Virus record (IMG/VR): IMGVR_UViG_3300021478_000019
Span: 32,001-96,000 of that record
DNA length: 64,000 nucleotides
Strand: one strand, 5' to 3'
Origin: a virus
Position 1 is the first letter of the stretch; the number at the start of each line of letters is the position of its first letter. The notes under the pieces are model-generated. The model searched no databases and was not told the DNA's origin. It worked only from the letters and a program-made list of their open reading frames with translations. This document shows, in pieces, positions 1 through 64,000 of the stretch. The position numbers and the translations under genes were made by a program.

Positions 1-178
1 GCCTGCCCCGAAACGCCGACTCAGGGCGCGTTATCGAGTGCCATGGCGGCTTGACCGACGCGATCTATCACGGTTTGGCAACTGGGCTGTGCCCTAGCTG
101 CGGCGAGTTCGTGGCACTCATCAGCAATGGCCACACGATTCGCCACTACGCCCCTAACGAACAGGTAGGTGATAGGCC

Positions 179-382
179 ATGAGCCAGCAGCAGCTGTTCA
201 ATGACAAGGAGTTCGGCGGCACCTGCTCTAAGTGTGGCCACTCGGCCAAGGAACATGACACCCCGCATGGTTACTGCCACTGCAAGGTGGGCCAGCTGGA
301 GTGCAAGTGCAGCAGCTTCGCCCAGCACGATATGAGCAAGCTGCGTCCCGACCTGTTCCATGACCGGAGGGAAGAAGCATGA
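179..382 (+). CDS. Small Cys/His-rich hypothetical protein
   Basis: CSKCGH...H...CHC...CKC pattern; ATGA overlap with next gene. Confidence 0.6.
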   Translation: MSQQQLFNDKEFGGTCSKCGHSAKEHDTPHGYCHCKVGQLECKCSSFAQHDMSKLRPDLFHDRREEA

Positions 383-825
383 GCCCTCAGGACGAGCGGG
401 CTCAGTGGGAGGCCATACTGAATGAGCCCCGCCTGGACATGCTGCCACCAGAGGCGCTCATCGCCTCGATTCGCTATCTGGCCGGGCGTCTGCTGGAACT
501 GACTTCTCCTACTCTGGCCTTGGTCACCCAGGAGGCCCCTCAGCGCCGCCCAGAGGTCAAGAACATTGCTAGCCCACACTTGCAGGCAGCCTTCGTCGAC
601 GAGGCCCGTGTGGCCATGGGAGCGCCCTCTAAAGCCGACGCCGAAGCCTGCATGGGCCGCTACGTGGAGATCGTGTTCAACACCGACGAGCCCGCGGTGC
701 GCGGCCACCTGACCAGGGTCATCGATCACCCATCCAATGGCGGTGGCGTTTACGTGATGCTCGACGAGGACAAGAAGATGACCTACCCGCTCAACGCCAT
801 CCAGAGCATCAAGGTGGTGCCATGA
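379..825 (+). CDS. Hypothetical protein with possible small beta-barrel C-terminus
   Basis: RBS GGAGGG, ATGA overlaps at both ends, GC3-biased codons. Confidence 0.7.
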   Translation: MSPQDERAQWEAILNEPRLDMLPPEALIASIRYLAGRLLELTSPTLALVTQEAPQRRPEVKNIASPHLQAAFVDEARVAMGAPSKADAEACMGRYVEIVFNTDEPAVRGHLTRVIDHPSNGGGVYVMLDEDKKMTYPLNAIQSIKVVP

Positions 826-989
826 GCGATGAGGTTCCATTCATCAAGCTTCAGCACATGGGCAACTTCTTCCGCATGGAGGTGATACCGGTGTGCGACC
901 ACCCGTCCGACGCCATCATGTGGAACCCGTGGAACTTGGTCATCCAGTGCCACCGCTGCGGGGCCATCATCGAGGCACTGCCAGCATGA
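822..989 (+). CDS. 55-aa hypothetical protein, absent from the ORF track
   Basis: MSDEVPFIKL...CDHP...QCHRCG...ALPA*; ATGA overlaps on both sides. Confidence 0.6.
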   Translation: MSDEVPFIKLQHMGNFFRMEVIPVCDHPSDAIMWNPWNLVIQCHRCGAIIEALPA

Positions 990-1153
990 GTGACGTCAAT
1001 CCCACCGCCCTGGCCCTGTTCGTGCGCTTCGTGCGGCAGAACCCTGACATCGAGGACGTCGAGGTGCTGATGCGGGCCTTTGAGGCATACCGCAACGCCG
1101 ACTACACCGGCGCCCTCTGCTCGCCCACCTACGACCGGCAACCCTTTGACTGA
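986..1153 (+). CDS. Small hypothetical protein
   Basis: MSDVNPTALALF... start at an ATGA overlap. Confidence 0.55.
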   Translation: MSDVNPTALALFVRFVRQNPDIEDVEVLMRAFEAYRNADYTGALCSPTYDRQPFD

Positions 1154-1445
1154 CGAGAGCTATGAGGACCGGCTGCGCCGGCATTCCTTTGAGAGCCGGG
1201 TGGACCCCCTGAGAGACGCCGTCCGCCACGCCGTGGCCATGTGGCACCAGGAGGACGACCTGGAGAAGAACGACCTGTCGGAGGCGTTCTGGCAGGCCAT
1301 GGGGCAGCTGGAGGCCATGCTGATATCGGTAAAGCGTGGCGGCGAGCCGTATGTGCCAGAAGTGGAGGTGACCCCTTCGCAGTTGCGGCTGGCTCATGAG
1401 GATGCCGGGATCCTGTCGGTCAAGCGTGGCGGCGAGGATGCCTGA
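1146..1445 (+). CDS. Hypothetical protein; start uncertain
   Basis: Fills the gap in the + strand gene chain; SVKRGGE occurs twice. Confidence 0.55.
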   Translation: MTDESYEDRLRRHSFESRVDPLRDAVRHAVAMWHQEDDLEKNDLSEAFWQAMGQLEAMLISVKRGGEPYVPEVEVTPSQLRLAHEDAGILSVKRGGEDA

Positions 1446-1746
1446 CAGCACCCGCACCCCGGTCACCATGTGCTGGCACTGTGACCGGCCCCTCGACGCC
1501 GCCTCGGGGTTCGGTCCTACCGAGGGCATGGTGCCCGAGGTTGGCGCTATCTCCCTCTGCCTGTACTGCGGGGCCGTGGCCCGGTTCGGCTTCGGCCTGA
1601 TCCTCTACCCGCTCACCGAGGGAGAGCTTGAAGCGCTGTCGGACGATAAGGACTTCATGCGGACTTACATGCAGTTCGCCTGGTCCCGTCAATACGTCAT
1701 GATCAAGAGCAACCTGATGCATAGCAAGGACGATCCTGACCGGTGA
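1438..1746 (+). CDS. Zinc-ribbon-like hypothetical protein
   Basis: CWHC...CLYC; overlapping start and stop. Confidence 0.6.
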   Translation: MPDSTRTPVTMCWHCDRPLDAASGFGPTEGMVPEVGAISLCLYCGAVARFGFGLILYPLTEGELEALSDDKDFMRTYMQFAWSRQYVMIKSNLMHSKDDPDR

Positions 1747-2153
1747 CGTATGTCCAGTGGTACAGCCCCCAGGTGATCACCAGCAGCAACACGGTCGGCC
1801 TGACCTGGCCTGCGGAGCAGTGGCTGACCGAGGTCACCTACAAGCCAGGCTGGGCCTTTGAGATCCGGCACGGCTCCCAGACCGGCAACTCAGCCTGGCT
1901 GGCCTACCCCGGCGTCAACCTGTGCGTCATGGCCTACGTGCCTGACACCAACGCCGTCGAGGAGGGCCCGAAGCGATTCATCCACACCTTCCCGCTAAAC
2001 CCCCAGGTGCTGGAGAATCGTGAGCGCTTCTTTGCGTTCGTGCTGTACTGCGTGTTCCGGGTCGAAGCCCACGAAACCATGGAATACCTGCGAGCCGGTG
2101 GGGTGCGGGTGAAGAACCCTCATCCTGAACCAGGCGTCGTCCTTTACTCATAA
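1743..2153 (+). CDS. Hypothetical protein
   Basis: GTGA overlap; ends just before a terminator; TYKPGW and HE motifs. Confidence 0.7.
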   Translation: MTYVQWYSPQVITSSNTVGLTWPAEQWLTEVTYKPGWAFEIRHGSQTGNSAWLAYPGVNLCVMAYVPDTNAVEEGPKRFIHTFPLNPQVLENRERFFAFVLYCVFRVEAHETMEYLRAGGVRVKNPHPEPGVVLYS

Positions 2154-2187
2154 AAAAAACGGCTGGCCCATATTTCAGGGCCAGCCG
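2152..2187 (-). terminator. Intrinsic terminator, probably bidirectional
   Basis: 10-bp stem CGGCTGGCCC/GGGCCAGCCG with an 8-T tract on the minus strand, between convergent genes. Confidence 0.85.
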
Positions 2188-2236
2188 CTTGTGGTCTAGG
2201 AAGGGGCGCTAACTAGACCACGTCAGAAATTGTAGG

Positions 2237-2692
2237 TCAGGGAGTCGTAAAAACGAACGTGTCGCTCGACGTGAACGGGGCGATATTCACGGCCCGGAAG
2301 ACGCCACGGGCGCCCCTCCAGATTCCAGTGCCACCCTGGATGGTGCCGGCCTGGCCTGACGGGCCCTTGATGGCGTTGCCGCGCAGCTGCGGGTGCAGAA
2401 GGGCAGTGCTGGTGTAGCGCCAGTTGCAGAGCGACCGGATCGGGCCAACCAGGCAGAGTTCGCTAATGGTGGCAGCCAGGCGGAACCCCGGAGGCAGCAC
2501 GGAGGGCTGGTACTCGTTGAAGGTGAACGCCTCGACGTTCGGAGCCAGGAAGGTAGCGCTGGTCTGGACGCTGGTGGTGGTGATGACGGTGGGCGGCTGA
2601 GCCGACGCCGACGTGGCGGCAGCGATGCCCAGGCCGGTACCGGCGGTGGCCATAACGGTGAGCGCGATGACTCCTCGACGCAGGAAATTCAT
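2237..2692 (-). CDS. Secreted protein with a predicted allene-oxide-cyclase/dirigent-like beta-barrel
   Basis: RBS AAGGAG; signal peptide MNFLRRGV...ASA; C-terminal IQGGTGIWRGARG motif. Confidence 0.65.
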   Translation of the reverse strand: MNFLRRGVIALTVMATAGTGLGIAAATSASAQPPTVITTTSVQTSATFLAPNVEAFTFNEYQPSVLPPGFRLAATISELCLVGPIRSLCNWRYTSTALLHPQLRGNAIKGPSGQAGTIQGGTGIWRGARGVFRAVNIAPFTSSDTFVFTTP

Positions 2693-2843
2693 ATGGATTG
2701 CTCCTTCTGTTGGTGTCCCCGCCACCTCCTGGTGGCAGCGCGGGGGTCACCATAACATGCCTGATAGGATCCTGAAAGGGTCCTAAGAGGAAAATATGAA
2801 GGGGAAAATCGTCTAGGAACTGAGGCGCAAAAAATAAGAACTT

Positions 2844-2858
2844 AGGCATTTAATGCCT
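2844..2858. promoter_or_regulatory. Perfect 7-1-7 palindrome, candidate operator
   Basis: AGGCATT-T-AATGCCT in the AT-rich intergenic region upstream of 2692. Confidence 0.4.
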
Positions 2859-2873
2859 TGTTCAAACGCGCTC

Positions 2874-3266
2874 CTATTTAAAGCGCAGCCGGTCATATTT
2901 GCTGGTCAGGCGGTTGGCCACGGCGAGAGCTTCCGGTGATGGGTTCTTGATATCACGCTTGCCATGCTCAGCGGCCTCAGCCCCCGACGAGAACAGCGGC
3001 GTGTGTTCCTCGACGGTGCTGGGGTCGACGCCCCACATGCGAAAGGCCAGCGGCTCATGAGCGTGGTCCTGGCGCCCGTGTACGACCGTCCAGCCGTGAC
3101 AGATGACCTCGGGGGTGGCGTGGCAGTGGAAGGCGCCAGCAGGCTGCTCAAAGGTCTCCCGGTCGTACTCAGCGAGCTTGTCGTACTCGACTGCGGCCCA
3201 CACCCCGGACGGGACGTCCTTCCTGTAAGGGCAGGCCAGGCAGGACTCAGCCCGGATCTTGGTCAT
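2874..3266 (-). CDS. DUF6283-like protein
   Basis: C..CPYR.DVPSGVW...EY.KL..YD and CH...C.GW motifs. Confidence 0.7.
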   Translation of the reverse strand: MTKIRAESCLACPYRKDVPSGVWAAVEYDKLAEYDRETFEQPAGAFHCHATPEVICHGWTVVHGRQDHAHEPLAFRMWGVDPSTVEEHTPLFSSGAEAAEHGKRDIKNPSPEALAVANRLTSKYDRLRFK

Positions 3267-3355
3267 CGCCCCTTCCTGGTGTAGTGCTTGACGGCAGCCA
3301 GGATGATCCCGGTGGAGAATCCGATGAGGATGGCGAGCAGTGCTGTATCGCTCAT
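3263..3355 (-). CDS. 30-aa single-pass membrane peptide, absent from the ORF track
   Basis: MSDTALLAILIGFSTGIILAAVKHYTRKGR*; ATGA overlaps on both sides. Confidence 0.55.
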   Translation of the reverse strand: MSDTALLAILIGFSTGIILAAVKHYTRKGR

Positions 3356-3699
3356 GGCTGGCTCAGCGGGCCCATGCCGGCGTTCCGCATGGCCTCGTAG
3401 CGAGCCTGCATGTCCTCGGCATCGCTGGTGCTGCCTTCGTCGAGGAGCTTGAACAGCCAGGTGCGATCCTCCAGCGATATGGGCCCGTTGGTCAGGAAGT
3501 TCTCGCCTTCGGTGACCAGGAGGTCAGCGATACTGATCAGGTCAGCGACGGCCTCGCTCCTGGTGGACCCCATGCCCACCAGGGCGCCCTCCAGGTACCA
3601 GGGCTCCATCACCGGGCGACCCTGGCTGGAGGCCATGGGGCGCAGGAAGGTGGCCGCGAACATCTGGTCGGGCGAGTGCCATTCGATACGGATGTCCAT
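3352..3699 (-). CDS. Hypothetical protein
   Basis: Member of the overlapping leftward gene chain. Confidence 0.65.
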   Translation of the reverse strand: MDIRIEWHSPDQMFAATFLRPMASSQGRPVMEPWYLEGALVGMGSTRSEAVADLISIADLLVTEGENFLTNGPISLEDRTWLFKLLDEGSTSDAEDMQARYEAMRNAGMGPLSQP

Positions 3700-3896
3700 C
3701 AGCTTTTCTCCTCTTGCAAACTGAGCCCCTCCTGACGTAGCACCACCAGGGCGTCGAGCGCGGTGGTGGTGTAGACCTTGTTGCCATTCCGCAAGTAGAT
3801 GGTGGCTCGGCTGCCGGGCCGCAGGGTGAAGTCAAGGATGACTCCTAGCTCCACTGCGGCCCGCAACCTCTTGCGGAGGATGTGCTGGTTAGGCAT
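3699..3896 (-). CDS. Hypothetical protein
   Basis: RBS AGGA; 1-nt overlap with next gene. Confidence 0.55.
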   Translation of the reverse strand: MPNQHILRKRLRAAVELGVILDFTLRPGSRATIYLRNGNKVYTTTALDALVVLRQEGLSLQEEKS

Positions 3897-3974
3897 GCTC
3901 GTCCTGCTCAGCGAGCCAGCGCAGGATCTCCTCGATCAGCTGAGCATTGTTGCGATCATGCTCCTCCTGGCTGC

Positions 3975-4190
3975 TCACACTTCCTCCACGAATCCCTGGT
4001 CGGTCTCCCGCAGCCAGATGACGGTCCCGACCTTGAGGGCCGGGAACTTGGCCTTGTCGGTGACGTTGACCTTGAACCCGTAGCGGTTGCGGCTGTGGTC
4101 TTCGTAATCAGGCCCGCCGTCGAGCCCCTGCTCCCAGAAGTAGGGCACATATTCCTGCTGGCCCTCAAACTTGCCGGGCTGGGTGATCAT
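3975..4190 (-). CDS. Hypothetical protein
   Basis: PGKFEG N-terminus and E...GFV C-terminus; ATGA overlap. Confidence 0.65.
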   Translation of the reverse strand: MITQPGKFEGQQEYVPYFWEQGLDGGPDYEDHSRNRYGFKVNVTDKAKFPALKVGTVIWLRETDQGFVEEV

Positions 4191-4876
4191 GGCCGGGCCA
4201 CCTTGCCTGAGCCGCCCTCGGGCGACAGGGCCCCCTCCACCAGCACCAGGCGCTCCTTGGCGATGAGGCTCATGGCCACCACGCAGTCGTCGATGCCGGC
4301 GACCGACAGCTGCCCGTAGCGGTTGACGTCGTCGAGCATCTTCTGCTCCTGGTAGGAGACCCCGCGCTCTCGACCCTCCTCTTCCTCTGCGGCCTGGGTG
4401 GCCTCAGCGCTCTCCAGGGCGTCAGCGAGGTTGCTCAGCGCCTCGGTGACGTCGGTCCAGGCGTCGGTCAGGTCATCACGCTTGCCGGGGTAGGGCTCCT
4501 CGTCCTTCTTGTCGGCGTAGGTCTCCAGGGCGTCGCTGGCGGTCTGCTGGGCCTCGACGAAGGTCTGGAGGTCATCGTTGGACACCAGGCCCACGGCCTC
4601 GTCGACAATGGCCACGGCCTGGGCCAGCACGTCGGCCATGTACTGCGAGCCGATGTTGACCTCGGTCAGGGTGCCCACGGCGTCGGCGGCGGCGGTCAGG
4701 GCACTGCTGACGTTGTCGAGTTCCTCCAGCGCCTCGATGGCAGCCTCAGCTGCCTCCCGGCGCTCGTCCAGTTCAGCGACGAGTTCCTGGGCCTCCTCGT
4801 ATTTGCTGCCGGTGGCGCGCTCGGCGTGGGCCCGCAGCTGTTCCGCAATGGTCAGGGGCTCTTTGGTCTTAGGCAT
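4187..4876 (-). CDS. Acidic alpha-helical protein
   Basis: Start reassigned to MPKTKEP after RBS AAGGAG; very rich in D, E and A. Confidence 0.7.
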   Translation of the reverse strand: MPKTKEPLTIAEQLRAHAERATGSKYEEAQELVAELDERREAAEAAIEALEELDNVSSALTAAADAVGTLTEVNIGSQYMADVLAQAVAIVDEAVGLVSNDDLQTFVEAQQTASDALETYADKKDEEPYPGKRDDLTDAWTDVTEALSNLADALESAEATQAAEEEEGRERGVSYQEQKMLDDVNRYGQLSVAGIDDCVVAMSLIAKERLVLVEGALSPEGGSGKVARP

Positions 4877-5165
4877 CGGCCTGCTCCTTCTCTTCCTCTT
4901 CGATGGCGGCATGGGCCTGGGCGAGGTACTGAGCCTGCTCGTCTTCGGTGAGGGCCACGCTCTTGTAGCCTCTAGGGCCCAAATTCCCTCGTTTGTACTT
5001 CTCAATCTCGGTGGGCAGGACGGCGAAGGTTCGCACGGTCTCTCGACCGGAGCCGAAAATGCTCGCCTCGACTTGAACCACGATGAGGTTGTGGCGCTCA
5101 AACCACTCATCCTCAGCGAGCATGAACTGGACTTCTTTCCTGATGTACACGGAGACCTCAGGCAC
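4869..5165 (-). CDS. Hypothetical protein
   Basis: GTG start after GGAGG, overlapping the upstream stop. Confidence 0.6.
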   Translation of the reverse strand: MPEVSVYIRKEVQFMLAEDEWFERHNLIVVQVEASIFGSGRETVRTFAVLPTEIEKYKRGNLGPRGYKSVALTEDEQAQYLAQAHAAIEEEEKEQADA

Positions 5166-5337
5166 GGTCGGCCTCCTGGGCCTCCAGCCACACATCGTGG
5201 AACTTCCAGGGCTTCTCGACGGCGTAGGCGATGTCGCGGGCGTCATGCATGTTGTCGGCCATGTACCGGGTCAGGGTGACCATGTTGTCATGGCTCTGCC
5301 ACCAGAGGTCTGTGTCTGTTTCTTTGGTCTCATCCAT
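5158..5337 (-). CDS. Small hypothetical protein
   Basis: MDETKETD...AVEKPWKF; RBS AAGGAG. Confidence 0.6.
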   Translation of the reverse strand: MDETKETDTDLWWQSHDNMVTLTRYMADNMHDARDIAYAVEKPWKFHDVWLEAQEADRA

Positions 5338-5683
5338 TGCTGGTTGTGTTCTCCTTTGTTGGTAGTGGTTTACGGCCCTGCTCGGAGACAGGCATGGTGA
5401 AGAGTTCCTCGGTAATGAGGACGTCGGGGTTGGGCCCCCTCTTATCGAGGATCCGGCACACCACGTACTGACCCGGAGTGCTGGCCTGGCGATCCGTGAT
5501 GTTGCGAAAGTAGCGACCGGCGGGCACCTTGAACACGGCGTACTCGCCGTCGAGGTGCCACAGCACGATGGGCTTGGTTCCGTTACCCCAGTCCGCTGAG
5601 TGCTGCTCCCAGGAGCCAGCACCGCCCTGGTAGACAGCACCGGTCTCGCTACGGCTGTAGACGTACTTCCAGGTGTTAGGCAT
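5330..5683 (-). CDS. Hypothetical protein
   Basis: RBS AAGGAG; overlapping chain. Confidence 0.65.
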   Translation of the reverse strand: MPNTWKYVYSRSETGAVYQGGAGSWEQHSADWGNGTKPIVLWHLDGEYAVFKVPAGRYFRNITDRQASTPGQYVVCRILDKRGPNPDVLITEELFTMPVSEQGRKPLPTKENTTSNG

Positions 5684-6158
5684 TGCTGCTGGTCTCCTTG
5701 GTTTTGTAGATGGTGATGGGCCCGGCCTTGAACCCGTGCCCTACGGCCTCCCAGGTCACCGGGCCCAGGTTCCAGCTGAGCAGTTCGGTGTTGGCGACCG
5801 ACTGGGCCCCCTCGGGGTCGTCGGCATGGGTGGCGTACAGAGCAACATGGTTGCTGTTGCCGTTGGACCGGGCGATGATCAGGGTCCAGTTGCGCTCGAT
5901 GCGGTTGGAGCTACCCGGCTTCTTGGGCGGCGCCAGCCCCAGGCGCACCTCGATGGCCCCAGCTGGGCGAGCCGTGTTCTGGCCCACCAGTTCGATGCCG
6001 TTGCCCTTGGTCTGGGCCCGCATATCCCACTTCACCGTGATCAGCCCTGCGGCCTCCAGCGCCTCCAGAGGCTTGCGAGCCCGGTCGTTGTAGTGCTTCT
6101 CGCCCGCGGCCCGGATTTCGGCCAGGTAGCGCTGCTGGGCTGCGGTCAGCTTCTTCAT
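5676..6158 (-). CDS. Hypothetical protein with a winged-helix-like N-terminus
   Basis: MKKLTAAQQRYL...LEALEAAGLI; ATGA overlap. Confidence 0.65.
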   Translation of the reverse strand: MKKLTAAQQRYLAEIRAAGEKHYNDRARKPLEALEAAGLITVKWDMRAQTKGNGIELVGQNTARPAGAIEVRLGLAPPKKPGSSNRIERNWTLIIARSNGNSNHVALYATHADDPEGAQSVANTELLSWNLGPVTWEAVGHGFKAGPITIYKTKETSSNA

Positions 6159-6568
6159 GACCGCAGATCCTCGGGCACCTGCGAGGGGTCGTAGATCGCT
6201 AGCCCCTGCAGGCACAGCTTGAAGCCACTGGCCCTGGCCTCGTCCAGTTCGGCGTTGATCAGGTTCGTGAGCCCGCCCTTGGCCCGGTGCAGCGCCGCCT
6301 CGGTGAGGTTGCCGACCATGGCCTGGTGGCGATCTCTGACGTCAGCGGGGTCGACGACGATGTTGTTCTTGCGGACGTCAGCGGCGCCCACCTTCTCCAT
6401 GGCCCAGCCCCAGTGGGCCGCGCCCACATGGGCCTTGTTGGCCAGTTCAAGGAGAGCCGGCTGGCCGTCCAGGGCTTCCTTCAGCTGGGCGAAGGCGCCC
6501 AGCATCTCGTTGGAGCCATTGTGCAGGTCTTCGTAGGGTTGCAGGTCGTTGTTGTCGGTTGATGTCAT
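6155..6568 (-). CDS. Hypothetical protein, leaderless
   Basis: ATG 6 nt below the -10 of promoter P1. Confidence 0.75.
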   Translation of the reverse strand: MTSTDNNDLQPYEDLHNGSNEMLGAFAQLKEALDGQPALLELANKAHVGAAHWGWAMEKVGAADVRKNNIVVDPADVRDRHQAMVGNLTEAALHRAKGGLTNLINAELDEARASGFKLCLQGLAIYDPSQVPEDLRS

Positions 6569-6570
6569 GG

Positions 6571-6900
6571 CTACACAATACCTTCCTGGCCATCCACATG
6601 CAAGTCAGGGGAAGCAGAAAGTTTCCCCCTCTTGTCCTCGATGCGGGCCCGCGTCTCGGCCAGCTTCTCGTTGTGCTTGTCGGTCAGGTACTTGATGGCG
6701 CAGGGGTAGCAGTAGAACCGGGGCGCCGGGGAGCGGTCAGACTCGGTCTCCACTCCCACCTCGGCGCCACGCCGGCAATGCCGGCCCTCGCGCTGGTAGC
6801 CCAGAGGCAGGTTGCCATGCACGATCAGGCGCAGCTGCTGAGTCTCGCTCAGCCCATTCCAGCAGGGCAGGTTGTACAGGCCGCGTTCGCACCTAGTCAT
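6571..6900 (-). CDS. Cys-rich hypothetical protein
   Basis: Several Cys including YCYPC; ATGA overlap. Confidence 0.55.
   Translation of the reverse strand: MTRCERGLYNLPCWNGLSETQQLRLIVHGNLPLGYQREGRHCRRGAEVGVETESDRSPAPRFYCYPCAIKYLTDKHNEKLAETRARIEDKRGKLSASPDLHVDGQEGIV
6575..6607 (-). promoter_or_regulatory. Repeated early promoter P1
   Basis: TGAC-TTGCAT-N17-TATTGT-N6-ATG. Confidence 0.85.
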
Positions 6901-7045
6901 CGGGCCCGCACCGGAAAGGCCAGCACCATGCCTCGCCGCTCTACCAGGTGTACGAAGTTCACCACAGCCTCGTCAGTGATGTCGAGGATCCTGGTCTGAA
7001 AGAGATCAGCCAGGAGGTGGCGCACCTCCTCTAGTTCGGCCTTGG

Positions 7046-7192
7046 TCATGTCTGCTCTGTCTCGGGCTCAAAGAGGTGCGCCGCCTCTTTGCTGGTGGCG
7101 CAGCGACCACAGCGCTGGCGGTCGACGGTTTCGTGGTCGTTGCGAATGTGTCCACAGATGGCGCACTTCGTCGAGGGTGGGTAATCGGTCAT
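7046..7192 (-). CDS. Small Cys/His-rich protein
   Basis: MTDYPPSTKCAICGHIRNDH...CGRC; ATGA overlaps. Confidence 0.55.
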   Translation of the reverse strand: MTDYPPSTKCAICGHIRNDHETVDRQRCGRCATSKEAAHLFEPETEQT

Positions 7193-7407
7193 GGAGTGCG
7201 CCACCAGTCGGTGGGGGCGTCGGGCAGGGTGTCGACGAACTTGGCCTTGGTGCGCCAGGTGCGGCCACAGATGAAGCAGCGCACCCGGCTGTAGGCACTC
7301 CACTGCCAGCGATAGCCGTTGAAGGCACTGGCGTTGCCGTTGCGCTGGGTGACCTTCCACTCAGGCTTGTGGCTCTTGTCCAGGCAGCACATGTAGTCCC
7401 GCCTCAT
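7189..7407 (-). CDS. Small zinc-ribbon protein
   Basis: SAFNG...S..S.V.C..CG..WRT pattern. Confidence 0.65.
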   Translation of the reverse strand: MRRDYMCCLDKSHKPEWKVTQRNGNASAFNGYRWQWSAYSRVRCFICGRTWRTKAKFVDTLPDAPTDWWRTP

Positions 7408-7538
7408 CGCTCGGGCACATTCGGATTGTCAGGTGAGTCCTCGATCCAGCCGTAATCGTCCGGGGGCCCGTAGTCGCGCTCGTCCTCGGCCTGGTCGATG
7501 CGGGGATCGTCATCGTCGTCGTAGGGGCGTCGGCCCAT
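7404..7538 (-). CDS. Small acidic protein
   Basis: Strong RBS GGAGGAGG before MGRRPYDDDDD. Confidence 0.5.
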   Translation of the reverse strand: MGRRPYDDDDDPRIDQAEDERDYGPPDDYGWIEDSPDNPNVPER

Positions 7539-7640
7539 GTCAGTCCTCCTCCTCCTCAGAGGGTGGTTCCTTGCCTGTCTGCTCACACCAGTCGCACCCG
7601 TCGCCATGACATACCTGGCAGGGGGGTGGGAAGAGGTCGC

Positions 7641-8006
7641 TCATGACTCCCTCCTGGGCCCGTAGACCTTCAGCACCTCGATGGCCCGGAGGGCTCCTGG
7701 CTTATCGTCATGGCTGTCAGGCAGCGTGCCCGCCCAGTCCTCCAGGGTGGCGATGGCACGGGCCAACCCATCGGTCTCCTCGGTGCGAGCCTCCCTGGTC
7801 AGGATGGCCACGCAGCGCTGGCACTGATCGAAATGGATGACCTGGGGGAACATGGTCCCGGTGGTGTAGAGGTATTTCTGCCCGCACTTGGCGGTGTAGT
7901 GGTTGCTGCGGTCGTAGCCGCTCTTCTCTCGGGTGTCCGGGTCGCAGGCGTGCGCCTTGCCGGTGTCGGCGTAGCTGGTCTTGTAGCCAGCCAGGTACTC
8001 GGTCAT
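7641..8006 (-). CDS. Hypothetical protein, putative zinc-binding
   Basis: H...CG...CQRC; RBS and ATGA overlap. Confidence 0.65.
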   Translation of the reverse strand: MTEYLAGYKTSYADTGKAHACDPDTREKSGYDRSNHYTAKCGQKYLYTTGTMFPQVIHFDQCQRCVAILTREARTEETDGLARAIATLEDWAGTLPDSHDDKPGALRAIEVLKVYGPRRES

Positions 8007-8455
8007 GACTGCTCCTCTGCGGCCAGTAGGAGCAGGCGCACACGGGCGAAGGCCACCTGGTCGTCCTCGTCGAGCGTGGCCTTGTGGTCCTGCTCAAAGT
8101 CAGCCAGGGCAAAGCGCAGGTCACGCAGGCTGATGCCCTCGTCCTCGTCGGCGCCCTGGCCAGGGTCGCCCCAGTGGGGCTCCACGTAGGAGTCAACCGC
8201 GTCTTCGGCGTCCTGGCGAGCCTCCCGGTGGACCGGGCAGAAGGGGTCGACGGCGTCACCAGGGCAGCAGCAGTCCAACTCGTCGGCGCCCTCGTAGGCC
8301 CGCTCGTACTCATCGGTGCCCCGGATGAAGGAGTTGATGGAGCCCTCCCGGCCACAGATGCTGTGCAGCATCTGCATGTCAGGCTGGGGGATGAAGGTGC
8401 CGGAATAGGTGTCGCACTCTGGGCACCGGTAGCCGGGGTCTTGGTTCGTGGTCAT
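8003..8455 (-). CDS. Acidic zinc-ribbon protein, leaderless
   Basis: ATG 6 nt below the -10 of P2; CPEC...HSIC, CCC...CPVH. Confidence 0.75.
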   Translation of the reverse strand: MTTNQDPGYRCPECDTYSGTFIPQPDMQMLHSICGREGSINSFIRGTDEYERAYEGADELDCCCPGDAVDPFCPVHREARQDAEDAVDSYVEPHWGDPGQGADEDEGISLRDLRFALADFEQDHKATLDEDDQVAFARVRLLLLAAEEQS

Positions 8456-8457
8456 GG

Positions 8458-8676
8458 CTACACTGTACTCCTACCAGGAGCAGCATGCAAGTCAGGGGTA
8501 GAGGAATCTTCCTCCTGCTCCACCTCGACCAGTTCACTGCTCTCACCATGGCCCCCGCAGCTGGCGCAGCTGAACAGGTCACCCTCGTCGTAGGCGATGA
8601 GCCCGTGGGCCCACACGGGCCCACGGTTGAAGGACAGGCGATGGCTGTCGCCGCAGTAGGGGCAGGCTTCGGTCAT
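8458..8676 (-). CDS. Small zinc-ribbon protein
   Basis: MTEACPYCG...CASCG; ATGA overlap. Confidence 0.6.
   Translation of the reverse strand: MTEACPYCGDSHRLSFNRGPVWAHGLIAYDEGDLFSCASCGGHGESSELVEVEQEEDSSTPDLHAAPGRSTV
8462..8494 (-). promoter_or_regulatory. Repeated early promoter P2
   Basis: TGAC-TTGCAT-N17-TACAGT-N6-ATG. Confidence 0.85.
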
Positions 8677-8993
8677 GACTCTTCCCTCCGGTTGACCACC
8701 AGCTGCAACAGGTTGGCCTGATCGGGCTCCCCCTGCTCCCTGTGCCACCCGACCTGAGCCTGAATGGCATCGCTGTCGATGTCAGCCAGATGCGCTACCA
8801 GGAGGGCCACTGCGGCCTCCTGCAGCTTCTCATGGGCGTGGCGGGCGAAGGTTTCCTGGCAGAAGGCCAGGTTGCCGACGACTCGCCCGGTGTCGCCGCA
8901 TACACATGTCCACACATACGTGTTGCGGTCGATGTCCACATGCCAGCGATGGGCACCGACGTAGCCGGTATCAAAGGGCCCGGTGGTACTCAT
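8673..8993 (-). CDS. Hypothetical protein
   Basis: H...W.C.CG...H motif; RBS and ATGA overlap. Confidence 0.65.
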   Translation of the reverse strand: MSTTGPFDTGYVGAHRWHVDIDRNTYVWTCVCGDTGRVVGNLAFCQETFARHAHEKLQEAAVALLVAHLADIDSDAIQAQVGWHREQGEPDQANLLQLVVNRREES

Positions 8994-9148
8994 GACTGCT
9001 CCTTGATGACGTGCTTGTAGATTCCGAACTTATGATCGAGGACGTGCCAAGCAGTGAGATCATCGAGTGAGTCATCAAGGAGGGGAGCATCGGCCCCGAC
9101 GAAATGCTCAGAGATCAAATGCTCTACCAGGGCAGTCTTGGTCATCAT
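8990..9148 (-). CDS. 52-aa His-rich protein, absent from the ORF track
   Basis: MMTKTALVEHLISEHF...KEQS*; RBS AGGAGG; ATGA overlaps. Confidence 0.6.
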   Translation of the reverse strand: MMTKTALVEHLISEHFVGADAPLLDDSLDDLTAWHVLDHKFGIYKHVIKEQS

Positions 9149-10101
9149 GACTCCTCCTCTTCGGTGTCGACGGGCAGGTTGCCCACGATGCGGTTGACGG
9201 CTTTCTGAGCCGCACTGGCAGCCTGGATGATCAGGTTCTTGTCACCCTTCAGCGCCTTGATCCAGTGGGCCAGGTAGGCGGCACTGGAGTCGAGCGTGGC
9301 CTGCTGCTCGATGCCGGCGATGGCGCACAGCATGGCGGCGCCAAGCTCAGCGATTAGCTCCTCGTTTGAATACACGGCGTCCCCGAAGGCGCCGAAGGTG
9401 CCCTCAGCGATGCCCTGGCGAGCCTCACGGCTGGAGTGCCCGGTCGAGTGGACGGCTTCGTGGAACTTAGTGGAGTGGTACGCCTCGGCGCTGTGGAACT
9501 GGTCACGCAGGGGCAGCTGGATGTGGTCGGTGCCGGGCTGGTAGTAGGCCCGATCGCCCCCATGACCCAGCGATGGCCCGGTGGCCAGGTAGTCAGCGAC
9601 GATGGCCTCAGCGCCCTCGATGGCCTCTACCGGGGTGCGGACGGCGACCTTGGGCAGCCGGGCATCCTCGGCCCAGTCGCACTGGTCGACATTGAAGACG
9701 TGGAACAGGCGCAGGATGTGGAACTTCTTGATGGTGCCGTCATCCTGCTCCCGCTCAAAGGTGATGGGGCGAATGATCTCGACTGACTTCTCACCCTTGC
9801 GGACCTGGCCGCCGCGTTCGGACATCTGCTTGTAGGTGCCCCAGTACAGCGAGTTGTAGCCCTTTTCCAGGGCGGTGAGCCACAGGACCAGGACATTGGA
9901 GCCCTGGTAGGGCTTGTAGGTGGCCAGCGAGGTGGGCAGGCCAGCGATGCCGTCCCACTCCTTGTGCCAGATGACGGTGCCAGCCTCCAGGGCGGCGATG
10001 ATCTTGTTGGTGGTCTCCTGGGCGGCATCACGTACGACCTTGGTCACACGGGCCTCATGCTTAATAGACACCTTGGGTCGGGATTTGGTTGCGGTTGCCA
10101 T
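9145..10101 (-). CDS. ardC: ArdC-family antirestriction protein (ssDNA-binding domain plus zincin-like metallopeptidase domain)
   Basis: Y.G.N...LW, W.TYKQ....GGQVRKGEK, F.VFNV.Q, AYY.P..D.I..P, HEAVHSTGH, YS.EELIAELGA. Confidence 0.9.
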   Translation of the reverse strand: MATATKSRPKVSIKHEARVTKVVRDAAQETTNKIIAALEAGTVIWHKEWDGIAGLPTSLATYKPYQGSNVLVLWLTALEKGYNSLYWGTYKQMSERGGQVRKGEKSVEIIRPITFEREQDDGTIKKFHILRLFHVFNVDQCDWAEDARLPKVAVRTPVEAIEGAEAIVADYLATGPSLGHGGDRAYYQPGTDHIQLPLRDQFHSAEAYHSTKFHEAVHSTGHSSREARQGIAEGTFGAFGDAVYSNEELIAELGAAMLCAIAGIEQQATLDSSAAYLAHWIKALKGDKNLIIQAASAAQKAVNRIVGNLPVDTEEEES

Positions 10102-10108
10102 GTCATTT

Positions 10109-10141
10109 ACCTTAGGTCACTCGGACTCGGGATGCAAGTCA
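10109..10141 (-). promoter_or_regulatory. Repeated early promoter P3
   Basis: TGAC-TTGCAT-N17-TAAGGT-N7-ATG of ardC. Confidence 0.85.
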
Positions 10142-10326
10142 GGGCTAGAGATTTGTTGAAGAGTGTGCGCTACCCATTCCAGCTGGTAGGCGACCTCGAT
10201 GATCTCGGAGTCGGACATGGTCTCCATGTCATTGACCTGCGACTCGGGCACGGTGGCGATGACCAGGTCACTGGCCATGCCCCAGGTGCCCGTCTGGCGG
10301 TCGATGAAGATGCGAAAGGAGGTCAT
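10117..10326 (-). CDS. Small hypothetical protein
   Basis: ATGA overlap; 3' end runs through P3. Confidence 0.6.
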   Translation of the reverse strand: MTSFRIFIDRQTGTWGMASDLVIATVPESQVNDMETMSDSEIIEVAYQLEWVAHTLQQISSPDLHPESE

Positions 10327-10601
10327 GACTGCGCCTCGTATTCAGCCTCCACGGCTGCGTTGTACTCGGTGCTGTAGTCGCGGATGACCTCGATGGGCTG
10401 GTCCCAATCCACGTAGCGATCAACCTGGTGCAGGCCACCAGGGCGGGCTTCCAGGCGAACCAGGCGGGGCCGGTCGCCCCTAGCGGTGGCGTCGTTGAAC
10501 ATGACGGCCTCATAGAGGGTGCGCCCACCGGGGAGGCGGAACACTCCCTCATTGCCGATCAGTTCGCAGGCGGGCTGGGTGGGGTAGCGAGTGTCACTCA
10601 T
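10323..10601 (-). CDS. Small hypothetical protein
   Basis: GLHQVDRYVD motif; overlaps at both ends. Confidence 0.65.
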   Translation of the reverse strand: MSDTRYPTQPACELIGNEGVFRLPGGRTLYEAVMFNDATARGDRPRLVRLEARPGGLHQVDRYVDWDQPIEVIRDYSTEYNAAVEAEYEAQS

Positions 10602-10846
10602 GACCGGCGACGCCTCTTGCTGTCCTGCTCCAGCGCACGCATGGCCCGCTGCTCAGCGCGGTCCAGCGCACGCATGTCAGCGTCGTAGATGGCCTCGCCC
10701 CCGTCCCCCAGGTGATCAGCGTCATCCTTGGAGCCGTAGCGAGCGATGTAATCGGAGCGGGTGGGGCCGCACTTGTCGACCCACTTGCGCTCCTGATCGA
10801 GCCAGTAGAGCGCACTCTCTAGCTCTGTCTTGGGCTTGGTTGTCAT
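10598..10846 (-). CDS. Hypothetical protein, leaderless; first gene of the leftward early unit
   Basis: MTTKPKTE 7 nt below the -10 of P4; YIARYGS....GDGGEAIY.AD motif. Confidence 0.75.
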   Translation of the reverse strand: MTTKPKTELESALYWLDQERKWVDKCGPTRSDYIARYGSKDDADHLGDGGEAIYDADMRALDRAEQRAMRALEQDSKRRRRS

Positions 10847-10853
10847 GGCGCAC

Positions 10854-10884
10854 ACTGTACTCCTACCCTGAGACAATGCAAGTC
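10854..10884 (-). promoter_or_regulatory. Repeated early promoter P4, divergent from P5
   Basis: GAC-TTGCAT-N16-TACAGT-N7-ATG. Confidence 0.8.
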
Positions 10885-10945
10885 GGGTCTAGGAGATCCC
10901 TGCATAAGGGCAGGTCAGAGCCCAGATAAAACTTTTCCCTAGGGG

Positions 10946-10977
10946 TGACTTGCAATGGGTGCCCGTAGGAGTAGTGT
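10946..10977 (+). promoter_or_regulatory. Repeated early promoter P5
   Basis: TGAC-TTGCAA-N16-TAGTGT-N7-ATG. Confidence 0.8.
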
Positions 10978-10984
10978 ATGCGCC

Positions 10985-11338
10985 ATGACATCCGACCATA
11001 TCCCCGAGAACATCCGCCGCATCCTGGCCCCGGCGCCAGGCTCTGTCATCGCCGTGCGGGTGCGCCCCTCTGAATCCATGTCCCAGTTCCCTCCCCAGTT
11101 CATCGCGGAGGACATCGAAGACCTGCTGGAGCGCTCCTCCCGTGAATGGGGCGGCGAACAGTGCGATAACTGCGGCTGCGACGGCTACGTCATCGAGCGT
11201 GACCCCACCTTCCCCTCCGACTTCCCCGAGGGCTGGGTGGTGCGCTGCTCCGGTAGCGAGTACTCAGACGGCTTCGTGAAGGGCTGCGACACCACCTACC
11301 GGCTGGGCTGGTTCCCCGAGAACCAGGTGGCCTTCTGA
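10985..11338 (+). CDS. Hypothetical protein, leaderless, with a Cys cluster
   Basis: MTSDHIP below P5; CDNCGC...C...C. Confidence 0.75.
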   Translation: MTSDHIPENIRRILAPAPGSVIAVRVRPSESMSQFPPQFIAEDIEDLLERSSREWGGEQCDNCGCDGYVIERDPTFPSDFPEGWVVRCSGSEYSDGFVKGCDTTYRLGWFPENQVAF

Positions 11339-11628
11339 TGGCCTACAACCCCATCACCGAGTATCGCCAGGCCAGCACCCGCCTGCGGGGTATCGCTCGC
11401 AACCGGGGCACCACCATGGCCACCACCTCTGCCCGCCAGCGTGCCATCGCTGACCAGGACCGCGCCGTGGGCGTGCTGCTTCGCAGCTACGACACCGGCT
11501 ACCACATCGTGGGGCTCCTGGTCGAGGAGGCCAAGCTGGCCGACCGTGACTGGCAGAACCGGCCTGAGCTAAAGGAGCGCATGCTCAAGCTGCGCCGTGA
11601 GCTACGTGAACTGGAGGCATGGCTGTGA
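11338..11628 (+). CDS. Helical hypothetical protein
   Basis: TGATG overlap with upstream gene. Confidence 0.65.
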   Translation: MAYNPITEYRQASTRLRGIARNRGTTMATTSARQRAIADQDRAVGVLLRSYDTGYHIVGLLVEEAKLADRDWQNRPELKERMLKLRRELRELEAWL

Positions 11629-11712
11629 TCCTCCTGGTCTGCGTGGTCATGGGGACAGGGGTGCTGGCGACGGCCCTCCTGCTCCGCAGCCCACGCATCT
11701 AATCTCTAGGGG

Positions 11713-11745
11713 TGACTTGCATGCTCCCAGTGGGAGGTGTAGGTT
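11713..11745 (+). promoter_or_regulatory. Repeated early promoter P6
   Basis: TGAC-TTGCAT-N17-TAGGTT-N6-ATG. Confidence 0.85.
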
Positions 11746-11751
11746 GCCCCC

Positions 11752-11889
11752 ATGACCAAGCGCAAGCCATCCAAACCGGCCCGCCGGGCCATGAACCCCT
11801 ACACCACCCTACGAGCCCAGACCATCCCATCCAAGAAGAAGGTCGCCAGCAAGCGTGCTTGCCGGGGCCGCGTCCAGACAGGAGACTGA
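11752..11889 (+). CDS. 45-aa highly basic protein, absent from the ORF track
   Basis: MTKRKPSKPARRAMNPYTTLRAQTIPSKKKVASKRACRGRVQTGD*; start defined by P6. Confidence 0.7.
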   Translation: MTKRKPSKPARRAMNPYTTLRAQTIPSKKKVASKRACRGRVQTGD

Positions 11890-11890
11890 C

Positions 11891-12169
11891 GTGAACCGCA
11901 ATCCCGACCGCACGCCGGTCACCGTCGAGCAGTTGGTGGCCATGGCCCGCAGCTGCGGCATGACCGACCAGGAGTTGGCCACCCAACGCGGCATCAACGA
12001 GAAGGCTGCTTTCTGGCGGTCCTTCTTGGAGGGCGTCACCCAGCAGTTGCGCTTTGAAATGTGCATGCGCGGCGAGTTGATCTTGGACACCTCCGAGCCC
12101 TTCGTCCCCAAGCCTGCCCCCACCATCACCGTCGACCCCTTCTTCACCAACCAGAAAGTATGTATCTGA
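11891..12169 (+). CDS. Hypothetical protein
   Basis: GTG after RBS AGGAG, right after the upstream stop. Confidence 0.6.
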   Translation: MNRNPDRTPVTVEQLVAMARSCGMTDQELATQRGINEKAAFWRSFLEGVTQQLRFEMCMRGELILDTSEPFVPKPAPTITVDPFFTNQKVCI

Positions 12170-12170
12170 C

Positions 12171-12446
12171 ATGACAACGACCAACCCATTCATCAATCGC
12201 CCGACCTGGGAAGAGGTGATCGACCCTCTGGCCGATTCCCCTCTCTGGGTCCACATCCGCCAAGCTGCCAGCATTGTGCTGGAGCATCTGCTGCACAACA
12301 TGGGTGACTTCGACTCGGGGATCTCCTCCAGTGACATCAACCACACTGTGTTCGGGACGGCGTCCTGGCTGGACCGCTCCTCGCCCACCTACCCCGGCGA
12401 CGTCCTCACCGCGCTGGTGCATCAGGGCTACGAGTCCCGGCCATGA
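12171..12446 (+). CDS. Hypothetical protein
   Basis: Abuts upstream stop; ATGA overlap downstream. Confidence 0.65.
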   Translation: MTTTNPFINRPTWEEVIDPLADSPLWVHIRQAASIVLEHLLHNMGDFDSGISSSDINHTVFGTASWLDRSSPTYPGDVLTALVHQGYESRP

Positions 12447-12691
12447 GCCAGGACGACGTCGAGCGCGACGCCAAGCGATGGGCCACTGGGCTGGAACTGG
12501 CCGAGGGGCTCAGCGCCCAGGCATGGGTTGACCTGGCGCCGCACCTGTCCTGCCGGGAGGCCGAGTTGGTCAAAGCCTTCCTGCTGGCCTGGAAGACGCC
12601 GTGGGTCGCTCAGGTCTTCATCGAGGCCCACGCCAACAGCGATGACGACGAGGGCGACCTGCACTACCAGGGAGGAGGTGCAGATTCCTGA
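12443..12691 (+). CDS. Hypothetical protein
   Basis: L.C.EAE...HA..DDDEGD.H motif; ATGA overlap. Confidence 0.65.
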   Translation: MSQDDVERDAKRWATGLELAEGLSAQAWVDLAPHLSCREAELVKAFLLAWKTPWVAQVFIEAHANSDDDEGDLHYQGGGADS

Positions 12692-12697
12692 CAGCGG

Positions 12698-12730
12698 TGA
12701 CTTGCATGTCACGGGCAGGGCCACTAGGGT
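12698..12730 (+). promoter_or_regulatory. Repeated promoter P7, followed only by an 8-codon ORF
   Basis: TGAC-TTGCAT-N17-TAGGGT-N7-GTG. Confidence 0.7.
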
Positions 12731-12812
12731 CTTGCCCGTGACCCCAGTGGGACTCCGAGACTAGGGCTGCCTGTAAATACCCCGAAGACCCAGCCAAAGT
12801 TTCCCCTCTCCC

Positions 12813-12844
12813 TGACTTGCATGTGAGCCCCCCAGGAGTATGCT
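12813..12844 (+). promoter_or_regulatory. Repeated early promoter P8
   Basis: TGAC-TTGCAT-N16-TATGCT-N6-ATG. Confidence 0.85.
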
Positions 12845-12850
12845 TGCACC

Positions 12851-13804
12851 ATGACATCCGACCAAGAGTACGAACTGGTGTACAAGGGCATCTGCGCCGT
12901 CGCCGCCCACTGTGACGGGGCCCAGTCCCTCGACTACGTGGGCTTCGACGGCCAGGACACCCACTTCGGGCGCCGCATCGCATCGGTGCCCTTTGATACC
13001 TGGACCCCCGCCGTGCGGGAAGAGGCGGCTCGCATCGCCAACAAGTATCAGGCCCAGATCCTGCGCTGGACGGGCATCGACGTCACCCTGCTCCAGGTGG
13101 TCAAGGATGCCAAGGGCATCGGCACCGTCCGGGCTGCCCGTGACGACGCCCGCACCTATGAACGCCGGGCCCGTGGGGCCAGCAAGGTGGCTGCCCGCAA
13201 GGTGGACGTGGAGGCGGGCCAGCTGCTCATCGCCTGGGTCAAGGGAGACCCGGACTTCTCGGCCCTCCTCGACGCCGCCAGGGCTCTGCCTGGTCGCCGG
13301 TTCAACGGCAATGGCTGGACCGCTCCGGTCTCCGATGAGGTGCGTGACATGATCCTGGTCTGGGACTTCCCGGTCACCCCGGCTGCCCAGGCTCTCCTCG
13401 ACGGGGCTGCCGAGTTGCCGGCAGCCCCCCAGGCGCCCAACATCACGCTCGACGACGCCCGCCATGTTGCCATCACCACCGGCTACGACGAGGCCATGCT
13501 GCAGCCCCTGCGGGCTCTGCCGGGTCGCCGTTGGGATGCCAGCCGCAAGGTCAACACGGCTGAGACCCACCCGGCGGTCATCCGCCTGGCCGCGAAGTTC
13601 AACCTGACCATGTCCCCCGAGGCTCGCCAGGCGTGCGAGACCGGGGCCACTGACCGCCAGGCTGCTGACCTGGCTGCCGGTGACGCCCAGGCCATCGTGG
13701 CCCACGTCAGCCGGGCCAAGGATCCCACCACCCTGCCGGATGCCTTTGAGGACATGCTGGCCCCCATCCTGGCCAGCTACGGGGCCGAGCGGGCACTGTC
13801 ATGA
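12851..13804 (+). CDS. Protein with two HARP-like repeats, probable accessory module of the SNF2 ATPase
   Basis: CDGA...D.VGF...D..FG N-terminus; repeats RALPGRRFNG..W and RALPGRRWDASRKVN. Confidence 0.65.
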   Translation: MTSDQEYELVYKGICAVAAHCDGAQSLDYVGFDGQDTHFGRRIASVPFDTWTPAVREEAARIANKYQAQILRWTGIDVTLLQVVKDAKGIGTVRAARDDARTYERRARGASKVAARKVDVEAGQLLIAWVKGDPDFSALLDAARALPGRRFNGNGWTAPVSDEVRDMILVWDFPVTPAAQALLDGAAELPAAPQAPNITLDDARHVAITTGYDEAMLQPLRALPGRRWDASRKVNTAETHPAVIRLAAKFNLTMSPEARQACETGATDRQAADLAAGDAQAIVAHVSRAKDPTTLPDAFEDMLAPILASYGAERALS

Positions 13805-14607
13805 CCGCCAATCAGGCCACCTACTTCGACGAGCCCTGCACCATCTGCCAGGGCCGCGGCGTCATCACTCAGGACGACGTCTTCCCCTGCCCCAGCTGTG
13901 GGACCAAGAACCGCATCCCCATGGGCGTGCGGGCCCGCTGCGGCAAGTGCCACGGGGCCATGACCGGGGCTCTGCCCATCACGGTGGAGTGCCCGTACTG
14001 CGAGGGCTACAAGACCAGTGGCTGGGCTCTCCGCAACCAGGTGGACGACGCCAACCATCGGTCCTGGCTGCGCCGGGCGGTGGGCTACATCCCCATCGTC
14101 TGGATGATCAGGCTGATATGGGGCGCCTACGCCCGCACGCCTGGCCACCAGGCTCGTCGCCTGTTCACCACCCAGGAGGAGGTCAATACGGTCAGGCTGG
14201 CCAGCCAGGCCGCGACCGCCGGGTTCATCTTCAAACAGTCGATGAACCAGCACCATCGCCACCAGGCCCAGGCCCAGCAGGCGCCACCAGGGAGCTATTA
14301 CAACCAGGCTCCTGGCACCTGGTCGCCGTATGCGCCGGGCTCGCCTCAGCCGGGGCCCGCCTGGTCACCCGGAGGCCCACAGCCGGGCTGGACGTCGCCC
14401 CAGGCGCCCAATGGAGGCCAGCAGTTCTACTTCCCCCCGCATCACGGCAATGCTCACCAGGCGCAGGCCGACCAGTGGAACTACCAGTTCAACCCGAGTC
14501 ATCACAACCAGCCGCCGCAGGCTTCCCACGCTCATCCTCACAACCCGTATGCCGACAGCTGGAATGACCGGTACAACCCGAGCCATCACCACCCAGGTCA
14601 GAAATGA
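13801..14607 (+). CDS. Zinc-finger protein with a hydrophobic segment and a Q/P/H/N-rich low-complexity tail
   Basis: CTICQGRG, CPSC, CGKC, CPYCEG; AVGYIPIVWMIRLIWGAY; low-complexity C-terminus. Confidence 0.75.
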   Translation: MTANQATYFDEPCTICQGRGVITQDDVFPCPSCGTKNRIPMGVRARCGKCHGAMTGALPITVECPYCEGYKTSGWALRNQVDDANHRSWLRRAVGYIPIVWMIRLIWGAYARTPGHQARRLFTTQEEVNTVRLASQAATAGFIFKQSMNQHHRHQAQAQQAPPGSYYNQAPGTWSPYAPGSPQPGPAWSPGGPQPGWTSPQAPNGGQQFYFPPHHGNAHQAQADQWNYQFNPSHHNQPPQASHAHPHNPYADSWNDRYNPSHHHPGQK

Positions 14608-14617
14608 TCCCTAGCCC

Positions 14618-14651
14618 TGACTTGCATGTGTCCCGACCCGTGACCTACTCT
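14618..14651 (+). promoter_or_regulatory. Repeated early promoter P9
   Basis: TGAC-TTGCAT-N18-TACTCT-N6-ATG. Confidence 0.85.
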
Positions 14652-14657
14652 TGACCC

Positions 14658-16124
14658 ATGGCACTCAACTTCAACTCATTCCTCCCCGAGGGGGTGGATC
14701 TCTACGATTACCAGCACGTCGGCGTGGCCCTGGCCCTCTACAACACCGCGGATGGCAAGGGCACCTGGCTGGCCGATGAGCAGGGGCTGGGCAAGACCCG
14801 CCAGGCCATCACCGTGGCCCTGGTCAAGGGCTGCAAGAAGATCCTGGTGGTCTGCAAGTCGGCCCTCAAGGCGAACTGGGAGCGTGAGATCAATCAGTGC
14901 GCCCCGCAGTGGACGACCCAGGTGCTGGGCGGCACTCGCCCCTACGAGACCATGGCCCAGTGCGTGATTATCTCGTTTGATCTCCTGGCCACCTGGTCCG
15001 ATGCCCTCCTCTTCGACGGCTTCGACGCCCTGATCATCGACGAGTCGCACTACGTCAAGAGCAAGGGCACGGCCCGCCAGCCGGTGCAACGGACCATGGC
15101 TGCCCTCAAGATTGGCGAGCAGCTGCGGGCCCGCAAGGGGCTCATCCTGCTCCTCAGTGGCACGCCCCTGTTGAACCGTCCGGTGGAACTGGTGACCCAG
15201 CTGGAACTGATGGGTCGTCTGGAGGAGATCAGCCCCACCCCTCGCCGGGCCAACCCCACGGCCAAGGATTGGGAGTACGCCTTCAAGTTCTCATTCTGTG
15301 GGGCCCACAACAACGGCCATGGCTGGGAGTTCAAGGGCTCCAGCAACCTGGACCTGCTCAATACGCGGGCCCGCAGCCGGTGCCTGATCCGCCGCCTCCG
15401 CACCGAGGTGCTGGACATGTCCGAGACCCATCGCATCCAAACGCCGCTCAGCCTGAACGGTGGCCTCGACGAGTACCGCCGGATCGAGCGCAACTTCGTG
15501 GCCAAGAATGACCAGTCCTACTACCTGGAACTGATGAACGCCCTGCGCCAGGCTGCCGGGCTGGCCAAGGTGGACGCGGCGGTCGATTGGATCAACACCT
15601 ACCTGGAGGAGAACCCCGACAAGAAGCTGGTGGTCTGGGCCTGGCACATCCCGGTGCAACGGGAGATCGCCCGCAAGGTCAAGGGCGCCATCTACTTCAA
15701 GGGCGAGCAGGACAAGGGCCGGGTCGAGGAGGCCAAGGCGCAGTTCAACACCGGTGACGCCCGCGTCATCGTCTGCAGCCTGCAGGCGCACCGTGAGGGC
15801 CACACGCTGGTGGGCGATGGCCATAACGTCACTGACTGCCTCTTCGTCGAGAGCCCCTGGCACCCCGGCGCCGTGAGCCAGGCCGAGGATCGGATCAATC
15901 GCATCGGGCGCAAGGCTGACGCCGTGTTCGCCACCACCCTGACCGTGCCCAACACCATCGACCAGGAACTGGCCGACCTCATCGCCGAGAAGTGGGACAC
16001 CTTCCGGGGCGCCGTGGATGGCACCGTGCCCGAGGGGGCCGAGGATGACATCCAGGCCATCCTGATGGCCCGCCTGCGGGCCCGCAAGGCGCAGGAGGCC
16101 CAGGAGGGGGGTGAGGCCAGCTGA
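14658..16124 (+). CDS. SNF2-family (SMARCAL1-like) helicase/ATPase
   Basis: LADEQGLGKT, IIDESH, LLSGTP, QAEDRINRIG. Confidence 0.92.
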   Translation: MALNFNSFLPEGVDLYDYQHVGVALALYNTADGKGTWLADEQGLGKTRQAITVALVKGCKKILVVCKSALKANWEREINQCAPQWTTQVLGGTRPYETMAQCVIISFDLLATWSDALLFDGFDALIIDESHYVKSKGTARQPVQRTMAALKIGEQLRARKGLILLLSGTPLLNRPVELVTQLELMGRLEEISPTPRRANPTAKDWEYAFKFSFCGAHNNGHGWEFKGSSNLDLLNTRARSRCLIRRLRTEVLDMSETHRIQTPLSLNGGLDEYRRIERNFVAKNDQSYYLELMNALRQAAGLAKVDAAVDWINTYLEENPDKKLVVWAWHIPVQREIARKVKGAIYFKGEQDKGRVEEAKAQFNTGDARVIVCSLQAHREGHTLVGDGHNVTDCLFVESPWHPGAVSQAEDRINRIGRKADAVFATTLTVPNTIDQELADLIAEKWDTFRGAVDGTVPEGAEDDIQAILMARLRARKAQEAQEGGEAS

Positions 16125-16170
16125 GCGCCTTAGCATGGCTCCCACTGCCCACCACGGGCAGCACAACCAG

Positions 16171-16211
16171 AGAACCCCCAGGCTCCGTACTCCGCTCAGC
16201 CTGGGGGTTCT
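16171..16211 (+). terminator. Terminator-like hairpin
   Basis: 14-bp stem AGAACCCCCAGGCT/AGCCTGGGGGTTCT with a 13-nt loop. Confidence 0.75.
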
Positions 16212-16230
16212 TGCATTTCCAGGCTAGGGG

Positions 16231-16263
16231 TGACTTGCACGCCAGGAGCCCAGCCCCTAGCAT
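16231..16263 (+). promoter_or_regulatory. Repeated early promoter P10
   Basis: TGAC-TTGCAC-N17-TAGCAT-N7-ATG; 28 nt (16213-16240) identical to 16921-16948. Confidence 0.85.
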
Positions 16264-16270
16264 GCCTGGC

Positions 16271-16861
16271 ATGACAACGAAGACCAACCCCGTCACCCCC
16301 GAGCTTGAGGCTGCCGCCGTGCGCGTCGTCGCCTCCCTGAACGAAGTCCCCGCTGGCTTCGTGCCCGCCGCCCCCGGCCCCCGCCCCACCGTGGGCCAGG
16401 TCGTCAGCTGCTGGGGCCACAACAAGCAGCGCGTCGGCATCGTGACTGAAGTAACCAAGACCCGTGTGCATGTCCTGTTCACCACGCCGGGCGCCATCAA
16501 GGAGGCCCAGGACAGCGTGGCCCGGACCATGGAGCGCCCCACCAGCCTGGAGGCCCACATCGCGGAGAACCGGCCCTACGTCACCTCCAACTACCTCTTC
16601 GACCTGGCCGAGTCCCGGCTGGAGACGGCCAAGTATGGCCGCACCTACAAGGGTGAGGTGGACACCGAGCATCTCCTGCGCCACGCCGACGCCCTGGCTG
16701 CCATCGAGGACGAGGGCTTTGAGGCCCGCCTGACCCGCCTGTCCCAGACCGAGTTGGACGGCGTGCTGGCCCGCCGCCTGGTCCCCTGGCAGGCCAGGGT
16801 GACCATGACCCACAGCTGGAAGAAGATCTCCGAGGTCTTCGTCCTGCCCGAGGAGGTGTAG
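16271..16861 (+). CDS. Hypothetical protein, leaderless, with an SH3-like segment
   Basis: MTTKTNP below P10; VGQVV....R.GIVTEVTKTRVHV. Confidence 0.75.
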   Translation: MTTKTNPVTPELEAAAVRVVASLNEVPAGFVPAAPGPRPTVGQVVSCWGHNKQRVGIVTEVTKTRVHVLFTTPGAIKEAQDSVARTMERPTSLEAHIAENRPYVTSNYLFDLAESRLETAKYGRTYKGEVDTEHLLRHADALAAIEDEGFEARLTRLSQTELDGVLARRLVPWQARVTMTHSWKKISEVFVLPEEV

Positions 16862-16890
16862 CCCCTGGCCACCACCCCACCATATCCACC

Positions 16891-16919
16891 AGGAGCCCTC
16901 CCCAACCGGGAGGGCTCCT
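16891..16919 (+). terminator. Terminator-like hairpin
   Basis: 12-bp stem AGGAGCCCTCCC/GGGAGGGCTCCT. Confidence 0.75.
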
Positions 16920-16938
16920 CGCATTTCCAGGCTAGGGG

Positions 16939-16971
16939 TGACTTGCACCTGGGGAGCCCACGCCCTAGCAT
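16939..16971 (+). promoter_or_regulatory. Repeated early promoter P11
   Basis: TGAC-TTGCAC-N17-TAGCAT-N7-ATG. Confidence 0.85.
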
Positions 16972-16978
16972 GCCTGCC

Positions 16979-17308
16979 ATGACCAACCGCATTGTGACTG
17001 AACTGATCGACGCCCAGAACGAGGACAACGGCGGGCCCCTGGCCCCCGGCCAGGAGGGCTTCTGGAAGATCTGGGGAGCCGGGGCCCGCGACGTCCAGGC
17101 CGGGGACCTGGTCCTGGTCCGCTGGGCCGATGAGGACGGGGGCCATCACATCGAGGAGTACGCCATCGCCGCCCGCCTCGACGAGGGCAACGGCATCGCC
17201 CCCAAGTTCGCCGCCGAGTCGGGGGAGATCTTCCGCCTGGGCATGCTGCAGCGCATCGTCGTCCTGCGCTGGGGCACCGGCAACACGCTGAGCCCCAACT
17301 GCCGCTGA
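16979..17308 (+). CDS. Hypothetical protein, leaderless
   Basis: MTNRIV below P11; ARDVQAGDLV motif. Confidence 0.75.
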   Translation: MTNRIVTELIDAQNEDNGGPLAPGQEGFWKIWGAGARDVQAGDLVLVRWADEDGGHHIEEYAIAARLDEGNGIAPKFAAESGEIFRLGMLQRIVVLRWGTGNTLSPNCR

Positions 17309-17340
17309 TCACCGACCAACCCACCCGAGAGGATCCCACC

Positions 17341-17841
17341 ATGACCACCACCTACTGCCCCTCCAGCCACGCCCACTACGTCTACGGGCCCACCGCCCGC
17401 AGCCTGGTCTGTGACGCCTGTGCGGCCACCTTCGTCGAGGAGCCGGGCACCGGTCCCGGCCACATCCCCCTGCACACGCCGGTGGAGGCCAACCCCACCG
17501 TGTTTGAGGCCAGCCCGGCCCCGACCTGCACCGTGCTGTTCTCCACCGGCCCCTGCGGCCAGCCCGCGGTGACCACCTTCACCACCGCCGCCGGGCGCAC
17601 CTACTACGAGTGCGCCGACCATGACGCCTCGCCCCGCCTGCTGGGCCGAGAGGGCACCACGGCCCGCCTGGGGGAGAAGGTCATCAAGACCAGGAGCCAG
17701 GCGCCCTACGCCCTGGTGAGCCGGTCCAGTGGTCGCCTGGTGGGCTATGCCCACAGCCAGTCCCCGGCAGTCCTCGACCGGGCCCGCCGCCTGGACGCCC
17801 AGGTGCTGCCTATCACTGATGGCAAGGTGGTGGTGCCCTGA
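17341..17841 (+). CDS. Cys/His-containing hypothetical protein
   Basis: RBS GAGAGG; followed by a hairpin. Confidence 0.7.
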   Translation: MTTTYCPSSHAHYVYGPTARSLVCDACAATFVEEPGTGPGHIPLHTPVEANPTVFEASPAPTCTVLFSTGPCGQPAVTTFTTAAGRTYYECADHDASPRLLGREGTTARLGEKVIKTRSQAPYALVSRSSGRLVGYAHSQSPAVLDRARRLDAQVLPITDGKVVVP

Positions 17842-17869
17842 GCCCCTCACAACCGAGCAGCAGACCAGG

Positions 17870-17894
17870 AGCCGCCCACCAGGGCGGCTTCTTC
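17870..17894 (+). terminator. Terminator ending the rightward early unit
   Basis: AGCCGCCC-ACCA-GGGCGGCT followed by TCTTC. Confidence 0.6.
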
Positions 17895-18846
17895 GCGTCC
17901 GGGCCCACAGCAGCCCTGAGAGGGGAAATCCCCTCGTCGAGCCCCTGCAAGCCTCAGCTGCCCCAGGATTGCACGTAGCAGCCAGAATGGGTGACGGGGC
18001 CAGAACAGGGGGTGCGGGGCACAGGGAGCCGTACAGGGGGCTCTCAGAGGATTGAGGGCAGAACAGCAGCTGGAAATGCCCGGATATCGGCCCCAACCGT
18101 GTGTGGCCAGGCATGAAATGTACCCATAATCAAGTGACCATTTCGCAGATTGCCCCCGCGGACCCCCATTTACCCCCGTTCCGACCCTCCCACGCCACCC
18201 CGTACCGCCCTCCTGAGCCCCTCCACCGGCCTCCTGTGCCATGCCCTGCCCGCACACGGGCCAGCCCCAGCCACCCCACATGCCAGGCCATCGCCGCTCA
18301 CAGGGTACGGCAGGGAGTAGGCGCCAGCTACCACATACCAAGGGCACATACCAGTCAGGTAGCAACTACCGCCCGAGCCCTACCCCCCCACCGCCTGGAC
18401 AGGGAGCCACCTGGCTCAGCAGCCCGTAGCAGGAAATCCAGGGCAGTACAAGTCGACCAGATAATCTTGGTTATCCGTACATAGGCTCTGACCAGGGGTT
18501 ATGTGAAAATGAAAACAGCTTCTTAGGCTCCGTTGGGAGAGAGTTGGGCATTTTCTCAGACTCCCAGCCACCCAGCCACCAGGCCGGTAGCAGACCCCCC
18601 ACCCTTAAGCAAGCCGCCAACGGTGGGCCCACCACCCCACAGGGGTTCGTGGGTGGGGAACGGCTGGGTAGTACCTCAAAAAATGAGCAAATCTAGTACC
18701 TCACGAAAGTGCTGGTCAACGAGGTGGGGGAGGAAAGAGCGTTGCTAAAACAGCAGGTCAGAGCAGGTATCGAGCTACCAGGAGGAGCAAATCAAGGGTC
18801 AGAACCAGCTACGATTTAGAGGTTTGAAGGCAGCAGAGGAGCAAGT

Positions 18847-19119
18847 GTGACAGACCAACCAGAAGAGCAGCAGCCTACGGTGGGAGCAGTGGTGGAGATC
18901 AGGGATAGGTCCCTAGCTGACCAGGCCAGCTGGTGGAGCGAGCAGATGGACGCCCTGGCTGCCGACCTGTATGAGGCCGATCCCCTGGCCTGCACCCAGG
19001 TAGCTGCTTGCTCCGTATTCCTGGGCCAGGTGGAGGCCAAGTTCAGGGAAACAGAGGACCAACTGCGGGCCATAGAGGCGTCGGTGGACCGCATGAAGGC
19101 GCTGGCGAGTAAGGCGTGA
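18847..19119 (+). CDS. Coiled-coil hypothetical protein
   Basis: RBS GAGGAG before GTG; first gene after the non-coding kilobase. Confidence 0.7.
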   Translation: MTDQPEEQQPTVGAVVEIRDRSLADQASWWSEQMDALAADLYEADPLACTQVAACSVFLGQVEAKFRETEDQLRAIEASVDRMKALASKA

Positions 19120-19352
19120 GCGATGATGCCAGAGACATGTGGCGGGCCTACAACCAGGACGGGAGCAAGCGGTGGCAGGAAGGTGGGGATCCGGTGAGCG
19201 AAGAGAAGAGTGAAGCCCCGGAGGGGTACCGGAACCTGCCCGGCTTCCTCTACATCAAGGCGTGCCTGCGCTGCGGCGCCCTGGTCACCGACACCGAGTT
19301 GCACACCGCCTGGCACGGGCGCCTGACCGGGCCCCCGGTGCGCCCATCGTGA
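19116..19352 (+). CDS. Small protein with C..CGA...H..WH motif
   Basis: GTGA overlaps. Confidence 0.55.
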   Translation: MSDDARDMWRAYNQDGSKRWQEGGDPVSEEKSEAPEGYRNLPGFLYIKACLRCGALVTDTELHTAWHGRLTGPPVRPS

Positions 19353-19549
19353 GCGTCTACGAGCGCGGCTTCTGGGGCGACGTGTGGGACGAGACCTTCC
19401 ATGCCAACCACCCCGAGGGCGGCTGTGGCTTCTCCTGGCCTTTGCTCGACCCCAACGAGGAGGACCAGCGCAACATGATCGCCCACCAGTGTCGACGAGA
19501 GCCCGACCACCAGGGCCGGCATAAGTGCGCCTGCGGGGAGCAGGCGTGA
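19349..19549 (+). CDS. Small Cys/His-rich protein
   Basis: HQC....H.G.H.C.CG; GTGA overlaps. Confidence 0.55.
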   Translation: MSVYERGFWGDVWDETFHANHPEGGCGFSWPLLDPNEEDQRNMIAHQCRREPDHQGRHKCACGEQA

Positions 19550-19773
19550 GCGACACCTCCCATGGCTACGACTATCCCCCGCCCGTAGACGACGATCACG
19601 CTCTGCTGGTAGGGGCGCTGGTGGGCATGGTCATGCACGCCCGCCAGGAGGGGTTCGACTACACCGCTCGGGTTCTGGATGACGAGCATGGGAACCACCT
19701 GGCCACCTTTGAGGTCACGGCGCCCTCCGGGCGGTACCTGATCCATGTGGTGAAAGCGGTAGAAGATGGCTGA
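19546..19773 (+). CDS. Small hypothetical protein
   Basis: GTGA overlap chain. Confidence 0.55.
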   Translation: MSDTSHGYDYPPPVDDDHALLVGALVGMVMHARQEGFDYTARVLDDEHGNHLATFEVTAPSGRYLIHVVKAVEDG

Positions 19774-19975
19774 CCTGGTCTCCTGGGACATGACCGACCC
19801 GCATAACCCCCAGCCCGTCATCTACCCCGTCTGCCCGGACTGTGGTGAGCCGTACTACTACAGCCAGTACCTCAGCCTGGCCGATGGCAAGTACCACTGG
19901 GCCTGGTCGAAGCCGGCCAAGGTGCCCAAGGGCTGCCGGCACAAGGGGGAGGCCCAGGTGCGCGACACCCGATGA
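19766..19975 (+). CDS. Small zinc-ribbon protein
   Basis: CPDC...CRH. Confidence 0.55.
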   Translation: MADLVSWDMTDPHNPQPVIYPVCPDCGEPYYYSQYLSLADGKYHWAWSKPAKVPKGCRHKGEAQVRDTR

Positions 19976-20036
19976 TGCTGGCCGTGTTGCTCTTGATCGT
20001 GTTGGCCGGCGGGCTGGTCCTGTACGCGGTGCGGAG

Positions 20037-20255
20037 ATGAGGTGCGAGGCCGACCAGTGGGGCCGAATCACTGGCCAGGCATCCGGGCCGTGTCCCAACG
20101 AGGCCACCCACCTGGAACTGTGGTTCGACGAGGAGGGCGTCGAGGTCTGGCTGTGCGACCCCCATGGCGACCGCCCTATCGACTTAGCTCCCACCGTGGT
20201 GGCGCTCGATGAAGCTGACCACCCCGTTGGCGAACCACTTGAGCCCCCGGTGTAG
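20037..20255 (+). CDS. Small Cys-containing protein
   Basis: MRCEA...CPNEAT...LCDPH. Confidence 0.5.
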   Translation: MRCEADQWGRITGQASGPCPNEATHLELWFDEEGVEVWLCDPHGDRPIDLAPTVVALDEADHPVGEPLEPPV

Positions 20256-20600
20256 GCGGTCGATGTGCCCGTCGTCGGAGAAGCCGATGGGGCGGTTCTC
20301 CCACTCCACCTCCGGTTTACCTCCCGTACTCACCCCCGACATCACCAGCAGGAAATCCCGGCTCTCGTCGAAGGGCTCCTCCCCTCGGGCGGTACGAATA
20401 TCCAGCAGGTAGAACTGGTCGAGGTCCAGGTCGACATGGGCCATGACCCACAGGTAGCAGTAGGCCCGGCCATCCCGGCTGAGGGGGATGCCATCGGCGC
20501 CCTGGCCGTCGAAGTCGCGGGCCTTCTCCTCTAGGAAGTAGTGGGCGATGTCGATCCCTCCGGGTACGTCCCAGAAGGGGGCTTGCTCTTCTTCTGTCAT
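20184..20600 (-). CDS. Acidic hypothetical protein
   Basis: RBS AAGGAGG before MTEEEQ; TTGACA upstream. Confidence 0.65.
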   Translation of the reverse strand: MTEEEQAPFWDVPGGIDIAHYFLEEKARDFDGQGADGIPLSRDGRAYCYLWVMAHVDLDLDQFYLLDIRTARGEEPFDESRDFLLVMSGVSTGGKPEVEWENRPIGFSDDGHIDRLHRGLKWFANGVVSFIERHHGGS

Positions 20601-20684
20601 AACTCCTCCTTCACCTATTACAAGGAGGACTGACGTCGGAAGTGTCAAACTTGTCCGGGGTTTTTTTCGTGGTACGTTCCCCCC

Positions 20685-20939
20685 ATGGGCCGAGTCGGGA
20701 AGCTGCTGGCGGTCGGAGCCCTGGTGGCCGGCCTGGTAGTACCCACCGTCCAGCTGGCTCGCAGCGCCGCCGACTACTCGGCCCCGCCGCGGCTCCACTT
20801 CGGCCCGGTGATCTTGAGCCTGCCCGCCACCACCCCCCACCTGGTCACCTACCAGGACCCCGTCCTCACCACCGGCTCCCTGGTCCTGCTGGCCGATGAC
20901 GACAGCCCCCAGCTGCTCCTGCAGGTGCTGAAGATATAG
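20685..20939 (+). CDS. Small secreted or membrane protein, leaderless
   Basis: TTGTCC-N16-TACGTT-N6-ATG; N-terminal signal-like segment. Confidence 0.65.
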   Translation: MGRVGKLLAVGALVAGLVVPTVQLARSAADYSAPPRLHFGPVILSLPATTPHLVTYQDPVLTTGSLVLLADDDSPQLLLQVLKI

Positions 20940-20940
20940 A

Positions 20941-20966
20941 AGAGGGCCCCCCGAAGGGGGCCCTCT
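20941..20966. terminator. Hairpin between convergent genes
   Basis: AGAGGGCCCCC-CGAA-GGGGGCCCTCT. Confidence 0.75.
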
Positions 20967-20999
20967 CGTCATGGCCGAGGATTTGGAGGCTCGACCAGA

Positions 21000-21545
21000 T
21001 CAGTGCAGGTTGACGAAGCCGACCGCCGTGATGCTGTCGGTCTCAAAGGCGCTGTTGTTGGCGTTGAAGTTGCAGGTGCCGTTGATCCGGCGGGGCTGGG
21101 TGCCCTGGATACGGACGTTGGCCAGCAGGTTGCCGGTGGCGTTGCGGTAGTCCCCGGTACCCCGCACGATGGTGACGTTGACGCCGTTGACCCGCCCGGT
21201 GAAGGCACAGGTGAACGGGTTCTCACGCCCAGGCACGAAGGTGCCCCCGGTGTGCAGGACGGTGATCGAGCCATTGGGGTCGACCAGGGTGGTGCGGCCA
21301 CTGTTGGGCGGGTCAAGAGGCCGGGAGGGAATGTCGGTGGCGTTGCCGGGCCCGGTGACGGGGCCGCGGCTGGAGGTCCAAGGACCGACGCTAAGACCGC
21401 CGCCCACCGAGTACTGAGTGGCGTGGATGACCTCGATACCGGCTCTGGGCGCCGCTCCTGCGGACGAGGCCAGCAGGCCCCCGGCGGTGCCTCCTACGAT
21501 GGCCAGTGCGGAGACGGCCAACAGGCCGCGCTTCATGATGTTCAT
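21000..21545 (-). CDS. Secreted protein with a predicted allene-oxide-cyclase/dirigent-like beta-barrel; similar to 2237..2692
   Basis: Signal peptide MNIMKRGLL...AGA; IVRGTGDYRNATG motif; two Cys. Confidence 0.65.
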   Translation of the reverse strand: MNIMKRGLLAVSALAIVGGTAGGLLASSAGAAPRAGIEVIHATQYSVGGGLSVGPWTSSRGPVTGPGNATDIPSRPLDPPNSGRTTLVDPNGSITVLHTGGTFVPGRENPFTCAFTGRVNGVNVTIVRGTGDYRNATGNLLANVRIQGTQPRRINGTCNFNANNSAFETDSITAVGFVNLH

Positions 21546-21600
21546 GCTTTTTCCCCTTGCTTGCTGGCTGTGTGCCGGCGTCGAAGTTAGCAGAACGACC

Positions 21601-21625
21601 GAGGGCCCCCACAAGGGGGGCCCTC
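21601..21625 (-). terminator. Hairpin after the HTH gene cluster
   Basis: GAGGGCCCCC-ACAAG-GGGGGCCCTC. Confidence 0.7.
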
Positions 21626-21647
21626 TGAACATTCGGTGTACGGGGGA

Positions 21648-21884
21648 TTACTCCTCCAACTTCCAGCTGAAGTCCTCGGCGTACTTCTCCGGGGAGTAGT
21701 CGCAGGCGTCGTCGGAGATGATGTGATAGGCCGAATAGCCGCCCTGGCCGCTTTCGGCGGCGTTGCCCATCCTGTACTTGGTGGCAAAGGCTTCGGCGGC
21801 GCCGGTGTCGGGGAACGGCCCGATGACTGGCGGGGAGATGACACCGTCCTTGGTGTCATCTACCTCGATCAGGTAGGCGCTCAT
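21648..21884 (-). CDS. Small hypothetical protein
   Basis: IGPF.....AEAFA motif; ATGA overlap. Confidence 0.6.
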   Translation of the reverse strand: MSAYLIEVDDTKDGVISPPVIGPFPDTGAAEAFATKYRMGNAAESGQGGYSAYHIISDDACDYSPEKYAEDFSWKLEE

Positions 21885-22291
21885 GGCAGGGACGCGGCCA
21901 GCAGCTGCAGATTGGCCTGGGCCACGTTGATGATGGCGCCGACGACCTGGTTGGACCTGGGGTTGATGATGCCCATGCGGACCAGATCCGGCTCCCAGGC
22001 CCGGATCAGCCGGGTCCCGAAGTCGTCCACCTGCTGGTGGCTCATGGTGCGGGCGTCAGCGGTGCTGGCGCCGACGTGCCACACGGCGTTGCGAGTGCGA
22101 CCGGTGCGGTGGATGACGTACAGCGTCTGGCTCCGGGGCAGGCGCTGCACCTCCTGGTACGCCTGGATCATGTTGCTGGCCTCCCAGGTCGACACCCCCA
22201 GGTCGTAGGCCAGGGCGGCATTGTTGAAGGCCAACCCCACCCCTCCCTGGTTGCTCACATAGTTCTCCAATATTTCCCATCGTGCCGGCAT
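21881..22291 (-). CDS. Putative winged-helix protein
   Basis: RBS AAGGAGG; F....LAYDLGVS..EAS.MI helix-turn-helix-like segment. Confidence 0.65.
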   Translation of the reverse strand: MPARWEILENYVSNQGGVGLAFNNAALAYDLGVSTWEASNMIQAYQEVQRLPRSQTLYVIHRTGRTRNAVWHVGASTADARTMSHQQVDDFGTRLIRAWEPDLVRMGIINPRSNQVVGAIINVAQANLQLLAASLP

Positions 22292-22309
22292 GGCGGCACC
22301 TCCTTTTGG

Positions 22310-22921
22310 TTATGAGACGGCGAAACGGGCTTCCGCCAAGGTGAACGAGAACGCCTCAAAGGCGGCGTTGACGGGGGCCATGGCTTCCTCGGTGGCGGCG
22401 CCCTCGGAGATGGCTTTCTGCAGATATTCCTGGGCCTCCGTCAGAGCCTGAACGCATAGGACCAGGCCGGTGCTGGCCAGGGCCCGTCGCACCGGCTCCA
22501 GGGCTTGATGCGTCCGGGCCACGCTGGCCTTGCGACCGGCTTCGGAGGTGTCGATGCCGGCCCGACGCAGCTTTAGTTCGTGATAGATGGCGTCCTGGGT
22601 CTTCGTGTCGGCAGCCATGATCCCGTCCACCACCGCGGTGGGCTCCGCGGTAGCGGTACGGGTGACGTCACGCTTCTGCCAGGAGATCGGACGTGGTTGG
22701 GGCGATCGCCCTTCGACCGAGTTCTTCAGCCAGTTCCTGAACACGCTTGGGTCGATCCCCATGTGGACGGCAAAGGAGCGCGCCGTGACCTTGACGGTGC
22801 GGCCCAGGGCATCTCTCTCGTCGGTGGGCTGGTTTTCGTAGCGGCGGAACACGGCCACGAAGCCCTCCTTGTAGTCGCCACACTCGGTGATGATGTCGTT
22901 CCAGTTGATGATGTTGTCCAT
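22310..22921 (-). CDS. Putative HTH DNA-binding protein
   Basis: RBS AGGAGG; TARSFAVHMGIDPSVFRNWL. Confidence 0.7.
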   Translation of the reverse strand: MDNIINWNDIITECGDYKEGFVAVFRRYENQPTDERDALGRTVKVTARSFAVHMGIDPSVFRNWLKNSVEGRSPQPRPISWQKRDVTRTATAEPTAVVDGIMAADTKTQDAIYHELKLRRAGIDTSEAGRKASVARTHQALEPVRRALASTGLVLCVQALTEAQEYLQKAISEGAATEEAMAPVNAAFEAFSFTLAEARFAVS

Positions 22922-22932
22922 ATGTCCTCCTG

Positions 22933-23709
22933 TTAGTTGATGGTGATATAGCTGCCCTGGCCGATATCCCCGACGCCTTCTTCTCGACCAGGGAACATCT
23001 TGCGCTGAAGGATCTTCAGGGTGCGGATGACCCGTTCGATGTCACGGTCAACGATCTTCAGCTGGGCCGGGATGGTGGCCGGCAGGTTGTCGAATTCGGC
23101 CACATAGGGGCCGACGATCCTGAGGAACGCCTCGATTTCCTTGTCCAACCGCTCCCAATACTGGTGCCGGCGCAGGGCATGCTCGCCGGCAGCCTTGCTG
23201 AGCTTGATGGCCTGCTTCTGGGCCTCCACGGCCCGACGTTCGTCCTCCTCCTCGTACATGCGGATGACGGCCAGGTTGCGGCGGGCGTTACGGCTGTCCT
23301 CCGCGGTGGCCTTGAGCCCTTCACGGACCTCGGGGTCGGATAGCTCCTCCCACAGGGCGTTGATCCGGGCTTCCAGCTTCTCTTGCCGGGTGGGCTGGGC
23401 GAAGGGCACGGGCTCGCCGGCTTCGGCGGCTTTCCGACCGGATTCGGTGATGTCCCAGACCATGTTGGCTTTGCCCGAGGCGCTCTGACGGCGCCCGGCC
23501 TGGACGACCAGGCCGGCTTTCCGTAGCTCGTTGCGCCGGGGGCGCAGCAAGTCGCCGGGGATACCGGTGGCTCGCTCTAGTTCGGCATCGAGGAGGGGCA
23601 CGTCAGCGATGGCCAGAATCTGAAGCACTCGGAGGCGCACCTCTGCCGCTGACCACGATGTGAAAGAGGAGGGGCCGGCGTCATCCGGCCCCTCCTTTTC
23701 TCCGATCAA
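22933..23709 (-). CDS. Winged-helix protein with a coiled-coil C-terminus; true start probably near 23640
   Basis: DAELERATGI....LRPRRNELRKAGLV....R....G....VW; the annotated N-terminus overlaps a hairpin. Confidence 0.7.
   Translation of the reverse strand: MIGEKEGPDDAGPSSFTSWSAAEVRLRVLQILAIADVPLLDAELERATGIPGDLLRPRRNELRKAGLVVQAGRRQSASGKANMVWDITESGRKAAEAGEPVPFAQPTRQEKLEARINALWEELSDPEVREGLKATAEDSRNARRNLAVIRMYEEEDERRAVEAQKQAIKLSKAAGEHALRRHQYWERLDKEIEAFLRIVGPYVAEFDNLPATIPAQLKIVDRDIERVIRTLKILQRKMFPGREEGVGDIGQGSYITIN
23667..23696 (-). terminator. Hairpin directly after the 23706 gene
   Basis: 12-bp stem AGGAGGGGCCGG/CCGGCCCCTCCT followed by CTTTC on the minus strand. Confidence 0.7.
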
Positions 23710-24305
23710 ACGGAGCCGGCAGCCAGGGCCAGCCGCTCGGCCACCTTGGCCGAGGCGTTGGTGGTGATCTCCTGGGCGTCGTTCTTGAACTCGTCCAGCA
23801 GTTCGGGGGCCAGCTGGCCGGCATAGCCGACATCGCGGACCACGGTCTTGGCGATCCGGGTGCCCACCTTGTCGGCGTCGCGCTCAGCCACCTCGCCCCG
23901 CTCGGACATGATGCCGCGGGCCGCATCCTGGCGGTCCACCACACTGATCACCCCGGTCACGAAGTCGCAGACGTAGACGTGACCGTTGGTCACGAAGTTG
24001 CGGTTAAACCGCGACCTCGGGGTGAGATAGGTCTTGAGCCGGGTGATATACCAGACATCGTCCAGCCCGTAGACCTCGGGGGTGACCCCGGTGGCGTTGA
24101 CCATGCCGGTCGCCAACTCGCCGCTCTCAACGAGCGGCTCCAGGTTGCTGAGGATGCGGCCCATCTCCGTGGGCACGTTGAACTCCAGTTCCGGCTCCCC
24201 CGGCTTGCCCACCGGGCCACGGGTGACCTGGTAGACGAGATTCTCATCGGTGGCGACGAGAACCTCCACCTCCTCGGGGTGTTCCATCAAGCGAGTGGAT
24301 TTCAC
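23706..24305 (-). CDS. Hypothetical protein divergent from the integrase
   Basis: GTG after RBS GAGGAG; C-terminal half resembles 21881..22291. Confidence 0.7.
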   Translation of the reverse strand: MKSTRLMEHPEEVEVLVATDENLVYQVTRGPVGKPGEPELEFNVPTEMGRILSNLEPLVESGELATGMVNATGVTPEVYGLDDVWYITRLKTYLTPRSRFNRNFVTNGHVYVCDFVTGVISVVDRQDAARGIMSERGEVAERDADKVGTRIAKTVVRDVGYAGQLAPELLDEFKNDAQEITTNASAKVAERLALAAGSV

Positions 24306-24852
24306 CACTGCTCCTCTCTGTTGGAAGCTCGCCACAGGCGGGCTTGTGGTCTGCCCCGGAGGTAAATCAGATCACCACCGGTGATCTGGGTTTCCGAGGC
24401 ACCGCCATGTCTACCATCTCTTATCCCCAGGTGCAAGCGTTTTCTTCCACATGCATGCGCGTTCCCAAGCATGCCGAGACCGCATACTCCCTGGTACTGG
24501 GCGGTTCTTGCTGGTACTCGGTGGTACTGGTGATGCCTGTAGTTGTCCACAGGTTCCTCTGGAGTCCACTGATTACCGGTATTGACCGCCCGTGACCTCT
24601 GGCGTCAGGAAAACCGGACGCCAGCGACTTCCAGCGACCTGCGGCGGAACGAGAAGGCCCCCCGCGTCCGGGGGGCTCCTCCCTGGGATGGTGTCAGGGG
24701 CCGTCGCCTACCTGCCATGCCCTGCTGACGGATTCGCGGTGCCGTTGCCTCTGTGTGCCTCATTGGCTCTGCGCTGATGGCGGTGCGGGCCGTCACCGGT
24801 GACTATATCATCTTCGGTTCTCGGGGGTAACGGGCCCTGACCAGGGCATTTA

Positions 24853-24915
24853 CAGAAAAGGGGCACTATCCGCTCATTGAGGGGCATGACTGCTCATATG
24901 GTGCCCCATTTTCTG
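24853..24915. other. Candidate attP site
   Basis: Imperfect inverted repeat CAGAAAA-GGGGCAC / GTGCCCCATTTTCTG ending 13 nt upstream of the integrase ATG. Confidence 0.55.
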
Positions 24916-24928
24916 GTACCGTGTGGGC

Positions 24929-26365
24929 ATGAAGTCGAGGGAACAACGCCAGGCCGAAAGCGCCTACGAACTGCTATTCGGTATCTACGCCAGACAGTCC
25001 CTGACCAGGGGCGAAACCGAATCTCTGCCCGACCAGGTGGAGCGGGGTCGCAGGGCGGTGGCGAGGGAGGGCACCGCGGTGGTGGAGTTCATCGAGCCCC
25101 CGTCCACATCCGGCTCCAAGCATCGTGGTCTGAAGCGCCAGGAGTTCCCCAAGCTCGTAGAGATGGTGAGATCGGGGGAGATAAATGCGGTCTGGGCCCT
25201 CACCACTGCTCGCATCAGCCGAGGCGGGGGGCCCGGCTGGGCTCCGCTCCTCCAGGCTGCCATCGACATGGGCCTGGACCTCAACCGCTTCGTGATGATC
25301 AGGGATAAGTTCTTGGATGAATCCGCGCTCAACCGTAAGGCTGACGCTGACCGGGAGTTCGCTGAGCAGATGAGCGAATACAGCATCGACAATAAGGAGC
25401 GTGAGGCTCGGGACGGCAAGCCCTCTCCTGGTGGTCTGCGCCCGTTCGGTCGCAACAAGGACGGCCTCACTGAGCATAGGACCGAGGGCCCCATGGTGCG
25501 ACAGATGGGTCGGGAGGCTCTAGGCGGGCGCAAGCCTTACAGCTTCGCTGAGGAACTGAACAGGAAGGGGATCAAAAATACCGGTGGTGGCAAGTTCACA
25601 CCGGAGTCGGTTCGTCGTATTCTCGTCTCGCCCCGCACCGCCGGGTATCGAGAGATCGGTAGCGATCTCATCCCAATAATCGGATGCGAACCGTTGATTG
25701 AGCGGGAAGCCTGGAAGAGATTACGGGACATGCTGGAGACCAACAAGGAGTGGGACACCAGGCCCCGCCATCCGAAGACCTTTGAGTTGCACGGCTTCGT
25801 CTTCTGCGCTCTCTGCGGAAAGGGGCTCCGGGGCCGCTACAAGAGCAACACCAGTGATGAAGATCGCCGCTACTGCTGTCCTTCGGTCGCGCAGGGCGGT
25901 TGCAACAAGATCTCGGCCAGTGCGGCCCAGCTAGAACGAGAGATGGAGCGGAAGGTCATGGGTCAGCTGGCCGACCCCGCGTTTCGTCGAGGGCTGCTGG
26001 CCGGCCAGGAGGATCAGCCGAGTTCGGAACTGGAGGCCCTGAGCAAGGAGAAGGCAGCCCTCCAGACACAGCGCCTCGGGTTCATGGACCTGGCAGGCGT
26101 GTTCACCAAGGACGAGATCGCGGCCAAGGTGCGCCCGGTAGACCAGGCCATCAAGAAGATCGATCACCAGATGGGCACACTGCTGAGCGCCCGACATCAG
26201 TTGGCGATCAGCGTGGACCTCGACAACCTCCCTACCTGGGCAGAGGCGACCTTCGACCAGAAGCGTGACCTGATGCGTCTGGTGGTGAATCGGGTCGAGG
26301 TCGGTAAGTCGAAGACGAAGGGTCGCGCCTGGGACGCTTCCCGGTTGACTTGGCATCTTCGCTGA
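24929..26365 (+). CDS. int: Large serine recombinase (integrase)
   Basis: Catalytic IYARQS; recombinase domain PFG...A..LN..GI....G..F; zinc ribbon CALCG...YCC...C; coiled coil; TACCGT-N6-ATG. Confidence 0.93.
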   Translation: MKSREQRQAESAYELLFGIYARQSLTRGETESLPDQVERGRRAVAREGTAVVEFIEPPSTSGSKHRGLKRQEFPKLVEMVRSGEINAVWALTTARISRGGGPGWAPLLQAAIDMGLDLNRFVMIRDKFLDESALNRKADADREFAEQMSEYSIDNKEREARDGKPSPGGLRPFGRNKDGLTEHRTEGPMVRQMGREALGGRKPYSFAEELNRKGIKNTGGGKFTPESVRRILVSPRTAGYREIGSDLIPIIGCEPLIEREAWKRLRDMLETNKEWDTRPRHPKTFELHGFVFCALCGKGLRGRYKSNTSDEDRRYCCPSVAQGGCNKISASAAQLEREMERKVMGQLADPAFRRGLLAGQEDQPSSELEALSKEKAALQTQRLGFMDLAGVFTKDEIAAKVRPVDQAIKKIDHQMGTLLSARHQLAISVDLDNLPTWAEATFDQKRDLMRLVVNRVEVGKSKTKGRAWDASRLTWHLR

Positions 26366-26501
26366 TCCTGCTCAGCATGATCTGGGCCAGGACTCGACCG
26401 GCCTCATAGGCAAGCTCGTCGGACCACTCTGTCCCTTGCCGGGCTCTGATAGCTCTGACCTCGGCGGTCATCTCGTCCAGTTCTTCCCGGCTGTAGGGCA
26501 T
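26232..26501 (-). CDS. Small protein convergent with and overlapping the integrase 3' end
   Basis: TACCGT-N7-ATG leaderless arrangement; helical N-terminal half. Confidence 0.5.
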   Translation of the reverse strand: MPYSREELDEMTAEVRAIRARQGTEWSDELAYEAGRVLAQIMLSRISEDAKSTGKRPRRDPSSSTYRPRPDSPPDASGHASGRRSPLPR

Positions 26502-26570
26502 GGAGCCGACGGTACGAGCCGGCCTGGCGGCGCACCCCCTTGGCGCTGAAGTTCACCTAAATGGTCGTCC

Positions 26571-26602
26571 TGACTTGCACCCAACCTTCGGTGTGGTAGG
26601 GT
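26571..26602 (+). promoter_or_regulatory. Repeated promoter P12, with no downstream ORF
   Basis: TGAC-TTGCAC-N16-TAGGGT. Confidence 0.75.
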
Positions 26603-26608
26603 TTTGTC

Positions 26609-26680
26609 ACCGGGGATTGGAACCCTTCGGTGGTTGGTTGGTTGTGTCATCGTGAAGAGCCCCCTTCGGGGGGCTCTTCT
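26609..26680 (+). ncRNA. Predicted ~72-nt small RNA
   Basis: Starts at the P12 +1; weak 5' hairpin, G/U-rich unpaired core, ends in GAAGAGCCCCC-TTCG-GGGGGCTCTTC. Confidence 0.6.
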
Positions 26681-26757
26681 AGTTGTGGAGCCCCCTCCCC
26701 AGGGCGGGCGGGGAGGGAAGCTCCGAAGAGGGACGTGGTTGTTGTGACTACGTGCCC

Positions 26758-27453
26758 TCAGCAGCCATCGTAGGGTCTCCATGGCTGAGCGCCGTCCTTG
26801 GCGTACAGCTGCTGGAACGCCGCGTCCTGCTCCGACCGGGAGGCCGTCCAGGCGCTCCCAGACCGGCCCAGGCTGGCCCAGGTGCTGTTCAGGATCCCGT
26901 AAATGTTGCTGGACCCAGCACCGTTTGTCGACTCCCTGAAGGCCACACAGGACTGGAAGGAGCCCGGCGCCCCATATGACCGGGGCGCCGAGTACGACCT
27001 GCTCACCACAGGCGCCCGGACGGGTGTATAAGTCCTGGTAGGAGCCGTGTAGTAGTGGTGAACGGGAGGTGTACTGGCGGGGGCCGTGGGTAGAACAACA
27101 GGGGCCGGCACATAGCTGACAGGTGGGAGGGTGATGACCTGGCCCACCAGGATCAAGTTCGGATTGGGAACGTGGTTGTAGGAGGCCAGTTGTTCCCAGG
27201 TCCGGGCTGGGCGGGCTCGGGTGCCGATCAGCCAGAGGGAGTCTCCCGATCGCACGGTGACCCTCGGCATCGGCGCCTGGACCCGCAGCGCCGTGAGGAC
27301 GGCTCTCGGGGGCGAACCACTGGCCTGGGCCACATCTCCTACCGCTGGAAGGTGGCTACCGGGGCCTACCGGCGCCGCTGCTGCTGTCGCTGCGGATGCT
27401 GCAAAGGGAAGTGCGCCCGCTAGGGCGCACATGAGTAGGAACTTCTTCCTCAT
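26758..27453 (-). CDS. Secreted LysM plus Rpf-like lytic transglycosylase
   Basis: RBS AAGGAG; signal peptide; LysM VRSGDSLW.I...NPNLILVGQVITLP; C-terminal CV..RES...YG....TW...EQ...F..LY...G.QPW. Confidence 0.85.
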   Translation of the reverse strand: MRKKFLLMCALAGALPFAASAATAAAAPVGPGSHLPAVGDVAQASGSPPRAVLTALRVQAPMPRVTVRSGDSLWLIGTRARPARTWEQLASYNHVPNPNLILVGQVITLPPVSYVPAPVVLPTAPASTPPVHHYYTAPTRTYTPVRAPVVSRSYSAPRSYGAPGSFQSCVAFRESTNGAGSSNIYGILNSTWASLGRSGSAWTASRSEQDAAFQQLYAKDGAQPWRPYDGC

Positions 27454-27630
27454 GGGTCTCCTTGGTCTCGGGGGACTTGCGAGGGCTCTGACTACGAACC
27501 CTGGTCTGTGTCGAGGGGCGCGCTCCTTCCTGGCTAGGTGAAACAGTGGATCTGGCAACCTTAGTCGATGTACAGTTCCGAAAACCGGTCTGGGGAAGAG
27601 CAGTCTCCGAGTCAGGAAAGGGCGATTTTT

Positions 27631-28011
27631 ATGGCGAGACGCAGCGCTGCCGACACCCTCATCGAGGAGGCTGCCATCTTCCTGCGCTGCCGGGCCTATG
27701 GCCACAGCTGGGACGAATTTTTCCCCGACGACATGGAGCAGCCCTGGTACGGCTGGCGGCTGAGCCTGCGCTGCGTCCGCTGCGGCACGGAGCGCCATGA
27801 CAACATCGACTTCAAGGGCGCCATGATGAGCCGACGCTACATCCACCCGCTGGGCTACCTGACCCGTAAAGGCGACGCCAAACCGACCAGGACTGAGTTC
27901 CGTGAGGAGCTATTTATCAGCCTGCGTGCCAGACTGGAGAAGATCAACGCGGTGGGCGAAGACGCTGAGATCACGCCCATCAAGTCGGCCCGGAAAGCCA
28001 GGAGCGCATGA
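27631..28011 (+). CDS. Zinc-binding hypothetical protein
   Basis: CRAYGHSW...LRCVRCGTER.D...Y..P.GY. Confidence 0.75.
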   Translation: MARRSAADTLIEEAAIFLRCRAYGHSWDEFFPDDMEQPWYGWRLSLRCVRCGTERHDNIDFKGAMMSRRYIHPLGYLTRKGDAKPTRTEFREELFISLRARLEKINAVGEDAEITPIKSARKARSA

Positions 28012-28886
28012 CCACCCGTACCCGCACCCGCACCTCGACCAACGGCAAGGTGACCCACCGGGAGACGGTGGGCATCGAGGAGATCGACCCGGAGACGGCG
28101 CAGCGGTGGTTGGAGGGTAACGTCGATAACAGAGTCCTGCGGGAGTCTCGGGTCGTAAAGCTGGGTGGAATTCTTCAGCGGGACGAGTGGGAACTGACTG
28201 GCGACGCCATTGTTTTCGATGACCAGGACGTGCTGCTCAACGGCCAACACCGGCTGAGCGCCATCGTGGTCACCGGAATACCGGCCCGGCTCCTGGTCCT
28301 CCGGGGGGTCCCCTCCAAGGCACAGGAGGTCATGGATCAGGGGTTGAGCCGGAACTTGGGTGACCAGCTGCATCGCCGCGGCGTGTCCTACGCCTTCGTG
28401 ATCTCGGGGGGCCTGCACTGGCTGCACCAGATGCGCTACAACGAGGCCACCGGGGGCGCCCACTACGTGGACTCCGCGGAGCATCCCACCCTGCGCCAGC
28501 TGCTGGCCATCCATGAGGAGACCGCCCCCCACCTGGAGGAGTTGGCGCCCTCCATCAACAAGCTGCGCTACTACACCAAGGTCCGTCCGGGCCCCACCCT
28601 GGCCCTGCGCTACCGCCTGGGTCAGATCGACGAGACCGAGGCCCAGCTGTTCTTCGACTCCTGGCGGGAGGGCACCGGCCTGGCCAAGGATGACCCCATC
28701 TTCCGGCTACGGGAGTGGTGCATGGCTGACGCTCGCTTTCGCTCGACCAAGGGTCGGACGCCGGCCTACCGCTACGTGGCCTACGTACTGGTGGCCTGGA
28801 ACCGCTGGCGGGACCAGGTGCCCATGCGCCAGCTGACCTGGCACTTCACCCCCAGTCAGAAGGACCCATGGCCGACACCCCACTGA
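28008..28886 (+). CDS. ParB/Srx-like N-terminal domain protein
   Basis: P..A..WL..N..NR...W...G..I.FD....LLNGQHRL.AI. Confidence 0.75.
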   Translation: MTTRTRTRTSTNGKVTHRETVGIEEIDPETAQRWLEGNVDNRVLRESRVVKLGGILQRDEWELTGDAIVFDDQDVLLNGQHRLSAIVVTGIPARLLVLRGVPSKAQEVMDQGLSRNLGDQLHRRGVSYAFVISGGLHWLHQMRYNEATGGAHYVDSAEHPTLRQLLAIHEETAPHLEELAPSINKLRYYTKVRPGPTLALRYRLGQIDETEAQLFFDSWREGTGLAKDDPIFRLREWCMADARFRSTKGRTPAYRYVAYVLVAWNRWRDQVPMRQLTWHFTPSQKDPWPTPH

Positions 28887-29959
28887 CGTCTCGGCCCCGA
28901 GTGGGTAAGGCCCCTGGCGGGCGTCTGGCGAAAGGCACCGTCCCGCTCCCTGACGAAGTCGAGTCGCACCCGCGGGCCGGTAAGTGGAGTTGGGGTGGTG
29001 GTGACGGTGGTGACCCCTTCCTCCAGTCCCTGCGGCCCCAGGACGTGGCCCACCAGCGCCAGCAGCTGCTGCGCTGGTGGTCCCACCCCGGTGAGTGGCA
29101 GCACAAGTTCGCCCTCCATGGCCGGCGCAACATTCCCGGTTGGCTGGAGCATCCCGAACGGGAGGCCGAGGAGGTTCGCTGGTGGATGGAGGACACGTTC
29201 AGGAAGGCTGAGTTGTACTGGGTGAGCCCGGAGATGACCGACGTCATCACCACCCTGGCGCCCGGCATCCCCGACACCCTGCCCCAGCCTCCGGTGCCTC
29301 ACGCCCTGGTCATGTTCGCCAAGTCCATCCCTGGCACCGACGCCGAGGACGGCAGCAACATCTACACCTCGGCGTTCCTGTGGAGCGACATCGACCTGTA
29401 CAAGATCGGCCCTTGCATCGCTATGGAGAGCTACGCCTGGCGGGATTGGGTGGGCCTGTACCGGGGCCTCGACGACGAGGGCCAGCAGCTGTTCCGTGAG
29501 ATCTACCCCAACCGGCTCATGCCCACCGGGGGCTCGGAGTGGCCCATGGGTGCCCTGACCTCGGAGTTCGATACCGCCCCAGCTGAGGATGACCTGCAGA
29601 GGCAGTCCATGGTGGAGGACCGCCGGCTGCTGTCGACCTTCTGGGCCCTGGCCTCTCAGAAGATTGTGATCGAGTCTCGTCACCAGCCCTCTCGGGCAGA
29701 GCGGCGTGCCGCCCAGCGGGAGGGTCGTCCCCTCGACGAGGTTCGTGTGATCCGGCTGCGGGAACCCGCCACCCGCAGCCGCGGTGATGCTGGTTCGGAT
29801 GTGGAGTGGTCCCACCGGTGGATCGTCGGTAAACACTGGCGAAACCAGTGGTACCCCGCATCCGGCCAGCATCGCCCAAAGCTGATCGAGGCGTACCAGA
29901 AGGGCCCGGCTGACAAGCCTCTGGTGCTACGTGAGACAGTGCGAGCCTTGGTGCGGTAA
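28868..29959 (+). CDS. Phage protein of unknown function
   Basis: C-terminal HRWIV..HWRNQWYP...H....I..Y.KGP motif, recognised from other actinophages. Confidence 0.75.
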   Translation: MADTPLTSRPRVGKAPGGRLAKGTVPLPDEVESHPRAGKWSWGGGDGGDPFLQSLRPQDVAHQRQQLLRWWSHPGEWQHKFALHGRRNIPGWLEHPEREAEEVRWWMEDTFRKAELYWVSPEMTDVITTLAPGIPDTLPQPPVPHALVMFAKSIPGTDAEDGSNIYTSAFLWSDIDLYKIGPCIAMESYAWRDWVGLYRGLDDEGQQLFREIYPNRLMPTGGSEWPMGALTSEFDTAPAEDDLQRQSMVEDRRLLSTFWALASQKIVIESRHQPSRAERRAAQREGRPLDEVRVIRLREPATRSRGDAGSDVEWSHRWIVGKHWRNQWYPASGQHRPKLIEAYQKGPADKPLVLRETVRALVR

Positions 29960-29976
29960 TCAAGAAAAGGAGAGAA

Positions 29977-30249
29977 ATGACACTCGTATCCGAAGCCCAG
30001 GTTGACAACATCGAGGAAGGGAAGCTGCTGTTCGTAATTCTTGACAAGACTGGCGACACCAAGCACATCTGGGACCGCAGCAATCCCGACGAGGTGGCCG
30101 AGGCCCGTGCCCTGTTCACCCGCATGACCGGTGAGCGCAAGTTCCAGGCGTGGTCGGTCACCAGGAAGGGTGACAAGGATCAGCGCATCACCGAGTTCGA
30201 CCCCCAAGCTGAGAAGGTGATCTTCGCCCCGGCCCTGGTGGGCGGCTGA
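29977..30249 (+). CDS. Small protein ending in a C-terminal Gly-Gly
   Basis: RBS AAGGAG; GDTK.IWD...EV..AR..F...EFDP.AE......LVGG*. Confidence 0.8.
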   Translation: MTLVSEAQVDNIEEGKLLFVILDKTGDTKHIWDRSNPDEVAEARALFTRMTGERKFQAWSVTRKGDKDQRITEFDPQAEKVIFAPALVGG

Positions 30250-30869
30250 TGCCTCAGACCGGCTACTGGCCGCAGCAGTACTACAGCACCACCGCGGCCA
30301 CCATCAACTACACCCCGATCATCACCACCACAGCCATCAGCCCCAACACGATCTGGCAGAACTGGGTGAACACCTCGGCCACCACTATCACCTACGTTCC
30401 CACCTACTCCAACGAGGTGTGGCACAACTGGGCCAACCAGCTGAGCCAGTACGACTACCGGTACACGCTGCCGGCGCCGACGCCCGAAGCTATCCGTGAA
30501 GGCGAAGAGCGTTACGAGCGGCAGCGCCAGGAGCTACAGGCTGCCCGCACCCGTGCCCGTGTGCTGCTGGGCGAGTTCCTCAACGAGGGGCAGAAGACAG
30601 AGCTTGAGCGCCACGGTCGGTTCCATGTCACCGGGTCCAAGGGCCGGCGCTACTGCATCCGCACCAGCGGGCAGCAGGGCAACGTGGACCTGCTCACCGA
30701 CAAGGGCGACGTTCAGGCCACCTTGTGCGCCCACCCCCGTGGTGGCCTGCCTGACGGTGACGCCTGGCTGATGCAGCTGATTGAGATCCGTCATGACGAG
30801 GACCGTTTCCTGCACGTCGCCAACGTCCACCGTGGCCAGCTGCCTCGGGAGCTAGTCCGGGCGTACTGA
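30249..30869 (+). CDS. Protein translationally coupled to the Gly-Gly protein
   Basis: TGATG overlap; Thr/aromatic-rich N-terminus; LCAHP...LPDGD C-terminal domain. Confidence 0.8.
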   Translation: MPQTGYWPQQYYSTTAATINYTPIITTTAISPNTIWQNWVNTSATTITYVPTYSNEVWHNWANQLSQYDYRYTLPAPTPEAIREGEERYERQRQELQAARTRARVLLGEFLNEGQKTELERHGRFHVTGSKGRRYCIRTSGQQGNVDLLTDKGDVQATLCAHPRGGLPDGDAWLMQLIEIRHDEDRFLHVANVHRGQLPRELVRAY

Positions 30870-30875
30870 CCCATG

Positions 30876-30957
30876 GGAGGAATGCAGAGGGGTCGGCGTG
30901 TGGGATTGATCACCCACCACTAGCCAGCGAGGAACGGCTGGCACCCTCTGCATCTCC
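30876..30957. terminator. Multi-branched hairpin between convergent genes
   Basis: ATGCAGAGGG/CCCTCTGCAT outer stem enclosing two inner hairpins. Confidence 0.55.
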
Positions 30958-31175
30958 TATGGCTCGGTGGTACCGCCCAGCGCCGCTGCGATCTCGGACA
31001 CCTTGGCCTCGACCGCGGCCACCAGTTCGTCCACCTTGGCCTCGATGGCGGGCCGCACCTCGGCAGCGGCAGCCTGTACCGCGGTCTTGATTTCGGCAGC
31101 CTTGGCCTGGACGCTGTCGATCAGGGCCCGGAGATCTGCGGCGACGGGGTTATCAGCAGGGGGAGTATCAGTCAT
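30957..31175 (-). CDS. Small Ala-rich amphipathic helical protein
   Basis: Leaderless start below a degenerate promoter GAC-TTTCAC-N16-TAGCAT-N7-ATG. Confidence 0.65.
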   Translation of the reverse strand: MTDTPPADNPVAADLRALIDSVQAKAAEIKTAVQAAAAEVRPAIEAKVDELVAAVEAKVSEIAAALGGTTEP

Positions 31176-31204
31176 GATGTCGATGCTAATGCGGGAGGTC
31201 AACA

Positions 31205-31495
31205 GTGAAAGTCGAAGCCGTTCAATGCGACGCCAAGGGTTGCCCCAATATCGAGGTGCCCGAGGGGGCCGATCTGCCTTACGGCTGGTTGCTGGTGGAT
31301 ATCTACCAGGAGGGTGACGGCAACGTGGTGAACGGTGCCGTCTTTTGCTCCTGGGTCTGCTTGAGCGCCAACAGCCAGGCGCGCACCCCGGCGGCGCCGC
31401 TCAAGCGCAAGCGCCGCACCAGGGCCCAGATCGAGGCCGATGCGTTGGCTGCTACCCACGGCTCTGTCCCTGACCTGGAGATCCCCAGTGCCTGA
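31205..31495 (+). CDS. Small zinc-finger-like protein with a basic tail
   Basis: CD..GC...P.GW...FCSW.C; KRKRRTRAQIEA; RBS GGAGG. Confidence 0.7.
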   Translation: MKVEAVQCDAKGCPNIEVPEGADLPYGWLLVDIYQEGDGNVVNGAVFCSWVCLSANSQARTPAAPLKRKRRTRAQIEADALAATHGSVPDLEIPSA

Positions 31496-31661
31496 CGTAC
31501 CGGACAGCCTGGAGGCGTTCCCTCCGGTGTCTGAGCTAGGCGGCGCCATCGGGCGCACGGCCTCTCCAGCCTGCAAGCAGGGCCAGCATGACCTGTGCCA
31601 GGACGACAGCTGCCAGTGCCGCCATCATGAGCGGCTCTGGTACGACCGCGTCATCTCCTGA
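31488..31661 (+). CDS. Small Cys/His-rich protein
   Basis: SPAC..G.H..C....C.C.HH. Confidence 0.55.
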   Translation: MPDVPDSLEAFPPVSELGGAIGRTASPACKQGQHDLCQDDSCQCRHHERLWYDRVIS

Positions 31662-32134
31662 TGCACCAGGAGACCTTCAACCTGGTCTGCGTGATCTTGG
31701 AGGACTCAGCCGGCAAGGACGTCGAGGAGATCGCCGCCACCATCCTGCGAGATCTGGGCTTCCAGGGGGAGGAGATCCTCGACCACCTGGACCCGCCCAA
31801 GGGGATTGGGCGCTGGCTGGAGTCACACGGGCTGTCCCTGGTGGCCACCCATGAGGTGGCCCCACCGCAGGAGTGGGATGAGCTAGAACAAGAGGCCCAC
31901 CTGGAGGAGGCTCGACTTGAGGGGGGGACTCCCAAGGGAGAGATACCGTCACTCCAGGTGGGCGATTACGTAGAGTACAAGACCGCCCCACAGGGTCCGC
32001 GCAAGGTGTCTCAGCTGGGCTCGGGGGCGGTGGTGGAGGTCTCCGACCAGGGTGGGCTCATCGTGGTGCAGGGCAGCCCCCACGATGTGTACCTGCGCCC
32101 TGGTGACGGAGACACCATCAACGTGGTCCGCTAA
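31661..32134 (+). CDS. Hypothetical protein with an SH3-like C-terminus
   Basis: LQVGDYVEY.....G.G.VVEV. Confidence 0.65.
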   Translation: MHQETFNLVCVILEDSAGKDVEEIAATILRDLGFQGEEILDHLDPPKGIGRWLESHGLSLVATHEVAPPQEWDELEQEAHLEEARLEGGTPKGEIPSLQVGDYVEYKTAPQGPRKVSQLGSGAVVEVSDQGGLIVVQGSPHDVYLRPGDGDTINVVR

Positions 32135-33156
32135 CCCCGCCGTAGCCGGCGCCGCGGCTCAGCTGGGGGCTCGGGCACCTCGACGACGGACGGAACGGGC
32201 TGCTCGGGAGTCATGTTGAAGGCCACGCCCTCGACGGTTTTCCCCAGGTCTGTGAGAAAGCTGTCGAAAACGTCGGACATGCGGGCCACGAAGGTGTTGC
32301 CGAACCGGTCGAGGATGTCCTCCAGGCCGGCCCAGTCCGGGGCCACGATCACGTCGGTCTCCTCGACCACGGTGACGACCTCGGGCTCAGCTGGCTCCTC
32401 CTCGGGCTCCTCTGCAGCTTCCTCCTCGACCCCGCTCTGAGCAGCCAGGATGTCACTGACCATCTGCTCCCGGCTCTTGCGAGGAGGCAGGTTCAGGGTG
32501 GCAGCCACCTCCTTGAGCCGCAGCATGGACATCTCCTTCAGGTCGGTGCGGGAGTAGATGTCGCCGGCTTCGGCCTCCTCGGTCGCTTCCTCGGTGGCCT
32601 CGGGCCGGATGGCGGTGACGGTGGCCTCGACGGGCTCGGCGTCTTCGTCCCAGCCCATGGGGGTCAGGGCGTCGCTCAACTCGTAGACGGCGATCTCGTC
32701 GTCGAGGAACTGGCTGGAGATCCGCTCCATCTCGTCGTTGCGCTCGTCGTCCCACAGGATGAACAGGGCTGACTCGCTGGCCTCCTTCAGGATCTGCTCC
32801 ATCTGCAGTAGGGGGTTGTCGATGTTGTAGGTGCGGGAGGCGCTGTTGGCCACCTCGGTGAAGGTGCGCCGGGCCCGGTCGTCGGGCTTGGTGATCACCT
32901 CGTAGGGGATCTCAAATTCCTTGGCCGAGGCGGCGTAGTCGGCCAGGGTCTGGGTGAACTCGTCGGCGGTCAGCACGAAGACCCAGCGGACCTTGTCGTC
33001 CTTGGACACCTTGCCATCGATGAACTCCTCGATGAGGGTGGTGCCGTGTTCAACGTCCATGGCTCCGGTGCCGAAGAAGCCGATGGTCAGGGCTGGGGTG
33101 GATGCTCGGGCAGGCAATGGGGGGCTCCCTTCGTCAGTACCCCCCCATGCCAGCAA
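32131..33156 (-). CDS. Acidic protein with an alpha/beta N-terminal domain and a Rho-N/HeH-like motif; start probably near 33117
   Basis: TIGFFGTG; LKEMSMLRLKEVAATLNL....SREQMVSDIL. Confidence 0.7.
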   Translation of the reverse strand: MLAWGGTDEGSPPLPARASTPALTIGFFGTGAMDVEHGTTLIEEFIDGKVSKDDKVRWVFVLTADEFTQTLADYAASAKEFEIPYEVITKPDDRARRTFTEVANSASRTYNIDNPLLQMEQILKEASESALFILWDDERNDEMERISSQFLDDEIAVYELSDALTPMGWDEDAEPVEATVTAIRPEATEEATEEAEAGDIYSRTDLKEMSMLRLKEVAATLNLPPRKSREQMVSDILAAQSGVEEEAAEEPEEEPAEPEVVTVVEETDVIVAPDWAGLEDILDRFGNTFVARMSDVFDSFLTDLGKTVEGVAFNMTPEQPVPSVVEVPEPPAEPRRRLRRG

Positions 33157-33197
33157 AAGTCAGGAGCCACCTTGAGCCCGGCGCAGAAATAATCAGG

Positions 33198-33234
33198 AAA
33201 AAAATACGGTGCCCCTCTGGGGAAAGGGGCACCG
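33198..33234 (-). terminator. Intrinsic terminator
   Basis: 10-bp stem CGGTGCCCCT/AGGGGCACCG followed by TATTTTTTT. Confidence 0.85.
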
Positions 33235-33265
33235 CTTAATATCCAACGTCAGGATGGACGAGGTG

Positions 33266-33294
33266 ACTATAACCAAGGTACTGGCAACAAGCAA
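33266..33294 (-). promoter_or_regulatory. SigA-type promoter just upstream of the terminator
   Basis: TTGCTT-N17-TATAGT. Confidence 0.6.
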
Positions 33295-33298
33295 GCAC

Positions 33299-33610
33299 CT
33301 ATCTGGACCGACGACTTTGGGACCTGGTCATGACCGCGCTCACCATGTCGTCGCGGTGGGAGCGCAGCACGGTGTCGACGGCGTGGGCCAGGGCAGCCAT
33401 GCCAGCTGCGCCCAGGGCGACAAACGTCCTGGTAGTGGCACTATAGTGCGGAATCAGTAGTACCAATACGGCACAAACGACCAGGTTCACAAAGGATTTC
33501 ATCCAGGCCACCTGGTGCAGACCCACCCGGCTGGCCACCTCCTTGTACAGCTGCGTCAGCTTCATCGACCCCAGGCCGATGATCAGTACATACCCCAGTA
33601 CCGTCCCCAT
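33299..33610 (-). CDS. Membrane protein, possible holin
   Basis: About three hydrophobic segments and a basic C-terminus; last gene of the tail operon. Confidence 0.55.
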   Translation of the reverse strand: MGTVLGYVLIIGLGSMKLTQLYKEVASRVGLHQVAWMKSFVNLVVCAVLVLLIPHYSATTRTFVALGAAGMAALAHAVDTVLRSHRDDMVSAVMTRSQSRRSR

Positions 33611-36600
33611 CACCACAAGGTGGGGTCGAGGGGGGGTGCGGTGTTGCCGCTGCCGAAGCTGACGGTGTAGGAGGAGCCCATGGGCACGAAGCGGTATAGC
33701 TCGGCCCGGAGGCGGGTGCTGCGGGCGTTCAGGCCCCGGTAGTAGTAGGTGGCGCCGCTGGAGCCCTGGGTGTAGTCCGGGTTGCCGGCGTACATCGAGA
33801 AGTCCATGTAGTCGGGCATGGTGGCGCCAGGGGCCAGCATGGCCGAGTTGAGCAGGAAGCTGGTGCCCGGCCCGGCCTGGGGGAAGCGAATGAAGGGGTA
33901 CACCTGGTTGGCCGGCACGTTGGTACTCTGCTCGACCGGCGTCTCGCCCCGGATGGAGTTGTCCGGGGGGAACTGGTAGCGCACGAAGCCCTGGGTCAGC
34001 GGGAAGGTGTCGTAGTCCTCGTACCAGGTGCCATCGGGGAAGTACCAGCGCAGGCCGATCCGCATGGCTGCCATGGAGGGGTCGGGGGCGTTCATGTACC
34101 TGGCGTAGATACTGAAATTCAGCAGCTGGCCCGGTACCGCCGCGAATCCGTTGACATTATTGGTTTGCGGGGGCTGGGCCTGCACGAACCAGTTGCCGCC
34201 CACCATGGCCGTGCCCAGGTAGAAGTAGCCCTGGTTGATGAAGAACCAGTTGTTGGGGGAGGTGGTGCTGCTGGCGGGATCCATCCAGGGCCGGATGGCG
34301 CCTGGGCCCAGGGTGGCGCCGCCGAACCAGTCGTTGTTGGGATCGGCCCACCATCCTGCCGGCAAGGTAGGAGGAGGCTGGGTGAAGGTGAGGACTTCCC
34401 CGGCCCACACCACAGCGCGCTGGTCGACCGGGTTGACCTGGAGGGATCCGATGCCATGCACCGTGAACGCTCCCGGTGGCTCATCCGGCGAGGTGTAGTG
34501 GATGTAGAGGGGGGTGGAGGCGATGCTGGTCGGAACCGGGGGCGGGGCTCCCAGGAAGACGCCGAGGTCGTCCCAGTAGTGGACTTCTCCCGCGGCATGC
34601 ACGGTGACCACGGTGGGCCACAAGGTCACGTAGGCGGCGTTGGCAGGCACGGTGCCGGTGACCGCTACCTCGGTCCACACCGAGGTGGCCGGGTTGCTGG
34701 TGGCGACTACGTCGGTGACGGCGGTGCCGGTCACGCCCGACACGAAGCCCCCGGCGGCGTTGTAGAAGTTCATGGTCAGGCAGCACGGCTCGGCGGTGGC
34801 GCCGGCCAGGGCCCAGGCCGTGGCGGTGAGAACCTGGGCGGGGACGACCGAGTACTTGGTGACAGAGACGGGCCCGAAGTACGCAGCCCCGCTGGCCACC
34901 GTCGAGGTCATCTGCACGCTGGAGTTCCCATTGTGGTACTGGTTGTGGCTCACGGCGATGGTGCAGCCGGCGGGGTTCCCCCAGTCTCCCCCGAGGCTGC
35001 CGGTCTCCAACGTGGAGGCGTTGTAGGTCAGCATGTTGGTGGGATCGAGGGCGGCAGACCAGCCGTCGAAGCCGATCAGCTGGGTGGTTGGCACGTAGGT
35101 GCCGAAGCTGGTCAACGGGTTGGACAGCAGGTTGGTGCCCTGGGGCGACAGGATGATCTTGGTGTCGCGGGGGTAGTCGTAGACCGGGGTGTCGACGCCG
35201 ATCTTGTTGGGCGGGCAGGGCCAGATCATGCCCAGGGTGATGTAGTGGGCCTCACCACCGGCTGCGGAGATGATCCGCAGCCGGGGGTAGATCCAGTAAT
35301 ACCCCGTGGTCACGGTAGTGGTGCCGTCCGAGTTGTAGACGGTGGTGTAGGGGTTGAGGGTGGCCGTGACCTGAAACTGCTTCCAGTCATGCAGCGTGCT
35401 GGTGACCGTCGTCGCGGCTCCGATAGCGATAGGACTGCCGTTGCCAACGTCGCCCCAGATCGATAGCTCGACGGAGCGAGCCACGCTCGACCACACCTGG
35501 ATCTGGAAGGTGACGGTGCCGGGCCCGTCGATGCCCGACAGGAAGTCCAGCACCGGGATGGGGTCGGTGGTGATGTCGATGACACTGGTCAGAGTCACCT
35601 GGGCCCGCATACCGGTGTTGTTGTAGGGCGGCGGGTTCCCCCCCACCGGGGGCTGGAAGCCGATGATCTTGGTGGGGTTGGTCATGCTCGCCACCGTCAG
35701 CAGGTTGGGGATCTGCGTCAGGGTGAGCCCGGAGTTGGTGCCGCTCGGGATGGGGAAGGTCTTGAGCCCCACGTCCGAGGGGGGCGGGGGCCAGGACTGC
35801 CAGGTGCCGATGGAGGAGTCCATGACGCTGTCGTCCCGAGTCAGCATCAGGTTGTAGCCGTGATGCACGATCTGCGCCATCGGGTAGCTGGTCATGATGG
35901 AGGCGAACTCGGTGATGCCCCGCGGCGAGCCCTTCAGCTTGTAGAGGTGGATGGCGTTGGCGATCAGCTGGCGTTCCTGCTGCATGCCGATCTCGGGCTC
36001 GTTGGGCAGCCCCACTTGGAAGGCCAGCAGTGGCAGTAGGGCCCCGGAGCAGTTCAGGGCGTCGTTGACACTGGTGAGGGACTCAAGCTCGGTGCGGATG
36101 AAGTCCAACTCAAAGCCCAGCATGGCCAGGTAGCGCTGGAGTGGCGGCTGTGCATCGCTGCCGTCAACAGCCCAAGGATTGTAGGGGTCGACGAGTACGA
36201 AATCCTGGTCCCGGTAGGCGCCGGGCAGCAGTTCGTACATCCGGTTGCCGTAGCCCCAGTTGATGGGGAGCAGGGCGATCAGGTCGGTGCAGCGAACCCA
36301 GACCAGGTTCTTGGCATCCCAGCCCCACATGGTGTAGTAGTTGAAGCCCGGCGTGGGACCGACATCGGTATAGCTGGTGGCTTGGCCGACCGGCTGATTG
36401 AAAATGATCAGGCCATCGGTCTCGTCCTGAGGCAGGTTGTGACTATTTATGACCAGCTGCAGGATGGTGCATTGAGTGGACTGCGGCTTGCGCCAGGTCA
36501 GGTGCAGGGTGGTGTAGTTGAGGGGCGTGGAGACGAAGGGGGCGACTGAGAAGTCCGGTCGGGCCAGGTTGGGGTCGAGCCCGAAGCGAGCGGTCCCGTA

Positions 36601-36624
36601 GATGTTGGCGCCATAGACGGCCAC
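33610..36624 (-). CDS. Baseplate wedge/tail protein (P2 gpI-like domain) with carbohydrate-binding-like modules
   Basis: LLP..YR..D...L.RYL...GFELD; LLPLLA...G....IANA..LYK.KGS..GI; later jelly-roll-like segments ending YWDD. Confidence 0.75.
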   Translation of the reverse strand: MAVYGANIYGTARFGLDPNLARPDFSVAPFVSTPLNYTTLHLTWRKPQSTQCTILQLVINSHNLPQDETDGLIIFNQPVGQATSYTDVGPTPGFNYYTMWGWDAKNLVWVRCTDLIALLPINWGYGNRMYELLPGAYRDQDFVLVDPYNPWAVDGSDAQPPLQRYLAMLGFELDFIRTELESLTSVNDALNCSGALLPLLAFQVGLPNEPEIGMQQERQLIANAIHLYKLKGSPRGITEFASIMTSYPMAQIVHHGYNLMLTRDDSVMDSSIGTWQSWPPPPSDVGLKTFPIPSGTNSGLTLTQIPNLLTVASMTNPTKIIGFQPPVGGNPPPYNNTGMRAQVTLTSVIDITTDPIPVLDFLSGIDGPGTVTFQIQVWSSVARSVELSIWGDVGNGSPIAIGAATTVTSTLHDWKQFQVTATLNPYTTVYNSDGTTTVTTGYYWIYPRLRIISAAGGEAHYITLGMIWPCPPNKIGVDTPVYDYPRDTKIILSPQGTNLLSNPLTSFGTYVPTTQLIGFDGWSAALDPTNMLTYNASTLETGSLGGDWGNPAGCTIAVSHNQYHNGNSSVQMTSTVASGAAYFGPVSVTKYSVVPAQVLTATAWALAGATAEPCCLTMNFYNAAGGFVSGVTGTAVTDVVATSNPATSVWTEVAVTGTVPANAAYVTLWPTVVTVHAAGEVHYWDDLGVFLGAPPPVPTSIASTPLYIHYTSPDEPPGAFTVHGIGSLQVNPVDQRAVVWAGEVLTFTQPPPTLPAGWWADPNNDWFGGATLGPGAIRPWMDPASSTTSPNNWFFINQGYFYLGTAMVGGNWFVQAQPPQTNNVNGFAAVPGQLLNFSIYARYMNAPDPSMAAMRIGLRWYFPDGTWYEDYDTFPLTQGFVRYQFPPDNSIRGETPVEQSTNVPANQVYPFIRFPQAGPGTSFLLNSAMLAPGATMPDYMDFSMYAGNPDYTQGSSGATYYYRGLNARSTRLRAELYRFVPMGSSYTVSFGSGNTAPPLDPTLW

Positions 36625-36625
36625 G

Positions 36626-37414
36626 TCAGATCCCTATCGCCATCCAGGCCAGGGCCACCAGAGCGCGGGCGTCCACCCGGATGTCCTCAATGAACTGGAT
36701 GATGGCGTATGAGTTGGTGAGCGCCTGGAGGATCAGCTGGTCCTCCATGTACTGGAAGGCGTACCAGCCCAGCATGGACCCACCGGGGAAGGGCAGCTTC
36801 ATGTAGACGAAGCTCATCAGGGCGGTGAAGGGCGGATCGAAGTAGACGGTCAGGTTGCCGTTGTTGTCGCTGCCGCCCCAGGTCTGGCCTCCCTGGATCC
36901 GCAGAGCCTGGCCGGGCCTACCGCGAACGGTGTTCTGATCCAGTTCCGCGGTCACGTAGCCCTGCATCTGGGACGCGGTCACGCCCGTGCCCTGGACCTG
37001 GCCCAGGTTCACCAGGTTGTGGGCGCCTCGGGCGGGCGGGGAGGTGACCGGTGCGCTGAAGCCTCGGGACCCGTCAGCCCGCGGATATTGGTGATGGTCA
37101 TCCGCTCCCAGGTCCAGCAGGTAGCGGTGGTTGTGGCTGTGGGTCCTGGCAGCCTTGTTCTGGTACAACCACACCACCGAGGCGCCGATGGTGGTCTTGC
37201 TGGGGACGGTGAAAGGACGCACCCCAATGGTCTGCTCGATGGCGATGACCTCTTGGTGGATCTGATCGGTGATATGCGCCGAGTCGATGGTGAGGTCGGT
37301 AGTGACCGGCAGGCCGGTGTTGGGATCGAGCCCGGAGGTCAGCATGTGGTTGGCGTCGCCAGGCTGGTCCTGGTAGACGAGAAACTGGGCCAGGGAGGTG
37401 GGGTAGCTGGCCAT
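36626..37414 (-). CDS. Tail fibre-like virion protein
   Basis: I..EV.AIE.T.G; HSHNH...DDH.QY.RADGSRGF; paralogous to the next gene. Confidence 0.7.
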   Translation of the reverse strand: MASYPTSLAQFLVYQDQPGDANHMLTSGLDPNTGLPVTTDLTIDSAHITDQIHQEVIAIEQTIGVRPFTVPSKTTIGASVVWLYQNKAARTHSHNHRYLLDLGADDHHQYPRADGSRGFSAPVTSPPARGAHNLVNLGQVQGTGVTASQMQGYVTAELDQNTVRGRPGQALRIQGGQTWGGSDNNGNLTVYFDPPFTALMSFVYMKLPFPGGSMLGWYAFQYMEDQLILQALTNSYAIIQFIEDIRVDARALVALAWMAIGI

Positions 37415-38220
37415 CAGCTGCCCAACGCGATCCACGAACAGGAGAAGTTCATGTACGGCTGCCAGCTGTAGTCATGGGAGACCTGCACCACCACGGCGTT
37501 TAGGGCGTAGGCCACCAGGGTCACCTGGGCCTCGATCCAGTTGTAGGGCCCGTTGGGGCAGCCGCCGCCACCCGGTGGAGGGAGCTTGGTGCAGGTGAAT
37601 GCTTGCAGGCAAAAGGGGAAGGGCGACGAGAAGGGTATGGTGACCCGCCCATCGCCACCGGTGCAGGCGGTGGTGAGCCCGCCAATGATCTTCCAGGTGC
37701 CGGCGTGAGGAGTGCCCCACAGGGCCTGAGCGCCGGGCGCTCCCACTACCGCTTCCAGGGCGGCGTCGTCCGCGATCTGCTCGGCCTGGGCGGCGTTGAT
37801 GTAGCCGAAGGACTGCACCTGGTGCAGGGTCACCAGGTTGGAGGCGCCGGTGCCGGCGACCCCGTTCACTGGCGCAGTGAAACCCCGCGAACCGTCTGCC
37901 CGAGGGTATTGCAGGTGATCATCACCAGCTGCGTCGCCCGTGAGCAGGTGATGGTCATGGCTGTGGTTGACCGGAGCCTTATTGGTGTAGAGGTCTTGCA
38001 CGGCGCCCGAGAAGGTGACGTAGGGCGTGCCCGAGAACGGCGCTGACCCCAGGGTCTTCTCGATGGAGTACACCTCGTCATGGATCTCGTTGACGCTGTG
38101 GGCCCAGATGACGTCGGTGTAATCGTGATAGGTGGTGAAGACCTTGAGGGCGTTGGGCCACACCGCATTGACGCCTGCTATGGGTGCGGGGCGTTCGCCA
38201 GGTGGGATTGAAACCGACAT
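37414..38220 (-). CDS. Tail fibre-like virion protein
   Basis: HVN-like N-terminal motif SVNEIHDEV..IE.TLG; HSHDH...DDH.QY.RADGSRGF. Confidence 0.7.
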   Translation of the reverse strand: MSVSIPPGERPAPIAGVNAVWPNALKVFTTYHDYTDVIWAHSVNEIHDEVYSIEKTLGSAPFSGTPYVTFSGAVQDLYTNKAPVNHSHDHHLLTGDAAGDDHLQYPRADGSRGFTAPVNGVAGTGASNLVTLHQVQSFGYINAAQAEQIADDAALEAVVGAPGAQALWGTPHAGTWKIIGGLTTACTGGDGRVTIPFSSPFPFCLQAFTCTKLPPPGGGGCPNGPYNWIEAQVTLVAYALNAVVVQVSHDYSWQPYMNFSCSWIALGS

Positions 38221-38223
38221 CGC

Positions 38224-40107
38224 TTAAATTCCTCCCGTCGCAGTCACGGTGACGTTGTTGGCCTGGGGAATTTCGTAGACGTTGCAGACCACGTCACCGA
38301 CGCTCAGGGGAGTGTTCTCATGCCGGCTCAGGACCGTGACCTGGCAGTAGTCCACGCCCTCGACGGCTTGCACGTTGTGGTACACGCTGGACACAGTGAC
38401 CCGGTAGCCGAAGTCGACGACGGAGAACAGCATGAGGTTGTAGATGGCCGCGATGGTGTTGGCCCTGACGCTGGCCTGGTTGTACTGGGGCAACACCTGG
38501 ATCGCTACCGTCACATCCACCGGCACATACCCGACCTGGATGGCACCCAGCTTGTTGTACTGCGGCGCCAGGATTTGGACCGAGGTGCCCACCATCTTCT
38601 TGTCATCCAGGTAGCCGGTGTAGGCCGAGTTGGTGATGGAGGGGGTGAGGTTGGCGACCGCAGTGTTCAAGGCTGAGGGCGGGTTGATGAAGTCCCCGGT
38701 GGGGTGGATATAGATGTTGACGCTGCTGTAGGCCGTCGAGGTGGCGGCAGCCTTGGCCACGCTGGGGTTGTTGAGGACCAGGGCGGCGTAGTCGTCGAGG
38801 GTGACCGCCCGGTTGATGGCCGTGATCGACAGGGGAGCGTGGATGCGGATGTGATCGAGGGTCTCGGCGTCGGCGCCTCCCGACGCACCGGCGGGATTGG
38901 TGACGGCGACGACGTTGGAGATATTGGGAAGAGCGGTGACCAGGTTGGTCAAGGTGTTGGCCGACACGTTCCCAGCGGCGCCCCCACCTATCGTATATGC
39001 CGCGGTGATGGTGGATCCAGGGATGGGTACTCGACCATTTATCCCGTCACCGAAGCTGACCGTGACCACCCCGTTGGCGTCGGTGTTGAGGGTGTAGGCC
39101 AACTCGGTGGACATGGCGTCGACCAGGCGCTGAAAATAGTTCCAGGTGGCCGGCCCGCCCCCTTCATCGATGGTGATTATTACGCTGCCGTCCACCACCG
39201 GAGTCTGGAACAGGGTGTAGCTCTGCGCCGGCAAGCCAGTGGACGTGCCAATGACCTCACCGGAGGTGCTGACGCCGTGCTGGGCCGGGACACCACCGCC
39301 GGGCTGGGGCGGCATGGTATTGGCGGTGTAGACGGCGCTGGGGACAGCTGGCTGGTAGGTGACCGTGATGGCCACCCCGTTGGCGGGCTTGGCCCCATGC
39401 ACCCCGTCACCGAACTGGATGGTGTTCGGTAGGGGCGAGCCCACCACCGTGAACATGGTGGCGGTGGCTACTTGGCCCGCCAGGTTGTTGCCGGGAGCCA
39501 AGGTCCAGGTGGCGCCGCCCACTGTGACGGTCTGGTTGGCGCCGCCACCGTTGAAGTAATACGGTCCCTGATTCAGCAGGATCTGCTGACCGGCCAGGTT
39601 GGTGCCCGTGGCGGTCTGGGTGGTCGGCGTGAAGTCGCCCCAGATGTAGGCGTCCTGGGTGGTCTCAAAGGTGGTGGCGCCGGTACTGGTCAGGTCTCCT
39701 TGCACCTGGGTGCCCGCCGGGATGAGGACCGTGGGGCAGGGCGCGGTGACACTGAACTGCAACATGACCAGAGCGGAGACGTTGCCGTAGGGGGTGTAGT
39801 CGAGCAGCGAGGCCAGGTTGAGGACCGACTGGCGCTGCTGGGCCGTGGCCAGGAAGGCTTCGTTGGCGATCCGGTCGCTGTAGAAGTTGATGATGTCGCC
39901 CATGTAGCTGAACAACTCGATCAACACGATGCCGAAGTCGCCGGGAGAACGGTCAGTCCACTCGGGCAGATAGGTCGGGATCAGGTTGATCAGGTCGTTG
40001 ACCAGGCTGCCGTAATCCCGGCTGGTGTAGTCGACCTGGGGGATGGTGGACAGGCTCGGTATGACATCGGCCAAGGTTCCCGCGATGGCACTGGGCACCA
40101 TGGTCAT
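38224..40107 (-). CDS. Baseplate J-like (gp6-type) wedge protein
   Basis: DYTSRDY..L...LPEWTD....DFG..L.ELFSY.GD...FY.DR.ANE.FL.TA; FGDG..G..P; GGG..GNV; RAVTL.DY. Confidence 0.92.
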   Translation of the reverse strand: MTMVPSAIAGTLADVIPSLSTIPQVDYTSRDYGSLVNDLINLIPTYLPEWTDRSPGDFGIVLIELFSYMGDIINFYSDRIANEAFLATAQQRQSVLNLASLLDYTPYGNVSALVMLQFSVTAPCPTVLIPAGTQVQGDLTSTGATTFETTQDAYIWGDFTPTTQTATGTNLAGQQILLNQGPYYFNGGGANQTVTVGGATWTLAPGNNLAGQVATATMFTVVGSPLPNTIQFGDGVHGAKPANGVAITVTYQPAVPSAVYTANTMPPQPGGGVPAQHGVSTSGEVIGTSTGLPAQSYTLFQTPVVDGSVIITIDEGGGPATWNYFQRLVDAMSTELAYTLNTDANGVVTVSFGDGINGRVPIPGSTITAAYTIGGGAAGNVSANTLTNLVTALPNISNVVAVTNPAGASGGADAETLDHIRIHAPLSITAINRAVTLDDYAALVLNNPSVAKAAATSTAYSSVNIYIHPTGDFINPPSALNTAVANLTPSITNSAYTGYLDDKKMVGTSVQILAPQYNKLGAIQVGYVPVDVTVAIQVLPQYNQASVRANTIAAIYNLMLFSVVDFGYRVTVSSVYHNVQAVEGVDYCQVTVLSRHENTPLSVGDVVCNVYEIPQANNVTVTATGGI

Positions 40108-40979
40108 GACATGACCTCGACGCCGATGCCGCCCATCGAGAAGGCGATGGTATGGCGGGTGGGTGAGACTCCTACCGAGAAATGAACGGTCACGTTGGCG
40201 AGGCCGGCATTGAAGAGATCCGGCGTCATGGAGATCTCGTTGATGGTGATGTTGGGCTCCCAGGCTTGGAGGCTCTGCTGCGTGGCCGAAATAATGGTCT
40301 GCTCGACGAAGGGGTCATTGCTCTCAAAGACGAAGCTTCGCAGGCCGGCTCCATACCCCGGTCGCATGACTCGTTCTCCGGGGCTGGTCAGCAGGAGAGC
40401 CAGGATGTGGTTCTGGGCCCACAGGACCGGGTCGGTGTCGTAGGCCACTCCTCCACCGGTCCCTAGCTTGAGCGGCAGCACGCTCCACGGGATGATGGGA
40501 TTGCCATTGGTGTCCAGCATCGGGTTGCCGTTGTCGTCGAGGGGGCTGCTACCGGGTGGCACTCCGCTGCTGGCCACCGTGGCCATCCATGACTGGTTCA
40601 TATACAGGACGGCGTCGTTGACGTTGTACTGGGTGCTGGCGTTCCAGTTGACCACGTTGGCCCAGGGGTAGATTGGGTTGCCGTTGATGTCGGTGATGGG
40701 GTCACCGTTGTCGTCGAGCATGGGACTGAGCGGTGGCACGCCCGTGACCGCCTGGCTGGTCGTCCACACCATGTTGTTGTACATGACGGCGTCGTTGACG
40801 TTGTAGCTGGCGCCCGGATCGTAGAACCCAGGAGGACTAGCAGTGCCCGGCGCCCAGTTGAGGGCGGGCATTCCGACTTGTCCCTGAACAGCAACAGTGC
40901 TGCCGCCGATACGGAAGGGCTGGGCCATCTCCCAGGTCTGGGGCAGCTGGCGGAAATTGGAAGGGACCCAGAAGCTCAT
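40104..40979 (-). CDS. gp25/GPW-like baseplate protein with two N-terminal CBM5/12-like repeats
   Basis: LLLTSPGERVMRPGYG.GL...FE...WEP.I; repeats Y.VND.V.Y....W. Confidence 0.85.
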   Translation of the reverse strand: MSFWVPSNFRQLPQTWEMAQPFRIGGSTVAVQGQVGMPALNWAPGTASPPGFYDPGASYNVNDAVMYNNMVWTTSQAVTGVPPLSPMLDDNGDPITDINGNPIYPWANVVNWNASTQYNVNDAVLYMNQSWMATVASSGVPPGSSPLDDNGNPMLDTNGNPIIPWSVLPLKLGTGGGVAYDTDPVLWAQNHILALLLTSPGERVMRPGYGAGLRSFVFESNDPFVEQTIISATQQSLQAWEPNITINEISMTPDLFNAGLANVTVHFSVGVSPTRHTIAFSMGGIGVEVMS

Positions 40980-41788
40980 ACCATTGCTCTGACGACGAAG
41001 TAGGCCCGGTCTGCTCCGACGTAGCCCTGGAGCCCAGTGACAGAACACTGATGCTGAACCTGGAGAGTGTCCCCAGCCTTGCAGGGAATGACGTCAGTCG
41101 CCTGGCATACCTGGGCGGCACCGGCAATGGTGCTGTCAGGCGTGCCATTCCAGGCGGTCGAGACGTTATTGTGCATCAGATGGACGTTGTACCACTGGTT
41201 GGCGCCGGTGGTGGCAAAGCCCACCTGGGCATGGACGAGATAGTCGGCGGCGTAAGGGCAAACGAAGGTGGTCCCGCCACTCCAGTTGCTGCCGTATTCA
41301 ATGGTGTCGAAGCCGTAGATGGTGGGGGTCGTAGAGGTGCCATAGCCCGCAACCCGGTGGGCCTTGCCTCGGGCTGCCTTACCTGGCACCGCGTTGGCGA
41401 ACTGACGAACATCACCAAGACTGGTTCCGGTGATGACCCAGAGCGGGATCTCGTAGATGTCGGTGAGGTTCTGGGTGGGCTGCTGCGGGGTCGGCAGCAG
41501 GGTGAAGATCATCTGCCGGCCCGTGGGATCCATGCGAGCCACTACCGTGCCGTTGGTCACGGCGAGGGCCTTGTTGCCCTGGGTCTCTCCATAGAAGCCG
41601 TCGATCCAGGCCCCACCGGACTGGATGGTCAGTACCCCCCCGGACAGGGTGGCGTTGAACTGATTGAGATAGCCGGGCACCACTCCGCTGCCATAGAACA
41701 GGCGGGCCATGAGCCGCCACCGCGGTTGGCTGGCGTTGAGCCCCTGCCCTTGGTCGAAGGGGAAGAAGCTGTCGAGGGCGATACTCAT
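40976..41788 (-). CDS. Minor tail protein with a C1q/TNF-like C-terminus
   Basis: FFPFD.G...WR.MA....GV, G.A.I.G.Y; FD......F.CP....Y.V...GD.L.V. Confidence 0.7.
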   Translation of the reverse strand: MSIALDSFFPFDQGQGLNASQPRWRLMARLFYGSGVVPGYLNQFNATLSGGVLTIQSGGAWIDGFYGETQGNKALAVTNGTVVARMDPTGRQMIFTLLPTPQQPTQNLTDIYEIPLWVITGTSLGDVRQFANAVPGKAARGKAHRVAGYGTSTTPTIYGFDTIEYGSNWSGGTTFVCPYAADYLVHAQVGFATTGANQWYNVHLMHNNVSTAWNGTPDSTIAGAAQVCQATDVIPCKAGDTLQVQHQCSVTGLQGYVGADRAYFVVRAMV

Positions 41789-42684
41789 GAGGATGCTCCG
41801 AGGTCAATCAGGCGCATGGACAGGGTCATATTGGAGACCTGAATGCCGGGGCCCGGCCCCGCAACTACCAGCCATCCGGCGTTCTTGAGTCCCGTAGTCA
41901 CCGGGATCACACCTGACAAAGTGATGGGCAGGGCGAGTGTCTGCAGGGACATGCCCGCCCCCCAGGCTGAGTTGCCCGGTTGCATAGCGGTGGTCGGTGC
42001 CAGCTGGGCTTGACCCGCGACACCTTGCTGATAGGTCAGCTGACAGGAAGCGGTCTGGGCCGCGGACAAGTCGGTGAGGGTGATCATGGCTGAGCCCTCG
42101 ATCTTGGCCCAGCCGGCATAGGGCACTCGGGCCACCATGAACTGAGCCATGACCAGCGGACTGGTGCCTCCCGTGGCAATGGATATGGGGCCGTCAAGGC
42201 GACCGGCCCAGGTCACGCCTTGACCACCGATGATGAAGGTCCGTAGGTCGGTCAAGGTGGCGCCGCCGGTGACCAGCCATAGCGGGATCTCCCAGAGGCT
42301 GAGGGATTGCGTGTAGCCGGAATAGTCGGTGGCGCCGCTCTTGTAGTAGATGGAGCAGATCTCGTTGACGAGGTCCACCCCGGCCACGATGGTGCCGTTG
42401 CCGGTGACGCTGACGACGTTCTGGGGGGCCATCACTTCGGCGTAGTAGCCGTGAATGAACGCCGCACCGGGCTGGATGGTCACCGTGTTGCTGGCGATGG
42501 TGGCGAACAGCTGGGTTACGGTGGAGACACCGGTGGGATAGTTCTGGAGGACCCCGTCTGGGCACCACAGCTGAGCCATCTTGCGCCAGCGGGCGCTGTT
42601 GGCCGAGGCCCCGAATCCCTTGTCGAAGGGAAAATACTCATCGAAGTTCGGCACTACTGACCCTGCCCCGTCAGGTTTTGCCAC
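41785..42684 (-). CDS. Minor tail protein; N-terminal domain paralogous to 40976..41788
   Basis: YFPFD.G...RWR.MA.L...GV; WEIPLW.V......D.R.F. Confidence 0.7.
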   Translation of the reverse strand: MAKPDGAGSVVPNFDEYFPFDKGFGASANSARWRKMAQLWCPDGVLQNYPTGVSTVTQLFATIASNTVTIQPGAAFIHGYYAEVMAPQNVVSVTGNGTIVAGVDLVNEICSIYYKSGATDYSGYTQSLSLWEIPLWLVTGGATLTDLRTFIIGGQGVTWAGRLDGPISIATGGTSPLVMAQFMVARVPYAGWAKIEGSAMITLTDLSAAQTASCQLTYQQGVAGQAQLAPTTAMQPGNSAWGAGMSLQTLALPITLSGVIPVTTGLKNAGWLVVAGPGPGIQVSNMTLSMRLIDLGASS

Positions 42685-43196
42685 TTCTGGCGGTGCTGTT
42701 CCGACACTGACGGCCCACTGCCGGGAACACCAGAGAAGGGCGCCCAGTAGCCAGGCTTTCCTGCTCCTTGCTCACCACCCGCACGCATTGCTTCGTCGAT
42801 GCCCATGGGCTCGGTGACCGTGCTACCGCCGTGTTCCTCAGCTTCCAGGGCTCCTGGGTCGAGCCCGGTCTGGGGCCGGCGGGTCTGGGCCCGGAAGTAG
42901 TCGTTCAGGTGGGACGGGGTCTGGGGCAACCCCAGGGTGTGGCGCAGCGCCGCGCCCAGGCCGGCGTGGCGGAAGTAGTTGGCCTTCTGGTTCTGGTCGA
43001 GGACCCTGCCGACCTGCTTGCGGACATCGGGGGTCAGCAGCTGCCGCCTGTTGGTGTTGCGCCCCATCCCGGTGTTGGGCTCAAGCCCGCCAGTGCCAGG
43101 GATGATCTGGGCCTCACCGGTGAGAGGCGGCCTACCCGGCCTCCAGTTGACGTCGCCGGGACCCTCCGGGCCAGTGCGTGGAGCTATGTCGGACAT
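42654..43196 (-). CDS. Gly/Pro-rich hypothetical protein
   Basis: RBS GGAG; in the structural gene chain. Confidence 0.6.
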   Translation of the reverse strand: MSDIAPRTGPEGPGDVNWRPGRPPLTGEAQIIPGTGGLEPNTGMGRNTNRRQLLTPDVRKQVGRVLDQNQKANYFRHAGLGAALRHTLGLPQTPSHLNDYFRAQTRRPQTGLDPGALEAEEHGGSTVTEPMGIDEAMRAGGEQGAGKPGYWAPFSGVPGSGPSVSEQHRQKWQNLTGQGQ

Positions 43197-43199
43197 GGG

Positions 43200-43703
43200 T
43201 CATCTCCAGGGGGGTGCGAGCTTGCGTAGCTGGGTGGTGCGTCCTATGCCCGGATCGGCACCCCACAGAGACTGCTGGCGAGGAGAGAACATGGGCACCT
43301 TGTCGAAGTCGGGTACGTAGCGCTCCGACAGCACCATGGTGTCAACGGGGACCCCTCGGCTCTCCCGTACCAGCCCTCGGTCGGGCTGGAGGTCGGGTGG
43401 GAAGAGGTAATCCGAGGGGTCGATCCGTTCCCCCTTGTGGACCCCCCGCACATAGGAGCGCTGGTTCTGACGGCTCTTCAGATTGTCGAGGAGGCGGTCT
43501 CCACGCCGGGAGTTGATCGTGCCGAGGTAGCCATCGGGATACATCGCCTCCGGGGTGCGGTTGTACATCGACCGCCGCGCATCCAAGGCGTCTCGGAAAT
43601 ACGGTCCCATACCCCCGCCCCCGCCAACCGTGTTGGCATTTCCGGGGGCCCCCATATTCATTGGGGGGAGGTACTGCCACGGCGTGAAGACCCCTCGGGG
43701 CAT
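43200..43703 (-). CDS. Conserved-looking phage protein, possibly a virion component
   Basis: YPDGYLGTI.SRR.DRLL...Y.RGVHKGERID..DY. Confidence 0.75.
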   Translation of the reverse strand: MPRGVFTPWQYLPPMNMGAPGNANTVGGGGGMGPYFRDALDARRSMYNRTPEAMYPDGYLGTINSRRGDRLLDNLKSRQNQRSYVRGVHKGERIDPSDYLFPPDLQPDRGLVRESRGVPVDTMVLSERYVPDFDKVPMFSPRQQSLWGADPGIGRTTQLRKLAPPWR

Positions 43704-43945
43704 CAGTCCATCACTGATGTCGCATCGAAGAACCCGCGCACTTCTTCATTGCGGGAGTGGGCCACCGGCATCAGCTGGCCCAGATAGTGGGGATCCTGGG
43801 CGTCTTCATTGCCGCTGAGCTTGTCGCTCATGACCATGTCGTAGGTGGGCCCGTGGGGCTCACCCTGGTGCTGCTGAGCCTGCTCGTAGCTGCCGCCTCC
43901 AGCGCTGGTGGGAGCATTCGTGGGGAACCCTCGGGCTGGGCTCAT
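43703..43945 (-). CDS. Small hypothetical protein
   Basis: MSPARGF at an ATGA overlap; TGATG overlap downstream. Confidence 0.6.
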   Translation of the reverse strand: MSPARGFPTNAPTSAGGGSYEQAQQHQGEPHGPTYDMVMSDKLSGNEDAQDPHYLGQLMPVAHSRNEEVRGFFDATSVMD

Positions 43946-44430
43946 GGCTCGTTGCCCATCATCCCGGTCTGGAAGTTCGTGGTCCGACTGGGCGTCGAGG
44001 GCACGATGTGGCCCCCGCCCTGGGTCGGTACCGGCGACTCGGTGGGGATCTTCATGGACGGCGACACCGTCAGCCGGGCCGTCGCCGCCTCCCCTTGGGA
44101 CATGGCTACCCGAGAGGGATGGGGCTCTTGGATCACCCCAGCTGAGACCCCGCTGGCGAAGGCGGCGTTGTCGCTGGCCAGGGGCGGGCCGGCACCGCGA
44201 CCGTAGGTATCGGAGCCCGTCTCGTAGGCATCGGGCACCCCCTTGAGCCGGCCCCCGGTGGCGCCGATCCCGCCAGCGAGATCGCCAGGCGTCCCTACCT
44301 GTCCAGGCTGGGGTCCGGGTGGGGTCCAAGATCCATTTTGCTTTGCTGCTTTTTCGGCCATACCCAGGTGACTACTTTCTGCTCCCATGCGACGACGAAT
44401 CGCATGACCGACACGTCTCTGATCAGCCAT
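43942..44430 (-). CDS. Gly/Pro-rich hypothetical protein
   Basis: First gene of the structural chain; ATGA overlap. Confidence 0.65.
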   Translation of the reverse strand: MADQRRVGHAIRRRMGAESSHLGMAEKAAKQNGSWTPPGPQPGQVGTPGDLAGGIGATGGRLKGVPDAYETGSDTYGRGAGPPLASDNAAFASGVSAGVIQEPHPSRVAMSQGEAATARLTVSPSMKIPTESPVPTQGGGHIVPSTPSRTTNFQTGMMGNEP

Positions 44431-44476
44431 GGGTCGATGTTAGGGCCGGGCGGGCCGAGGGCCCCGACCACAGGAG

Positions 44477-45199
44477 CTACTGGGCTCGCCGGATCAGTCG
44501 TCGAGGAGGGGAGGTGGTGATTTCCACCGGGGCCCATTCGGTGCGTCCCTGCAGGGCCTTTATGACGTCACGCTGGAAGTTGGTCATCTCGGGGTCGGTG
44601 GCGTAGGCGTGGGCCATGCGAGCCAGGATGTACGCCTCAGCCAGGTTGGTGTCGTTGAAGTCCTCGTTCCAGCGCTTCAGCACCTCCTTGGTCAGGAGTT
44701 CCTTCTTGGTGTTGCCATTGCCGGTGGCGAACTTCTTGATCTGCTGAGGGCTGGGCAGGACCGGGAAGGACCGCCGGTTGCCGTTGTAGACACCGTCGTC
44801 GAAGAAGGTCAGGATGGCCAGCTTGATGGCGCCACCGACCTCACCGGAGTTGTGCTGGCCGAACTTCTCCAGCATGCTGTAATGCTCCATGGCGATCTGG
44901 CAGATCTCGCCCTGCTCGGACAGCCGGCGTAGCTCCCGCCTGATATTCGTCATCAGATAGCGCAGCCGTAGCACTCCCTTGGGCAGGGTTTTCGCTACGG
45001 GTTTCCACTGCCCTACCAGCCCGCGGGTGGGACTCCAGGCCACCAGGGCGCAGTTGAGGACGCCGGGGTCGATACCTATATACAGGTCCACACTTGGCTT
45101 GGTCACCCGGCGATGCTCCTCTTTATGGTTGGGATGCTCCCAGTACTCGCCACAGGTGGCGCATCGGCTCTCGCTGGTGCCTCGGTACCCATGGCTCAC
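44477..45199 (-). CDS. ruvC: RuvC-like Holliday junction resolvase; alternative GTG start at 45106
   Basis: YIGIDPG, IAME.Y, P...KKFATG.GN..K, N.AEAY.LA. Confidence 0.88.
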   Translation of the reverse strand: MSHGYRGTSESRCATCGEYWEHPNHKEEHRRVTKPSVDLYIGIDPGVLNCALVAWSPTRGLVGQWKPVAKTLPKGVLRLRYLMTNIRRELRRLSEQGEICQIAMEHYSMLEKFGQHNSGEVGGAIKLAILTFFDDGVYNGNRRSFPVLPSPQQIKKFATGNGNTKKELLTKEVLKRWNEDFNDTNLAEAYILARMAHAYATDPEMTNFQRDVIKALQGRTEWAPVEITTSPPRRLIRRAQ

Positions 45200-45417
45200 T
45201 CCTTGCGCCAGCGGGACCGCATCTCGGTGGTGGCCTTGGGCTCAGCTGGCGCCCGCCGTGGGGGCCTACGGTCCTTGGGTAGGTAGCCCTGGTACAGGCG
45301 ATCGCCGCAGTCGGCGCAGTACACGCACCGGCCCACCTGCTTCCAGGTGTGGGCTTCGTGGATCTCCAGCCCCGCAGACCAGTCCTCCAGCGCCTTCCTG
45401 ATCGTGGCCTCATCCAT
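45196..45417 (-). CDS. Small zinc-ribbon protein
   Basis: H.W..VG.CVYC.DC..RLYQG. Confidence 0.65.
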   Translation of the reverse strand: MDEATIRKALEDWSAGLEIHEAHTWKQVGRCVYCADCGDRLYQGYLPKDRRPPRRAPAEPKATTEMRSRWRKE

Positions 45418-45622
45418 CGCTCAGCCTCTGGATCTCCCGGTTGACGTACCACGCCGCCTTCTTGAGATCCTCCACCGGGTCCACGCCCTCCTTGAGCCCG
45501 GCCCGCCACAGGTACTTGATGGCGTTGCCGACGTTGAAGTTGTAATGCTCAGCGATGCGGATGCACTCGATACCGGAGGGGTGGCTGCCGTAGTGGGGAG
45601 GATGGTTGATCAGGTCACTCAT
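45410..45622 (-). CDS. DUF3310 (T7 gp1.7-like putative nucleotide kinase) protein
   Basis: INHPPHY....GIECI......FN.GNAIKYLWRAG.K....EDLKKA.WY. Confidence 0.9.
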   Translation of the reverse strand: MSDLINHPPHYGSHPSGIECIRIAEHYNFNVGNAIKYLWRAGLKEGVDPVEDLKKAAWYVNREIQRLSDG

Positions 45623-46176
45623 GGGGCGTTCCGATCCGCTCGACGAAAGCCAGGGCTCTTGTCGTCGCCCCGCCGGGTTAGCTCCCGGCTCACCACGGCG
45701 GCGTCCCGCTCGGCCCCCTCAAAGAGCATGGACTTCAGCTTGCGCCGGGCGTAGGTGACCTTCAGGACGTCCCTGGCCTTGGCGATGTCGGGATCTGACT
45801 CCATGCCGGCCCGGACCCAGGTGACCGCCTCCGACACCCGCTCAGGCTTGTTGGCGATCATGTAGAGCCCCTCCAGCCGGCGCACCTCGGCGTCGGCGTA
45901 GCGTTCGTGGATCTCCTCGATGGCCAGCTGGTTCTGCAAATAATCGGCCCAGCGGGTAAACATCACGAACAGATTCATGAGTTCTTTTCCGGTCAGGTCG
46001 TCAATATCTGGCTCCAGCTTGGGCAGCTTGAAGTCAGGAGCGTCGGGCTCCTCCAGCTGGAGATCCCGGTACACCGACTGGCGCCGCAGGGCCACGGTCT
46101 GGCGCACCTGCTCCCAGCCGTCGACTGGCTTGGGTCGGTTCAGGCGCCGGGCGGCGGATGAGTCGCCGTCTACCAT
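45619..46176 (-). CDS. Helical protein, possible UvsY-like recombination mediator
   Basis: Long amphipathic helices, DP motif, SRELTRR terminus; next to RecA and nuclease genes. Confidence 0.55.
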   Translation of the reverse strand: MVDGDSSAARRLNRPKPVDGWEQVRQTVALRRQSVYRDLQLEEPDAPDFKLPKLEPDIDDLTGKELMNLFVMFTRWADYLQNQLAIEEIHERYADAEVRRLEGLYMIANKPERVSEAVTWVRAGMESDPDIAKARDVLKVTYARRKLKSMLFEGAERDAAVVSRELTRRGDDKSPGFRRADRNAP

Positions 46177-47086
46177 GGACGGGCTCGTAGCGTGAACAAT
46201 CGGCACAGCCATCGTAGGGGCACTTCGGGATGGTACCGCCGTTTAGTGCGTCCACCACCTCGGCGCACTGAGATAACCGGTCGAAAATTCGTTCCGGTCG
46301 ATATTTAACGACCATCTCTTTGACTTGCTGATTCCACTTGCACTCGTAGAGATAGATCATGTCGGTGAGCCCGCTCATGAAGCAGTAGAGGTGGCCCTGG
46401 CGGATGTGGGAGGGGAACGGTACCCGAATAGAGTTCCACAGGGCGTCGTAGTCGAGGAAGGTTCTCGATTTACCGTTCAGGTTCAGCTTGGTGGTGTGCT
46501 TGACCAACAGGTCCGGGGCTTCAAAGCGCAGGGTGCCGAGGCCGATGGACTTGATCTCGACGAGGTCTTGACCGTCCTGGCCATCGGCGTGGCCCACCAT
46601 GTGCAGGGCCTCGTTGGTGAGGGGCACCTCGTCGTAGCGCAGGAACTTGCGCTGGGCCAGGCACTGCTCGCACTCGTCGGGAGCTTCAGCCCACCAGCTG
46701 TGATGACACGCCTGGCAGTAGAACATGCCCGAGAGGCGCCCGATGTCCCAGATCCGGTCCTGCCACTTGCGGTGGATGTCCTTGCCCTCGTCGAAGATCA
46801 TCTGCATCCGCCAGTGGGTGACCGGTAGCGCGGTGTGGGGCTGGATGCCGGCCAGGCGGTAGTAGCTGGCCCGCGGGCACCACTCGTTGTGGGAGACCTC
46901 AGAGGGATGCAGTTCGTCCTGGCGCCGCTCGTCGTTGGCGCCAGGCCGCAATAAGTGTCTTTGCACGTCCCCAAGGAGCCGAGTCTCTCGCTTGGTCGTC
47001 TCCAGCAGGGCCTTGAGGTTGGGGTCGTTGTTGGGATGCCACAGCTGTGATCGTGATGATCGTTCCGGTGGTAAGCGCACCTTCAC
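46034..47086 (-). CDS. Cas4-like PD-(D/E)XK exonuclease
   Basis: HPS....CPR..YY; G..IH; GHADG....EIKS; Q...Y; C-terminal Cys cluster. Confidence 0.85.
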   Translation of the reverse strand: MKVRLPPERSSRSQLWHPNNDPNLKALLETTKRETRLLGDVQRHLLRPGANDERRQDELHPSEVSHNEWCPRASYYRLAGIQPHTALPVTHWRMQMIFDEGKDIHRKWQDRIWDIGRLSGMFYCQACHHSWWAEAPDECEQCLAQRKFLRYDEVPLTNEALHMVGHADGQDGQDLVEIKSIGLGTLRFEAPDLLVKHTTKLNLNGKSRTFLDYDALWNSIRVPFPSHIRQGHLYCFMSGLTDMIYLYECKWNQQVKEMVVKYRPERIFDRLSQCAEVVDALNGGTIPKCPYDGCADCSRYEPVHGRRRLIRRPAPEPTQASRRLGAGAPDRGPAAPVGVPGSPAGGARRS

Positions 47087-47381
47087 GATGGCGCTCCCGC
47101 TTCATCCGGCGGCGTTCGCGCTCGGAACACCCGCCCCAGACCCCCCACTTCTCGTTGTTGTCGAGGGCGTAGTCGAGACACTGGTCGAGGACCGGGCACC
47201 GACCGGGGTGGTCCGGGTGGGTCCCCAGGCACACGCTCTTGGCCTCCTGCACCTGACCGTTGTGCTGATGGTCCGCGAACCACAGGTTGGTGGGTCCGCT
47301 GGCGCAGCTTCCCCAGCACTTTGCTCGATCCAGCCAGTCGGGCTGCACCCGTTCGTGGACCGGGGGCAGGGCTCCGTTCAC
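46899..47381 (-). CDS. whiB: WhiB-family transcription factor
   Basis: W...AKC...F...AK.VC...CPV...CL.YAL....GVWGG.SERER. Confidence 0.88.
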   Translation of the reverse strand: MNGALPPVHERVQPDWLDRAKCWGSCASGPTNLWFADHQHNGQVQEAKSVCLGTHPDHPGRCPVLDQCLDYALDNNEKWGVWGGCSERERRRMKRERHREGALTTGTIITITAVASQQRPQPQGPAGDDQARDSAPWGRAKTLIAAWRQRRAAPGRTASL

Positions 47382-47685
47382 GTCCACCAGAAAGGTCGAG
47401 GTAGTCCCGCTCAGGGATGACGACAAAGTCGTCTCCTCCAAGCTCAAAGACCAGAACAGGGCGGCGACCTTCTGCCATTGCATGCTGACGTAGGTCGTAG
47501 AGGTCGATGTACTTGAGAGTGATGCTGCTCCGGTTGTCAGTGCGCTTGAACTCAACCAGTTCGTCGGCAGTACGTCCGTCGTTCTTACGGTCCCAGCGTG
47601 CGCCTGATCTGGGGCTAGGTACCCCTCCAAACCGCTCCATCCCCTGTCGTTCTTGCCGCCTCGACCGGGTGAGGCGGTCGTTCAT
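47083..47685 (-). CDS. Hjc-like PD-(D/E)XK nuclease/resolvase
   Basis: S..QE......GG...P.SGA....K.D......VE.K; domain ends near 47390 but the frame stays open across whiB. Confidence 0.75.
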   Translation of the reverse strand: MNDRLTRSRRQERQGMERFGGVPSPRSGARWDRKNDGRTADELVEFKRTDNRSSITLKYIDLYDLRQHAMAEGRRPVLVFELGGDDFVVIPERDYLDLSGGRERSPAPGPRTGAARLAGSSKVLGKLRQRTHQPVVRGPSAQRSGAGGQERVPGDPPGPPRSVPGPRPVSRLRPRQQREVGGLGRVFRARTPPDEAGAPS

Positions 47686-48788
47686 GACCGACGCCTGATC
47701 CGGCGCCCGGATTTCGCCGCGGCTGCCGCAGGGTCTGGGCGCCGGCCCTTATTCACTACCGATAAGACAGAGTCCCTCAGGCTCTCCTGCAGAGTCAAGT
47801 CCCATCTGACCTGTTCTTCCAGCGCAGCGCGCCCATGCCAGCGCTCTTCGCCCAGCTGGTAATAGGAGCCCTTGACGCTGAAGATGTCGTAGTAGAGGGC
47901 CAGGTTGATGACCTCGGTGGCCGGGTCGTAGCCGCCGGGTGGGATGGCCAGGTCGTTGAAGTCGAAGAAGAAATTGAAGGCGGCGACGCGCTCGGGCGGG
48001 AACCCCTTGTTCTTCTTGATCAGGCACTTGATCGAGATGCCCACCTTCCGCTGGTTGCGCTTCTCACCTTCGGTGATCCATTCGTCCCGCTTCAACTCCA
48101 CCCTGGTGAAGTACCAGTAGTTCTTGGCCCGGCCCCCTGGGGTGGTGCGGGGGTCCCCGAACATGATGCCGATCTTCTCTCGCCACTGGTTGACCATGAA
48201 GCAGGTCACGGGGCGATCGGCCTCAACCAGGGACCGCTTCATGGCCGTGTACGCCTTGCGGAAGAACTTGCCCAGGAGGCGGGCGGCGAGGCCCACCTGG
48301 TGGTCCTCGATGGTCCCCTCGGACTCGCTTATCGGTGATAGCGCCGGCAGGGAGTCGACCACCAGGCAGTCCACGGTGCGGCTCTCCAGCACCCGGATAG
48401 CGGCGTTGGCAGCCTCCTCCAGCACGTTGGTCTGCATGACCACGATGCGGTTGGTGTCGCAGCCCAGAAGTCGGGCCCACTCCGGTACGAAGTCCTCGGC
48501 GGCGATCCAGAACACCGTGAAGTTGGGGTCCAGGCTCTGCTGGTGGGCGATGGTTTTCAGCAGGATGGTGGTCTTGCCCGAGGACTCGTCGCCGTAGATC
48601 TCATGCCAGCTGTTGACGGTCCAGCCGCCCCCCAGCGCTACGTCGAGCGCCAGAGAGCCGCTGGAGATGCGGGGCATGTCGGAGAACTTGATCTGGCTGC
48701 CCCAGACCACGGTCTCGGGCCCGTACTCGGAGTTGATCTCCCCGATGACGGCGTCGATCTCGACGTGGGCCTTGGTCTTAGTGGCCAT
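47682..48788 (-). CDS. recA: RecA-family recombinase
   Basis: SSGSLALD.ALGGG, EIYGDESSGKTT, VVDS, NQ.REKIG.MFG.P.TTPGG.A. Confidence 0.95.
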   Translation of the reverse strand: MATKTKAHVEIDAVIGEINSEYGPETVVWGSQIKFSDMPRISSGSLALDVALGGGWTVNSWHEIYGDESSGKTTILLKTIAHQQSLDPNFTVFWIAAEDFVPEWARLLGCDTNRIVVMQTNVLEEAANAAIRVLESRTVDCLVVDSLPALSPISESEGTIEDHQVGLAARLLGKFFRKAYTAMKRSLVEADRPVTCFMVNQWREKIGIMFGDPRTTPGGRAKNYWYFTRVELKRDEWITEGEKRNQRKVGISIKCLIKKNKGFPPERVAAFNFFFDFNDLAIPPGGYDPATEVINLALYYDIFSVKGSYYQLGEERWHGRAALEEQVRWDLTLQESLRDSVLSVVNKGRRPDPAAAAAKSGRRIRRRS

Positions 48789-49116
48789 CGTTCCTCCAGG
48801 CTCTGAGCCCTGTCTCGGTGACTTCCCACTCATGCAGGATGCTGCCGTGGCGTACCGCTCGACGGGAGCGGGCTGCCCGTCCGGTGTCTGAGATCCAGCC
48901 CTTGCCCAGGGCCTTGCTGGTGAGCGAGCCCACCCGCTTCGGGTTGTCGGGCCGGCGCGCCCCGGTGTCCTCAAAGAAGTCGTCGGTGGTGAACGGCTTG
49001 CCGATGGTGGCGGCGTAGTCGAGGAACAGGGGCAGCACCTCCGACAGCCAGGGATCCTCTTCCTTGCGGGCCTTCTCCACCACCTTCCCGCTGGCCCGGA
49101 TGTCGGAGTAGCGCAT
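48778..49116 (-). CDS. Small winged-helix-like phage protein
   Basis: W........FTTDD....P.NP...G.....G.I...G...S....H......W; same pattern as 49945..50364. Confidence 0.65.
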   Translation of the reverse strand: MRYSDIRASGKVVEKARKEEDPWLSEVLPLFLDYAATIGKPFTTDDFFEDTGARRPDNPKRVGSLTSKALGKGWISDTGRAARSRRAVRHGSILHEWEVTETGLRAWRNDGH

Positions 49117-49119
49117 CAG

Positions 49120-49839
49120 TTACCCGAGTCCTATCCCACTACTGGGGCACTGGGGGTCTTGCCCAGGGCAGCCTGGTGCCGGCGTCGAGGGTGCCGTGAT
49201 CCCTGGAGTGGACGGCGGGACGGTGATCAGCGTGGCCGGCGCCGTCGTCGAGGGCCCCCCTGGAGTGGTCTGACCAGGGACCGTGGTGGCGCTGGGGACC
49301 GTGGTAGCTCCTGGCACCGTGGTCGTTGCTCCTGGCAGCGTTGTGCTGCTCGGCAAAGTGGTGGTCGCTCCGGGGACGGTGGTGGTTGTCGCCGGCACCG
49401 TGGTGGTGGTCGGCGCCGCCGTGGTGGTGGTGGTCACCGGGGGACCGGTGGTAGTGATCGAGCAGGTGGCGATGTCGCCGTCACTCAGGGTCACCGAGTT
49501 GTCCGTGAACGACGTTGCCCCTATGCACATCCATACGCTGGGGACGAAGCCCGCGGTGTCAGCGTTACCACTGGCGCTCAGCTGGTAGGTAGCTGACGGC
49601 ACGGCGATCTCGGTCACGTTGGGTGACCCGCCGGCACCGGCGAAAGCGAAGACCGGGCTGGTGGCCATCAGGGTGTAGTCAGCCGGGGTGGTGGTTGACC
49701 CCCCATTGACGATGTGGACGACCAGGGTCAGGGTCGGGTCGCCCGATGACCGTGTCGCAGCGTGCGATCCAGTCGCGCCCAGGCCCAGAAAAATGCCGAG
49801 GCCGGCTAGACCGGCCAGGAGGATGGCCAGTCGCTTCAC
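49120..49839 (-). CDS. Secreted protein with a beta-sandwich domain and a Thr/Pro-rich repeat tail
   Basis: Signal peptide; W.C......C.I; tandem TT(T)(V/L)P(G/A/S) repeats. Confidence 0.75.
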   Translation of the reverse strand: MKRLAILLAGLAGLGIFLGLGATGSHAATRSSGDPTLTLVVHIVNGGSTTTPADYTLMATSPVFAFAGAGGSPNVTEIAVPSATYQLSASGNADTAGFVPSVWMCIGATSFTDNSVTLSDGDIATCSITTTGPPVTTTTTAAPTTTTVPATTTTVPGATTTLPSSTTLPGATTTVPGATTVPSATTVPGQTTPGGPSTTAPATLITVPPSTPGITAPSTPAPGCPGQDPQCPSSGIGLG

Positions 49840-49958
49840 TTCTTGGTGCCAGCCTTCTTGGCGGTGGGCTTCTTCTTGTCGTCCTTCTTGTCGTCATCCT
49901 TCTGCCCGAAGGGCTTGGCTTGCTTGCCCCCGAATGGTTCCTTCTTAGTGGCTGCCAT
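49836..49958 (-). CDS. Tiny Lys/Asp-rich protein
   Basis: RBS AAAGGA; MAATKKEPFGGKQAKPFG...; GTGA overlap. Confidence 0.55.
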   Translation of the reverse strand: MAATKKEPFGGKQAKPFGQKDDDKKDDKKKPTAKKAGTKK

Positions 49959-50364
49959 TACCATTTCCTTTCTGTCGCATGAATAGCTCCACGGTGGAGA
50001 GCTTGTTAGCTCCGAAGTTGAGGGACTTCCATTGCTGCAATTCTCGGTGGCGACGGGGAATTTTGGTGGGCCTCCAGTCACCTTTGATCTTTTCGATATA
50101 GCCGTCCTCGGCTAGCCATTGCATCACCCGCCCCATGGCAGAGGGTTGGTGCGTATGCACGCCGGGGTGGTTGTTCGCCAACTCCTTCCACATTTCATCG
50201 GTATTGAAGTTCCGGTAGTAGGAGGAACAGTCGATGCCTGAGTCGTAGGCGGCTTGCATCCAGTCAACGTCGGCATGCTCTTCAGCTGTGGCGATGCCGC
50301 TGTTGCGGGCGGCACGGGCAGCTGGTGGGTCGAACAGTGGCGGATGCCTCGGTATCCTCCTCAC
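49945..50364 (-). CDS. Small winged-helix-like phage protein
   Basis: A..GI..A......W.....F.TD......P.A.G......G.I....H......W.S. Confidence 0.65.
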   Translation of the reverse strand: MRRIPRHPPLFDPPAARAARNSGIATAEEHADVDWMQAAYDSGIDCSSYYRNFNTDEMWKELANNHPGVHTHQPSAMGRVMQWLAEDGYIEKIKGDWRPTKIPRRHRELQQWKSLNFGANKLSTVELFMRQKGNGNGSH

Positions 50365-50613
50365 TTAGCCACGGTTCTCCTTCTTGTTGTAGCGGCTGCT
50401 GGTGGGCTTGGCTTCGCCGGTCTTACTGATGGGCTTGCGCCCGGACTCTCGGGTCTCAGCTGCCTTCTCCCCCATGGCGTGACGCCGGCCCTTACCCTGA
50501 GCCTGGGCGTTGGAGATGGCTGCCGCCTTGCTCTTGGAAAATCCCTCCTTCTTCAGTGCCTCGTAGCTATCTGGCTTCTTAATAGAGGGACCGGGATCTT
50601 TGCCACCTGGCAT
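50365..50613 (-). CDS. Small basic protein resembling an actinobacterial GPS.K...YEAL...G.SK..AA.I.N family
   Basis: MPGGKDPGPSIKKPDSYEALKKEGFSKSKAAAISN; RBS AGGAGG. Confidence 0.7.
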   Translation of the reverse strand: MPGGKDPGPSIKKPDSYEALKKEGFSKSKAAAISNAQAQGKGRRHAMGEKAAETRESGRKPISKTGEAKPTSSRYNKKENRG

Positions 50614-50621
50614 GACTCCTC

Positions 50622-51116
50622 CTATCTGAGTGCAGCTGGGTTCCAATTGCTGGCCGACAGGGTGTCGTCCATGCCGAAGCGGGACGCGGCATGGGGGTTG
50701 TCGGAGCGGGCCGACTGGGTGGGCCCGGAGCTAATCACCCCGGCGTTGCTGAGCATGGTGCCGGTCTGGGTGAAGTACTCGCCGTTGTAGCCGCAGTCCA
50801 CGCAGAGGGGCGCGGCCTCGGCGTTGGCCCACCGGCGCCGGAAGAAGTTGCCGCCCCCGCACTCCGGGCAGCGCCCCGAGGCAGCACTCCCAGCTGGGGC
50901 CTTGGAGTTAAAGCCCTGCTGACGGACTCGAATGTAGACTTCGTCGCCCTCCGACTGGTCTGGTGGCAGTTGGCGCTGTTGGGGACTGGTCGGGGGGTAC
51001 GAGTCCTCCCAGCGCACCGCCTTGCGAGGCAGGCCGGTAGGGGCAGCTGGTCTGGTCTCCTGGCGTGCCGGCGGGGCCATGCCCAGTCGGCGGGCCCACC
51101 AACCACCGTCACTCAT
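50622..51116 (-). CDS. Zinc-ribbon hypothetical protein
   Basis: WWA..LG N-terminus; CPECGG.N....C.DCGY. Confidence 0.75.
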   Translation of the reverse strand: MSDGGWWARRLGMAPPARQETRPAAPTGLPRKAVRWEDSYPPTSPQQRQLPPDQSEGDEVYIRVRQQGFNSKAPAGSAASGRCPECGGGNFFRRRWANAEAAPLCVDCGYNGEYFTQTGTMLSNAGVISSGPTQSARSDNPHAASRFGMDDTLSASNWNPAALR

Positions 51117-51125
51117 ATTCGCTCC

Positions 51126-53111
51126 TCATTTACACTCGGCCCAGTTCTGGCCGACGCTGATATTGGCTACCAGGGGTACATCGAGGACAGGCCGGTCGCC
51201 CAGGCGAATATCCTCCATAGCTTCCCGCACCAACGGTAGGGCTCGGGGTACTACCCGCTCGTCGCACTCGATGATGAACTCATCGTGGATCTGGAGGACC
51301 AGGTGGGCGTCGAGGCCGCGCAGGGCCTCATGCACGGCCACGATGGCCAGCTTGGCGATGTCCGCAGCGGTGCCCTGGATGGGGTGGTTGACGGCCTGGC
51401 GCTCGGCGTAGTACCGCAGCTTGGGCACGTCGGAGGTGACGTCCTTGAGCCGGCGCTTCCGTCCGTAGAGAGTCTCGACGAAGCCCTGGACCCGGCAGAA
51501 GTCCTTCACCTTCTCGGCCCAGCGCTTCACGCCGGGGTAGGCCCGGTGCCACGCTTTATAGACCGCCTCGGCGTCGGACTCAGAGATCCCCGACATCTCC
51601 TCCACCCGGCCTGGGCCCCCCTCAAAGGCGAAGTTGAAGTTGCAGTTCTTGGCGATGGAGCGCTGGGCGGGGGTCACCTCGGTCTGAGGGATGCGCCAGA
51701 TCAGAGCCGCGGTCTGGGTGTGCAGGTCCAGGTCATGGGTGTAGGCGTACATCAGCTTGGCATCACGGCACTGGTGAGCCAGGACCCGTAGCTCGATCTG
51801 GCTGTAGTCGGCCACGATGAGCTTGCGGCCCGAAGGGGCAACGAACAGGCGGCGCACCATGGTGGCCTCAAAGGTGTCCTTGTAGCGGGCCGGGATGTTC
51901 TGCAGGTTGGGGGTCGAGCAGCTGAGTCGACCGGTGCGGGCGATGGCCTGGTTGAAGCTGGCCCGGATCCTGTTGTCGTCCTCGATGGTGGGGATATATC
52001 CAGCGACGTAAGTGGAGAGCAGCTTTTGAAGATCCTTGTATTCCAGCACCGCTCCAGCCGCGGGGCTGCGCCGGGCCAGGTACCGCAGGGTCTGGGCGTC
52101 GGTGGAGCGGGCCCCCTTGTCGGTGAACTTGGGGCACTTGATCCGCAGGACGTCATAGAAGTAGTGACCCAGCTGCTGGGTGGAGTTGAGGTTGATCTCG
52201 TCGGGCCGGTCCCAGCGGTCGGTGATGATGGCGATCGCCTGGCGCTGGGCCGCGGTGCGGCGGGTCTCCAGTTCGGGCCGCAGCCGGCGGAACTCCTCCA
52301 CGTCCACGTAGGCGCCGTACTGGCGCATGTGGATCAGGACCCGCAGCACCTCCATCTCCAGGTCGAGGAGGGCCCGCAGCTTGGCCAGGCCCCTCTTGGA
52401 GAGCTTGCGGGTCAGCTTCCACCACAACAGCCAGGCCATCTTGGCGTCGACCAGGGAGTAGCGGATGGCCCGCTCAAACTCGACCCGGTACGCCTCCTCG
52501 CCCAGCTTCTCCGCATAGATATAGCCCACGTACAGCTTGGACAAGGCCCCCAGCTTGTAGACGCCCAGGTTCTCGTTGAGCAGGAACGCGGCCACCAACG
52601 TGTCGCCGTAGGGGGGGTCGGGGATCTCCCCGTCGTAGTACTTGCTCACGGACAGCAGGTCGAAGCCCACGTTCTGATTGACCTTGCGCCGGTCGCTGAA
52701 CATGAGGGGCTCCAGGGCGTCGAAGACCTGCTCAGGGCGCAGCTGGGGCCGGGGGTCGGGGTGGCCGCAGGGGATGACGTCAGAGCGCCCCGGCCCGGCC
52801 AGGCTGATTGACCACACCACGTTGGTCATGGGGTCGAGGGCGGGCTTGTCCTTGCCGGCGGCATCGCGGCACTCGTCGGTGCAAAACTTCCGATTGTGCC
52901 GTGGTGGGAACGGTCGCTGGCAGGAAGGGCAGATCTTCATCTGCTCCGCATCACGGGACGTGCCCTTGGGTATCTCCCCGGCCAGGGCCAGGCCCCGAAC
53001 CTTGCGGTTGGTCCGGGTCTCGACGTCGAAGGCGAACTCGTCGAAGTCGAGGTAATCCTCGACGACCTGCTTCAGGTCTTCGGTGGTCCGAACGGTTTTG
53101 GTAGCGAGCAT
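51126..53111 (-). CDS. polA: Family A DNA polymerase with 3'-5' exonuclease
   Basis: AFDVET; N..FD; TGRLS...PNLQNIP; ADYSQIELR; DLH; N.PIQG.AAD; QIHDE. Confidence 0.96.
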   Translation of the reverse strand: MLATKTVRTTEDLKQVVEDYLDFDEFAFDVETRTNRKVRGLALAGEIPKGTSRDAEQMKICPSCQRPFPPRHNRKFCTDECRDAAGKDKPALDPMTNVVWSISLAGPGRSDVIPCGHPDPRPQLRPEQVFDALEPLMFSDRRKVNQNVGFDLLSVSKYYDGEIPDPPYGDTLVAAFLLNENLGVYKLGALSKLYVGYIYAEKLGEEAYRVEFERAIRYSLVDAKMAWLLWWKLTRKLSKRGLAKLRALLDLEMEVLRVLIHMRQYGAYVDVEEFRRLRPELETRRTAAQRQAIAIITDRWDRPDEINLNSTQQLGHYFYDVLRIKCPKFTDKGARSTDAQTLRYLARRSPAAGAVLEYKDLQKLLSTYVAGYIPTIEDDNRIRASFNQAIARTGRLSCSTPNLQNIPARYKDTFEATMVRRLFVAPSGRKLIVADYSQIELRVLAHQCRDAKLMYAYTHDLDLHTQTAALIWRIPQTEVTPAQRSIAKNCNFNFAFEGGPGRVEEMSGISESDAEAVYKAWHRAYPGVKRWAEKVKDFCRVQGFVETLYGRKRRLKDVTSDVPKLRYYAERQAVNHPIQGTAADIAKLAIVAVHEALRGLDAHLVLQIHDEFIIECDERVVPRALPLVREAMEDIRLGDRPVLDVPLVANISVGQNWAECK

Positions 53112-53129
53112 TCATTCCCCTCGGGTTGG

Positions 53130-53171
53130 CGAGGGGGAGAGCCAGCGGTCAAGATCCGACTCTCCCCCTCG
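53130..53171. terminator. 12-bp hairpin between ssb and polA
   Basis: CGAGGGGGAGAG/CTCTCCCCCTCG with an 18-nt loop. Confidence 0.6.
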
Positions 53172-53208
53172 GGCGCAGGTGACGGCTCCCGCAGCATCAC
53201 CTGGCCAT

Positions 53209-53907
53209 TCAGGTCGTAGCCGCGTCGGCCACTCCCTGAAGTTCGGCCTTGGTCGAGCGCTCCACCGAGGAGGCGTCCCACAGCTTCTTGGCGTAGGTCT
53301 GGATCTGGGCGTCGGTCAGGGGCTTGGTGTCCCAGTCCTCCTCCAGGTCACGGGCCTTGATGGGGCGGATCTGGGTGCGCCGGCCCTTCTTGTTCTTGCC
53401 CCCGCTCATGGAGATGGCGAAGTACTGGTTCTCGATGGGCTGGTACTTGGCGATGGTCTCGGCCACGGTGATGCCGGTCTGCAGGGTGGTGTGGATGGGC
53501 TCGTCGGCATGCAGGTCCAAGATGTTGAACCGGATCTGGCTGTTGGGGTCGTCGACCTCGCAGATCGGGCACTCGTCGGGCCGCATGCACACGTAGCCCA
53601 GCTTCTGGCCGTTGGGCAGCCAGTCACACCAGTGCTGGTTGAACGATGCGTAGGGCCCGTCCTCCAAGAACATGATCAGCTGCTCCTCGTCGGGAACCTT
53701 GAAGAGCTTGGCGTACTTGGTGGGGGCGTTGGCCTTGGTGCGGGCGTAGCCGCCCCAGCCGGCGGCGACGGCGCCGACCGTCAGGTCGCCGTCATCGCTC
53801 CCATTGTCACGCTGCGGGCGGCGGCGTCGAGGAGCCTCCTCCTCCTCGTCGTACTCTTCTGCTGGTCGGGGTCGGCGGATGATCCTTCTGGTCGCGGTCT
53901 CGGGCAT
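53209..53907 (-). CDS. ssb: Single-stranded DNA-binding protein (gp32-like)
   Basis: FL...P......HW.......C....CP.C zinc motif; F.I; located beside polA. Confidence 0.75.
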   Translation of the reverse strand: MPETATRRIIRRPRPAEEYDEEEEAPRRRRPQRDNGSDDGDLTVGAVAAGWGGYARTKANAPTKYAKLFKVPDEEQLIMFLEDGPYASFNQHWCDWLPNGQKLGYVCMRPDECPICEVDDPNSQIRFNILDLHADEPIHTTLQTGITVAETIAKYQPIENQYFAISMSGGKNKKGRRTQIRPIKARDLEEDWDTKPLTDAQIQTYAKKLWDASSVERSTKAELQGVADAATT

Positions 53908-54202
53908 GCTGGTTCCTTTGTAGGGTGGTTGATAGGTAATCCTCGGCCAGGTTCGGGCTGAACTCCGAGAACTCGGAGAGGGTTTCCAGTTCCTGGTGGG
54001 CGAGCTTGCTCACCTCGTCGATGACTTTGATTTCCAGGTGATCGGTGAAGGTGGCCCGGTGCTGGGGATCCAGTTCCGCCCAGCCCTGGTCGGTGAAGCC
54101 AAGATCATGGTGATCAGCCTCGGCGCCGACCTCTACTTGAGCGGTCTCGTATTCTCGGATTCTCATCGTGAGACGGATCTGCTTACTGAGCTTCATAGCC
54201 AA
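53807..54202 (-). CDS. Hypothetical protein
   Basis: K......I..YE...V pattern; tail overlaps ssb. Confidence 0.6.
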   Translation of the reverse strand: MAMKLSKQIRLTMRIREYETAQVEVGAEADHHDLGFTDQGWAELDPQHRATFTDHLEIKVIDEVSKLAHQELETLSEFSEFSPNLAEDYLSTTLQRNQHARDRDQKDHPPTPTSRRVRRGGGGSSTPPPAA

Positions 54203-54660
54203 CTCCGGTACTCAGCGACGATGCGCTCGGTGAACCTGGTCTCGGTGATGGGGGGTGGCTTGGGGTTGAGCAGTCCCTCCTCTCTGGCGATGCGTTGCAT
54301 GCCCTCGATCATCTTGCGGTTCCACAGTCGGCGCCCGGCGTTGCCGCGGCTGCCGACGATGTCGTTGGTGCGGTAGCGGGCCTTGGGGATCCAGGCTTTG
54401 GTGATCCACGATCGGATGGTGACGGGCCGGCGCCCCAGAGCCTTGGCCAGGGCGCCGATGTGGAACATCTCCATCTCCCTGCCGTCAGGCAGGTGCTTGA
54501 TCACCGGATGGGCGTCCCAGCCCTCTTCCTCCTTGGCCTCGGCCCGCTCTCGGGCCAGGCGCAGGGCTTTGTCCTCCCTGGACTCCCGGCGCCGCTGCTT
54601 GGAGGCCGGGTAGAACTCGCTCTGGAGGTCCCCGAAGGCTTCGCTGATCAGGTCGCTCAT
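54193..54660 (-). CDS. MerR-like HTH DNA-binding protein
   Basis: F.IGALAKALGR..VTIRSW.....IP.....R.W. Confidence 0.8.
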   Translation of the reverse strand: MSDLISEAFGDLQSEFYPASKQRRRESREDKALRLARERAEAKEEEGWDAHPVIKHLPDGREMEMFHIGALAKALGRRPVTIRSWITKAWIPKARYRTNDIVGSRGNAGRRLWNRKMIEGMQRIAREEGLLNPKPPPITETRFTERIVAEYRSWL

Positions 54661-55124
54661 GACACCGGCTTCTCGTTCTCGTCGAGGAGCCAGAACGAGA
54701 AGCTGATGGTCTTCGGGAACATCTGATCCAACTCGGCCTCGGTGATCTTGCCGTCGTAGAAGCCGGCGTAGATGGCGTCGGGGTCCAGGCTGGTCTCCAC
54801 CACCGTCCTGGTCACGGTCATGGCGTCCCACAGACCCTTCTTCCGCAGGATCTCTTCCGCCCGCTCATAGTTGGTGGAGTCGCTGACGCTGCGCTGGTTC
54901 TTGAGGGTCAGGATCCGGCGGTCTCCGACCGGCTCCTTCAATCGCAGGAAAATAGAGCCGGTGGTGGGGTCCGTCTCCCCGTATTGCTGCACCATTTCCT
55001 TGAGGGCCTTCTTGCCCTCGTTGAGCTTGGCACCGATCAGAGTGGACTGCCGTTTGAGGGCATACCAGGACTCCACCACCCCCTGGACTTTGCTCAGGTC
55101 CACTGTGGCACGCTTCGTAGGCAT
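54657..55124 (-). CDS. Phage protein with an N-terminal coiled coil
   Basis: Y.LK.......LK..V..YG..D..G; LD.D.I....Y.G.I...E.D..F. Confidence 0.7.
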   Translation of the reverse strand: MPTKRATVDLSKVQGVVESWYALKRQSTLIGAKLNEGKKALKEMVQQYGETDPTTGSIFLRLKEPVGDRRILTLKNQRSVSDSTNYERAEEILRKKGLWDAMTVTRTVVETSLDPDAIYAGFYDGKITEAELDQMFPKTISFSFWLLDENEKPVS

Positions 55125-55158
55125 GCCCCAAGGGTACTTAGGGGGTGTGACGGTCTCG

Positions 55159-55509
55159 CTACCCCGGCCCTGAAATAGCCAGGGCGTAAGTCTGGACGAG
55201 GTAGGCCATCACGCCCTCCTCCTGGGCCCGGTCCAGCCATATCTGGTTCTCTCGGGCATGCCGTAAAGAGTCCATGAAACACAGGACGATGTTGCACTTC
55301 GTCCATGATTTAACGCGGCGCCACTCCAGATGCCGGAAGCTCTCGACCTCATGCTCCAGAAAGGGCAGGGTGCCGTTGTCGAGGATGATGATGGTCTCGG
55401 ACCACTCTCGGGCCATGGCGTTGAGCCCGGTCAGGCACAGGCGCAACACGTAGGTGTCCTCATCCAGGCAGGAGCCCAGGAACAGATAACGGGGCCCGTA
55501 ATTGGTCAT
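55159..55509 (-). CDS. Hypothetical protein
   Basis: RBS GAGG; same strand as flanking genes; lower GC. Confidence 0.5.
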   Translation of the reverse strand: MTNYGPRYLFLGSCLDEDTYVLRLCLTGLNAMAREWSETIIILDNGTLPFLEHEVESFRHLEWRRVKSWTKCNIVLCFMDSLRHARENQIWLDRAQEEGVMAYLVQTYALAISGPG

Positions 55510-55657
55510 CCCTCATCCGAACCAGGCACGAAACGCCACACTATTCCGAACGGCGGGGCTGTCCAGGTATGACAGTTCCCGCAGTAGCCCTCCTCCAGGT
55601 CATGGGGGTTGTGGCTAACCATGCTGCAGCGGGGACAGGTGAATGTTGTCTCGGTGG

Positions 55658-57217
55658 TCATAGCTCCCGCTCGGATAGGAATTTGGTCAGCGATTGCAGG
55701 TCCAGGGTCAGCCGACCCTTGGTGCCTATGCCCCGCCCATCGACGACGGCGTCCGCGATCTTCTGCTTCTGGGCCAGGAGAGCGGCCTGGTACTCGTCGA
55801 GGGAGTCCTTGACCTGCATGCTGATGAGCGTCACCTGGGGGAACTGGGACGACAGGCGGATGATGCGGGCCTGGCGCTGGGCGTAGGCGCCGGCACTCCA
55901 GGGCAGGTCCAGGGAGATCAGGTAGTTGCCCTGGGGCAGGTCGAGCCCTACGCCCCCGGCGTCAGAGGACAGGAACAGGCGCACATCGGCGTCGAGGGCG
56001 AAGCGCTGCTTGGCCACCTCTCGGTTCTTGGCGTTGACGTCCCCGGTGAATAGCACCGACTGGGTCAGGCCCTTGGTGGCCGTGGCCAGCAGGTCCAGGC
56101 TGTCCTTAAAGTTGGAGAAGACGACGCATTTGTTGACCGGGTTGGCGTCGAGGATGTCGGTGATCAACTCCACCGTGGCCTTGATCTTGGGGGCCTCGGT
56201 GACCTTCTCCAGGGCCCCGGCCAGGTGTAGCTCCTCGGCGTAGACCGACCCGGTGCGGTTGCCACCGGGGATCTCCCCCCGGTAGTGGGCAGCAGAGCGT
56301 CGCAGCAGGTCAGGGCTATCGAGCAGCATCCGTAGGCAGGTCAGCTTGGACATGATGTCGCCCCGCGCTTGACTTAGATCCGGGTCTCCGGTATAGAAGC
56401 CGGTCAGGCTGAAATTCCCGAACTCGTCGAAGGCTTGCTGGAGGGCCCGCTCCAGGTCACGCACGATGCGGCGGTACAGCCGGGCCCCGGCCTCGTCCAT
56501 CTCCACGTAGATGGACTGCTCGGTGATGGCCGGCAGCTGGTCCTTCACCTGGTCGCGGGTGTGGCGCACCATGTGGTCGGAGACCAGCTTGTGCAGGGTG
56601 GCCAGGTTGCGGTAGGCCCGCGGCCTGCCGAAGTGGTCCCGGCTGATGAAAGATCGGTCGAAGATGTCGAAGCGGCCCAGCACGGTGGGGTCGATCCACT
56701 GGAAGATCGAGAAGATTTCCTCGGGCCGGTTCTCGACCGGCTGACCGGTCAGCCCCCATTGGTAGGTGGCCTCCAGGCGCTTGAGCCGTTTGCTCCGCTT
56801 GGGGGCGAAGTTCTTCGCCCACTGGCACTCGTCGGCCACGATGAAGTCCCGCGGCAGCCGGCGCACGATGTCCCAGTCGCCCACCATCTGCTCGGGATTG
56901 ATAATCAGGTACTCAACCCGGCCACAGCGGTAGTCGCTGTACCAATCCAGTCGCTTCCTGGGCACCCCGTCGACCACGGCCACCTTGGCCGTCCCTTCCG
57001 TGAACTGATCGATCATGCGGGCCCACTGGTACTTGATGGAGGCCGGGGCGATGATGATGCCGCCGCCCACCAGGCCGTCGTCGATCAGCTGCTCCACCGC
57101 GGCGATGACCACCACCGTCTTGCCCAGGCCCATCTCCATGGCCAGGAGCAGGTGCTTGGCCTCGATCATGCGGTCGACGGCCAGCTTCTGGAACGGGAAG
57201 AGTTCGCCCTTAAACAT
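55658..57217 (-). CDS. SNF2-family DNA helicase
   Basis: L.PFQ; MGLGKT; VADECQ; LTGQP.EN; AGGVGL.L; Q...RI.R. Confidence 0.92.
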   Translation of the reverse strand: MFKGELFPFQKLAVDRMIEAKHLLLAMEMGLGKTVVVIAAVEQLIDDGLVGGGIIIAPASIKYQWARMIDQFTEGTAKVAVVDGVPRKRLDWYSDYRCGRVEYLIINPEQMVGDWDIVRRLPRDFIVADECQWAKNFAPKRSKRLKRLEATYQWGLTGQPVENRPEEIFSIFQWIDPTVLGRFDIFDRSFISRDHFGRPRAYRNLATLHKLVSDHMVRHTRDQVKDQLPAITEQSIYVEMDEAGARLYRRIVRDLERALQQAFDEFGNFSLTGFYTGDPDLSQARGDIMSKLTCLRMLLDSPDLLRRSAAHYRGEIPGGNRTGSVYAEELHLAGALEKVTEAPKIKATVELITDILDANPVNKCVVFSNFKDSLDLLATATKGLTQSVLFTGDVNAKNREVAKQRFALDADVRLFLSSDAGGVGLDLPQGNYLISLDLPWSAGAYAQRQARIIRLSSQFPQVTLISMQVKDSLDEYQAALLAQKQKIADAVVDGRGIGTKGRLTLDLQSLTKFLSEREL

Positions 57218-57468
57218 GCTGGATGCCGGGCGGCGCACCGATCGGGTTTGGTTTTGCCGCCCGGCGGGGTTGATCGTACAAGCCCTCGATTACTCTCACC
57301 GCATAGGCATCACCCCTATCCACATAAGTTGCCATCGAGGTCATGTGAAGGCCAACGCGGCCAGGTAGAACGCCACCACGAAGGTGGCCACCCCCACGAT
57401 GGTGACGGCGACGACGAAGAACACCCGGTCGGAGGGCTTGGGCTCCCTCGGCGGGTCGTCCATCCGCA

Positions 57469-58356
57469 TCACCAGTACGCCGCCAGGATCGCCGTCTGCA
57501 CGCCCTCGTAGACCTCTTCAGCGGAACACTCGCCGGGATCCTTGCCGCTGGCGTGCTGGTAGTTGAACACCGTCATGGGCAGCCGGTGGTGCCACTTCTC
57601 GGCCAGGATGCGCCGGGTGGCGGCGATGCCGGTCTTGTCGTTGTCCAGGGCGAGGACCACCTTGTCGGCATGCTCGACCAGGAGGCGCAGTTGCTGGTCG
57701 GAGACGGCGGCGCCGTAGCTGGCCACCGCCGGCACGTTGAGCCCATTCAGGTACACGCAGTCGAGGGGGCTCTCCACCAGCAGCAGGCCGAAGTGCCGGG
57801 GGGCCTTGTCGACGGTGAGCCCGAACAGGGTCTTCGACTTCTTGATGCCGGGCGGGAAGTTGCGGGTGAACTCGGGCCCTTTGCGCTGGTAGCCCCACAG
57901 GGCGCCGGCAGGGCTGTGAATGGGCAGGATCCAGGCGTAGTCCTCGGGGTCGAAGCGCACCCCATAGCGCCGCGCTGCGTACGACCGGAGCTTGCGATGC
58001 TCCAGCGCGGTGCGGGGCGGGAACCCGAAGCGCTCCAGCTGGTCGTCGAAGTTCAGCGGCGGGGGCTCCCACTCCTCCTCATCGTCTTTGTCCAGCTGCA
58101 CGTCATGCTGGACGAGCAGCTTGGAGATGCTCCAGGGGTCCAGCCCGGTCAGGTCGCTGACCAGGCGGGCCAGGCTGCCCTTGTACTCGCAGCTGAAGCA
58201 ATAGTGCAGCCCGGTGCGCCGGCTGATCGACCAGTGGTCGGTCTTGCCCTCTCGCTCGCCGGTGCGCTTCTCATGGGCCGGGCAGCGGCCCTGGATCTCG
58301 TCACCGAGGGGTCGGATGTCCTCGATGCCGATGTAGTGGAGGAGGTCTTCCAGCAT
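57469..58356 (-). CDS. dnaG: DNA primase (CHC2-type zinc finger plus TOPRIM)
   Basis: CPAH...CFSC; LVESPLD; LALDND..G; KDP. Confidence 0.9.
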   Translation of the reverse strand: MLEDLLHYIGIEDIRPLGDEIQGRCPAHEKRTGEREGKTDHWSISRRTGLHYCFSCEYKGSLARLVSDLTGLDPWSISKLLVQHDVQLDKDDEEEWEPPPLNFDDQLERFGFPPRTALEHRKLRSYAARRYGVRFDPEDYAWILPIHSPAGALWGYQRKGPEFTRNFPPGIKKSKTLFGLTVDKAPRHFGLLLVESPLDCVYLNGLNVPAVASYGAAVSDQQLRLLVEHADKVVLALDNDKTGIAATRRILAEKWHHRLPMTVFNYQHASGKDPGECSAEEVYEGVQTAILAAYW

Positions 58357-59597
58357 CAGCTGTCGTCGGTCTCGTCGTCGTCGGCCTCGTACTCCACCTC
58401 GCCCATCTCCAAGATGGCGCCCATGTCCCAGTCGAAGCGCAGCCGGATCTCCTTCTGGGTGGTGTTGCGGGCGGCGATGATCTTGAGGACGCGTTCGGCC
58501 TTATCGTCGGTCTCTTCCAGCCCGAAGACCACGTCGGAGTCCTGGCCGAAGCTGGAGGAGTAGCCGATGCTGTCCAGCTTGAGGCCCCGCTTGGACTTCC
58601 AGGTCAGGGCCTGGGTGGAGATGACGATCGGGATGCCAGCCCGCTGGGCCAGGCGCTTGAGGGAGCGGGTGACCGAGGTCAGGGCCTGGGCCGAGTTGGG
58701 CTCGACGCCCTGCACCTCGGCGTCGATCATGTAGGCGCCATCGACGAACAGGATGTCGGGCCGGTGCTGGCTGACCTTGGAGCCCAGAGCGCTGACGGTG
58801 GTGGTGGAGGAGGGGTCATGCACGAACAGCATCGGGTGCAGGTCTTCCATCTCGGCCATCATCTGACCCAGCTTGCGCTGCTCATGGGGCCACAGGCTGC
58901 CATTGGCCAGCCGGTTGTAGCTGACACCGGCCCGGAAGGTGTCATGGCGCATGGACTGCTCCTGGGTGGACATCTCAAAGGTAATGAACATGGGCTTATG
59001 GCCGCTGGCGTGCGCCGCGATGCACATGGCCAGGATGATCACTGACTTGCCCACCTTGGACGTGCCCACGATGGAGATCAGCTGCTCGGGTTGGAGCCCG
59101 GCGGTGGCCCGGTCCATGCCGGGGAAGCCGGTGGGGATGCCCCGCATCCCTTCCTGGTTGCTCAGGCTGGCGTAGAAAGCCAATCGGGCCTCCGTGGTCT
59201 TGCACAGGTCGATGTCATGGAGGTCGGAGACCTCCGAGTGGGTGGCCTCCAGCCCGTGGGCCAAGATCTTGATGGCGCTGGCGGCGTCGCCGGCCTTGAG
59301 GGGCTCCTGGGTCCGGTCCAGCATGTCGAGGACCAGGGCATAGCGGTGCCGCTCCCGCATCTGCTCTACGTAGTAGGACAGGGGCTCCTGGGTGGGGACC
59401 AGGGTGTAGCGGGGGAAGGCGTGGTGGAGCGCATCGGTGCCGGGGGAGGCACCGTGGTTGTTCCAGTGGTCGACCATCCAGCTGAAGACGGTGCCGTTGT
59501 CGGGGTCCGCGAAGTAGTCCCGAGTGATGCGGGCGTCCAGCACGGGACGAATATCCGACTCGACGACTTTGCACAGGAGGGCCCATTCAATGTCCAT
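58356..59597 (-). CDS. dnaB: Replicative DnaB-like helicase
   Basis: IPTGF...D..T.GL; G...VGKS; EMS; FVDG.Y; LK.LA......Q; QD.D. Confidence 0.92.
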   Translation of the reverse strand: MDIEWALLCKVVESDIRPVLDARITRDYFADPDNGTVFSWMVDHWNNHGASPGTDALHHAFPRYTLVPTQEPLSYYVEQMRERHRYALVLDMLDRTQEPLKAGDAASAIKILAHGLEATHSEVSDLHDIDLCKTTEARLAFYASLSNQEGMRGIPTGFPGMDRATAGLQPEQLISIVGTSKVGKSVIILAMCIAAHASGHKPMFITFEMSTQEQSMRHDTFRAGVSYNRLANGSLWPHEQRKLGQMMAEMEDLHPMLFVHDPSSTTTVSALGSKVSQHRPDILFVDGAYMIDAEVQGVEPNSAQALTSVTRSLKRLAQRAGIPIVISTQALTWKSKRGLKLDSIGYSSSFGQDSDVVFGLEETDDKAERVLKIIAARNTTQKEIRLRFDWDMGAILEMGEVEYEADDDETDDS

Positions 59598-59629
59598 TTT
59601 GTACCCCTAGAGCTCGGAAGTTAGCATTG

Positions 59630-60070
59630 CTAAGGGCTCGAGTGTGTCGCCACACCGACCCCGTGGGGACCGAAGGCCCAGCGCTGCTCCTCCAGCCCGT
59701 AGTAGACCCGCCAGACGTCGGGCATGGTGGGGAGCTTGCGGCCCAGGCCAGCTGCGGTCTCGGAGAAGACGTAGCGGGCCGGCAGGTTCTGCCGCTCCAT
59801 CAGCCGGGCCACAGCCATGGCGAACTCGGGCTGCCGGCTGGTGACGCAGACGTCGATTCGCATCCCGGTGGTGGCCAGCATCGACCACATCTGGTTAATG
59901 GTGGGCCCGTTCAGCTGCCAGTACCGCACCGCCTGATCGAAGAGGCCCATGCGCCGTTTGATCCACTCCAGGTCACGGATGACCCGGCCCCCTGGGAGGG
60001 TGGCCACCGCACCCTCCCAGATGAAGATGGACCGGAGCGGGACCTCAGTCCCCAGCTGACCGTTCTTCAC
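59630..60070 (-). CDS. Hypothetical replication-module protein
   Basis: GTG start overlapping the upstream ATPase; alpha/beta pattern. Confidence 0.65.
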   Translation of the reverse strand: MKNGQLGTEVPLRSIFIWEGAVATLPGGRVIRDLEWIKRRMGLFDQAVRYWQLNGPTINQMWSMLATTGMRIDVCVTSRQPEFAMAVARLMERQNLPARYVFSETAAGLGRKLPTMPDVWRVYYGLEEQRWAFGPHGVGVATHSSP

Positions 60071-60680
60071 GGGTCCGATAGTCCTCACTACCGATGTAGA
60101 TCACCTCGGTGGCTTCGTGGAGGAAGGAGACCAGCCCCTCGGTGTAGCGTTGGTCAAGCTGGTCTTCGCCGCAGTTGGAGGTCAGCAGGAACGGCAGTCC
60201 CCGGTTGTAGCGGAAACGAGTCAGGTCGAAGAGTTGGTTGGCAGACCAACCCGAACCTGACTCGTATTCGCGTCCGATGTCATCCAAGAGGACCCAGTCG
60301 GCGGCAGTCCGCTTGGCGCCCCCCTTGATGCGGCGAACGTGTTCCTCGATCCGGTACCACTCGTCCTGGGCCTCCTCGTTCCCGTTTTTGCCGAAGCTCG
60401 CCAGGGTGTACTGCTTCTTGACCAGTTCCACCAGGGCGGTGAACTCGATGGCCTCGATGCGGTAGTTCCTGGCCTTGGCCTCCTTCAGTACCAGGCAGGA
60501 CAGCATGGTCTTACCTACCCCCGCCGGGCCCAGGAGCGTCAGGCCGTGACCCTTGGCCCGGTTGTCGTCCAGGTTGGCGATATAGGTCGTCACCTGGTCG
60601 AGCGCATCCTGCATGTAGTCGTCGGTAACCCGGATGTCCTCCAGGGTCATGTCGCGGTATGGACCGAATATGTCACGCAT
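60045..60680 (-). CDS. dnaC: DnaC/IstB-like ATPase (helicase loader)
   Basis: GL.L.GPAGVGKT; LLDDIG.E; R.RY....P...TSN. Confidence 0.9.
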   Translation of the reverse strand: MRDIFGPYRDMTLEDIRVTDDYMQDALDQVTTYIANLDDNRAKGHGLTLLGPAGVGKTMLSCLVLKEAKARNYRIEAIEFTALVELVKKQYTLASFGKNGNEEAQDEWYRIEEHVRRIKGGAKRTAADWVLLDDIGREYESGSGWSANQLFDLTRFRYNRGLPFLLTSNCGEDQLDQRYTEGLVSFLHEATEVIYIGSEDYRTREERSAGD

Positions 60681-61087
60681 TACTGCTCCTTTCTGGTTGT
60701 GCCCCTACGCTTTTTGAACCCCGCCACTCGTTGCTTGTGGGCGATCGCCCTCGCCACCATCTGGGTCTGGAGGGAACGGCTCCAGCCGCGGGCCCAGTCA
60801 TAGAATTGCTTCCGCCCTTCGTAGATCTTTCGCCGTTCGGCGGCACTATATCCCGACCAGATCCCGTACGGCACCTCTGGGAAGTGACGGATCGACCAGC
60901 GGGCGCACGGCTTGCGTACCGGGCAGCCGATGCAGGTGGCTCGGCACAGGGCCAGGGCCTCCAGCCCGGACACCGGGCCCTCCTCAAAGTACAGGTCTCG
61001 CATGTCGCGGCACTTCCGACCGGGGTGGTCGAGGAAGTCGTAGCTGTCGGGGTCGCCGCCGTACCACCAGATGGGGATGCTGGTCAT
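60680..61087 (-). CDS. whiB: WhiB-family transcription factor
   Basis: C......F...C..CPVR..C......GIW.G.S..ER. Confidence 0.85.
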   Translation of the reverse strand: MTSIPIWWYGGDPDSYDFLDHPGRKCRDMRDLYFEEGPVSGLEALALCRATCIGCPVRKPCARWSIRHFPEVPYGIWSGYSAAERRKIYEGRKQFYDWARGWSRSLQTQMVARAIAHKQRVAGFKKRRGTTRKEQ

Positions 61088-61848
61088 GTTGCTGCGGCCC
61101 GGACCTTGGAGGGGTAGGTGATCCATGCCGACCGATTGTCCCGTACCCGTGAGACACCCACCTTGGCCTGGGCCGATAGCACCAGGCTCACCAATTCGGG
61201 CCTGTAGCTCAGGAACACCCGCCAGGCCGGGCGCCTGGACCTACCGGCCCACTGCGAGTGCTTCCCGAACTCCCACATCATGGCTTCAATAAATGTGGGC
61301 CCGAACTGCTTGTCTTTCTCCCACCACAGCCTGAGATTCCGGGCCAGGGCCGGGGTGTTGATCTCTGAAGGGACCACACGAATTCCACAGCTTGTACACA
61401 CCTTGGGGAAAACCTCGCCGGCCAGCTGGTACCAGGGACCCCTCCTGAGTTGCTTGAAAGAACTCGCCCGAGTAAATACAAGGTGCCCTTCGGGCACACT
61501 CATGTCGCTTCGGCTTCGCCTTCGCGACATGACGAGGGTCGGGGGCTCACTCAGCCGCTGCGCGGCTAAGCTATCCCCCTCTGCTGCCGGGGGCAGCGAG
61601 GTCACAGAAATAGTGCAAAGAATTTTCTGGGCCAGAGGGAGGACCCTGGTCCCCGCCTCGGTGCGGTCGAGGTAGCCAGCGTCCTCAAGCTCCTGGTACC
61701 GGGTCCTGCCGTCTGATTCCCCGGTCAGGTTGTTGACGATTTCCACAACCTCTTCGATGGGCTTCTTGATCAGCCCCCGGCGAGAAGACAGCTGGTAGAG
61801 GGTGGGAAGTACCTGAAGGGCGCGTTCATCCAGGCTGATGTTGTCCAT
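61084..61848 (-). CDS. Putative replication initiator with an N-terminal winged helix
   Basis: Heads the operon upstream of DnaC-like, DnaB and primase genes; ELEDAGYL wHTH end; assignment mainly from context. Confidence 0.5.
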   Translation of the reverse strand: MDNISLDERALQVLPTLYQLSSRRGLIKKPIEEVVEIVNNLTGESDGRTRYQELEDAGYLDRTEAGTRVLPLAQKILCTISVTSLPPAAEGDSLAAQRLSEPPTLVMSRRRSRSDMSVPEGHLVFTRASSFKQLRRGPWYQLAGEVFPKVCTSCGIRVVPSEINTPALARNLRLWWEKDKQFGPTFIEAMMWEFGKHSQWAGRSRRPAWRVFLSYRPELVSLVLSAQAKVGVSRVRDNRSAWITYPSKVRAAAT

Positions 61849-61877
61849 AAGTTATCCCCAATAAGGTCCGACGTTGG

Positions 61878-63608
61878 ATGGAACACCCCGCCACCGAGGT
61901 GGCGAGTGGAGTCGTTTTACACCCCGGCCCTGGCCCGGTCAAGGGGAGAAATACGCCCGGAACTAAGGTGCTGGTAGTGACCTATGTGGACGATCCGCGC
62001 CTGGATGAGGTGCCCGAGGAGGAGGAGTTCCTCTCCGAGGATCTGGCCGGCCTGGCGCCGGCTGCCCTCGACCCGGCTGATGCTCGCTTCGTGCAGATGC
62101 TGGTGGACCGGGTGTGGGAGTTCACGGTCATGTTCAGTGGCGTCGAGATGTTCCCGTACCAGGCTGCCCTGGGCCGGCGCATCATCGAGTCGGTCATCAG
62201 CTGCGACGGCGCCACCATCACCGGCGAGCTATCCCGCCAGAGCGGAAAAACCGAGGTGGTGGCCAACGTAGCCAGCAGTCTCATGATCCTTTTACCGCGC
62301 CTGGCGGAAATGTTCCCCGAGTTTGAGCCCCTTCAGAAATTCGCCAGGGGGGTTATGATCGGGTGCTTCGCTCCGGTCGAGCAGCAGGTGGAGACCCTCT
62401 TCGGGCGGGTGGTTGACCGGCTCACCAGTGAGCGGGCCCTGGAGATCCTTGAGGACCCCGACATCGACGACAGCGTGCGGCCCGGCTCCCGCAAGGTGCG
62501 GTTACGTAAATGCCAGAGCTTTTGCGCCATGCAAACGGCAAACCCCAGGGCAAAAATAGAATCCAAGAGCTACCACGTCATATTTGTGGACGAAAGTCAG
62601 AGCGTAGACGAATATGTTTTGAACAAATCCATCACCCCCATGGGAGCCTTCTATTTAGCTACCATGGTCATGACCGGGACCCCTGATATCGTTAAAGGTG
62701 TCTTCTACAAGACGATTCAGTTCAACAAGCGCCAGGAATTACGGCGCGGGGGCAAGAAGAACCACTTCCGCTTCGACTGGAAGTTCTGCGCCCGGTACAA
62801 CCGCAACTACGCCGCCTACATCCGGGGCGAGGCCAGTCGCATCGGGGAGGACTCCGACGAGTTCCGGCTCAACTACCGCCTGGAGTGGCTGCTGGAGCGG
62901 GGCATGCTCATCACCGAGAGCCGCCTCGACGAACTGGGCGACCCCTCCATGCCCATCGTGCCGGCCTACTGGAAGAGCCCCCTCATCGCCGGCATCGACT
63001 TCGCCCGGCGCATGGACTCCACGGTCTGCACGGTGGTGTGGGTGGACTGGGACCGGCCCGACGAACTGGGGCTGTACGACCACCGCATCCTCAACTGGCT
63101 GGAAATCCATGGCGAAGAGTGGGAGGAGCAGTACTTCCGCATCATCGATTTCCTGTCCAACTACTCTGTGATGGCGGTCGGTGTCGACGCCCAAGGGGTT
63201 GGAGACGTCGCTGCCGACCGCTTAAAGCGCCTGCTGCCCAAGATCCAGGTTGAGCCCCTGTCGTCGAACATCGGGGACCAGAGCCTGCGCTGGAAGCACC
63301 TCCAGCAGCTGCTACAGCGGGGCCTGCTGTCCTGGCCGGCCCACCCCAAGGCCAAGAAGACGAAAACCTGGCGGCGTTTTCGCCAGCAGATGATGGATGT
63401 CGAGAAGAAATATACGGGCCCCCACATGGTGGTGGAGGCGCCCGACGAGGCCGGTGTCCACGATGACTACGTCGACAGCCTGGCCTGCGCCACCATCATG
63501 TCGCAGGCTCTGATGGTGCCCGAGGTGGAGGTCCAGACCACGCCCTGGTCGGCCCCCATCCGTAGAGCTACCGGCGTGCCTCGCCAGATGCAGCGGGCCC
63601 GCCGTTAG
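61878..63608 (+). CDS. terL: Terminase large subunit; start may be about 90 nt further downstream
   Basis: Walker A SRQSGKT; Walker B VIFVDESQ; TGTP; nuclease GIDFAR..DS and HDDYVDS. Confidence 0.93.
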   Translation: MEHPATEVASGVVLHPGPGPVKGRNTPGTKVLVVTYVDDPRLDEVPEEEEFLSEDLAGLAPAALDPADARFVQMLVDRVWEFTVMFSGVEMFPYQAALGRRIIESVISCDGATITGELSRQSGKTEVVANVASSLMILLPRLAEMFPEFEPLQKFARGVMIGCFAPVEQQVETLFGRVVDRLTSERALEILEDPDIDDSVRPGSRKVRLRKCQSFCAMQTANPRAKIESKSYHVIFVDESQSVDEYVLNKSITPMGAFYLATMVMTGTPDIVKGVFYKTIQFNKRQELRRGGKKNHFRFDWKFCARYNRNYAAYIRGEASRIGEDSDEFRLNYRLEWLLERGMLITESRLDELGDPSMPIVPAYWKSPLIAGIDFARRMDSTVCTVVWVDWDRPDELGLYDHRILNWLEIHGEEWEEQYFRIIDFLSNYSVMAVGVDAQGVGDVAADRLKRLLPKIQVEPLSSNIGDQSLRWKHLQQLLQRGLLSWPAHPKAKKTKTWRRFRQQMMDVEKKYTGPHMVVEAPDEAGVHDDYVDSLACATIMSQALMVPEVEVQTTPWSAPIRRATGVPRQMQRARR

Positions 63609-63841
63609 GGGCGGTCGAGAAACCAGCCTTCTCGCTGGCGCATGATGAGCCGGTCTATCTCGGCGTTGGAGTGCTGCTCCCGTAACCGGCCTCGGGCTTC
63701 GCCCTTCTTCCAGCCGGCGTTCTTCTCGGCCTGGCGCACATCGGCATCAGCTGGGCTCTTGGCGTAGCGGCGGGGCAGAGTGTTGGTGGCGCGCTGCATG
63801 CTGGTGTCCGCAGCCCAGTCGGATCCCTCCACGATCCTCAT
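63605..63841 (-). CDS. Small hypothetical protein convergent with terL
   Basis: ORF fills the gap between terL and the next + strand gene. Confidence 0.4.
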   Translation of the reverse strand: MRIVEGSDWAADTSMQRATNTLPRRYAKSPADADVRQAEKNAGWKKGEARGRLREQHSNAEIDRLIMRQREGWFLDRP

Positions 63842-63922
63842 GGTACTTCGGGTGGCTCAGGTGGGGGGTACTGGCGTAACTAGCGTTTGTGGGAACGAGC
63901 TATCAGCTACCAAGGAGCCGCC

Positions 63923-64000
63923 ATGACTTTGGCCCCAGACCCGATGTTCCCTGAGAAGCCCAACTACCAGTACGACATGGCGCCTGGGCCCAACCGGGCC
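63923..64000 (+). CDS. Partial CDS truncated by the window end
   Basis: RBS AAGGAG then MTLAPDPMFPEKPNYQYD... Confidence 0.65.
   Translation, partial: MTLAPDPMFPEKPNYQYDMAPGPNRA

Follow-up and report, generated by a model that had tools for sequence, protein, structure and literature searches.

The OOP RNA of lambda and the sar RNA of P22 are phage RNAs of about 70 nt, each with a dedicated promoter and a hairpin end, that base-pair with phage messages. The c4 RNA of P1 and P7 and the CI RNA of P4 are small phage RNAs with a part in immunity, which cover signals for the translation or transcription of lytic functions. Some small RNAs encoded by prophages act on genes of the host. Hfq is generally absent in Actinobacteria, and leaderless mRNAs are common in these bacteria and in their phages.

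The R1 region of GcvB is GU-rich and unstructured and has been shown to silence CA-rich, ACA-containing translation enhancers at many mRNAs, with which it pairs so that initiation is blocked (PMC3879156, excerpt). In the PhiRv2 prophage of Mycobacterium tuberculosis, the small RNA ncRv12659 lies next to the integrase gene and is made from a phage promoter (PMC3861185, excerpt). Its start lies 62 nt away from that of the integrase; it runs divergently and crosses attR into host sequence, and the excerpt describes it as having no terminator and no known pairing targets (PMC3861185). Cluster A mycobacteriophages make abundant early non-coding RNAs from Pleft, and D29 makes an RNA in the 63-64 intergenic region; their function is unknown according to the excerpt (PMC5712189). 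As for leaderless mRNAs, CA repeats placed downstream were reported to enhance their translation (PMC9031893, excerpt). Table 1 of that 2022 review, in the excerpt, has the entry 'Unknown' for the control of leaderless initiation by small RNAs (PMC9031893). In a literature search judged by titles, none of them presented leaderless 5' ends as the site of action of a small RNA.

The locus described here lies in a 64,000-nt stretch of DNA (the window), which belongs to the large, 117.5-kb genome of an actinobacterial phage. Behind a large serine integrase gene, an orphan early promoter probably makes a predicted non-coding RNA of about 70 bases, which is treated here as a candidate only (Table 1). 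The core of this RNA is complementary to the 5' ends of a class of leaderless early mRNAs. We propose, tentatively and with somewhat less than even confidence, that the RNA pairs with these 5' ends and acts as a regulator of the early class.

Table 1. Features of the candidate small-RNA locus and leaderless early 5' ends in the window, with predicted folding or duplex energies.
Feature	Coordinates	Strand	Remarks
Leaderless early 5' end	6544..6568	-	duplex with core -21.3 kcal/mol
Leaderless early 5' end	8431..8455	-	-16.6 kcal/mol
Leaderless early 5' end, ArdC-like gene	10077..10101	-	-17.0 kcal/mol
Leaderless early 5' end	10822..10846	-	-13.9 kcal/mol
Leaderless early 5' end	10985..11009	+	-18.1 kcal/mol
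Leaderless early 5' end	11752..11776	+	-16.4 kcal/mol
GTG 5' end, 8-codon frame behind tandem promoter copy	12738..12762	+	-9.5 kcal/mol, poorest
Leaderless early 5' end	12851..12875	+	-18.2 kcal/mol
Leaderless early 5' end, SNF2 helicase	14658..14682	+	-14.4 kcal/mol
Leaderless early 5' end	16271..16295	+	-19.9 kcal/mol
Leaderless early 5' end	16979..17003	+	-14.1 to -17.9 kcal/mol
Large serine integrase	24929..26365	+	Pfam Resolvase, Recombinase, Zn_ribbon_recom; 206 nt from stop to promoter box
-35-type box TGACTTGCA, orphan copy of repeated early promoter	26571..26579	+	exact, 9/9 box bases
-10 hexamer TAGGGT	26597..26602	+	17-nt spacer from box
Predicted transcription start, A26609 or C26610	26609..26610	+	position of the family's A of ATG; from promoter-copy alignment
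Weak 5' hairpin of predicted RNA	26609..26631	+	-6.6 kcal/mol
Unpaired G/U-rich core GGUUGGUUGGUUGUGUCAU	26632..26650	+	complement of AUG-ACA plus C/A-rich codons
11-bp UUCG-loop hairpin	26654..26679	+	-22.8 kcal/mol; presumed 3' end of small RNA
Tail UAGUUGUGGAGCC	26680..26692	+	moderately U-rich, no clean U-tract
Second strong hairpin	26686..26725	either	-26.8 on +, -29.1 on -; terminator block between convergent genes
Third hairpin	26727..26760	-	at LysM-Rpf stop codon; contains GTTGTGACTACG
Secreted LysM + Rpf-like gene, convergent	26758..27453	-	Pfam LysM; Transglycosylas below cut-off

The promoter copy is clearly beyond chance. The window contains 11 copies of the box TGACTTGCA (0.34 expected), a count that 0 of 100 shuffles reach, and the whole genome contains 12 exact copies, each with a TAnnnT hexamer 17-19 nt downstream (12/12). 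The sequence-only reading, an earlier note made without database searches, had called the orphan site a full copy of this early promoter. Box, spacer and -10 are indeed all intact, and the TAGGGT hexamer is identical to that of the copy at 12698, but a CTAG box directly upstream, which was read in 8 of 14 family members and is not universal, is absent. At the other window copies an ATG or GTG stands 6-7 nt past the -10 (10/10), and their mRNAs are therefore predicted to be leaderless. Where the family carries this start codon, the orphan copy reads tttgtca-CCG (A-CCG). The promoter family recurs in a relative, G005, there too with leaderless ATGs behind it; one promoter-like site of G005, at 29900, was discarded as it sits between two minus-strand structural genes. 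At the small-RNA locus, a scan for consensus sigma-70 promoters and terminators had no hits. A direct repeat around the -10, AACC(C)TTCGGTG, was considered as an operator and rejected: a single copy fits the pattern, which is not above chance.

The claim that no ORF follows the orphan promoter was borne out by the missing start codon and by codon usage, every ORF across 26502-26757 scoring negatively on either strand. About 45 non-coding nt separate the predicted start from the UUCG hairpin and end in the unpaired GGUUGGUUGGUUGUGUCAU. Folding of 26609-26685 gave the shape that had been read by eye (a weak 5' hairpin, an open core and an 11-bp UUCG hairpin), and the coordinates given for the core, 26632-26650, proved exact. 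The core is single-stranded in both the MFE and the centroid fold, with an unpaired probability of about 0.5-0.9. At the gathering threshold, Rfam had 0 matches in the window. A local Rfam search by E-value returned sub-threshold scores only (isrB 22.1 of 35, rsmX 21.7 of 56, K_chan_RES 20 of 51), and a tRNA and tmRNA search found none. The stretch GGTGGTTGGTTGG might form a two-tier G-quadruplex.

That the segment is simply the start of a minus-strand gene, MTQPTNH (26650-26468), is hardly credible. It has an ATG with family-like first codons, but the frame scores -0.83 bits per codon, and its GC3 is 0.52 against 0.77 for the integrase. It matches no Pfam or PHROG family, and the protein collection holds neither a homologue nor the sequence itself. 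No promoter or ribosome-binding site stands upstream, and 3 nt separate the end of the hairpin from the ATG. The small minus-strand ORF at 26501-26232 likewise lacks homologues and belongs to no Pfam or PHROG family.

Pairing of the core with gene starts was scored by RNAduplex, with energies that ignore target structure, against the 194 starts of a home-made gene caller. Compared with mononucleotide shuffles of the core, the 194 starts gave values that only 1-8 of 300 shuffles matched on five of six measures. Four pairings had been singled out by hand, and all four are predicted to form duplexes: -24.3 kcal/mol at 12171, -20.9 at 18847 (a GTG not picked as a start by the gene caller), -14.1 to -17.9 at 16979 and -13.9 at 10846. 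The duplex at 12171 is the best among the 194 starts, but as a best match it is not significant, since 27 of 300 shuffles equal it. The wider claim, that many phage genes serve as a general target set, failed. The core pairs equally well with the 194 starts and with 582 internal coding windows (mean -14.13 vs -14.17 kcal/mol), and it is the median among the antisense strands of 30 ATGAC-starting genes.

The idea that the core is antisense to translation starts was supported in part, for a narrower class. After the test on all genes, the core was scored against 13 leaderless 5' ends that are defined independently, through the same promoter family, by a home-made regular expression. The mean duplex with these ends is -17.58 kcal/mol. 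Shuffled cores gave -11.76 +/- 1.38, and 0 of 1000 reached the observed mean; 1 of 1000 dinucleotide shuffles did, as did 6 of 1000 shuffles that kept the CAT (-13.63 +/- 1.58). The same mean was reached by 0 of 1000 sets when the targets were shuffled past the start codon and by 4 of 1000 when they were shuffled past codon 2. The other 183 starts have a mean of -12.09 (Mann-Whitney p = 1.9e-5 against the class), and neither random sets of 13 of them (0/10000) nor random genomic 19-mers (0/4000) attain the class mean. Duplexes of -16 or better form at 9 of the 13 family ends and at 27 of the 183 others, while 20 other ORF starts with merely a TAnnnT-N6-7-ATG/GTG arrangement average -10.6. The CAU of the core pairs with the AUG at nucleotide 1 in 10 of 13 duplexes. 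For these 13 ends the complementarity is class-specific and stands above several controls; for all 194 starts it exceeds neither the internal windows nor the ATGAC antisense strands.

What the targets share can be read from their composition. At nucleotides 4-25 they hold 37% A and 40% C, against 23% A and 34% C in other starts. Their second codon is ACA in 6 of 13 cases, a codon that makes up 3.8% of Thr codons, and ACCAA is present in 9 of 13 as against 14 of 183 other starts. Much of the class signal lies in UGUCAU:AUGACA pairing and in composition: when the last 6 nt of the core were kept, 57 of 1000 shuffles reached -17.58. G/U-rich seeds are also promiscuous, and the RNA beside the PhiRv2 integrase shows that an actinobacterial small RNA can be driven by a phage promoter (PMC3861185, excerpt). 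Host messages, for example leaderless or C/A-rich starts, might accordingly be the targets in place of phage early genes. This is very unlikely, as the core shows its complementarity specifically to the promoter-linked class of the phage itself.

Among 22,482 G/T-rich 19-mers scanned in the genome, the locus ranked about fifth, and the loci that score equally well are mostly antisense strands of real gene 5' ends. This would fit another origin for the core. The minus strand at 26650-26632 reads ATG ACA CAA CCA ACC AAC C, the exact family signature, and it resembles an idealised leaderless start because the 13 family 5' ends share AUG-ACA and C/A-rich codons. It could be evolutionary debris, that is, a relic or a small inverted fragment of the start of a fourteenth leaderless early gene, with a promoter left orphaned when a rearrangement brought the integrase to this place and with any RNA functionless. 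The same complementarity would be expected from such a remnant. Compared with every relative, each of which has one bidirectional terminator with A/U tracts and another neighbour, the region is rearranged, and it shows no conservation. As the minus-strand start has neither promoter nor coding potential, a relic or inverted fragment stays a live rival, if an unlikely one.

Several observations argue against the relic. Neither a TAnnnT nor a promoter box precedes the minus-strand ATG, which the hairpin abuts, and nothing coding lies behind it. When the antisense strand of each real family member was scored against the other 12, 0 of 13 reached the value of the core, which is atypical for a relic. 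An intact promoter reading in and a UUCG hairpin specific to the RNA strand would also be left unexplained. A simple inversion of 26610-26650 that restores a gene was rejected, as the restored frame would cross the hairpins (read off the sequence by eye).

The UUCG hairpin is one of about eight perfect intergenic stems of at least 9 bp in 117.5 kb. A near-identical twin lies at 20941-20966, with its UUCG on the minus strand behind the minus-strand gene 21000-21545, and a short-word BLAST search that compared the region with the genome and with related loci matched this twin alone. Both hairpins carry the UUCG loop on the strand of the preceding unit, which is the plus strand at 26654-26679. 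The stem is G/C-rich, as in a canonical intrinsic terminator, but the tail UAGUUGUGG has no U-tract and the terminator scan did not call the hairpin; relatives have clear A/U-tract terminators at the corresponding place. The hairpin probably terminates the integrase mRNA as well. A further reading takes it as an integrase terminator and nothing else, the first hairpin of a three-hairpin terminator block, with a stray promoter that is silent or acts only locally, by transcriptional interference or by shielding the integrase 3' end from LysM-Rpf read-through. It is indeed the first strong stem past the integrase stop (289 nt away), two further hairpins stand directly behind it, and G/C-rich hairpins without clean U-tracts are found at other gene ends in this phage. 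We consider this reading improbable, since it does not explain why the 19 nt in between are complementary to this class in particular, and since every scored feature of the promoter copy is intact.

An identical 478-aa integrase, carried by a contig of 174,249 bp, is present in the protein collection, where the nearest non-identical match has 34% identity; against known phage integrases, identity is at most 25% (tblastn). A candidate attP inverted repeat at 24853-24915 lies on the opposite side of the integrase gene from the small-RNA unit; among the inverted repeats of 24300-27000, none at the small-RNA locus resembled an attP. The unit and the integrase are missing from 18 distinct related contigs (the 10 long contigs G001-G010 and 9 syntenic loci, with G001 in both). 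The long contigs have only chance-level matches of 12-19 nt, one of which is a conserved stretch at the LysM-Rpf stop. There, GTTGTGACTACG is kept in five of six related regions compared and also in G001, and a longer form ending in ACGTG is present in G001, L101 and L102. The LysM-Rpf gene is syntenic in 8 of 9 related loci. The nine loci reached through the neighbouring gene have no integrase and no TGACTTGCA box in their flanks. An integrase scan of viral contigs and searches of the region against a phage collection (megablast, blastn) gave no match. The exact 19-nt core had 0 matches in viral contigs and 21 in metagenomes, all in unrelated contexts, several being unrelated ORF starts or GGTT repeats. 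The promoter-plus-core pattern had 3 viral matches, all unrelated, and 0 in genome contigs. The seed was thus not found conserved in related contigs or in the viral, metagenome and genome scans.

The small RNA could act on the early class as follows. If the promoter fires, transcription would begin at about 26609, cross some 45 non-coding nt and stop at the 26654-26679 hairpin, yielding a transcript of some 70-75 nt. The single-stranded G/U-rich part of this RNA, which ends in CAU, may pair in the cell with the shared 5' end of the targets, made up of the terminal AUG, a frequent ACA second codon and C/A-rich codons of the ACCAA type. The duplex would make the 5' end double-stranded and block 70S binding, because the 5' end of a leaderless mRNA is both its start codon and its ribosome-recruiting element. 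Since the small RNA and its targets share one kind of promoter, negative feedback would set in with a delay and would damp or end the synthesis of early proteins. In a lysogen where its promoter escapes repression, the RNA could contribute immunity at the level of translation, although an immunity role is a guess; the sequence-only reading had suggested a possible part in lysogeny, immunity or timing. In its full form, the proposal is that all leaderless early mRNAs have their 5'-terminal AUG and their common C/A-rich enhancer codons covered by a G/U-rich seed, as a translational off-switch or immunity factor for a promoter-defined class, and that this would be the first known case of a small RNA in control of leaderless initiation. 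This full form is rather doubtful.

The proposal offers a concrete and cheap test case: a single 70-nt RNA, 13 targets of 25 nt each that are already defined, and compensatory mutations whose effect is clearly predicted. If true, it would show the post-transcriptional shutdown of an entire early gene class by a phage and would provide a compact silencing tool for leaderless genes in actinobacteria. If untrue, a promoter family with AUG-ACA, ACCAA-rich leaderless 5' ends is still a natural data set on efficient leaderless translation.

How does this candidate compare with the systems described so far? Like OOP and sar, it is predicted to be a short phage RNA with its own promoter and a hairpin end. 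However, those RNAs are cis-antisense, whereas nothing codes opposite the candidate and its proposed targets lie 10-37 kb away. The c4 and CI RNAs are processed from longer transcripts and act on one or two defined sites; here a free-standing promoter-hairpin unit would face a class of 13 members. Unlike ncRv12659, the unit begins 206 nt beyond the stop codon of the integrase and has the same orientation, with the candidate attP on the other side. The RNAs of cluster A phages have been seen experimentally, are about 500 nt long or intergenic and have no proposed seed, whereas the present one is predicted, shorter and tied to a specific pairing hypothesis. The likeness to GcvB R1 is one of an unstructured G/U-rich seed and C/A-rich, ACA-containing sites, a match that is predicted here, and the two RNAs have no sequence or Rfam relationship. 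The targets of GcvB have Shine-Dalgarno leaders, whereas the candidate would meet the 5'-terminal AUG and first codons of leaderless mRNAs. Unlike the enterobacterial GcvB, it would come from a phage and act on the early class of that same phage.

The window (bases 32001-96000 of a 117,510-bp record; G+C 62-70%) encodes baseplate and P2-type tail proteins, DNA polymerase A, RecA, DnaB, SNF2 helicases, an ArdC-like protein and the large terminase. In terminase comparisons, the nearest named phages were Streptomyces myoviruses (~51% amino-acid identity), and related terminases were found at 46 IMG/VR loci (best matching segment 71-88% identical). These relatives place the source, an uncultured actinobacteriophage, in a group with many members. 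The unit discussed here, an orphan promoter copy followed by a G/U-rich core and a UUCG hairpin, sits in the 392-bp gap separating two convergent genes, a large serine integrase and a secreted LysM/Rpf-like gene. The integrase itself looks leaderless (TACCGT-N6-ATG). An identical integrase protein is recorded on two contigs, the longer of which (174,249 bp) exceeds the present record; this contig may be a more extended assembly or span a junction with the host. Beyond the integrase lies a possible minus-strand ORF with TACCGT 7 nt upstream of its ATG. Its first 45 codons score positively (+0.29 per codon, GC3 0.76); over the 134 nt by which its frame overlaps the integrase 3' end, the codon score is poor, and family and homologue searches with it found none.

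Features of the integrase region and related sites (window numbering)
Feature	Position	Strand	Remark
Integrase block	~24336-26735		
Candidate attP	24853-24915		imperfect inverted repeat directly upstream of integrase; arms CAGAAAAGGGGCACTAT / ATGGTGCCCCATTTTCTG
Large serine integrase	24929-26365	+	Pfam Resolvase, Recombinase, Zn_ribbon_recom
Minus-strand ORF	26367-26501	-	possible; first 45 codons, beginning MPYSREELDEMTAEV
ORF MTQPTNH	26650-26468	-	opposite the core
Orphan promoter copy	26571		
Predicted RNA	26609-26685	+	
GG-run stretch	26630-26642		GGTGGTTGGTTGG
Core	26632-26650	+	19 nt, ends CAU
UUCG hairpin	26654-26679	+	
Two further strong hairpins	26686-26725, 26727-26760		
LysM/Rpf-like gene	26758-27453	-	Pfam LysM
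Twin hairpin	20941-20966	-	UUCG and U-rich tail
Genes flanking the twin	20685-20939, 21000-21545	+, -	convergent
Tandem promoter copies	12698-12821		115 nt apart

The window holds 11 copies of the early promoter family's box, TGACTTGCA (0.34 expected), and the whole genome 12, with TAnnnT 17-19 nt downstream in all 12 copies. When the copies were aligned, the other members had ATG, once GTG, 6-7 nt past the -10, and their messages are therefore predicted to be leaderless. At the orphan copy, the box is followed by a 17-nt spacer, TAGGGT and then tttgtca-CCG, with no start codon; the CTAG box read upstream of eight of the 14 members is missing. When codon usage was scored with the long genes of the phage as training set, every ORF crossing 26502-26757 came out negative, which bears out the proposal of the sequence-only reading that an intact promoter copy here serves no ORF. 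The family comprises 11 sites at 6568-16979 and, before the window begins, two more at genome positions 21405 and 22053. Only an 8-codon GTG frame lies between the first of two tandem copies and the second, which makes the first another family promoter lacking a genuine gene. In a long related contig (G005, also L062), the box at 7461-7474 is a perfect palindrome, TGACTTGCAAGTCA. Of the five exact boxes there, four have a conserved (A/G)GAAA before them and, behind them, a -10-type TATGAT or TACTGT with a leaderless ATG (a GTG for the one at 9005).

Folding of the predicted RNA recovered the proposed anatomy: the 5' hairpin is weak, the core stays open and the 11-bp UUCG hairpin forms, with a folding z-score for the whole RNA of only -2.0. 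Two more strong hairpins follow directly. The twin of the UUCG hairpin, near-identical (16/16 nt shared), stands between convergent genes, with 34 nt separating it from the 3' end of the one on the minus strand. Because the UUCG strand matches the twin's orientation to its gene, the hairpin at the unit seems built for a plus-strand RNA: the integrase message, the promoter's predicted short transcript, or both. A purely local or terminator role for the locus, considered unlikely, would fit the G/C-rich stems without clean U-tracts that also stand at other gene ends in this phage. The hairpin has no U-tract and is not called by a terminator scan, and the equivalent place in relatives holds classical A/U-tract bidirectional terminators. 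In the stretch GGTGGTTGGTTGG, four runs of GG are spaced by 1-2 nt and might form a two-tier G-quadruplex, either in the RNA or in the non-template DNA.

The core had also been proposed to be antisense to many phage translation starts. This was examined in windows from -15 to +25 around all 194 starts given by a simple codon-score caller (coverage 91%). Against mononucleotide shuffles, 1-8 of 300 were as extreme as the core on five of six measures, and 27 of 300 for the single best duplex. There was no gain over 582 internal coding windows, either in mean energy (-14.13 vs -14.17 kcal/mol) or in duplexes of -18 or below (12.4% vs 10.7%). When pseudo-cores were made antisense to each gene's first 19 nt, 24-33% at least equalled the real core, which stood at the median among those of the 30 ATGAC genes. 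A general antisense relation to phage starts is therefore unsupported; the core simply complements coding sequence rich in A and C that follows ATGAC. Outside the promoter family, the gene start with the strongest predicted pairing (-23.5 kcal/mol) lies at 66027 on the minus strand, just past the window end, where ATGACCGACTACACCAACCAAGACG follows TACAAT-N6, leaderless-like and without the box.

For the 13 leaderless family 5' ends, in contrast, the antisense claim gained statistical support. This set was chosen after the test on all starts and was defined by promoter architecture only, independent of pairing.

Pairing of the core with the 13 family 5' ends and with controls (mean RNAduplex energies, kcal/mol)
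Comparison	Mean energy	Reaching the core's value (-17.58)
Real core, 13 family 5' ends	-17.58	
Shuffled cores	-11.76 +/- 1.38	0/1000
Shuffled cores, CAT kept	-13.63 +/- 1.58	6/1000
Dinucleotide-shuffled core		1/1000
Core shuffled, final 6 nt kept		57/1000
Targets shuffled past start codon		0/1000
Targets shuffled past codon 2		4/1000
Each member's antisense vs other 12	-12.58	0/13
Other 183 starts	-12.09 +/- 3.65	
Internal windows, same comparison	-11.87	
Random sets of 13 other starts		0/10000
Random genomic 19-mers		0/4000

Family members paired more strongly than other starts (Mann-Whitney p = 1.9e-5), reaching -16 or below in 9/13 vs 27/183. The CAU of the core paired with AUG at nucleotide 1 in 10/13 duplexes, vs 63/127 for other ATG starts, and 20 other ORF starts with a mere TAnnnT-N6-7-ATG/GTG averaged -10.6. 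The class result was stable over target lengths of 20-40 nt. In a scan of 22,482 19-mers with G+T of at least 13, the locus ranked about fifth; two of the four above it are antisense of two targets, one is antisense of another gene's start, and the fourth lies at 54251. Complementarity specific to the leaderless early 5' ends is thus statistically supported. A (GGUU)n stretch, being of low complexity, can pair in many shifted registers, and most of the signal is UGUCAU:AUGACA pairing plus composition. At nt 4-25 the family 5' ends contain 37% A, 40% C, 14% G and 9% T (A+C 77%), vs 23%, 34%, 27% and 16% at other starts. ACA, a rare codon (3.8% of threonine codons), is the second codon in 6/13 members, and ACCAA occurs in 9/13 vs 14/183 other starts. 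According to a 2022 review (PMC9031893, citing another study), leaderless translation is enhanced by CA repeats that closely follow the start, and the 13 ends can be regarded as a naturally occurring collection of leaderless enhancers rich in C and A.

Complementary to AUG-ACA plus (C/A)n, the core has a minus strand that resembles an idealised family 5' end. Could the minus strand be a real gene start? The ORF MTQPTNH scores -0.83 bits per codon with a GC3 of 0.52 (integrase, +0.34 and 0.77), no promoter precedes its ATG, from which the hairpin is 3 nt away, and neither the ORF nor any homologue was found in the protein collection; this is extremely improbable. That the minus strand is a relic, or an inverted fragment, of the start of a family gene is a somewhat doubtful explanation, with the history of the locus in its favour. 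Both the integrase and the unit are absent from all 18 distinct related contigs examined, which comprise 10 long contigs and nine syntenic loci with G001 in both sets. Among nine syntenic loci, the LysM-Rpf gene is kept in eight and the operon to its right in all nine, but the six with the downstream stretch read (the contig G001 and loci L099-L102 and L104) differ in the left neighbour and have just one A/U-tract bidirectional terminator. The integrase block seems confined to this phage. The core pairs better with the family than does the antisense of any real member, which argues mildly against a typical relic. At the LysM-Rpf stop, GTTGTGACTACG is kept in most related contigs read there.

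We tentatively favour a predicted small RNA that masks the leaderless family 5' ends, because an intact promoter reads in, a strand-specific hairpin closes and the seed is open in the predicted fold, and because the minus strand lacks a promoter, coding potential and a homologue. On leaderless mRNAs, 70S ribosomes recognise the 5'-terminal AUG, as stated in the review (PMC9031893). A 15-19-bp duplex from nucleotide 1 would hide both start codon and enhancer. Since the RNA and its targets share a promoter type, it would accumulate alongside them and then curb early translation with a delay. That such an RNA, complementary to the phage's own early class, is aimed at host messages is judged very improbable. 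The locus is a good and cheap experimental hypothesis, not yet a discovery.

Phage antisense or immunity RNAs such as lambda OOP, P22 sar, P1 c4 and P4 CI are cis-encoded or processed. The RNA ncRv12659 is integrase-adjacent in an actinobacterial prophage but is transcribed away from the start of the integrase gene and extends across attR (PMC3861185). A title-level literature search found no case of a small RNA acting on leaderless initiation, an effect that the 2022 review gives as 'Unknown' (PMC9031893). Functionally closest is GcvB R1, an unstructured G/U-rich seed that silences CA-rich/ACA enhancers (PMC3879156); an Rfam search found no homology between it and the unit.

Follow-up and report, generated by a model that had tools for sequence, protein, structure and literature searches.

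What could a phage do with a protein that stops exactly after Gly-Gly and whose gene overlaps that of a larger, cysteine-bearing partner? The two genes lie on the plus strand of the window, a 64,000 nt stretch of virus record IMGVR_UViG_3300021478_000019, which is 117,510 bases long in total and rated 100 % complete by CheckV. The original prediction saw in them a possible protein-tagging system, with a Gly-Gly modifier beside a Cys-His-Asp ligase or peptidase, or else a decoy against host defences. The first gene (29977–30249, stop codon TGA at 30247–30249) encodes a protein of 90 aa, beta-grasp-like in its predicted fold, with the C-terminus FAPALVGG; the tail itself, P85-A-L-V-G-G90, is encoded at 30229–30246. 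A Shine-Dalgarno-like AAGGAGAG is read at 29967–29974, 2 nt 5′ of the ATG at 29977. The second gene (30249–30869) encodes the partner, a protein of 206 aa with 63 close relatives, and its ATG (30249–30251) overlaps the stop of the small gene as TGATG; the PALVGG-stop and the overlap are thus as first described. The pair sits in a plus-strand block between an integrase and minus-strand tail genes. A promoter and terminator scan of 26000–33500 gave nothing better than shuffled sequence. A 146-nt piece from a soil RNA library is identical to 30617–30762, and a second piece from the same library is identical to 30928–31000, within the minus-strand gene that follows the partner; such libraries can contain DNA. 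The remaining pieces in public runs that resemble the locus are short or diverged.

The terminal Gly-Gly of the small protein is far beyond chance. All 65 database relatives end in GG-stop, with P85, G89 and G90 invariant in the close-relative alignment (A1), and the same end is found in 18 of 18 relatives on viral contigs. Among 64 unique relatives from a metagenome sample, 55 end in GG-stop, 4 have one residue after GG, 3 have a longer extension, 1 ends in AG and 1 meets the contig edge; PG ends, like AG ends, occur but are rare. The motif is thus conserved and terminal in nearly all relatives, about nine in ten finishing in a free Gly-Gly, and the exceptions are mostly capped, extended or fused forms in which Gly-Gly is kept. 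In many loci the Gly codons lie just 5′ of the partner start, and some read GGAGG or GGTGG, as they might if the motif were a by-product of a GGNGG ribosome-binding site for the partner, or of chance. That explanation is contradicted by the data and retains practically no likelihood. In the viral loci any of A, C, G and T may stand third in either Gly codon, and GG is kept where the partner starts ~200–270 nt away (L012, L043), where another gene intervenes (L033) and in the in-frame fusions. Additionally, the upstream P-x-x-x is conserved as protein. PPxxGG-type tails are common in the family.

Adjacency of the two genes is conserved even where the rest of the neighbourhood differs. For loci ascertained through the small protein, the partner follows immediately in all 17 testable viral loci and the partner domain is downstream in 52 of 54 testable metagenome loci; the other two have no partner match despite at least 500 nt of downstream room. 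Likewise, all 18 testable loci ascertained through the partner have the small gene just upstream. A third component did not emerge, as no other gene family is common to three or more of 24 distant loci. Neighbours in the distant loci include a ParB-methyltransferase, MazG and a cytidyltransferase with a Nudix protein, non-structural genes being found in most loci, and the phages with the module range from 34 to 63 % GC. Natural in-frame fusions of small protein, Gly-Gly and partner occur in L036/L038 and P0281. Caps consist of Ser-Arg after GG in L027/L031 and of one residue in 4 loci; caps or extensions are present in 7 of the 64 unique metagenome relatives, and the extension of ~100 aa after GG in L151 and L152 matches no Pfam family. 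A low-power search for longer fused forms, in which the 7,993 candidates sharing most words were scored, returned 6 matches. Mirror-tree support for the pairing was rejected; the Mantel r of 0.75 over 26 pairs only mirrors the split between close and distant relatives, and over the 18 distant pairs r was 0.00 (964 of 2000 permutations as high), that is, there was no co-variation.

Of 50,697 phage records, tblastn matched none with any of three partner proteins, and the small protein matched only two uncultured ones. A pattern search of genome contigs placed small-protein patterns in one MAG and the partner pattern in none. The partner-domain profile, run to E≤1e-3, matches no fewer than 10,492 clusters built at 50 % identity. 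No published description of the pair was found in the literature searched.

The partner is divided into three parts. Residues 1–78 (30249–30482) are rich in T, S, N, W and Y and are modelled by AF2 with low confidence (pLDDT below 50 at residues 1–31, 36–39 and 41–52). The N-terminus had been described as almost uncharged, and residues 1–55 contain no D, E, K or R; family-wide, its composition is 18.7 % T, 10.8 % S, 7.3 % W and 0.4 % K. Both W-x-N-W repeats are present, WQNW at residues 36–39 (30354–30365) and WHNW at residues 58–61 (30420–30431), with W58 and W61 near-invariant in the partner alignment (A2). Across 133 N-termini of the family the spacing WxxW occurs 267 times, whereas each of the other W-W spacings between 0 and 6 is seen 4–8 times. 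Charged helices follow at residues 79–122 (30483–30614). Here, where a coiled coil had been proposed, AF2 predicts a long helix at 79–110 and another at 113–122 with pLDDT of 83–97. Residues 123–206 (30615–30866) form the conserved part, an alpha/beta domain with, in the AF2 model, four strands, a loop with Cys160, and helices.

The motifs LCAHP and LPDGD are located in this domain at residues 159–163 and 167–171, respectively. Cys160 (codon 30726–30728) and Asp171 (codon 30759–30761) are present in every partner of two sets (162/162 and 53/53), and Asn145, Gln176 and Asn192 are nearly invariant. His162, however, is present in 147/162 and 42/53 partners and replaced in the other 15 and 11, with Tyr in its place in the fused form L036, and no other His of the family is invariant either. 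The predicted Cys-His-Asp triad therefore fails at its histidine, and the variability of His162 is evidence against a classical Cys-His peptidase.

Scans with Pfam, PHROGs, NCBIfam and PADLOC returned only sub-threshold noise for either protein. The AF2 model of the small protein (pLDDT 80.5) has the strand and helix order b-b-a-b-b-b. Its Foldseek list consists almost wholly of ubiquitin-like proteins, the best being FAT10, NEDD8, SMT3, ISG15 and a bacterial Ubl (E 0.011–0.09, TM 0.29–0.44), and neither model of the pair had a match at E≤0.001. VIA-align gave Z scores up to 4.7, including 3.3–3.6 for MoaD chains; by the tool's own warning, Z under 8 may mean only a common arrangement. At the sequence level there was no Pfam match at E≤0.1, the ThiS HMM included. 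Profile-profile comparison (hhalign) of a diverse alignment (A6) with 13 MoaD-like sequences gave 62.5 % (P 7.3e-5), with the alignment reaching the terminal GG, against 0.2 % (P 0.37) for the reversed control, 8.1 % for the close-relative A1 and 0.1 % for ThiS-type sequences alone. These comparisons weakly suggest a beta-grasp, MoaD-like fold. Matches of the small-protein profile to designer pentatricopeptide structures in the PDB were rejected, as their scores, reported with ‘0 stretches’, add up repeats of a single short helix. This is also the probable source of the JGI names ‘pentatricopeptide repeat protein’ and ‘metallophosphoesterase’ on relatives.

No Pfam, PHROG, NCBIfam or PADLOC model matched the partner domain, its profile had no match in the PDB, and for the window's own partner the Pfam search at E≤0.1 gave only a sub-threshold DUF6894, with no E2, RWD or UEV. 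These three were also absent from the 25 most-matched of the 61 families found at E≤1 with 58 family members. The Prok-E2_B sequences collected for profile comparison amounted to 1 in 301 genomes. In VIA-align, ~14 of 50 rows came from the UBC superfold, headed by an RWD (Z 5.1), Ubc9 (4.7) and the GCN2 RWD (4.6 and 4.3), with UEV, FANCL, E2S and CdnG-E2 (3.0) included, all below 8. The predicted order of secondary structure fits the UBC-like helix, four-strand meander and helices. Cys160 ends the predicted strand 155–160, in keeping with the conserved catalytic Cys that E2s have in the loop after strand 4. Classical E2s carry an HPN motif 8–10 residues before the Cys; no HPN is present in the partner, which reads GNVDLL...LCAHP, with Asn145 15 residues before the Cys and H-P after it. 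The models thus weakly point to a UBC/RWD-like fold.

The original prediction recognised no E1/ThiF, E2 or JAB gene in the window, and HMM searches extend this to the whole record. ThiF (E≤0.001) and Prok-JAB, JAB, Prok-E2_A and Prok-E2_B (E≤0.1) had no match in the complete genome; UQ_con also had none, which is uninformative, as that search matched 0 of 14 control genomes. ThiF and JAB are absent from four of five other large records with the pair, and in the fifth they lie ~190 kb from it.

Does the Gly-Gly tail reach the cysteine? Three complex models of the small protein with its partner reached an ipSAE of 0.80, 0.80 and 0.78, where the best of three controls had 0.00, and tail residues 84–90 were placed against the Cys160–Pro168 loop. 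In the calibration of the tool, the mark was reached by 58 of 80 solved complexes, as against 2 of 110 mismatched pairs, figures that apply only roughly here, as own alignments were used. Contacts agreed between runs to at least 94 %, with partner pLDDT of at least 79. The modelled interface comprises partner residues 160–168, 171, 174–176 and 190–192 and the tail, and partner residues 95–110 also touch the small protein; of the 11 columns that never vary in the small protein it takes in 8, and on the other side it includes the conserved partner residues A103, C160, P168, D171, Q176, A191 and N192, but not N145. The lowest expected error is between partner residue 171 and residue 22 of the small protein. 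The pair Gly90–Cys160 is not among the 25 most confident contacts.

With conservation, linkage, fusions and a tail-in-pocket model that passes its controls, the two proteins are best read as a Ubl/E2-like pair working without an E1, nearest to the E2-only CBASS enzyme. This is the reading tentatively preferred here, at a little less than an even chance; the terminal GG, the adjacency and the modelled docking at the Cys all carry over from the original interpretation, and the triad does not. The two genes would form a self-contained phage module, in which a MoaD/ubiquitin-type beta-grasp protein docks its P-x-x-x-G-G end in a pocket of the partner's alpha/beta domain, lined by Cys160, Asp171, Asn145, Gln176 and Asn192. 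The Cys would act on the carbonyl of the terminal Gly and, like that of an E2, bear the small protein in a thioester bond; in the capped, extended and fused lineages it may also be the peptidase that exposes Gly-Gly. The T/S/W-rich WxxW region and the long helix could recruit a target or localise the complex. The module lies among early or auxiliary genes, not virion genes, so a host or replication-stage protein would be the more likely target. Activation of the uncapped forms would have to come from a host adenylase of ThiF/MoeB type; otherwise there would be no covalent step.

Against the E2-like reading, no activating enzyme is encoded, and most of the small proteins end in free Gly-Gly. 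The fold matches are below the noise bars of the tools, and no family model supports them. The putative active-site geometry also differs, given that there is no HPN and that the Cys ends strand 4 instead of following 8–10 residues later. The variable His162, the lack of co-variation among distant pairs, the two loci with no partner match and the absence of Gly90–Cys160 from the top 25 contacts weigh on the same side. Where there is no E1, a free Gly carboxylate needs help to become a thioester, so that ‘minimal conjugation system’ is an inference, as are the fold classes, the covalent chemistry and the source of activation energy. A more elaborate version of the E2-like reading, ambitious and rather unlikely, is a phage tagging device that needs no E1 of its own. 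An E2/peptidase hybrid would capture the terminal Gly from capped or fused precursors, or through a hijacked host adenylase of MoeB/ThiF type, and tag host or phage proteins picked by the WxxW arm, for example disabling ubiquitin-like or cGAS-type immunity.

Chemistry may not be involved at all. The pair could be an obligate non-covalent heterodimer, the GG tail serving as a slim plug or handle in the partner pocket (compare MoaD–MoaE, or ubiquitin on non-catalytic UBC-like domains), which is a serious rival though less likely than the E2-like reading. On this view the small protein would regulate, inhibit or chaperone its partner, and the exact GG-stop could mark the split of an ancestral self-processing fusion. 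Such a heterodimer would need no energy source for covalent chemistry, and none is encoded; overlapping stop and start codons suit equimolar complexes, in-frame fusions exist, and the best structural matches of the partner are non-catalytic RWD domains. The lack of conservation at His162 is in its favour, and the complex model, for all its controls, is silent on chemistry. However, an invariant Cys, Asp and terminal Gly amid 28–34 % identity are more typical of catalysis than of packing, and the capped (GG+1, GG+SR) and fused forms imply a cut after Gly-Gly, unless a free end is dispensable for the function of the tail.

Two further readings turn on the host. The decoy, in which the phage Ubl, with or without its partner, is taken up by or blocks host E1/E2 enzymes acting on a C-terminal Gly (type II CBASS Cap2, Bil, Bub), draws on relative P0279, which has an Acb2/Tad1 hairpin domain directly after Gly-Gly (PF24729, E 8.2e-19; 68 bits, with the cut-off at 27). 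Acb2/Tad1 is a phage anti-CBASS/anti-Thoeris sponge module. In the distant loci the pair is surrounded by the type of auxiliary gene that goes with anti-defence genes, and the position of the window pair, with integrase on one side and minus-strand tail genes on the other, is in keeping with this. P0279 is, however, a single protein on one contig of 1,430 bases, no Acb2/Tad1 scores above its cut-off either in this genome or in any of 5 further large records, and PADLOC models match neither protein. A decoy also leaves the invariant Cys and the constant presence of the partner unexplained, and the GC spread of the phages is wider than one defence system would suggest; it is judged improbable. 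Less probable still, to the point of being hardly expected, is a sulfur carrier, with a host MoeB/ThiF adenylating and thiocarboxylating a MoaD/ThiS-type small protein and the partner Cys engaged in sulfur transfer to a phage-specific substrate. The MoaD-like hhalign match is the sole sequence-profile link of the small protein, and the VIA-align scores of MoaD chains and the common PPxxGG-type tails agree with it. That hhalign probability is modest, though, and falls to the A1 value with close relatives; no MoaE, ThiG or rhodanese chain resembles the partner in Foldseek or VIA-align, no sulfur-metabolism gene recurs nearby, and sulfur carriers seldom occur in capped or fused form.

It looks as though many uncultivated phages carry a fixed, unstudied pair resembling a stripped-down protein-tagging kit without its activating enzyme. 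To our knowledge, accounts of bacterial ubiquitin-like conjugation (Bil, Bub, CBASS Cap2) have until now cast it as host defence against phages. The pair would place a very common ubiquitin-system-like module on the phage side, with a Gly-Gly beta-grasp protein and a UBC/RWD-shaped Cys protein and neither E1 nor JAB. If the Cys handles the terminal Gly, the pair would join E2-CBASS as the second known route independent of E1, and would be a small, tractable system for studying ubiquitin-type chemistry without ATP-dependent activation and the targets of phage tagging. If the tagging reading is true, protein tagging would be a widespread viral weapon in bacteria; if the association is only non-covalent, a large unnamed family of protein pairs would still deserve a name and a structure.

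Several known systems share features with the pair. The small protein is like MoaD/ThiS proteins (Pfam ThiS, PF02597) in size, beta-grasp order and PPxxGG-type end, with a weak profile-profile match, whereas the ThiS HMM does not match it, the partner is not MoaE-like and there are no linked E1 or sulfur-metabolism genes. In the MoaD–MoaE complex the MoaD tail is inserted into a MoaE pocket, much as modelled for the phage pair. The partner domain aligns with DUF7737 (PF24879) in hhalign at 60.0 % with alignment A4 and 53.7 % with a 162-sequence alignment (P ~1e-4), against 0.1–0.2 % for reversed controls (P 0.26–0.46), and the motifs GN(I/V), C-x-x-P and LP-x-x-D align. The DUF7737 HMM has no match in the phage genome at E≤10, nor does this family figure in the 25 most-matched of 61 families for the 58 partner-family members scanned. 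It is the C-terminal domain of large bacterial DUF4132 proteins, ending frames of 223–1657 aa, and is not known to have a small GG gene as neighbour. Neither its Cys nor its Asn is invariant, the Cys being missing in 4 of 12 sequences inspected, unlike Cys160 of the partner.

Tail proteins I (Ubl) and K (JAB with NlpC/P60) of phages lambda and T1 likewise combine a ThiS/MoaD-like domain and C-terminal Gly with an adjoining putative processing enzyme; they belong to a tail-assembly cluster that includes a JAB metallopeptidase, and another domain comes after the Ubl (PMC1779556). The phage pair, in contrast, has no JAB and no tail-assembly context, and its partner is of another kind. The operons of Bil, Bub/6E and type II CBASS with Cap2/Cap3 resemble it in setting the gene of a C-terminal-Gly beta-grasp protein beside that of a Cys-bearing, E2-like protein; those operons are described as always including a ThiF-type E1 and usually a JAB peptidase, both absent from the phage genome (PMC1779556). 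Neither phage protein matched the Pfam and PADLOC models of Bil/Bub/CBASS-type operons.

E2-only (type II short) CBASS, in which a stand-alone E2 works on the C-terminal tail of a CD-NTase, differs in having a cGAS-like enzyme and not a beta-grasp protein as substrate, in being bacterial defence and not a phage module, and in having a recognisably UBC-like E2 that needs its His, whereas the phage partner has no family match and varies at His162; most of the phage small proteins, moreover, are uncapped. The E2 of E2-CBASS is reported to remove a single residue after the terminal Gly and to form a thioester or isopeptide without an E1, with His87 essential for the protease (10.1101/2022.05.25.493364; PMC12948482). 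There are also likenesses: E2-only CBASS and the phage pair each have two parts and lack both E1 and JAB, and they share a C-terminal Gly tail that enters a small Cys-bearing domain of E2 type (as modelled for the phage pair), natural fusions of substrate and E2, and a Gly that can be capped by a single residue, which in CBASS the E2 itself removes.

The small protein is encoded at 29977–30249 (+; 90 aa), downstream of a ribosome site read from the sequence as AAGGAGAG, and its C-terminus is ...FAPALVGG followed by TGA. The ATG of the partner (30249–30869, +; 206 aa) begins on the A of this TGA. No charged residues occur within partner positions 1–55, and WQNW (residues 36–39), WHNW (58–61), LCAHP (159–163) and LPDGD (167–171) are found along the protein, with a long helix predicted by AlphaFold2 at 79–110. 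All of the sequence features named in the original prediction (PALVGG-stop, the overlap, the uncharged N-terminus, two W-x-N-W repeats and LCAHP...LPDGD) are present.

The source virus record comprises 117,510 bases and is 100 % complete (CheckV). The pair is located in a plus-strand block after a serine integrase (24923–26365) and a LysM/transglycosylase gene (26761–27474, minus); a minus-strand block with a Tail_P2_I-type protein starts at 33610. Two genes upstream of the pair, 28008–28886 (phrog_5931, E 1.6e-46) and 28868–29959 (phrog_15934, E 9.1e-28), match families of unknown function, and their synteny with the pair is restricted to close relatives. The product of 28008–28886 carries an NGQHR motif, which may be ParB-nuclease-like. 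Contigs of a soil metatranscriptome library are identical, with 0 differences, to 30617–30762 (146 bases) and 30928–31000 (73 bases); judged by this identity the sample contains the window's phage or a near twin, which speaks to presence and not to transcription.

The terminal Gly-Gly is strongly conserved. A word-indexed search yielded 65 proteins, including the window's own, at 48–81 % identity to the window's small protein; G89 and G90 are invariant in 65/65, and the alignment ends at G90. Likewise, all 18 small ORFs of the IMG/VR loci end in GG-stop, ten of them at 38–53 % identity. Across these 18 loci both Gly codons vary at the third position (GGG, GGT, GGC or GGA for the first; GGC, GGT, GGG or GGA for the second), and GG is retained also where the partner start is not adjacent. 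The constraint therefore acts at the protein level rather than through a ribosome-binding site.

Metagenome loci were selected on the internal motif FDPxAEK rather than on the tail, giving 80 loci with 64 unique small-protein cores; this sample partly overlaps the IMG/VR one, since several contigs are the same as loci counted there. GG-stop is found in 55 of the 64 cores; GG is followed by a single residue in four (R, R, I, M), by about 100 aa in two and by an open frame to the contig end in one, and one core each ends in AG or runs off the contig. Elsewhere, small proteins end in AG-stop (L025, L029), GG-SR-stop (L027, L031) or PG-stop (Rctr197k_113, an annotated gene in GenBank KX853510). 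A terminal GG in homologues is therefore the rule, with rare caps, extensions and AG or PG ends. At the locus of Rctr197k_113 (L042, Virus Rctr197k, 1321–1575), the 2 kb preceding the pair include an annotated CRISPR repeat region and a transposase-like gene, and the protein itself has a partial extra beta-grasp repeat before its Pro-Gly end. In L151 (2486–3022) and L152 (2486–3037) AAAMQGG is followed by about 100 more residues that match no Pfam family, and the partner domain begins about 670–700 nt further downstream.

The coupling of the two genes, central to the original prediction, is borne out in homologues from both sides. The partner lies directly downstream of the small gene in 17/17 testable IMG/VR loci; L003 was left out because its contig ends too early, and the L013 partner, not detected by BLAST at a 1e-5 cut-off, was recovered by reading the ORF and by phmmer. 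Of the 64 unique metagenome loci, 52 carry the partner domain downstream and 10 are too short there for it; the other 2 offer at least 500 nt without a partner match. A reverse search from the partner, using a different subfamily alignment, gave 20 loci (2 at contig edges, 3 on contigs already seen); a small-protein homologue lies just upstream in 18/18 testable loci and is adjacent in 15. In L036 and L038 the small protein is fused in frame to the partner, and P0281 (359 aa), from a search for longer relatives, is another and distinct in-frame fusion. L033 (2377–4315 of G004, a viral record of 436 kb) has a single small GG protein ahead of two tandem partner paralogues, the first of which is extended at its C-terminus and has no WxxW arm. 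Of 31 non-redundant loci, 24 fall beyond the close relatives of the window; apart from the small gene, the partner and their antisense shadows, no protein cluster is common to at least 3 of these 24 distant loci. The module thus consists of exactly two genes. A Mantel co-divergence test (r 0.75 over 26 pairs) adds no support, since the correlation is due only to the close/distant split and is 0.00 among 18 distant pairs.

No family match for the small protein was found in Pfam, PHROG, NCBIfam or PADLOC. Its AlphaFold2 model (65-row alignment, pLDDT 80.5) comprises a disordered N-terminus, strand, strand, helix and three strands. Foldseek gave nothing in the PDB at E<=0.001; the list is almost entirely ubiquitin-like (FAT10, NEDD8, SMT3/SUMO, ISG15, bacterial Ubl; E 0.011–0.09, TM 0.29–0.44). 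With an independent aligner, Z did not exceed 4.7 for beta-grasp domains and was 3.3–3.6 for MoaD, values under the tool's advised trust level. The MoaD/ThiS comparison set was 30 ThiS-family sequences from planctomycete genomes. In hhalign, 20 diverse small proteins matched 13 MoaD-like sequences at 62.5 % (P 7.3e-5) over 46 columns through the terminal GG, versus 0.2 % (P 0.37) for the reversed control; close relatives alone gave 8.1 % (P 0.0042), and the positive control, MoaD-like against ThiS-like, 97.7 % (P 1.8e-12). The small protein is probably a diverged MoaD/ubiquitin-type beta-grasp protein. In a protein atlas the clusters nearest to it are 82–85 % viral. The database names 'pentatricopeptide repeat protein' and 'metallophosphoesterase superfamily enzyme' given to relatives are artefacts; the former traces to a single short helix that scores repeatedly against designer PPR repeats in a PDB profile search.

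A profile of the partner C-terminal domain (18 diverse sequences) matched 10,492 of 1.84 billion cluster representatives at E<=0.001 and 6,312 at E<=1e-10; among 150 listed matches most proteins measure 170–230 aa and carry the domain C-terminally. Identical residues were counted in a set of 162 (148 top representatives, the window and 13 locus sequences) and in a less biased set of 53 unique partners reached via their small-protein neighbour. Cys160 and Asp171 are invariant in both (162/162, 53/53). Asn145 (162/162, 47/53), Gln176 (162/162, 50/53), Pro168 (161/162, 50/53), Ala191 (161/162, 51/53) and Asn192 (158/162, 52/53) are nearly so. His162 (147/162, 42/53) is replaced in 15/162 and 11/53, so that the proposed Cys-His-Asp triad fails at its histidine while the Cys and Asp stand.

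The partner model is confident over residues 79–206 and of low confidence before 79 (pLDDT <50 at 1–31, 36–39 and 41–52). N-terminal regions share a common style rather than a common sequence, with T at 18.7 %, S 10.8 %, W 7.3 % and K 0.4 %. W-x-x-W pairs number 267, against 4–8 for every other Trp spacing from 0 to 6; the motif averages 2.0 per protein versus 0.32 in shuffles and occurs at least once in 115/133 proteins. Homologues in L011 (6254–7441) and L012 (6433–7542), about 370–396 aa, are extended ahead of the WxxW region by an N-terminal part whose paired Cys motifs (C-x-G-A-G ... C-x-x-C) could form a zinc ribbon.

Foldseek gave no significant match to the partner model (best E 0.18; RWD-type C-terminal domain of Mad1 at 0.34). 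In an exhaustive aligner the top rank went to the RWDD2 RWD (Z 5.1 over 108 aligned residues), ahead of Ubc9 (4.7) and GCN2 RWD (4.6, 4.3), with FANCL, UEV domains, E2S, Ubc13-Mms2 and CBASS CdnG-E2 (3.0) lower; the UBC/RWD/UEV superfold accounts for about 14 of 50 rows, all below the tool's caution line of Z 8. The element order (helices, four-strand meander, loop from the Cys, helices) fits this superfold; the HPN motif is absent from the partner. Among viral models in BFVD, two UniProt entries without a name come closest (E 9.1e-6, 7e-3), followed at E 8e-3 by an uncharacterised protein from the jumbo Agrobacterium phage Atu_ph07, a phage that could serve as a cultivable carrier of the module. 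Comparison by hhalign with 12 DUF7737 sequences from planctomycete genomes gave 60.0 % and 53.7 % (P about 1e-4) versus 0.1–0.2 % for reversed controls, with GN(I/V), C-x-x-P and LP-x-x-D motifs in register. The DUF7737 HMM had no match in the window's complete genome, and DUF7737 is absent from the 25 families listed, out of 61 found, when 58 partner-domain members were scanned; one member touches DUF4132 (E 0.0048). Remote homology to DUF7737 is plausible.

Partner residues 76–206 (71-row alignment) were modelled with the small protein (65-row alignment). The predicted complex reached ipSAE 0.80, 0.80 and 0.78 in three runs, versus 0.00 for the best of three controls, with at least 94 % of contacts agreeing and partner pLDDT of at least 79. 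The calibration mark, reached by 58/80 solved complexes and 2/110 mismatched pairs, is rough here since own alignments were supplied. The model supports binding of the small protein to the partner. The predicted interface covers partner residues 95–110 (part), 143–144, 160–168, 171, 174–176, 178–183, 187 and 190–192, and small-protein residues 20, 22–27, 59–70 (part), 82 and 84–90. It holds 8 of 11 invariant small-protein columns together with partner A103, C160, P168, D171, Q176, A191 and N192; Asn145 is not listed in it. Regarding whether the tail reaches the Cys, 84–90 and 160–168 both lie in the interface, but a Gly90–Cys160 pair is not named among the most confident contacts.

The reported lack of E1/ThiF, E2 or JAB genes extends from the window to the complete 117,510-base genome, where ThiF, Prok-JAB, JAB, Prok-E2_A and Prok-E2_B had no match; UQ_con matched neither the genome nor any control, so that answer is empty. 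Neither ThiF nor Prok-JAB was found in 4 of 5 other large pair-carrying records (56–100 % complete), while G004 has the two genes side by side about 190 kb from the pair. GC of locus DNA ranges over 34–63 %. Of 20 larger neighbours in ten distant loci, 11 matched a PHROG family (E<=1e-5). The nine with a named function comprise seven genes for nucleotide metabolism or auxiliary roles (Cas4-like nuclease, MazG, RNA ligase, ParB-methyltransferase, nucleotidyltransferase, cytidyltransferase with Nudix, transposase), besides a lipoprotein and a virion structural protein; the remaining two matched an ATPase-related family of unknown function. These functions suggest that the module travels with non-structural genes.

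Taken together, the terminal Gly is invariant, as are a Cys and an Asp in the pocket predicted to receive it; E1 and JAB are absent; and the rare single-residue caps, the longer extensions and the in-frame fusions all fall exactly at Gly-Gly. Ranked first, tentatively, is the reading that the partner could be an E2-like, cysteine-based handler of the terminal Gly. A purely non-covalent tail-in-pocket complex, less likely but a serious rival, would account for the same data apart from the strict Cys and the caps, which it leaves unexplained. That the pair is a decoy against host ubiquitin-like immunity, as also proposed originally, is unlikely; it draws mainly on P0279, a longer relative in which an Acb2/Tad1 hairpin domain (PF24729; E 8.2e-19, 68 bits versus a cut-off of 27) directly follows Gly-Gly. 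Such domains are phage sponges for CBASS and Thoeris signals, but P0279 is a single observation on one 1,430-base metagenome contig, without echo in six large genomes. A sulfur carrier, to which only the MoaD likeness points, is very improbable.

The E2-like reading is put first because the overall pattern is closest to E2-only CBASS. The stand-alone E2 of that system is reported to be a cysteine protease that cuts off the single residue after the CD-NTase terminal Gly; neither ATP nor E1 is needed for it to keep this Gly as a thioester or isopeptide, and CD-NTase-E2 fusions occur naturally (10.1101/2022.05.25.493364; PMC12948482). The phage pair is alike in its terminal Gly, its Cys, its occasional caps, its fusions and its lack of E1/JAB. 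However, the CBASS E2 needs its His, which is not conserved in the phage partner; about nine in ten small proteins are uncapped and would offer no peptide bond to fund a thioester; and the fold evidence is weak. Full-text literature searches found no description of a phage Gly-Gly beta-grasp protein with such a cysteine partner, and family lists in supplements may contain it. Among published phage examples, the lambda/T1 tail-assembly Ubl, which goes with a JAB peptidase, comes closest; the pair differs from it in partner and context (PMC1779556). We place the pair among the ubiquitin-like systems, as an unusually widespread and unusually minimal one.
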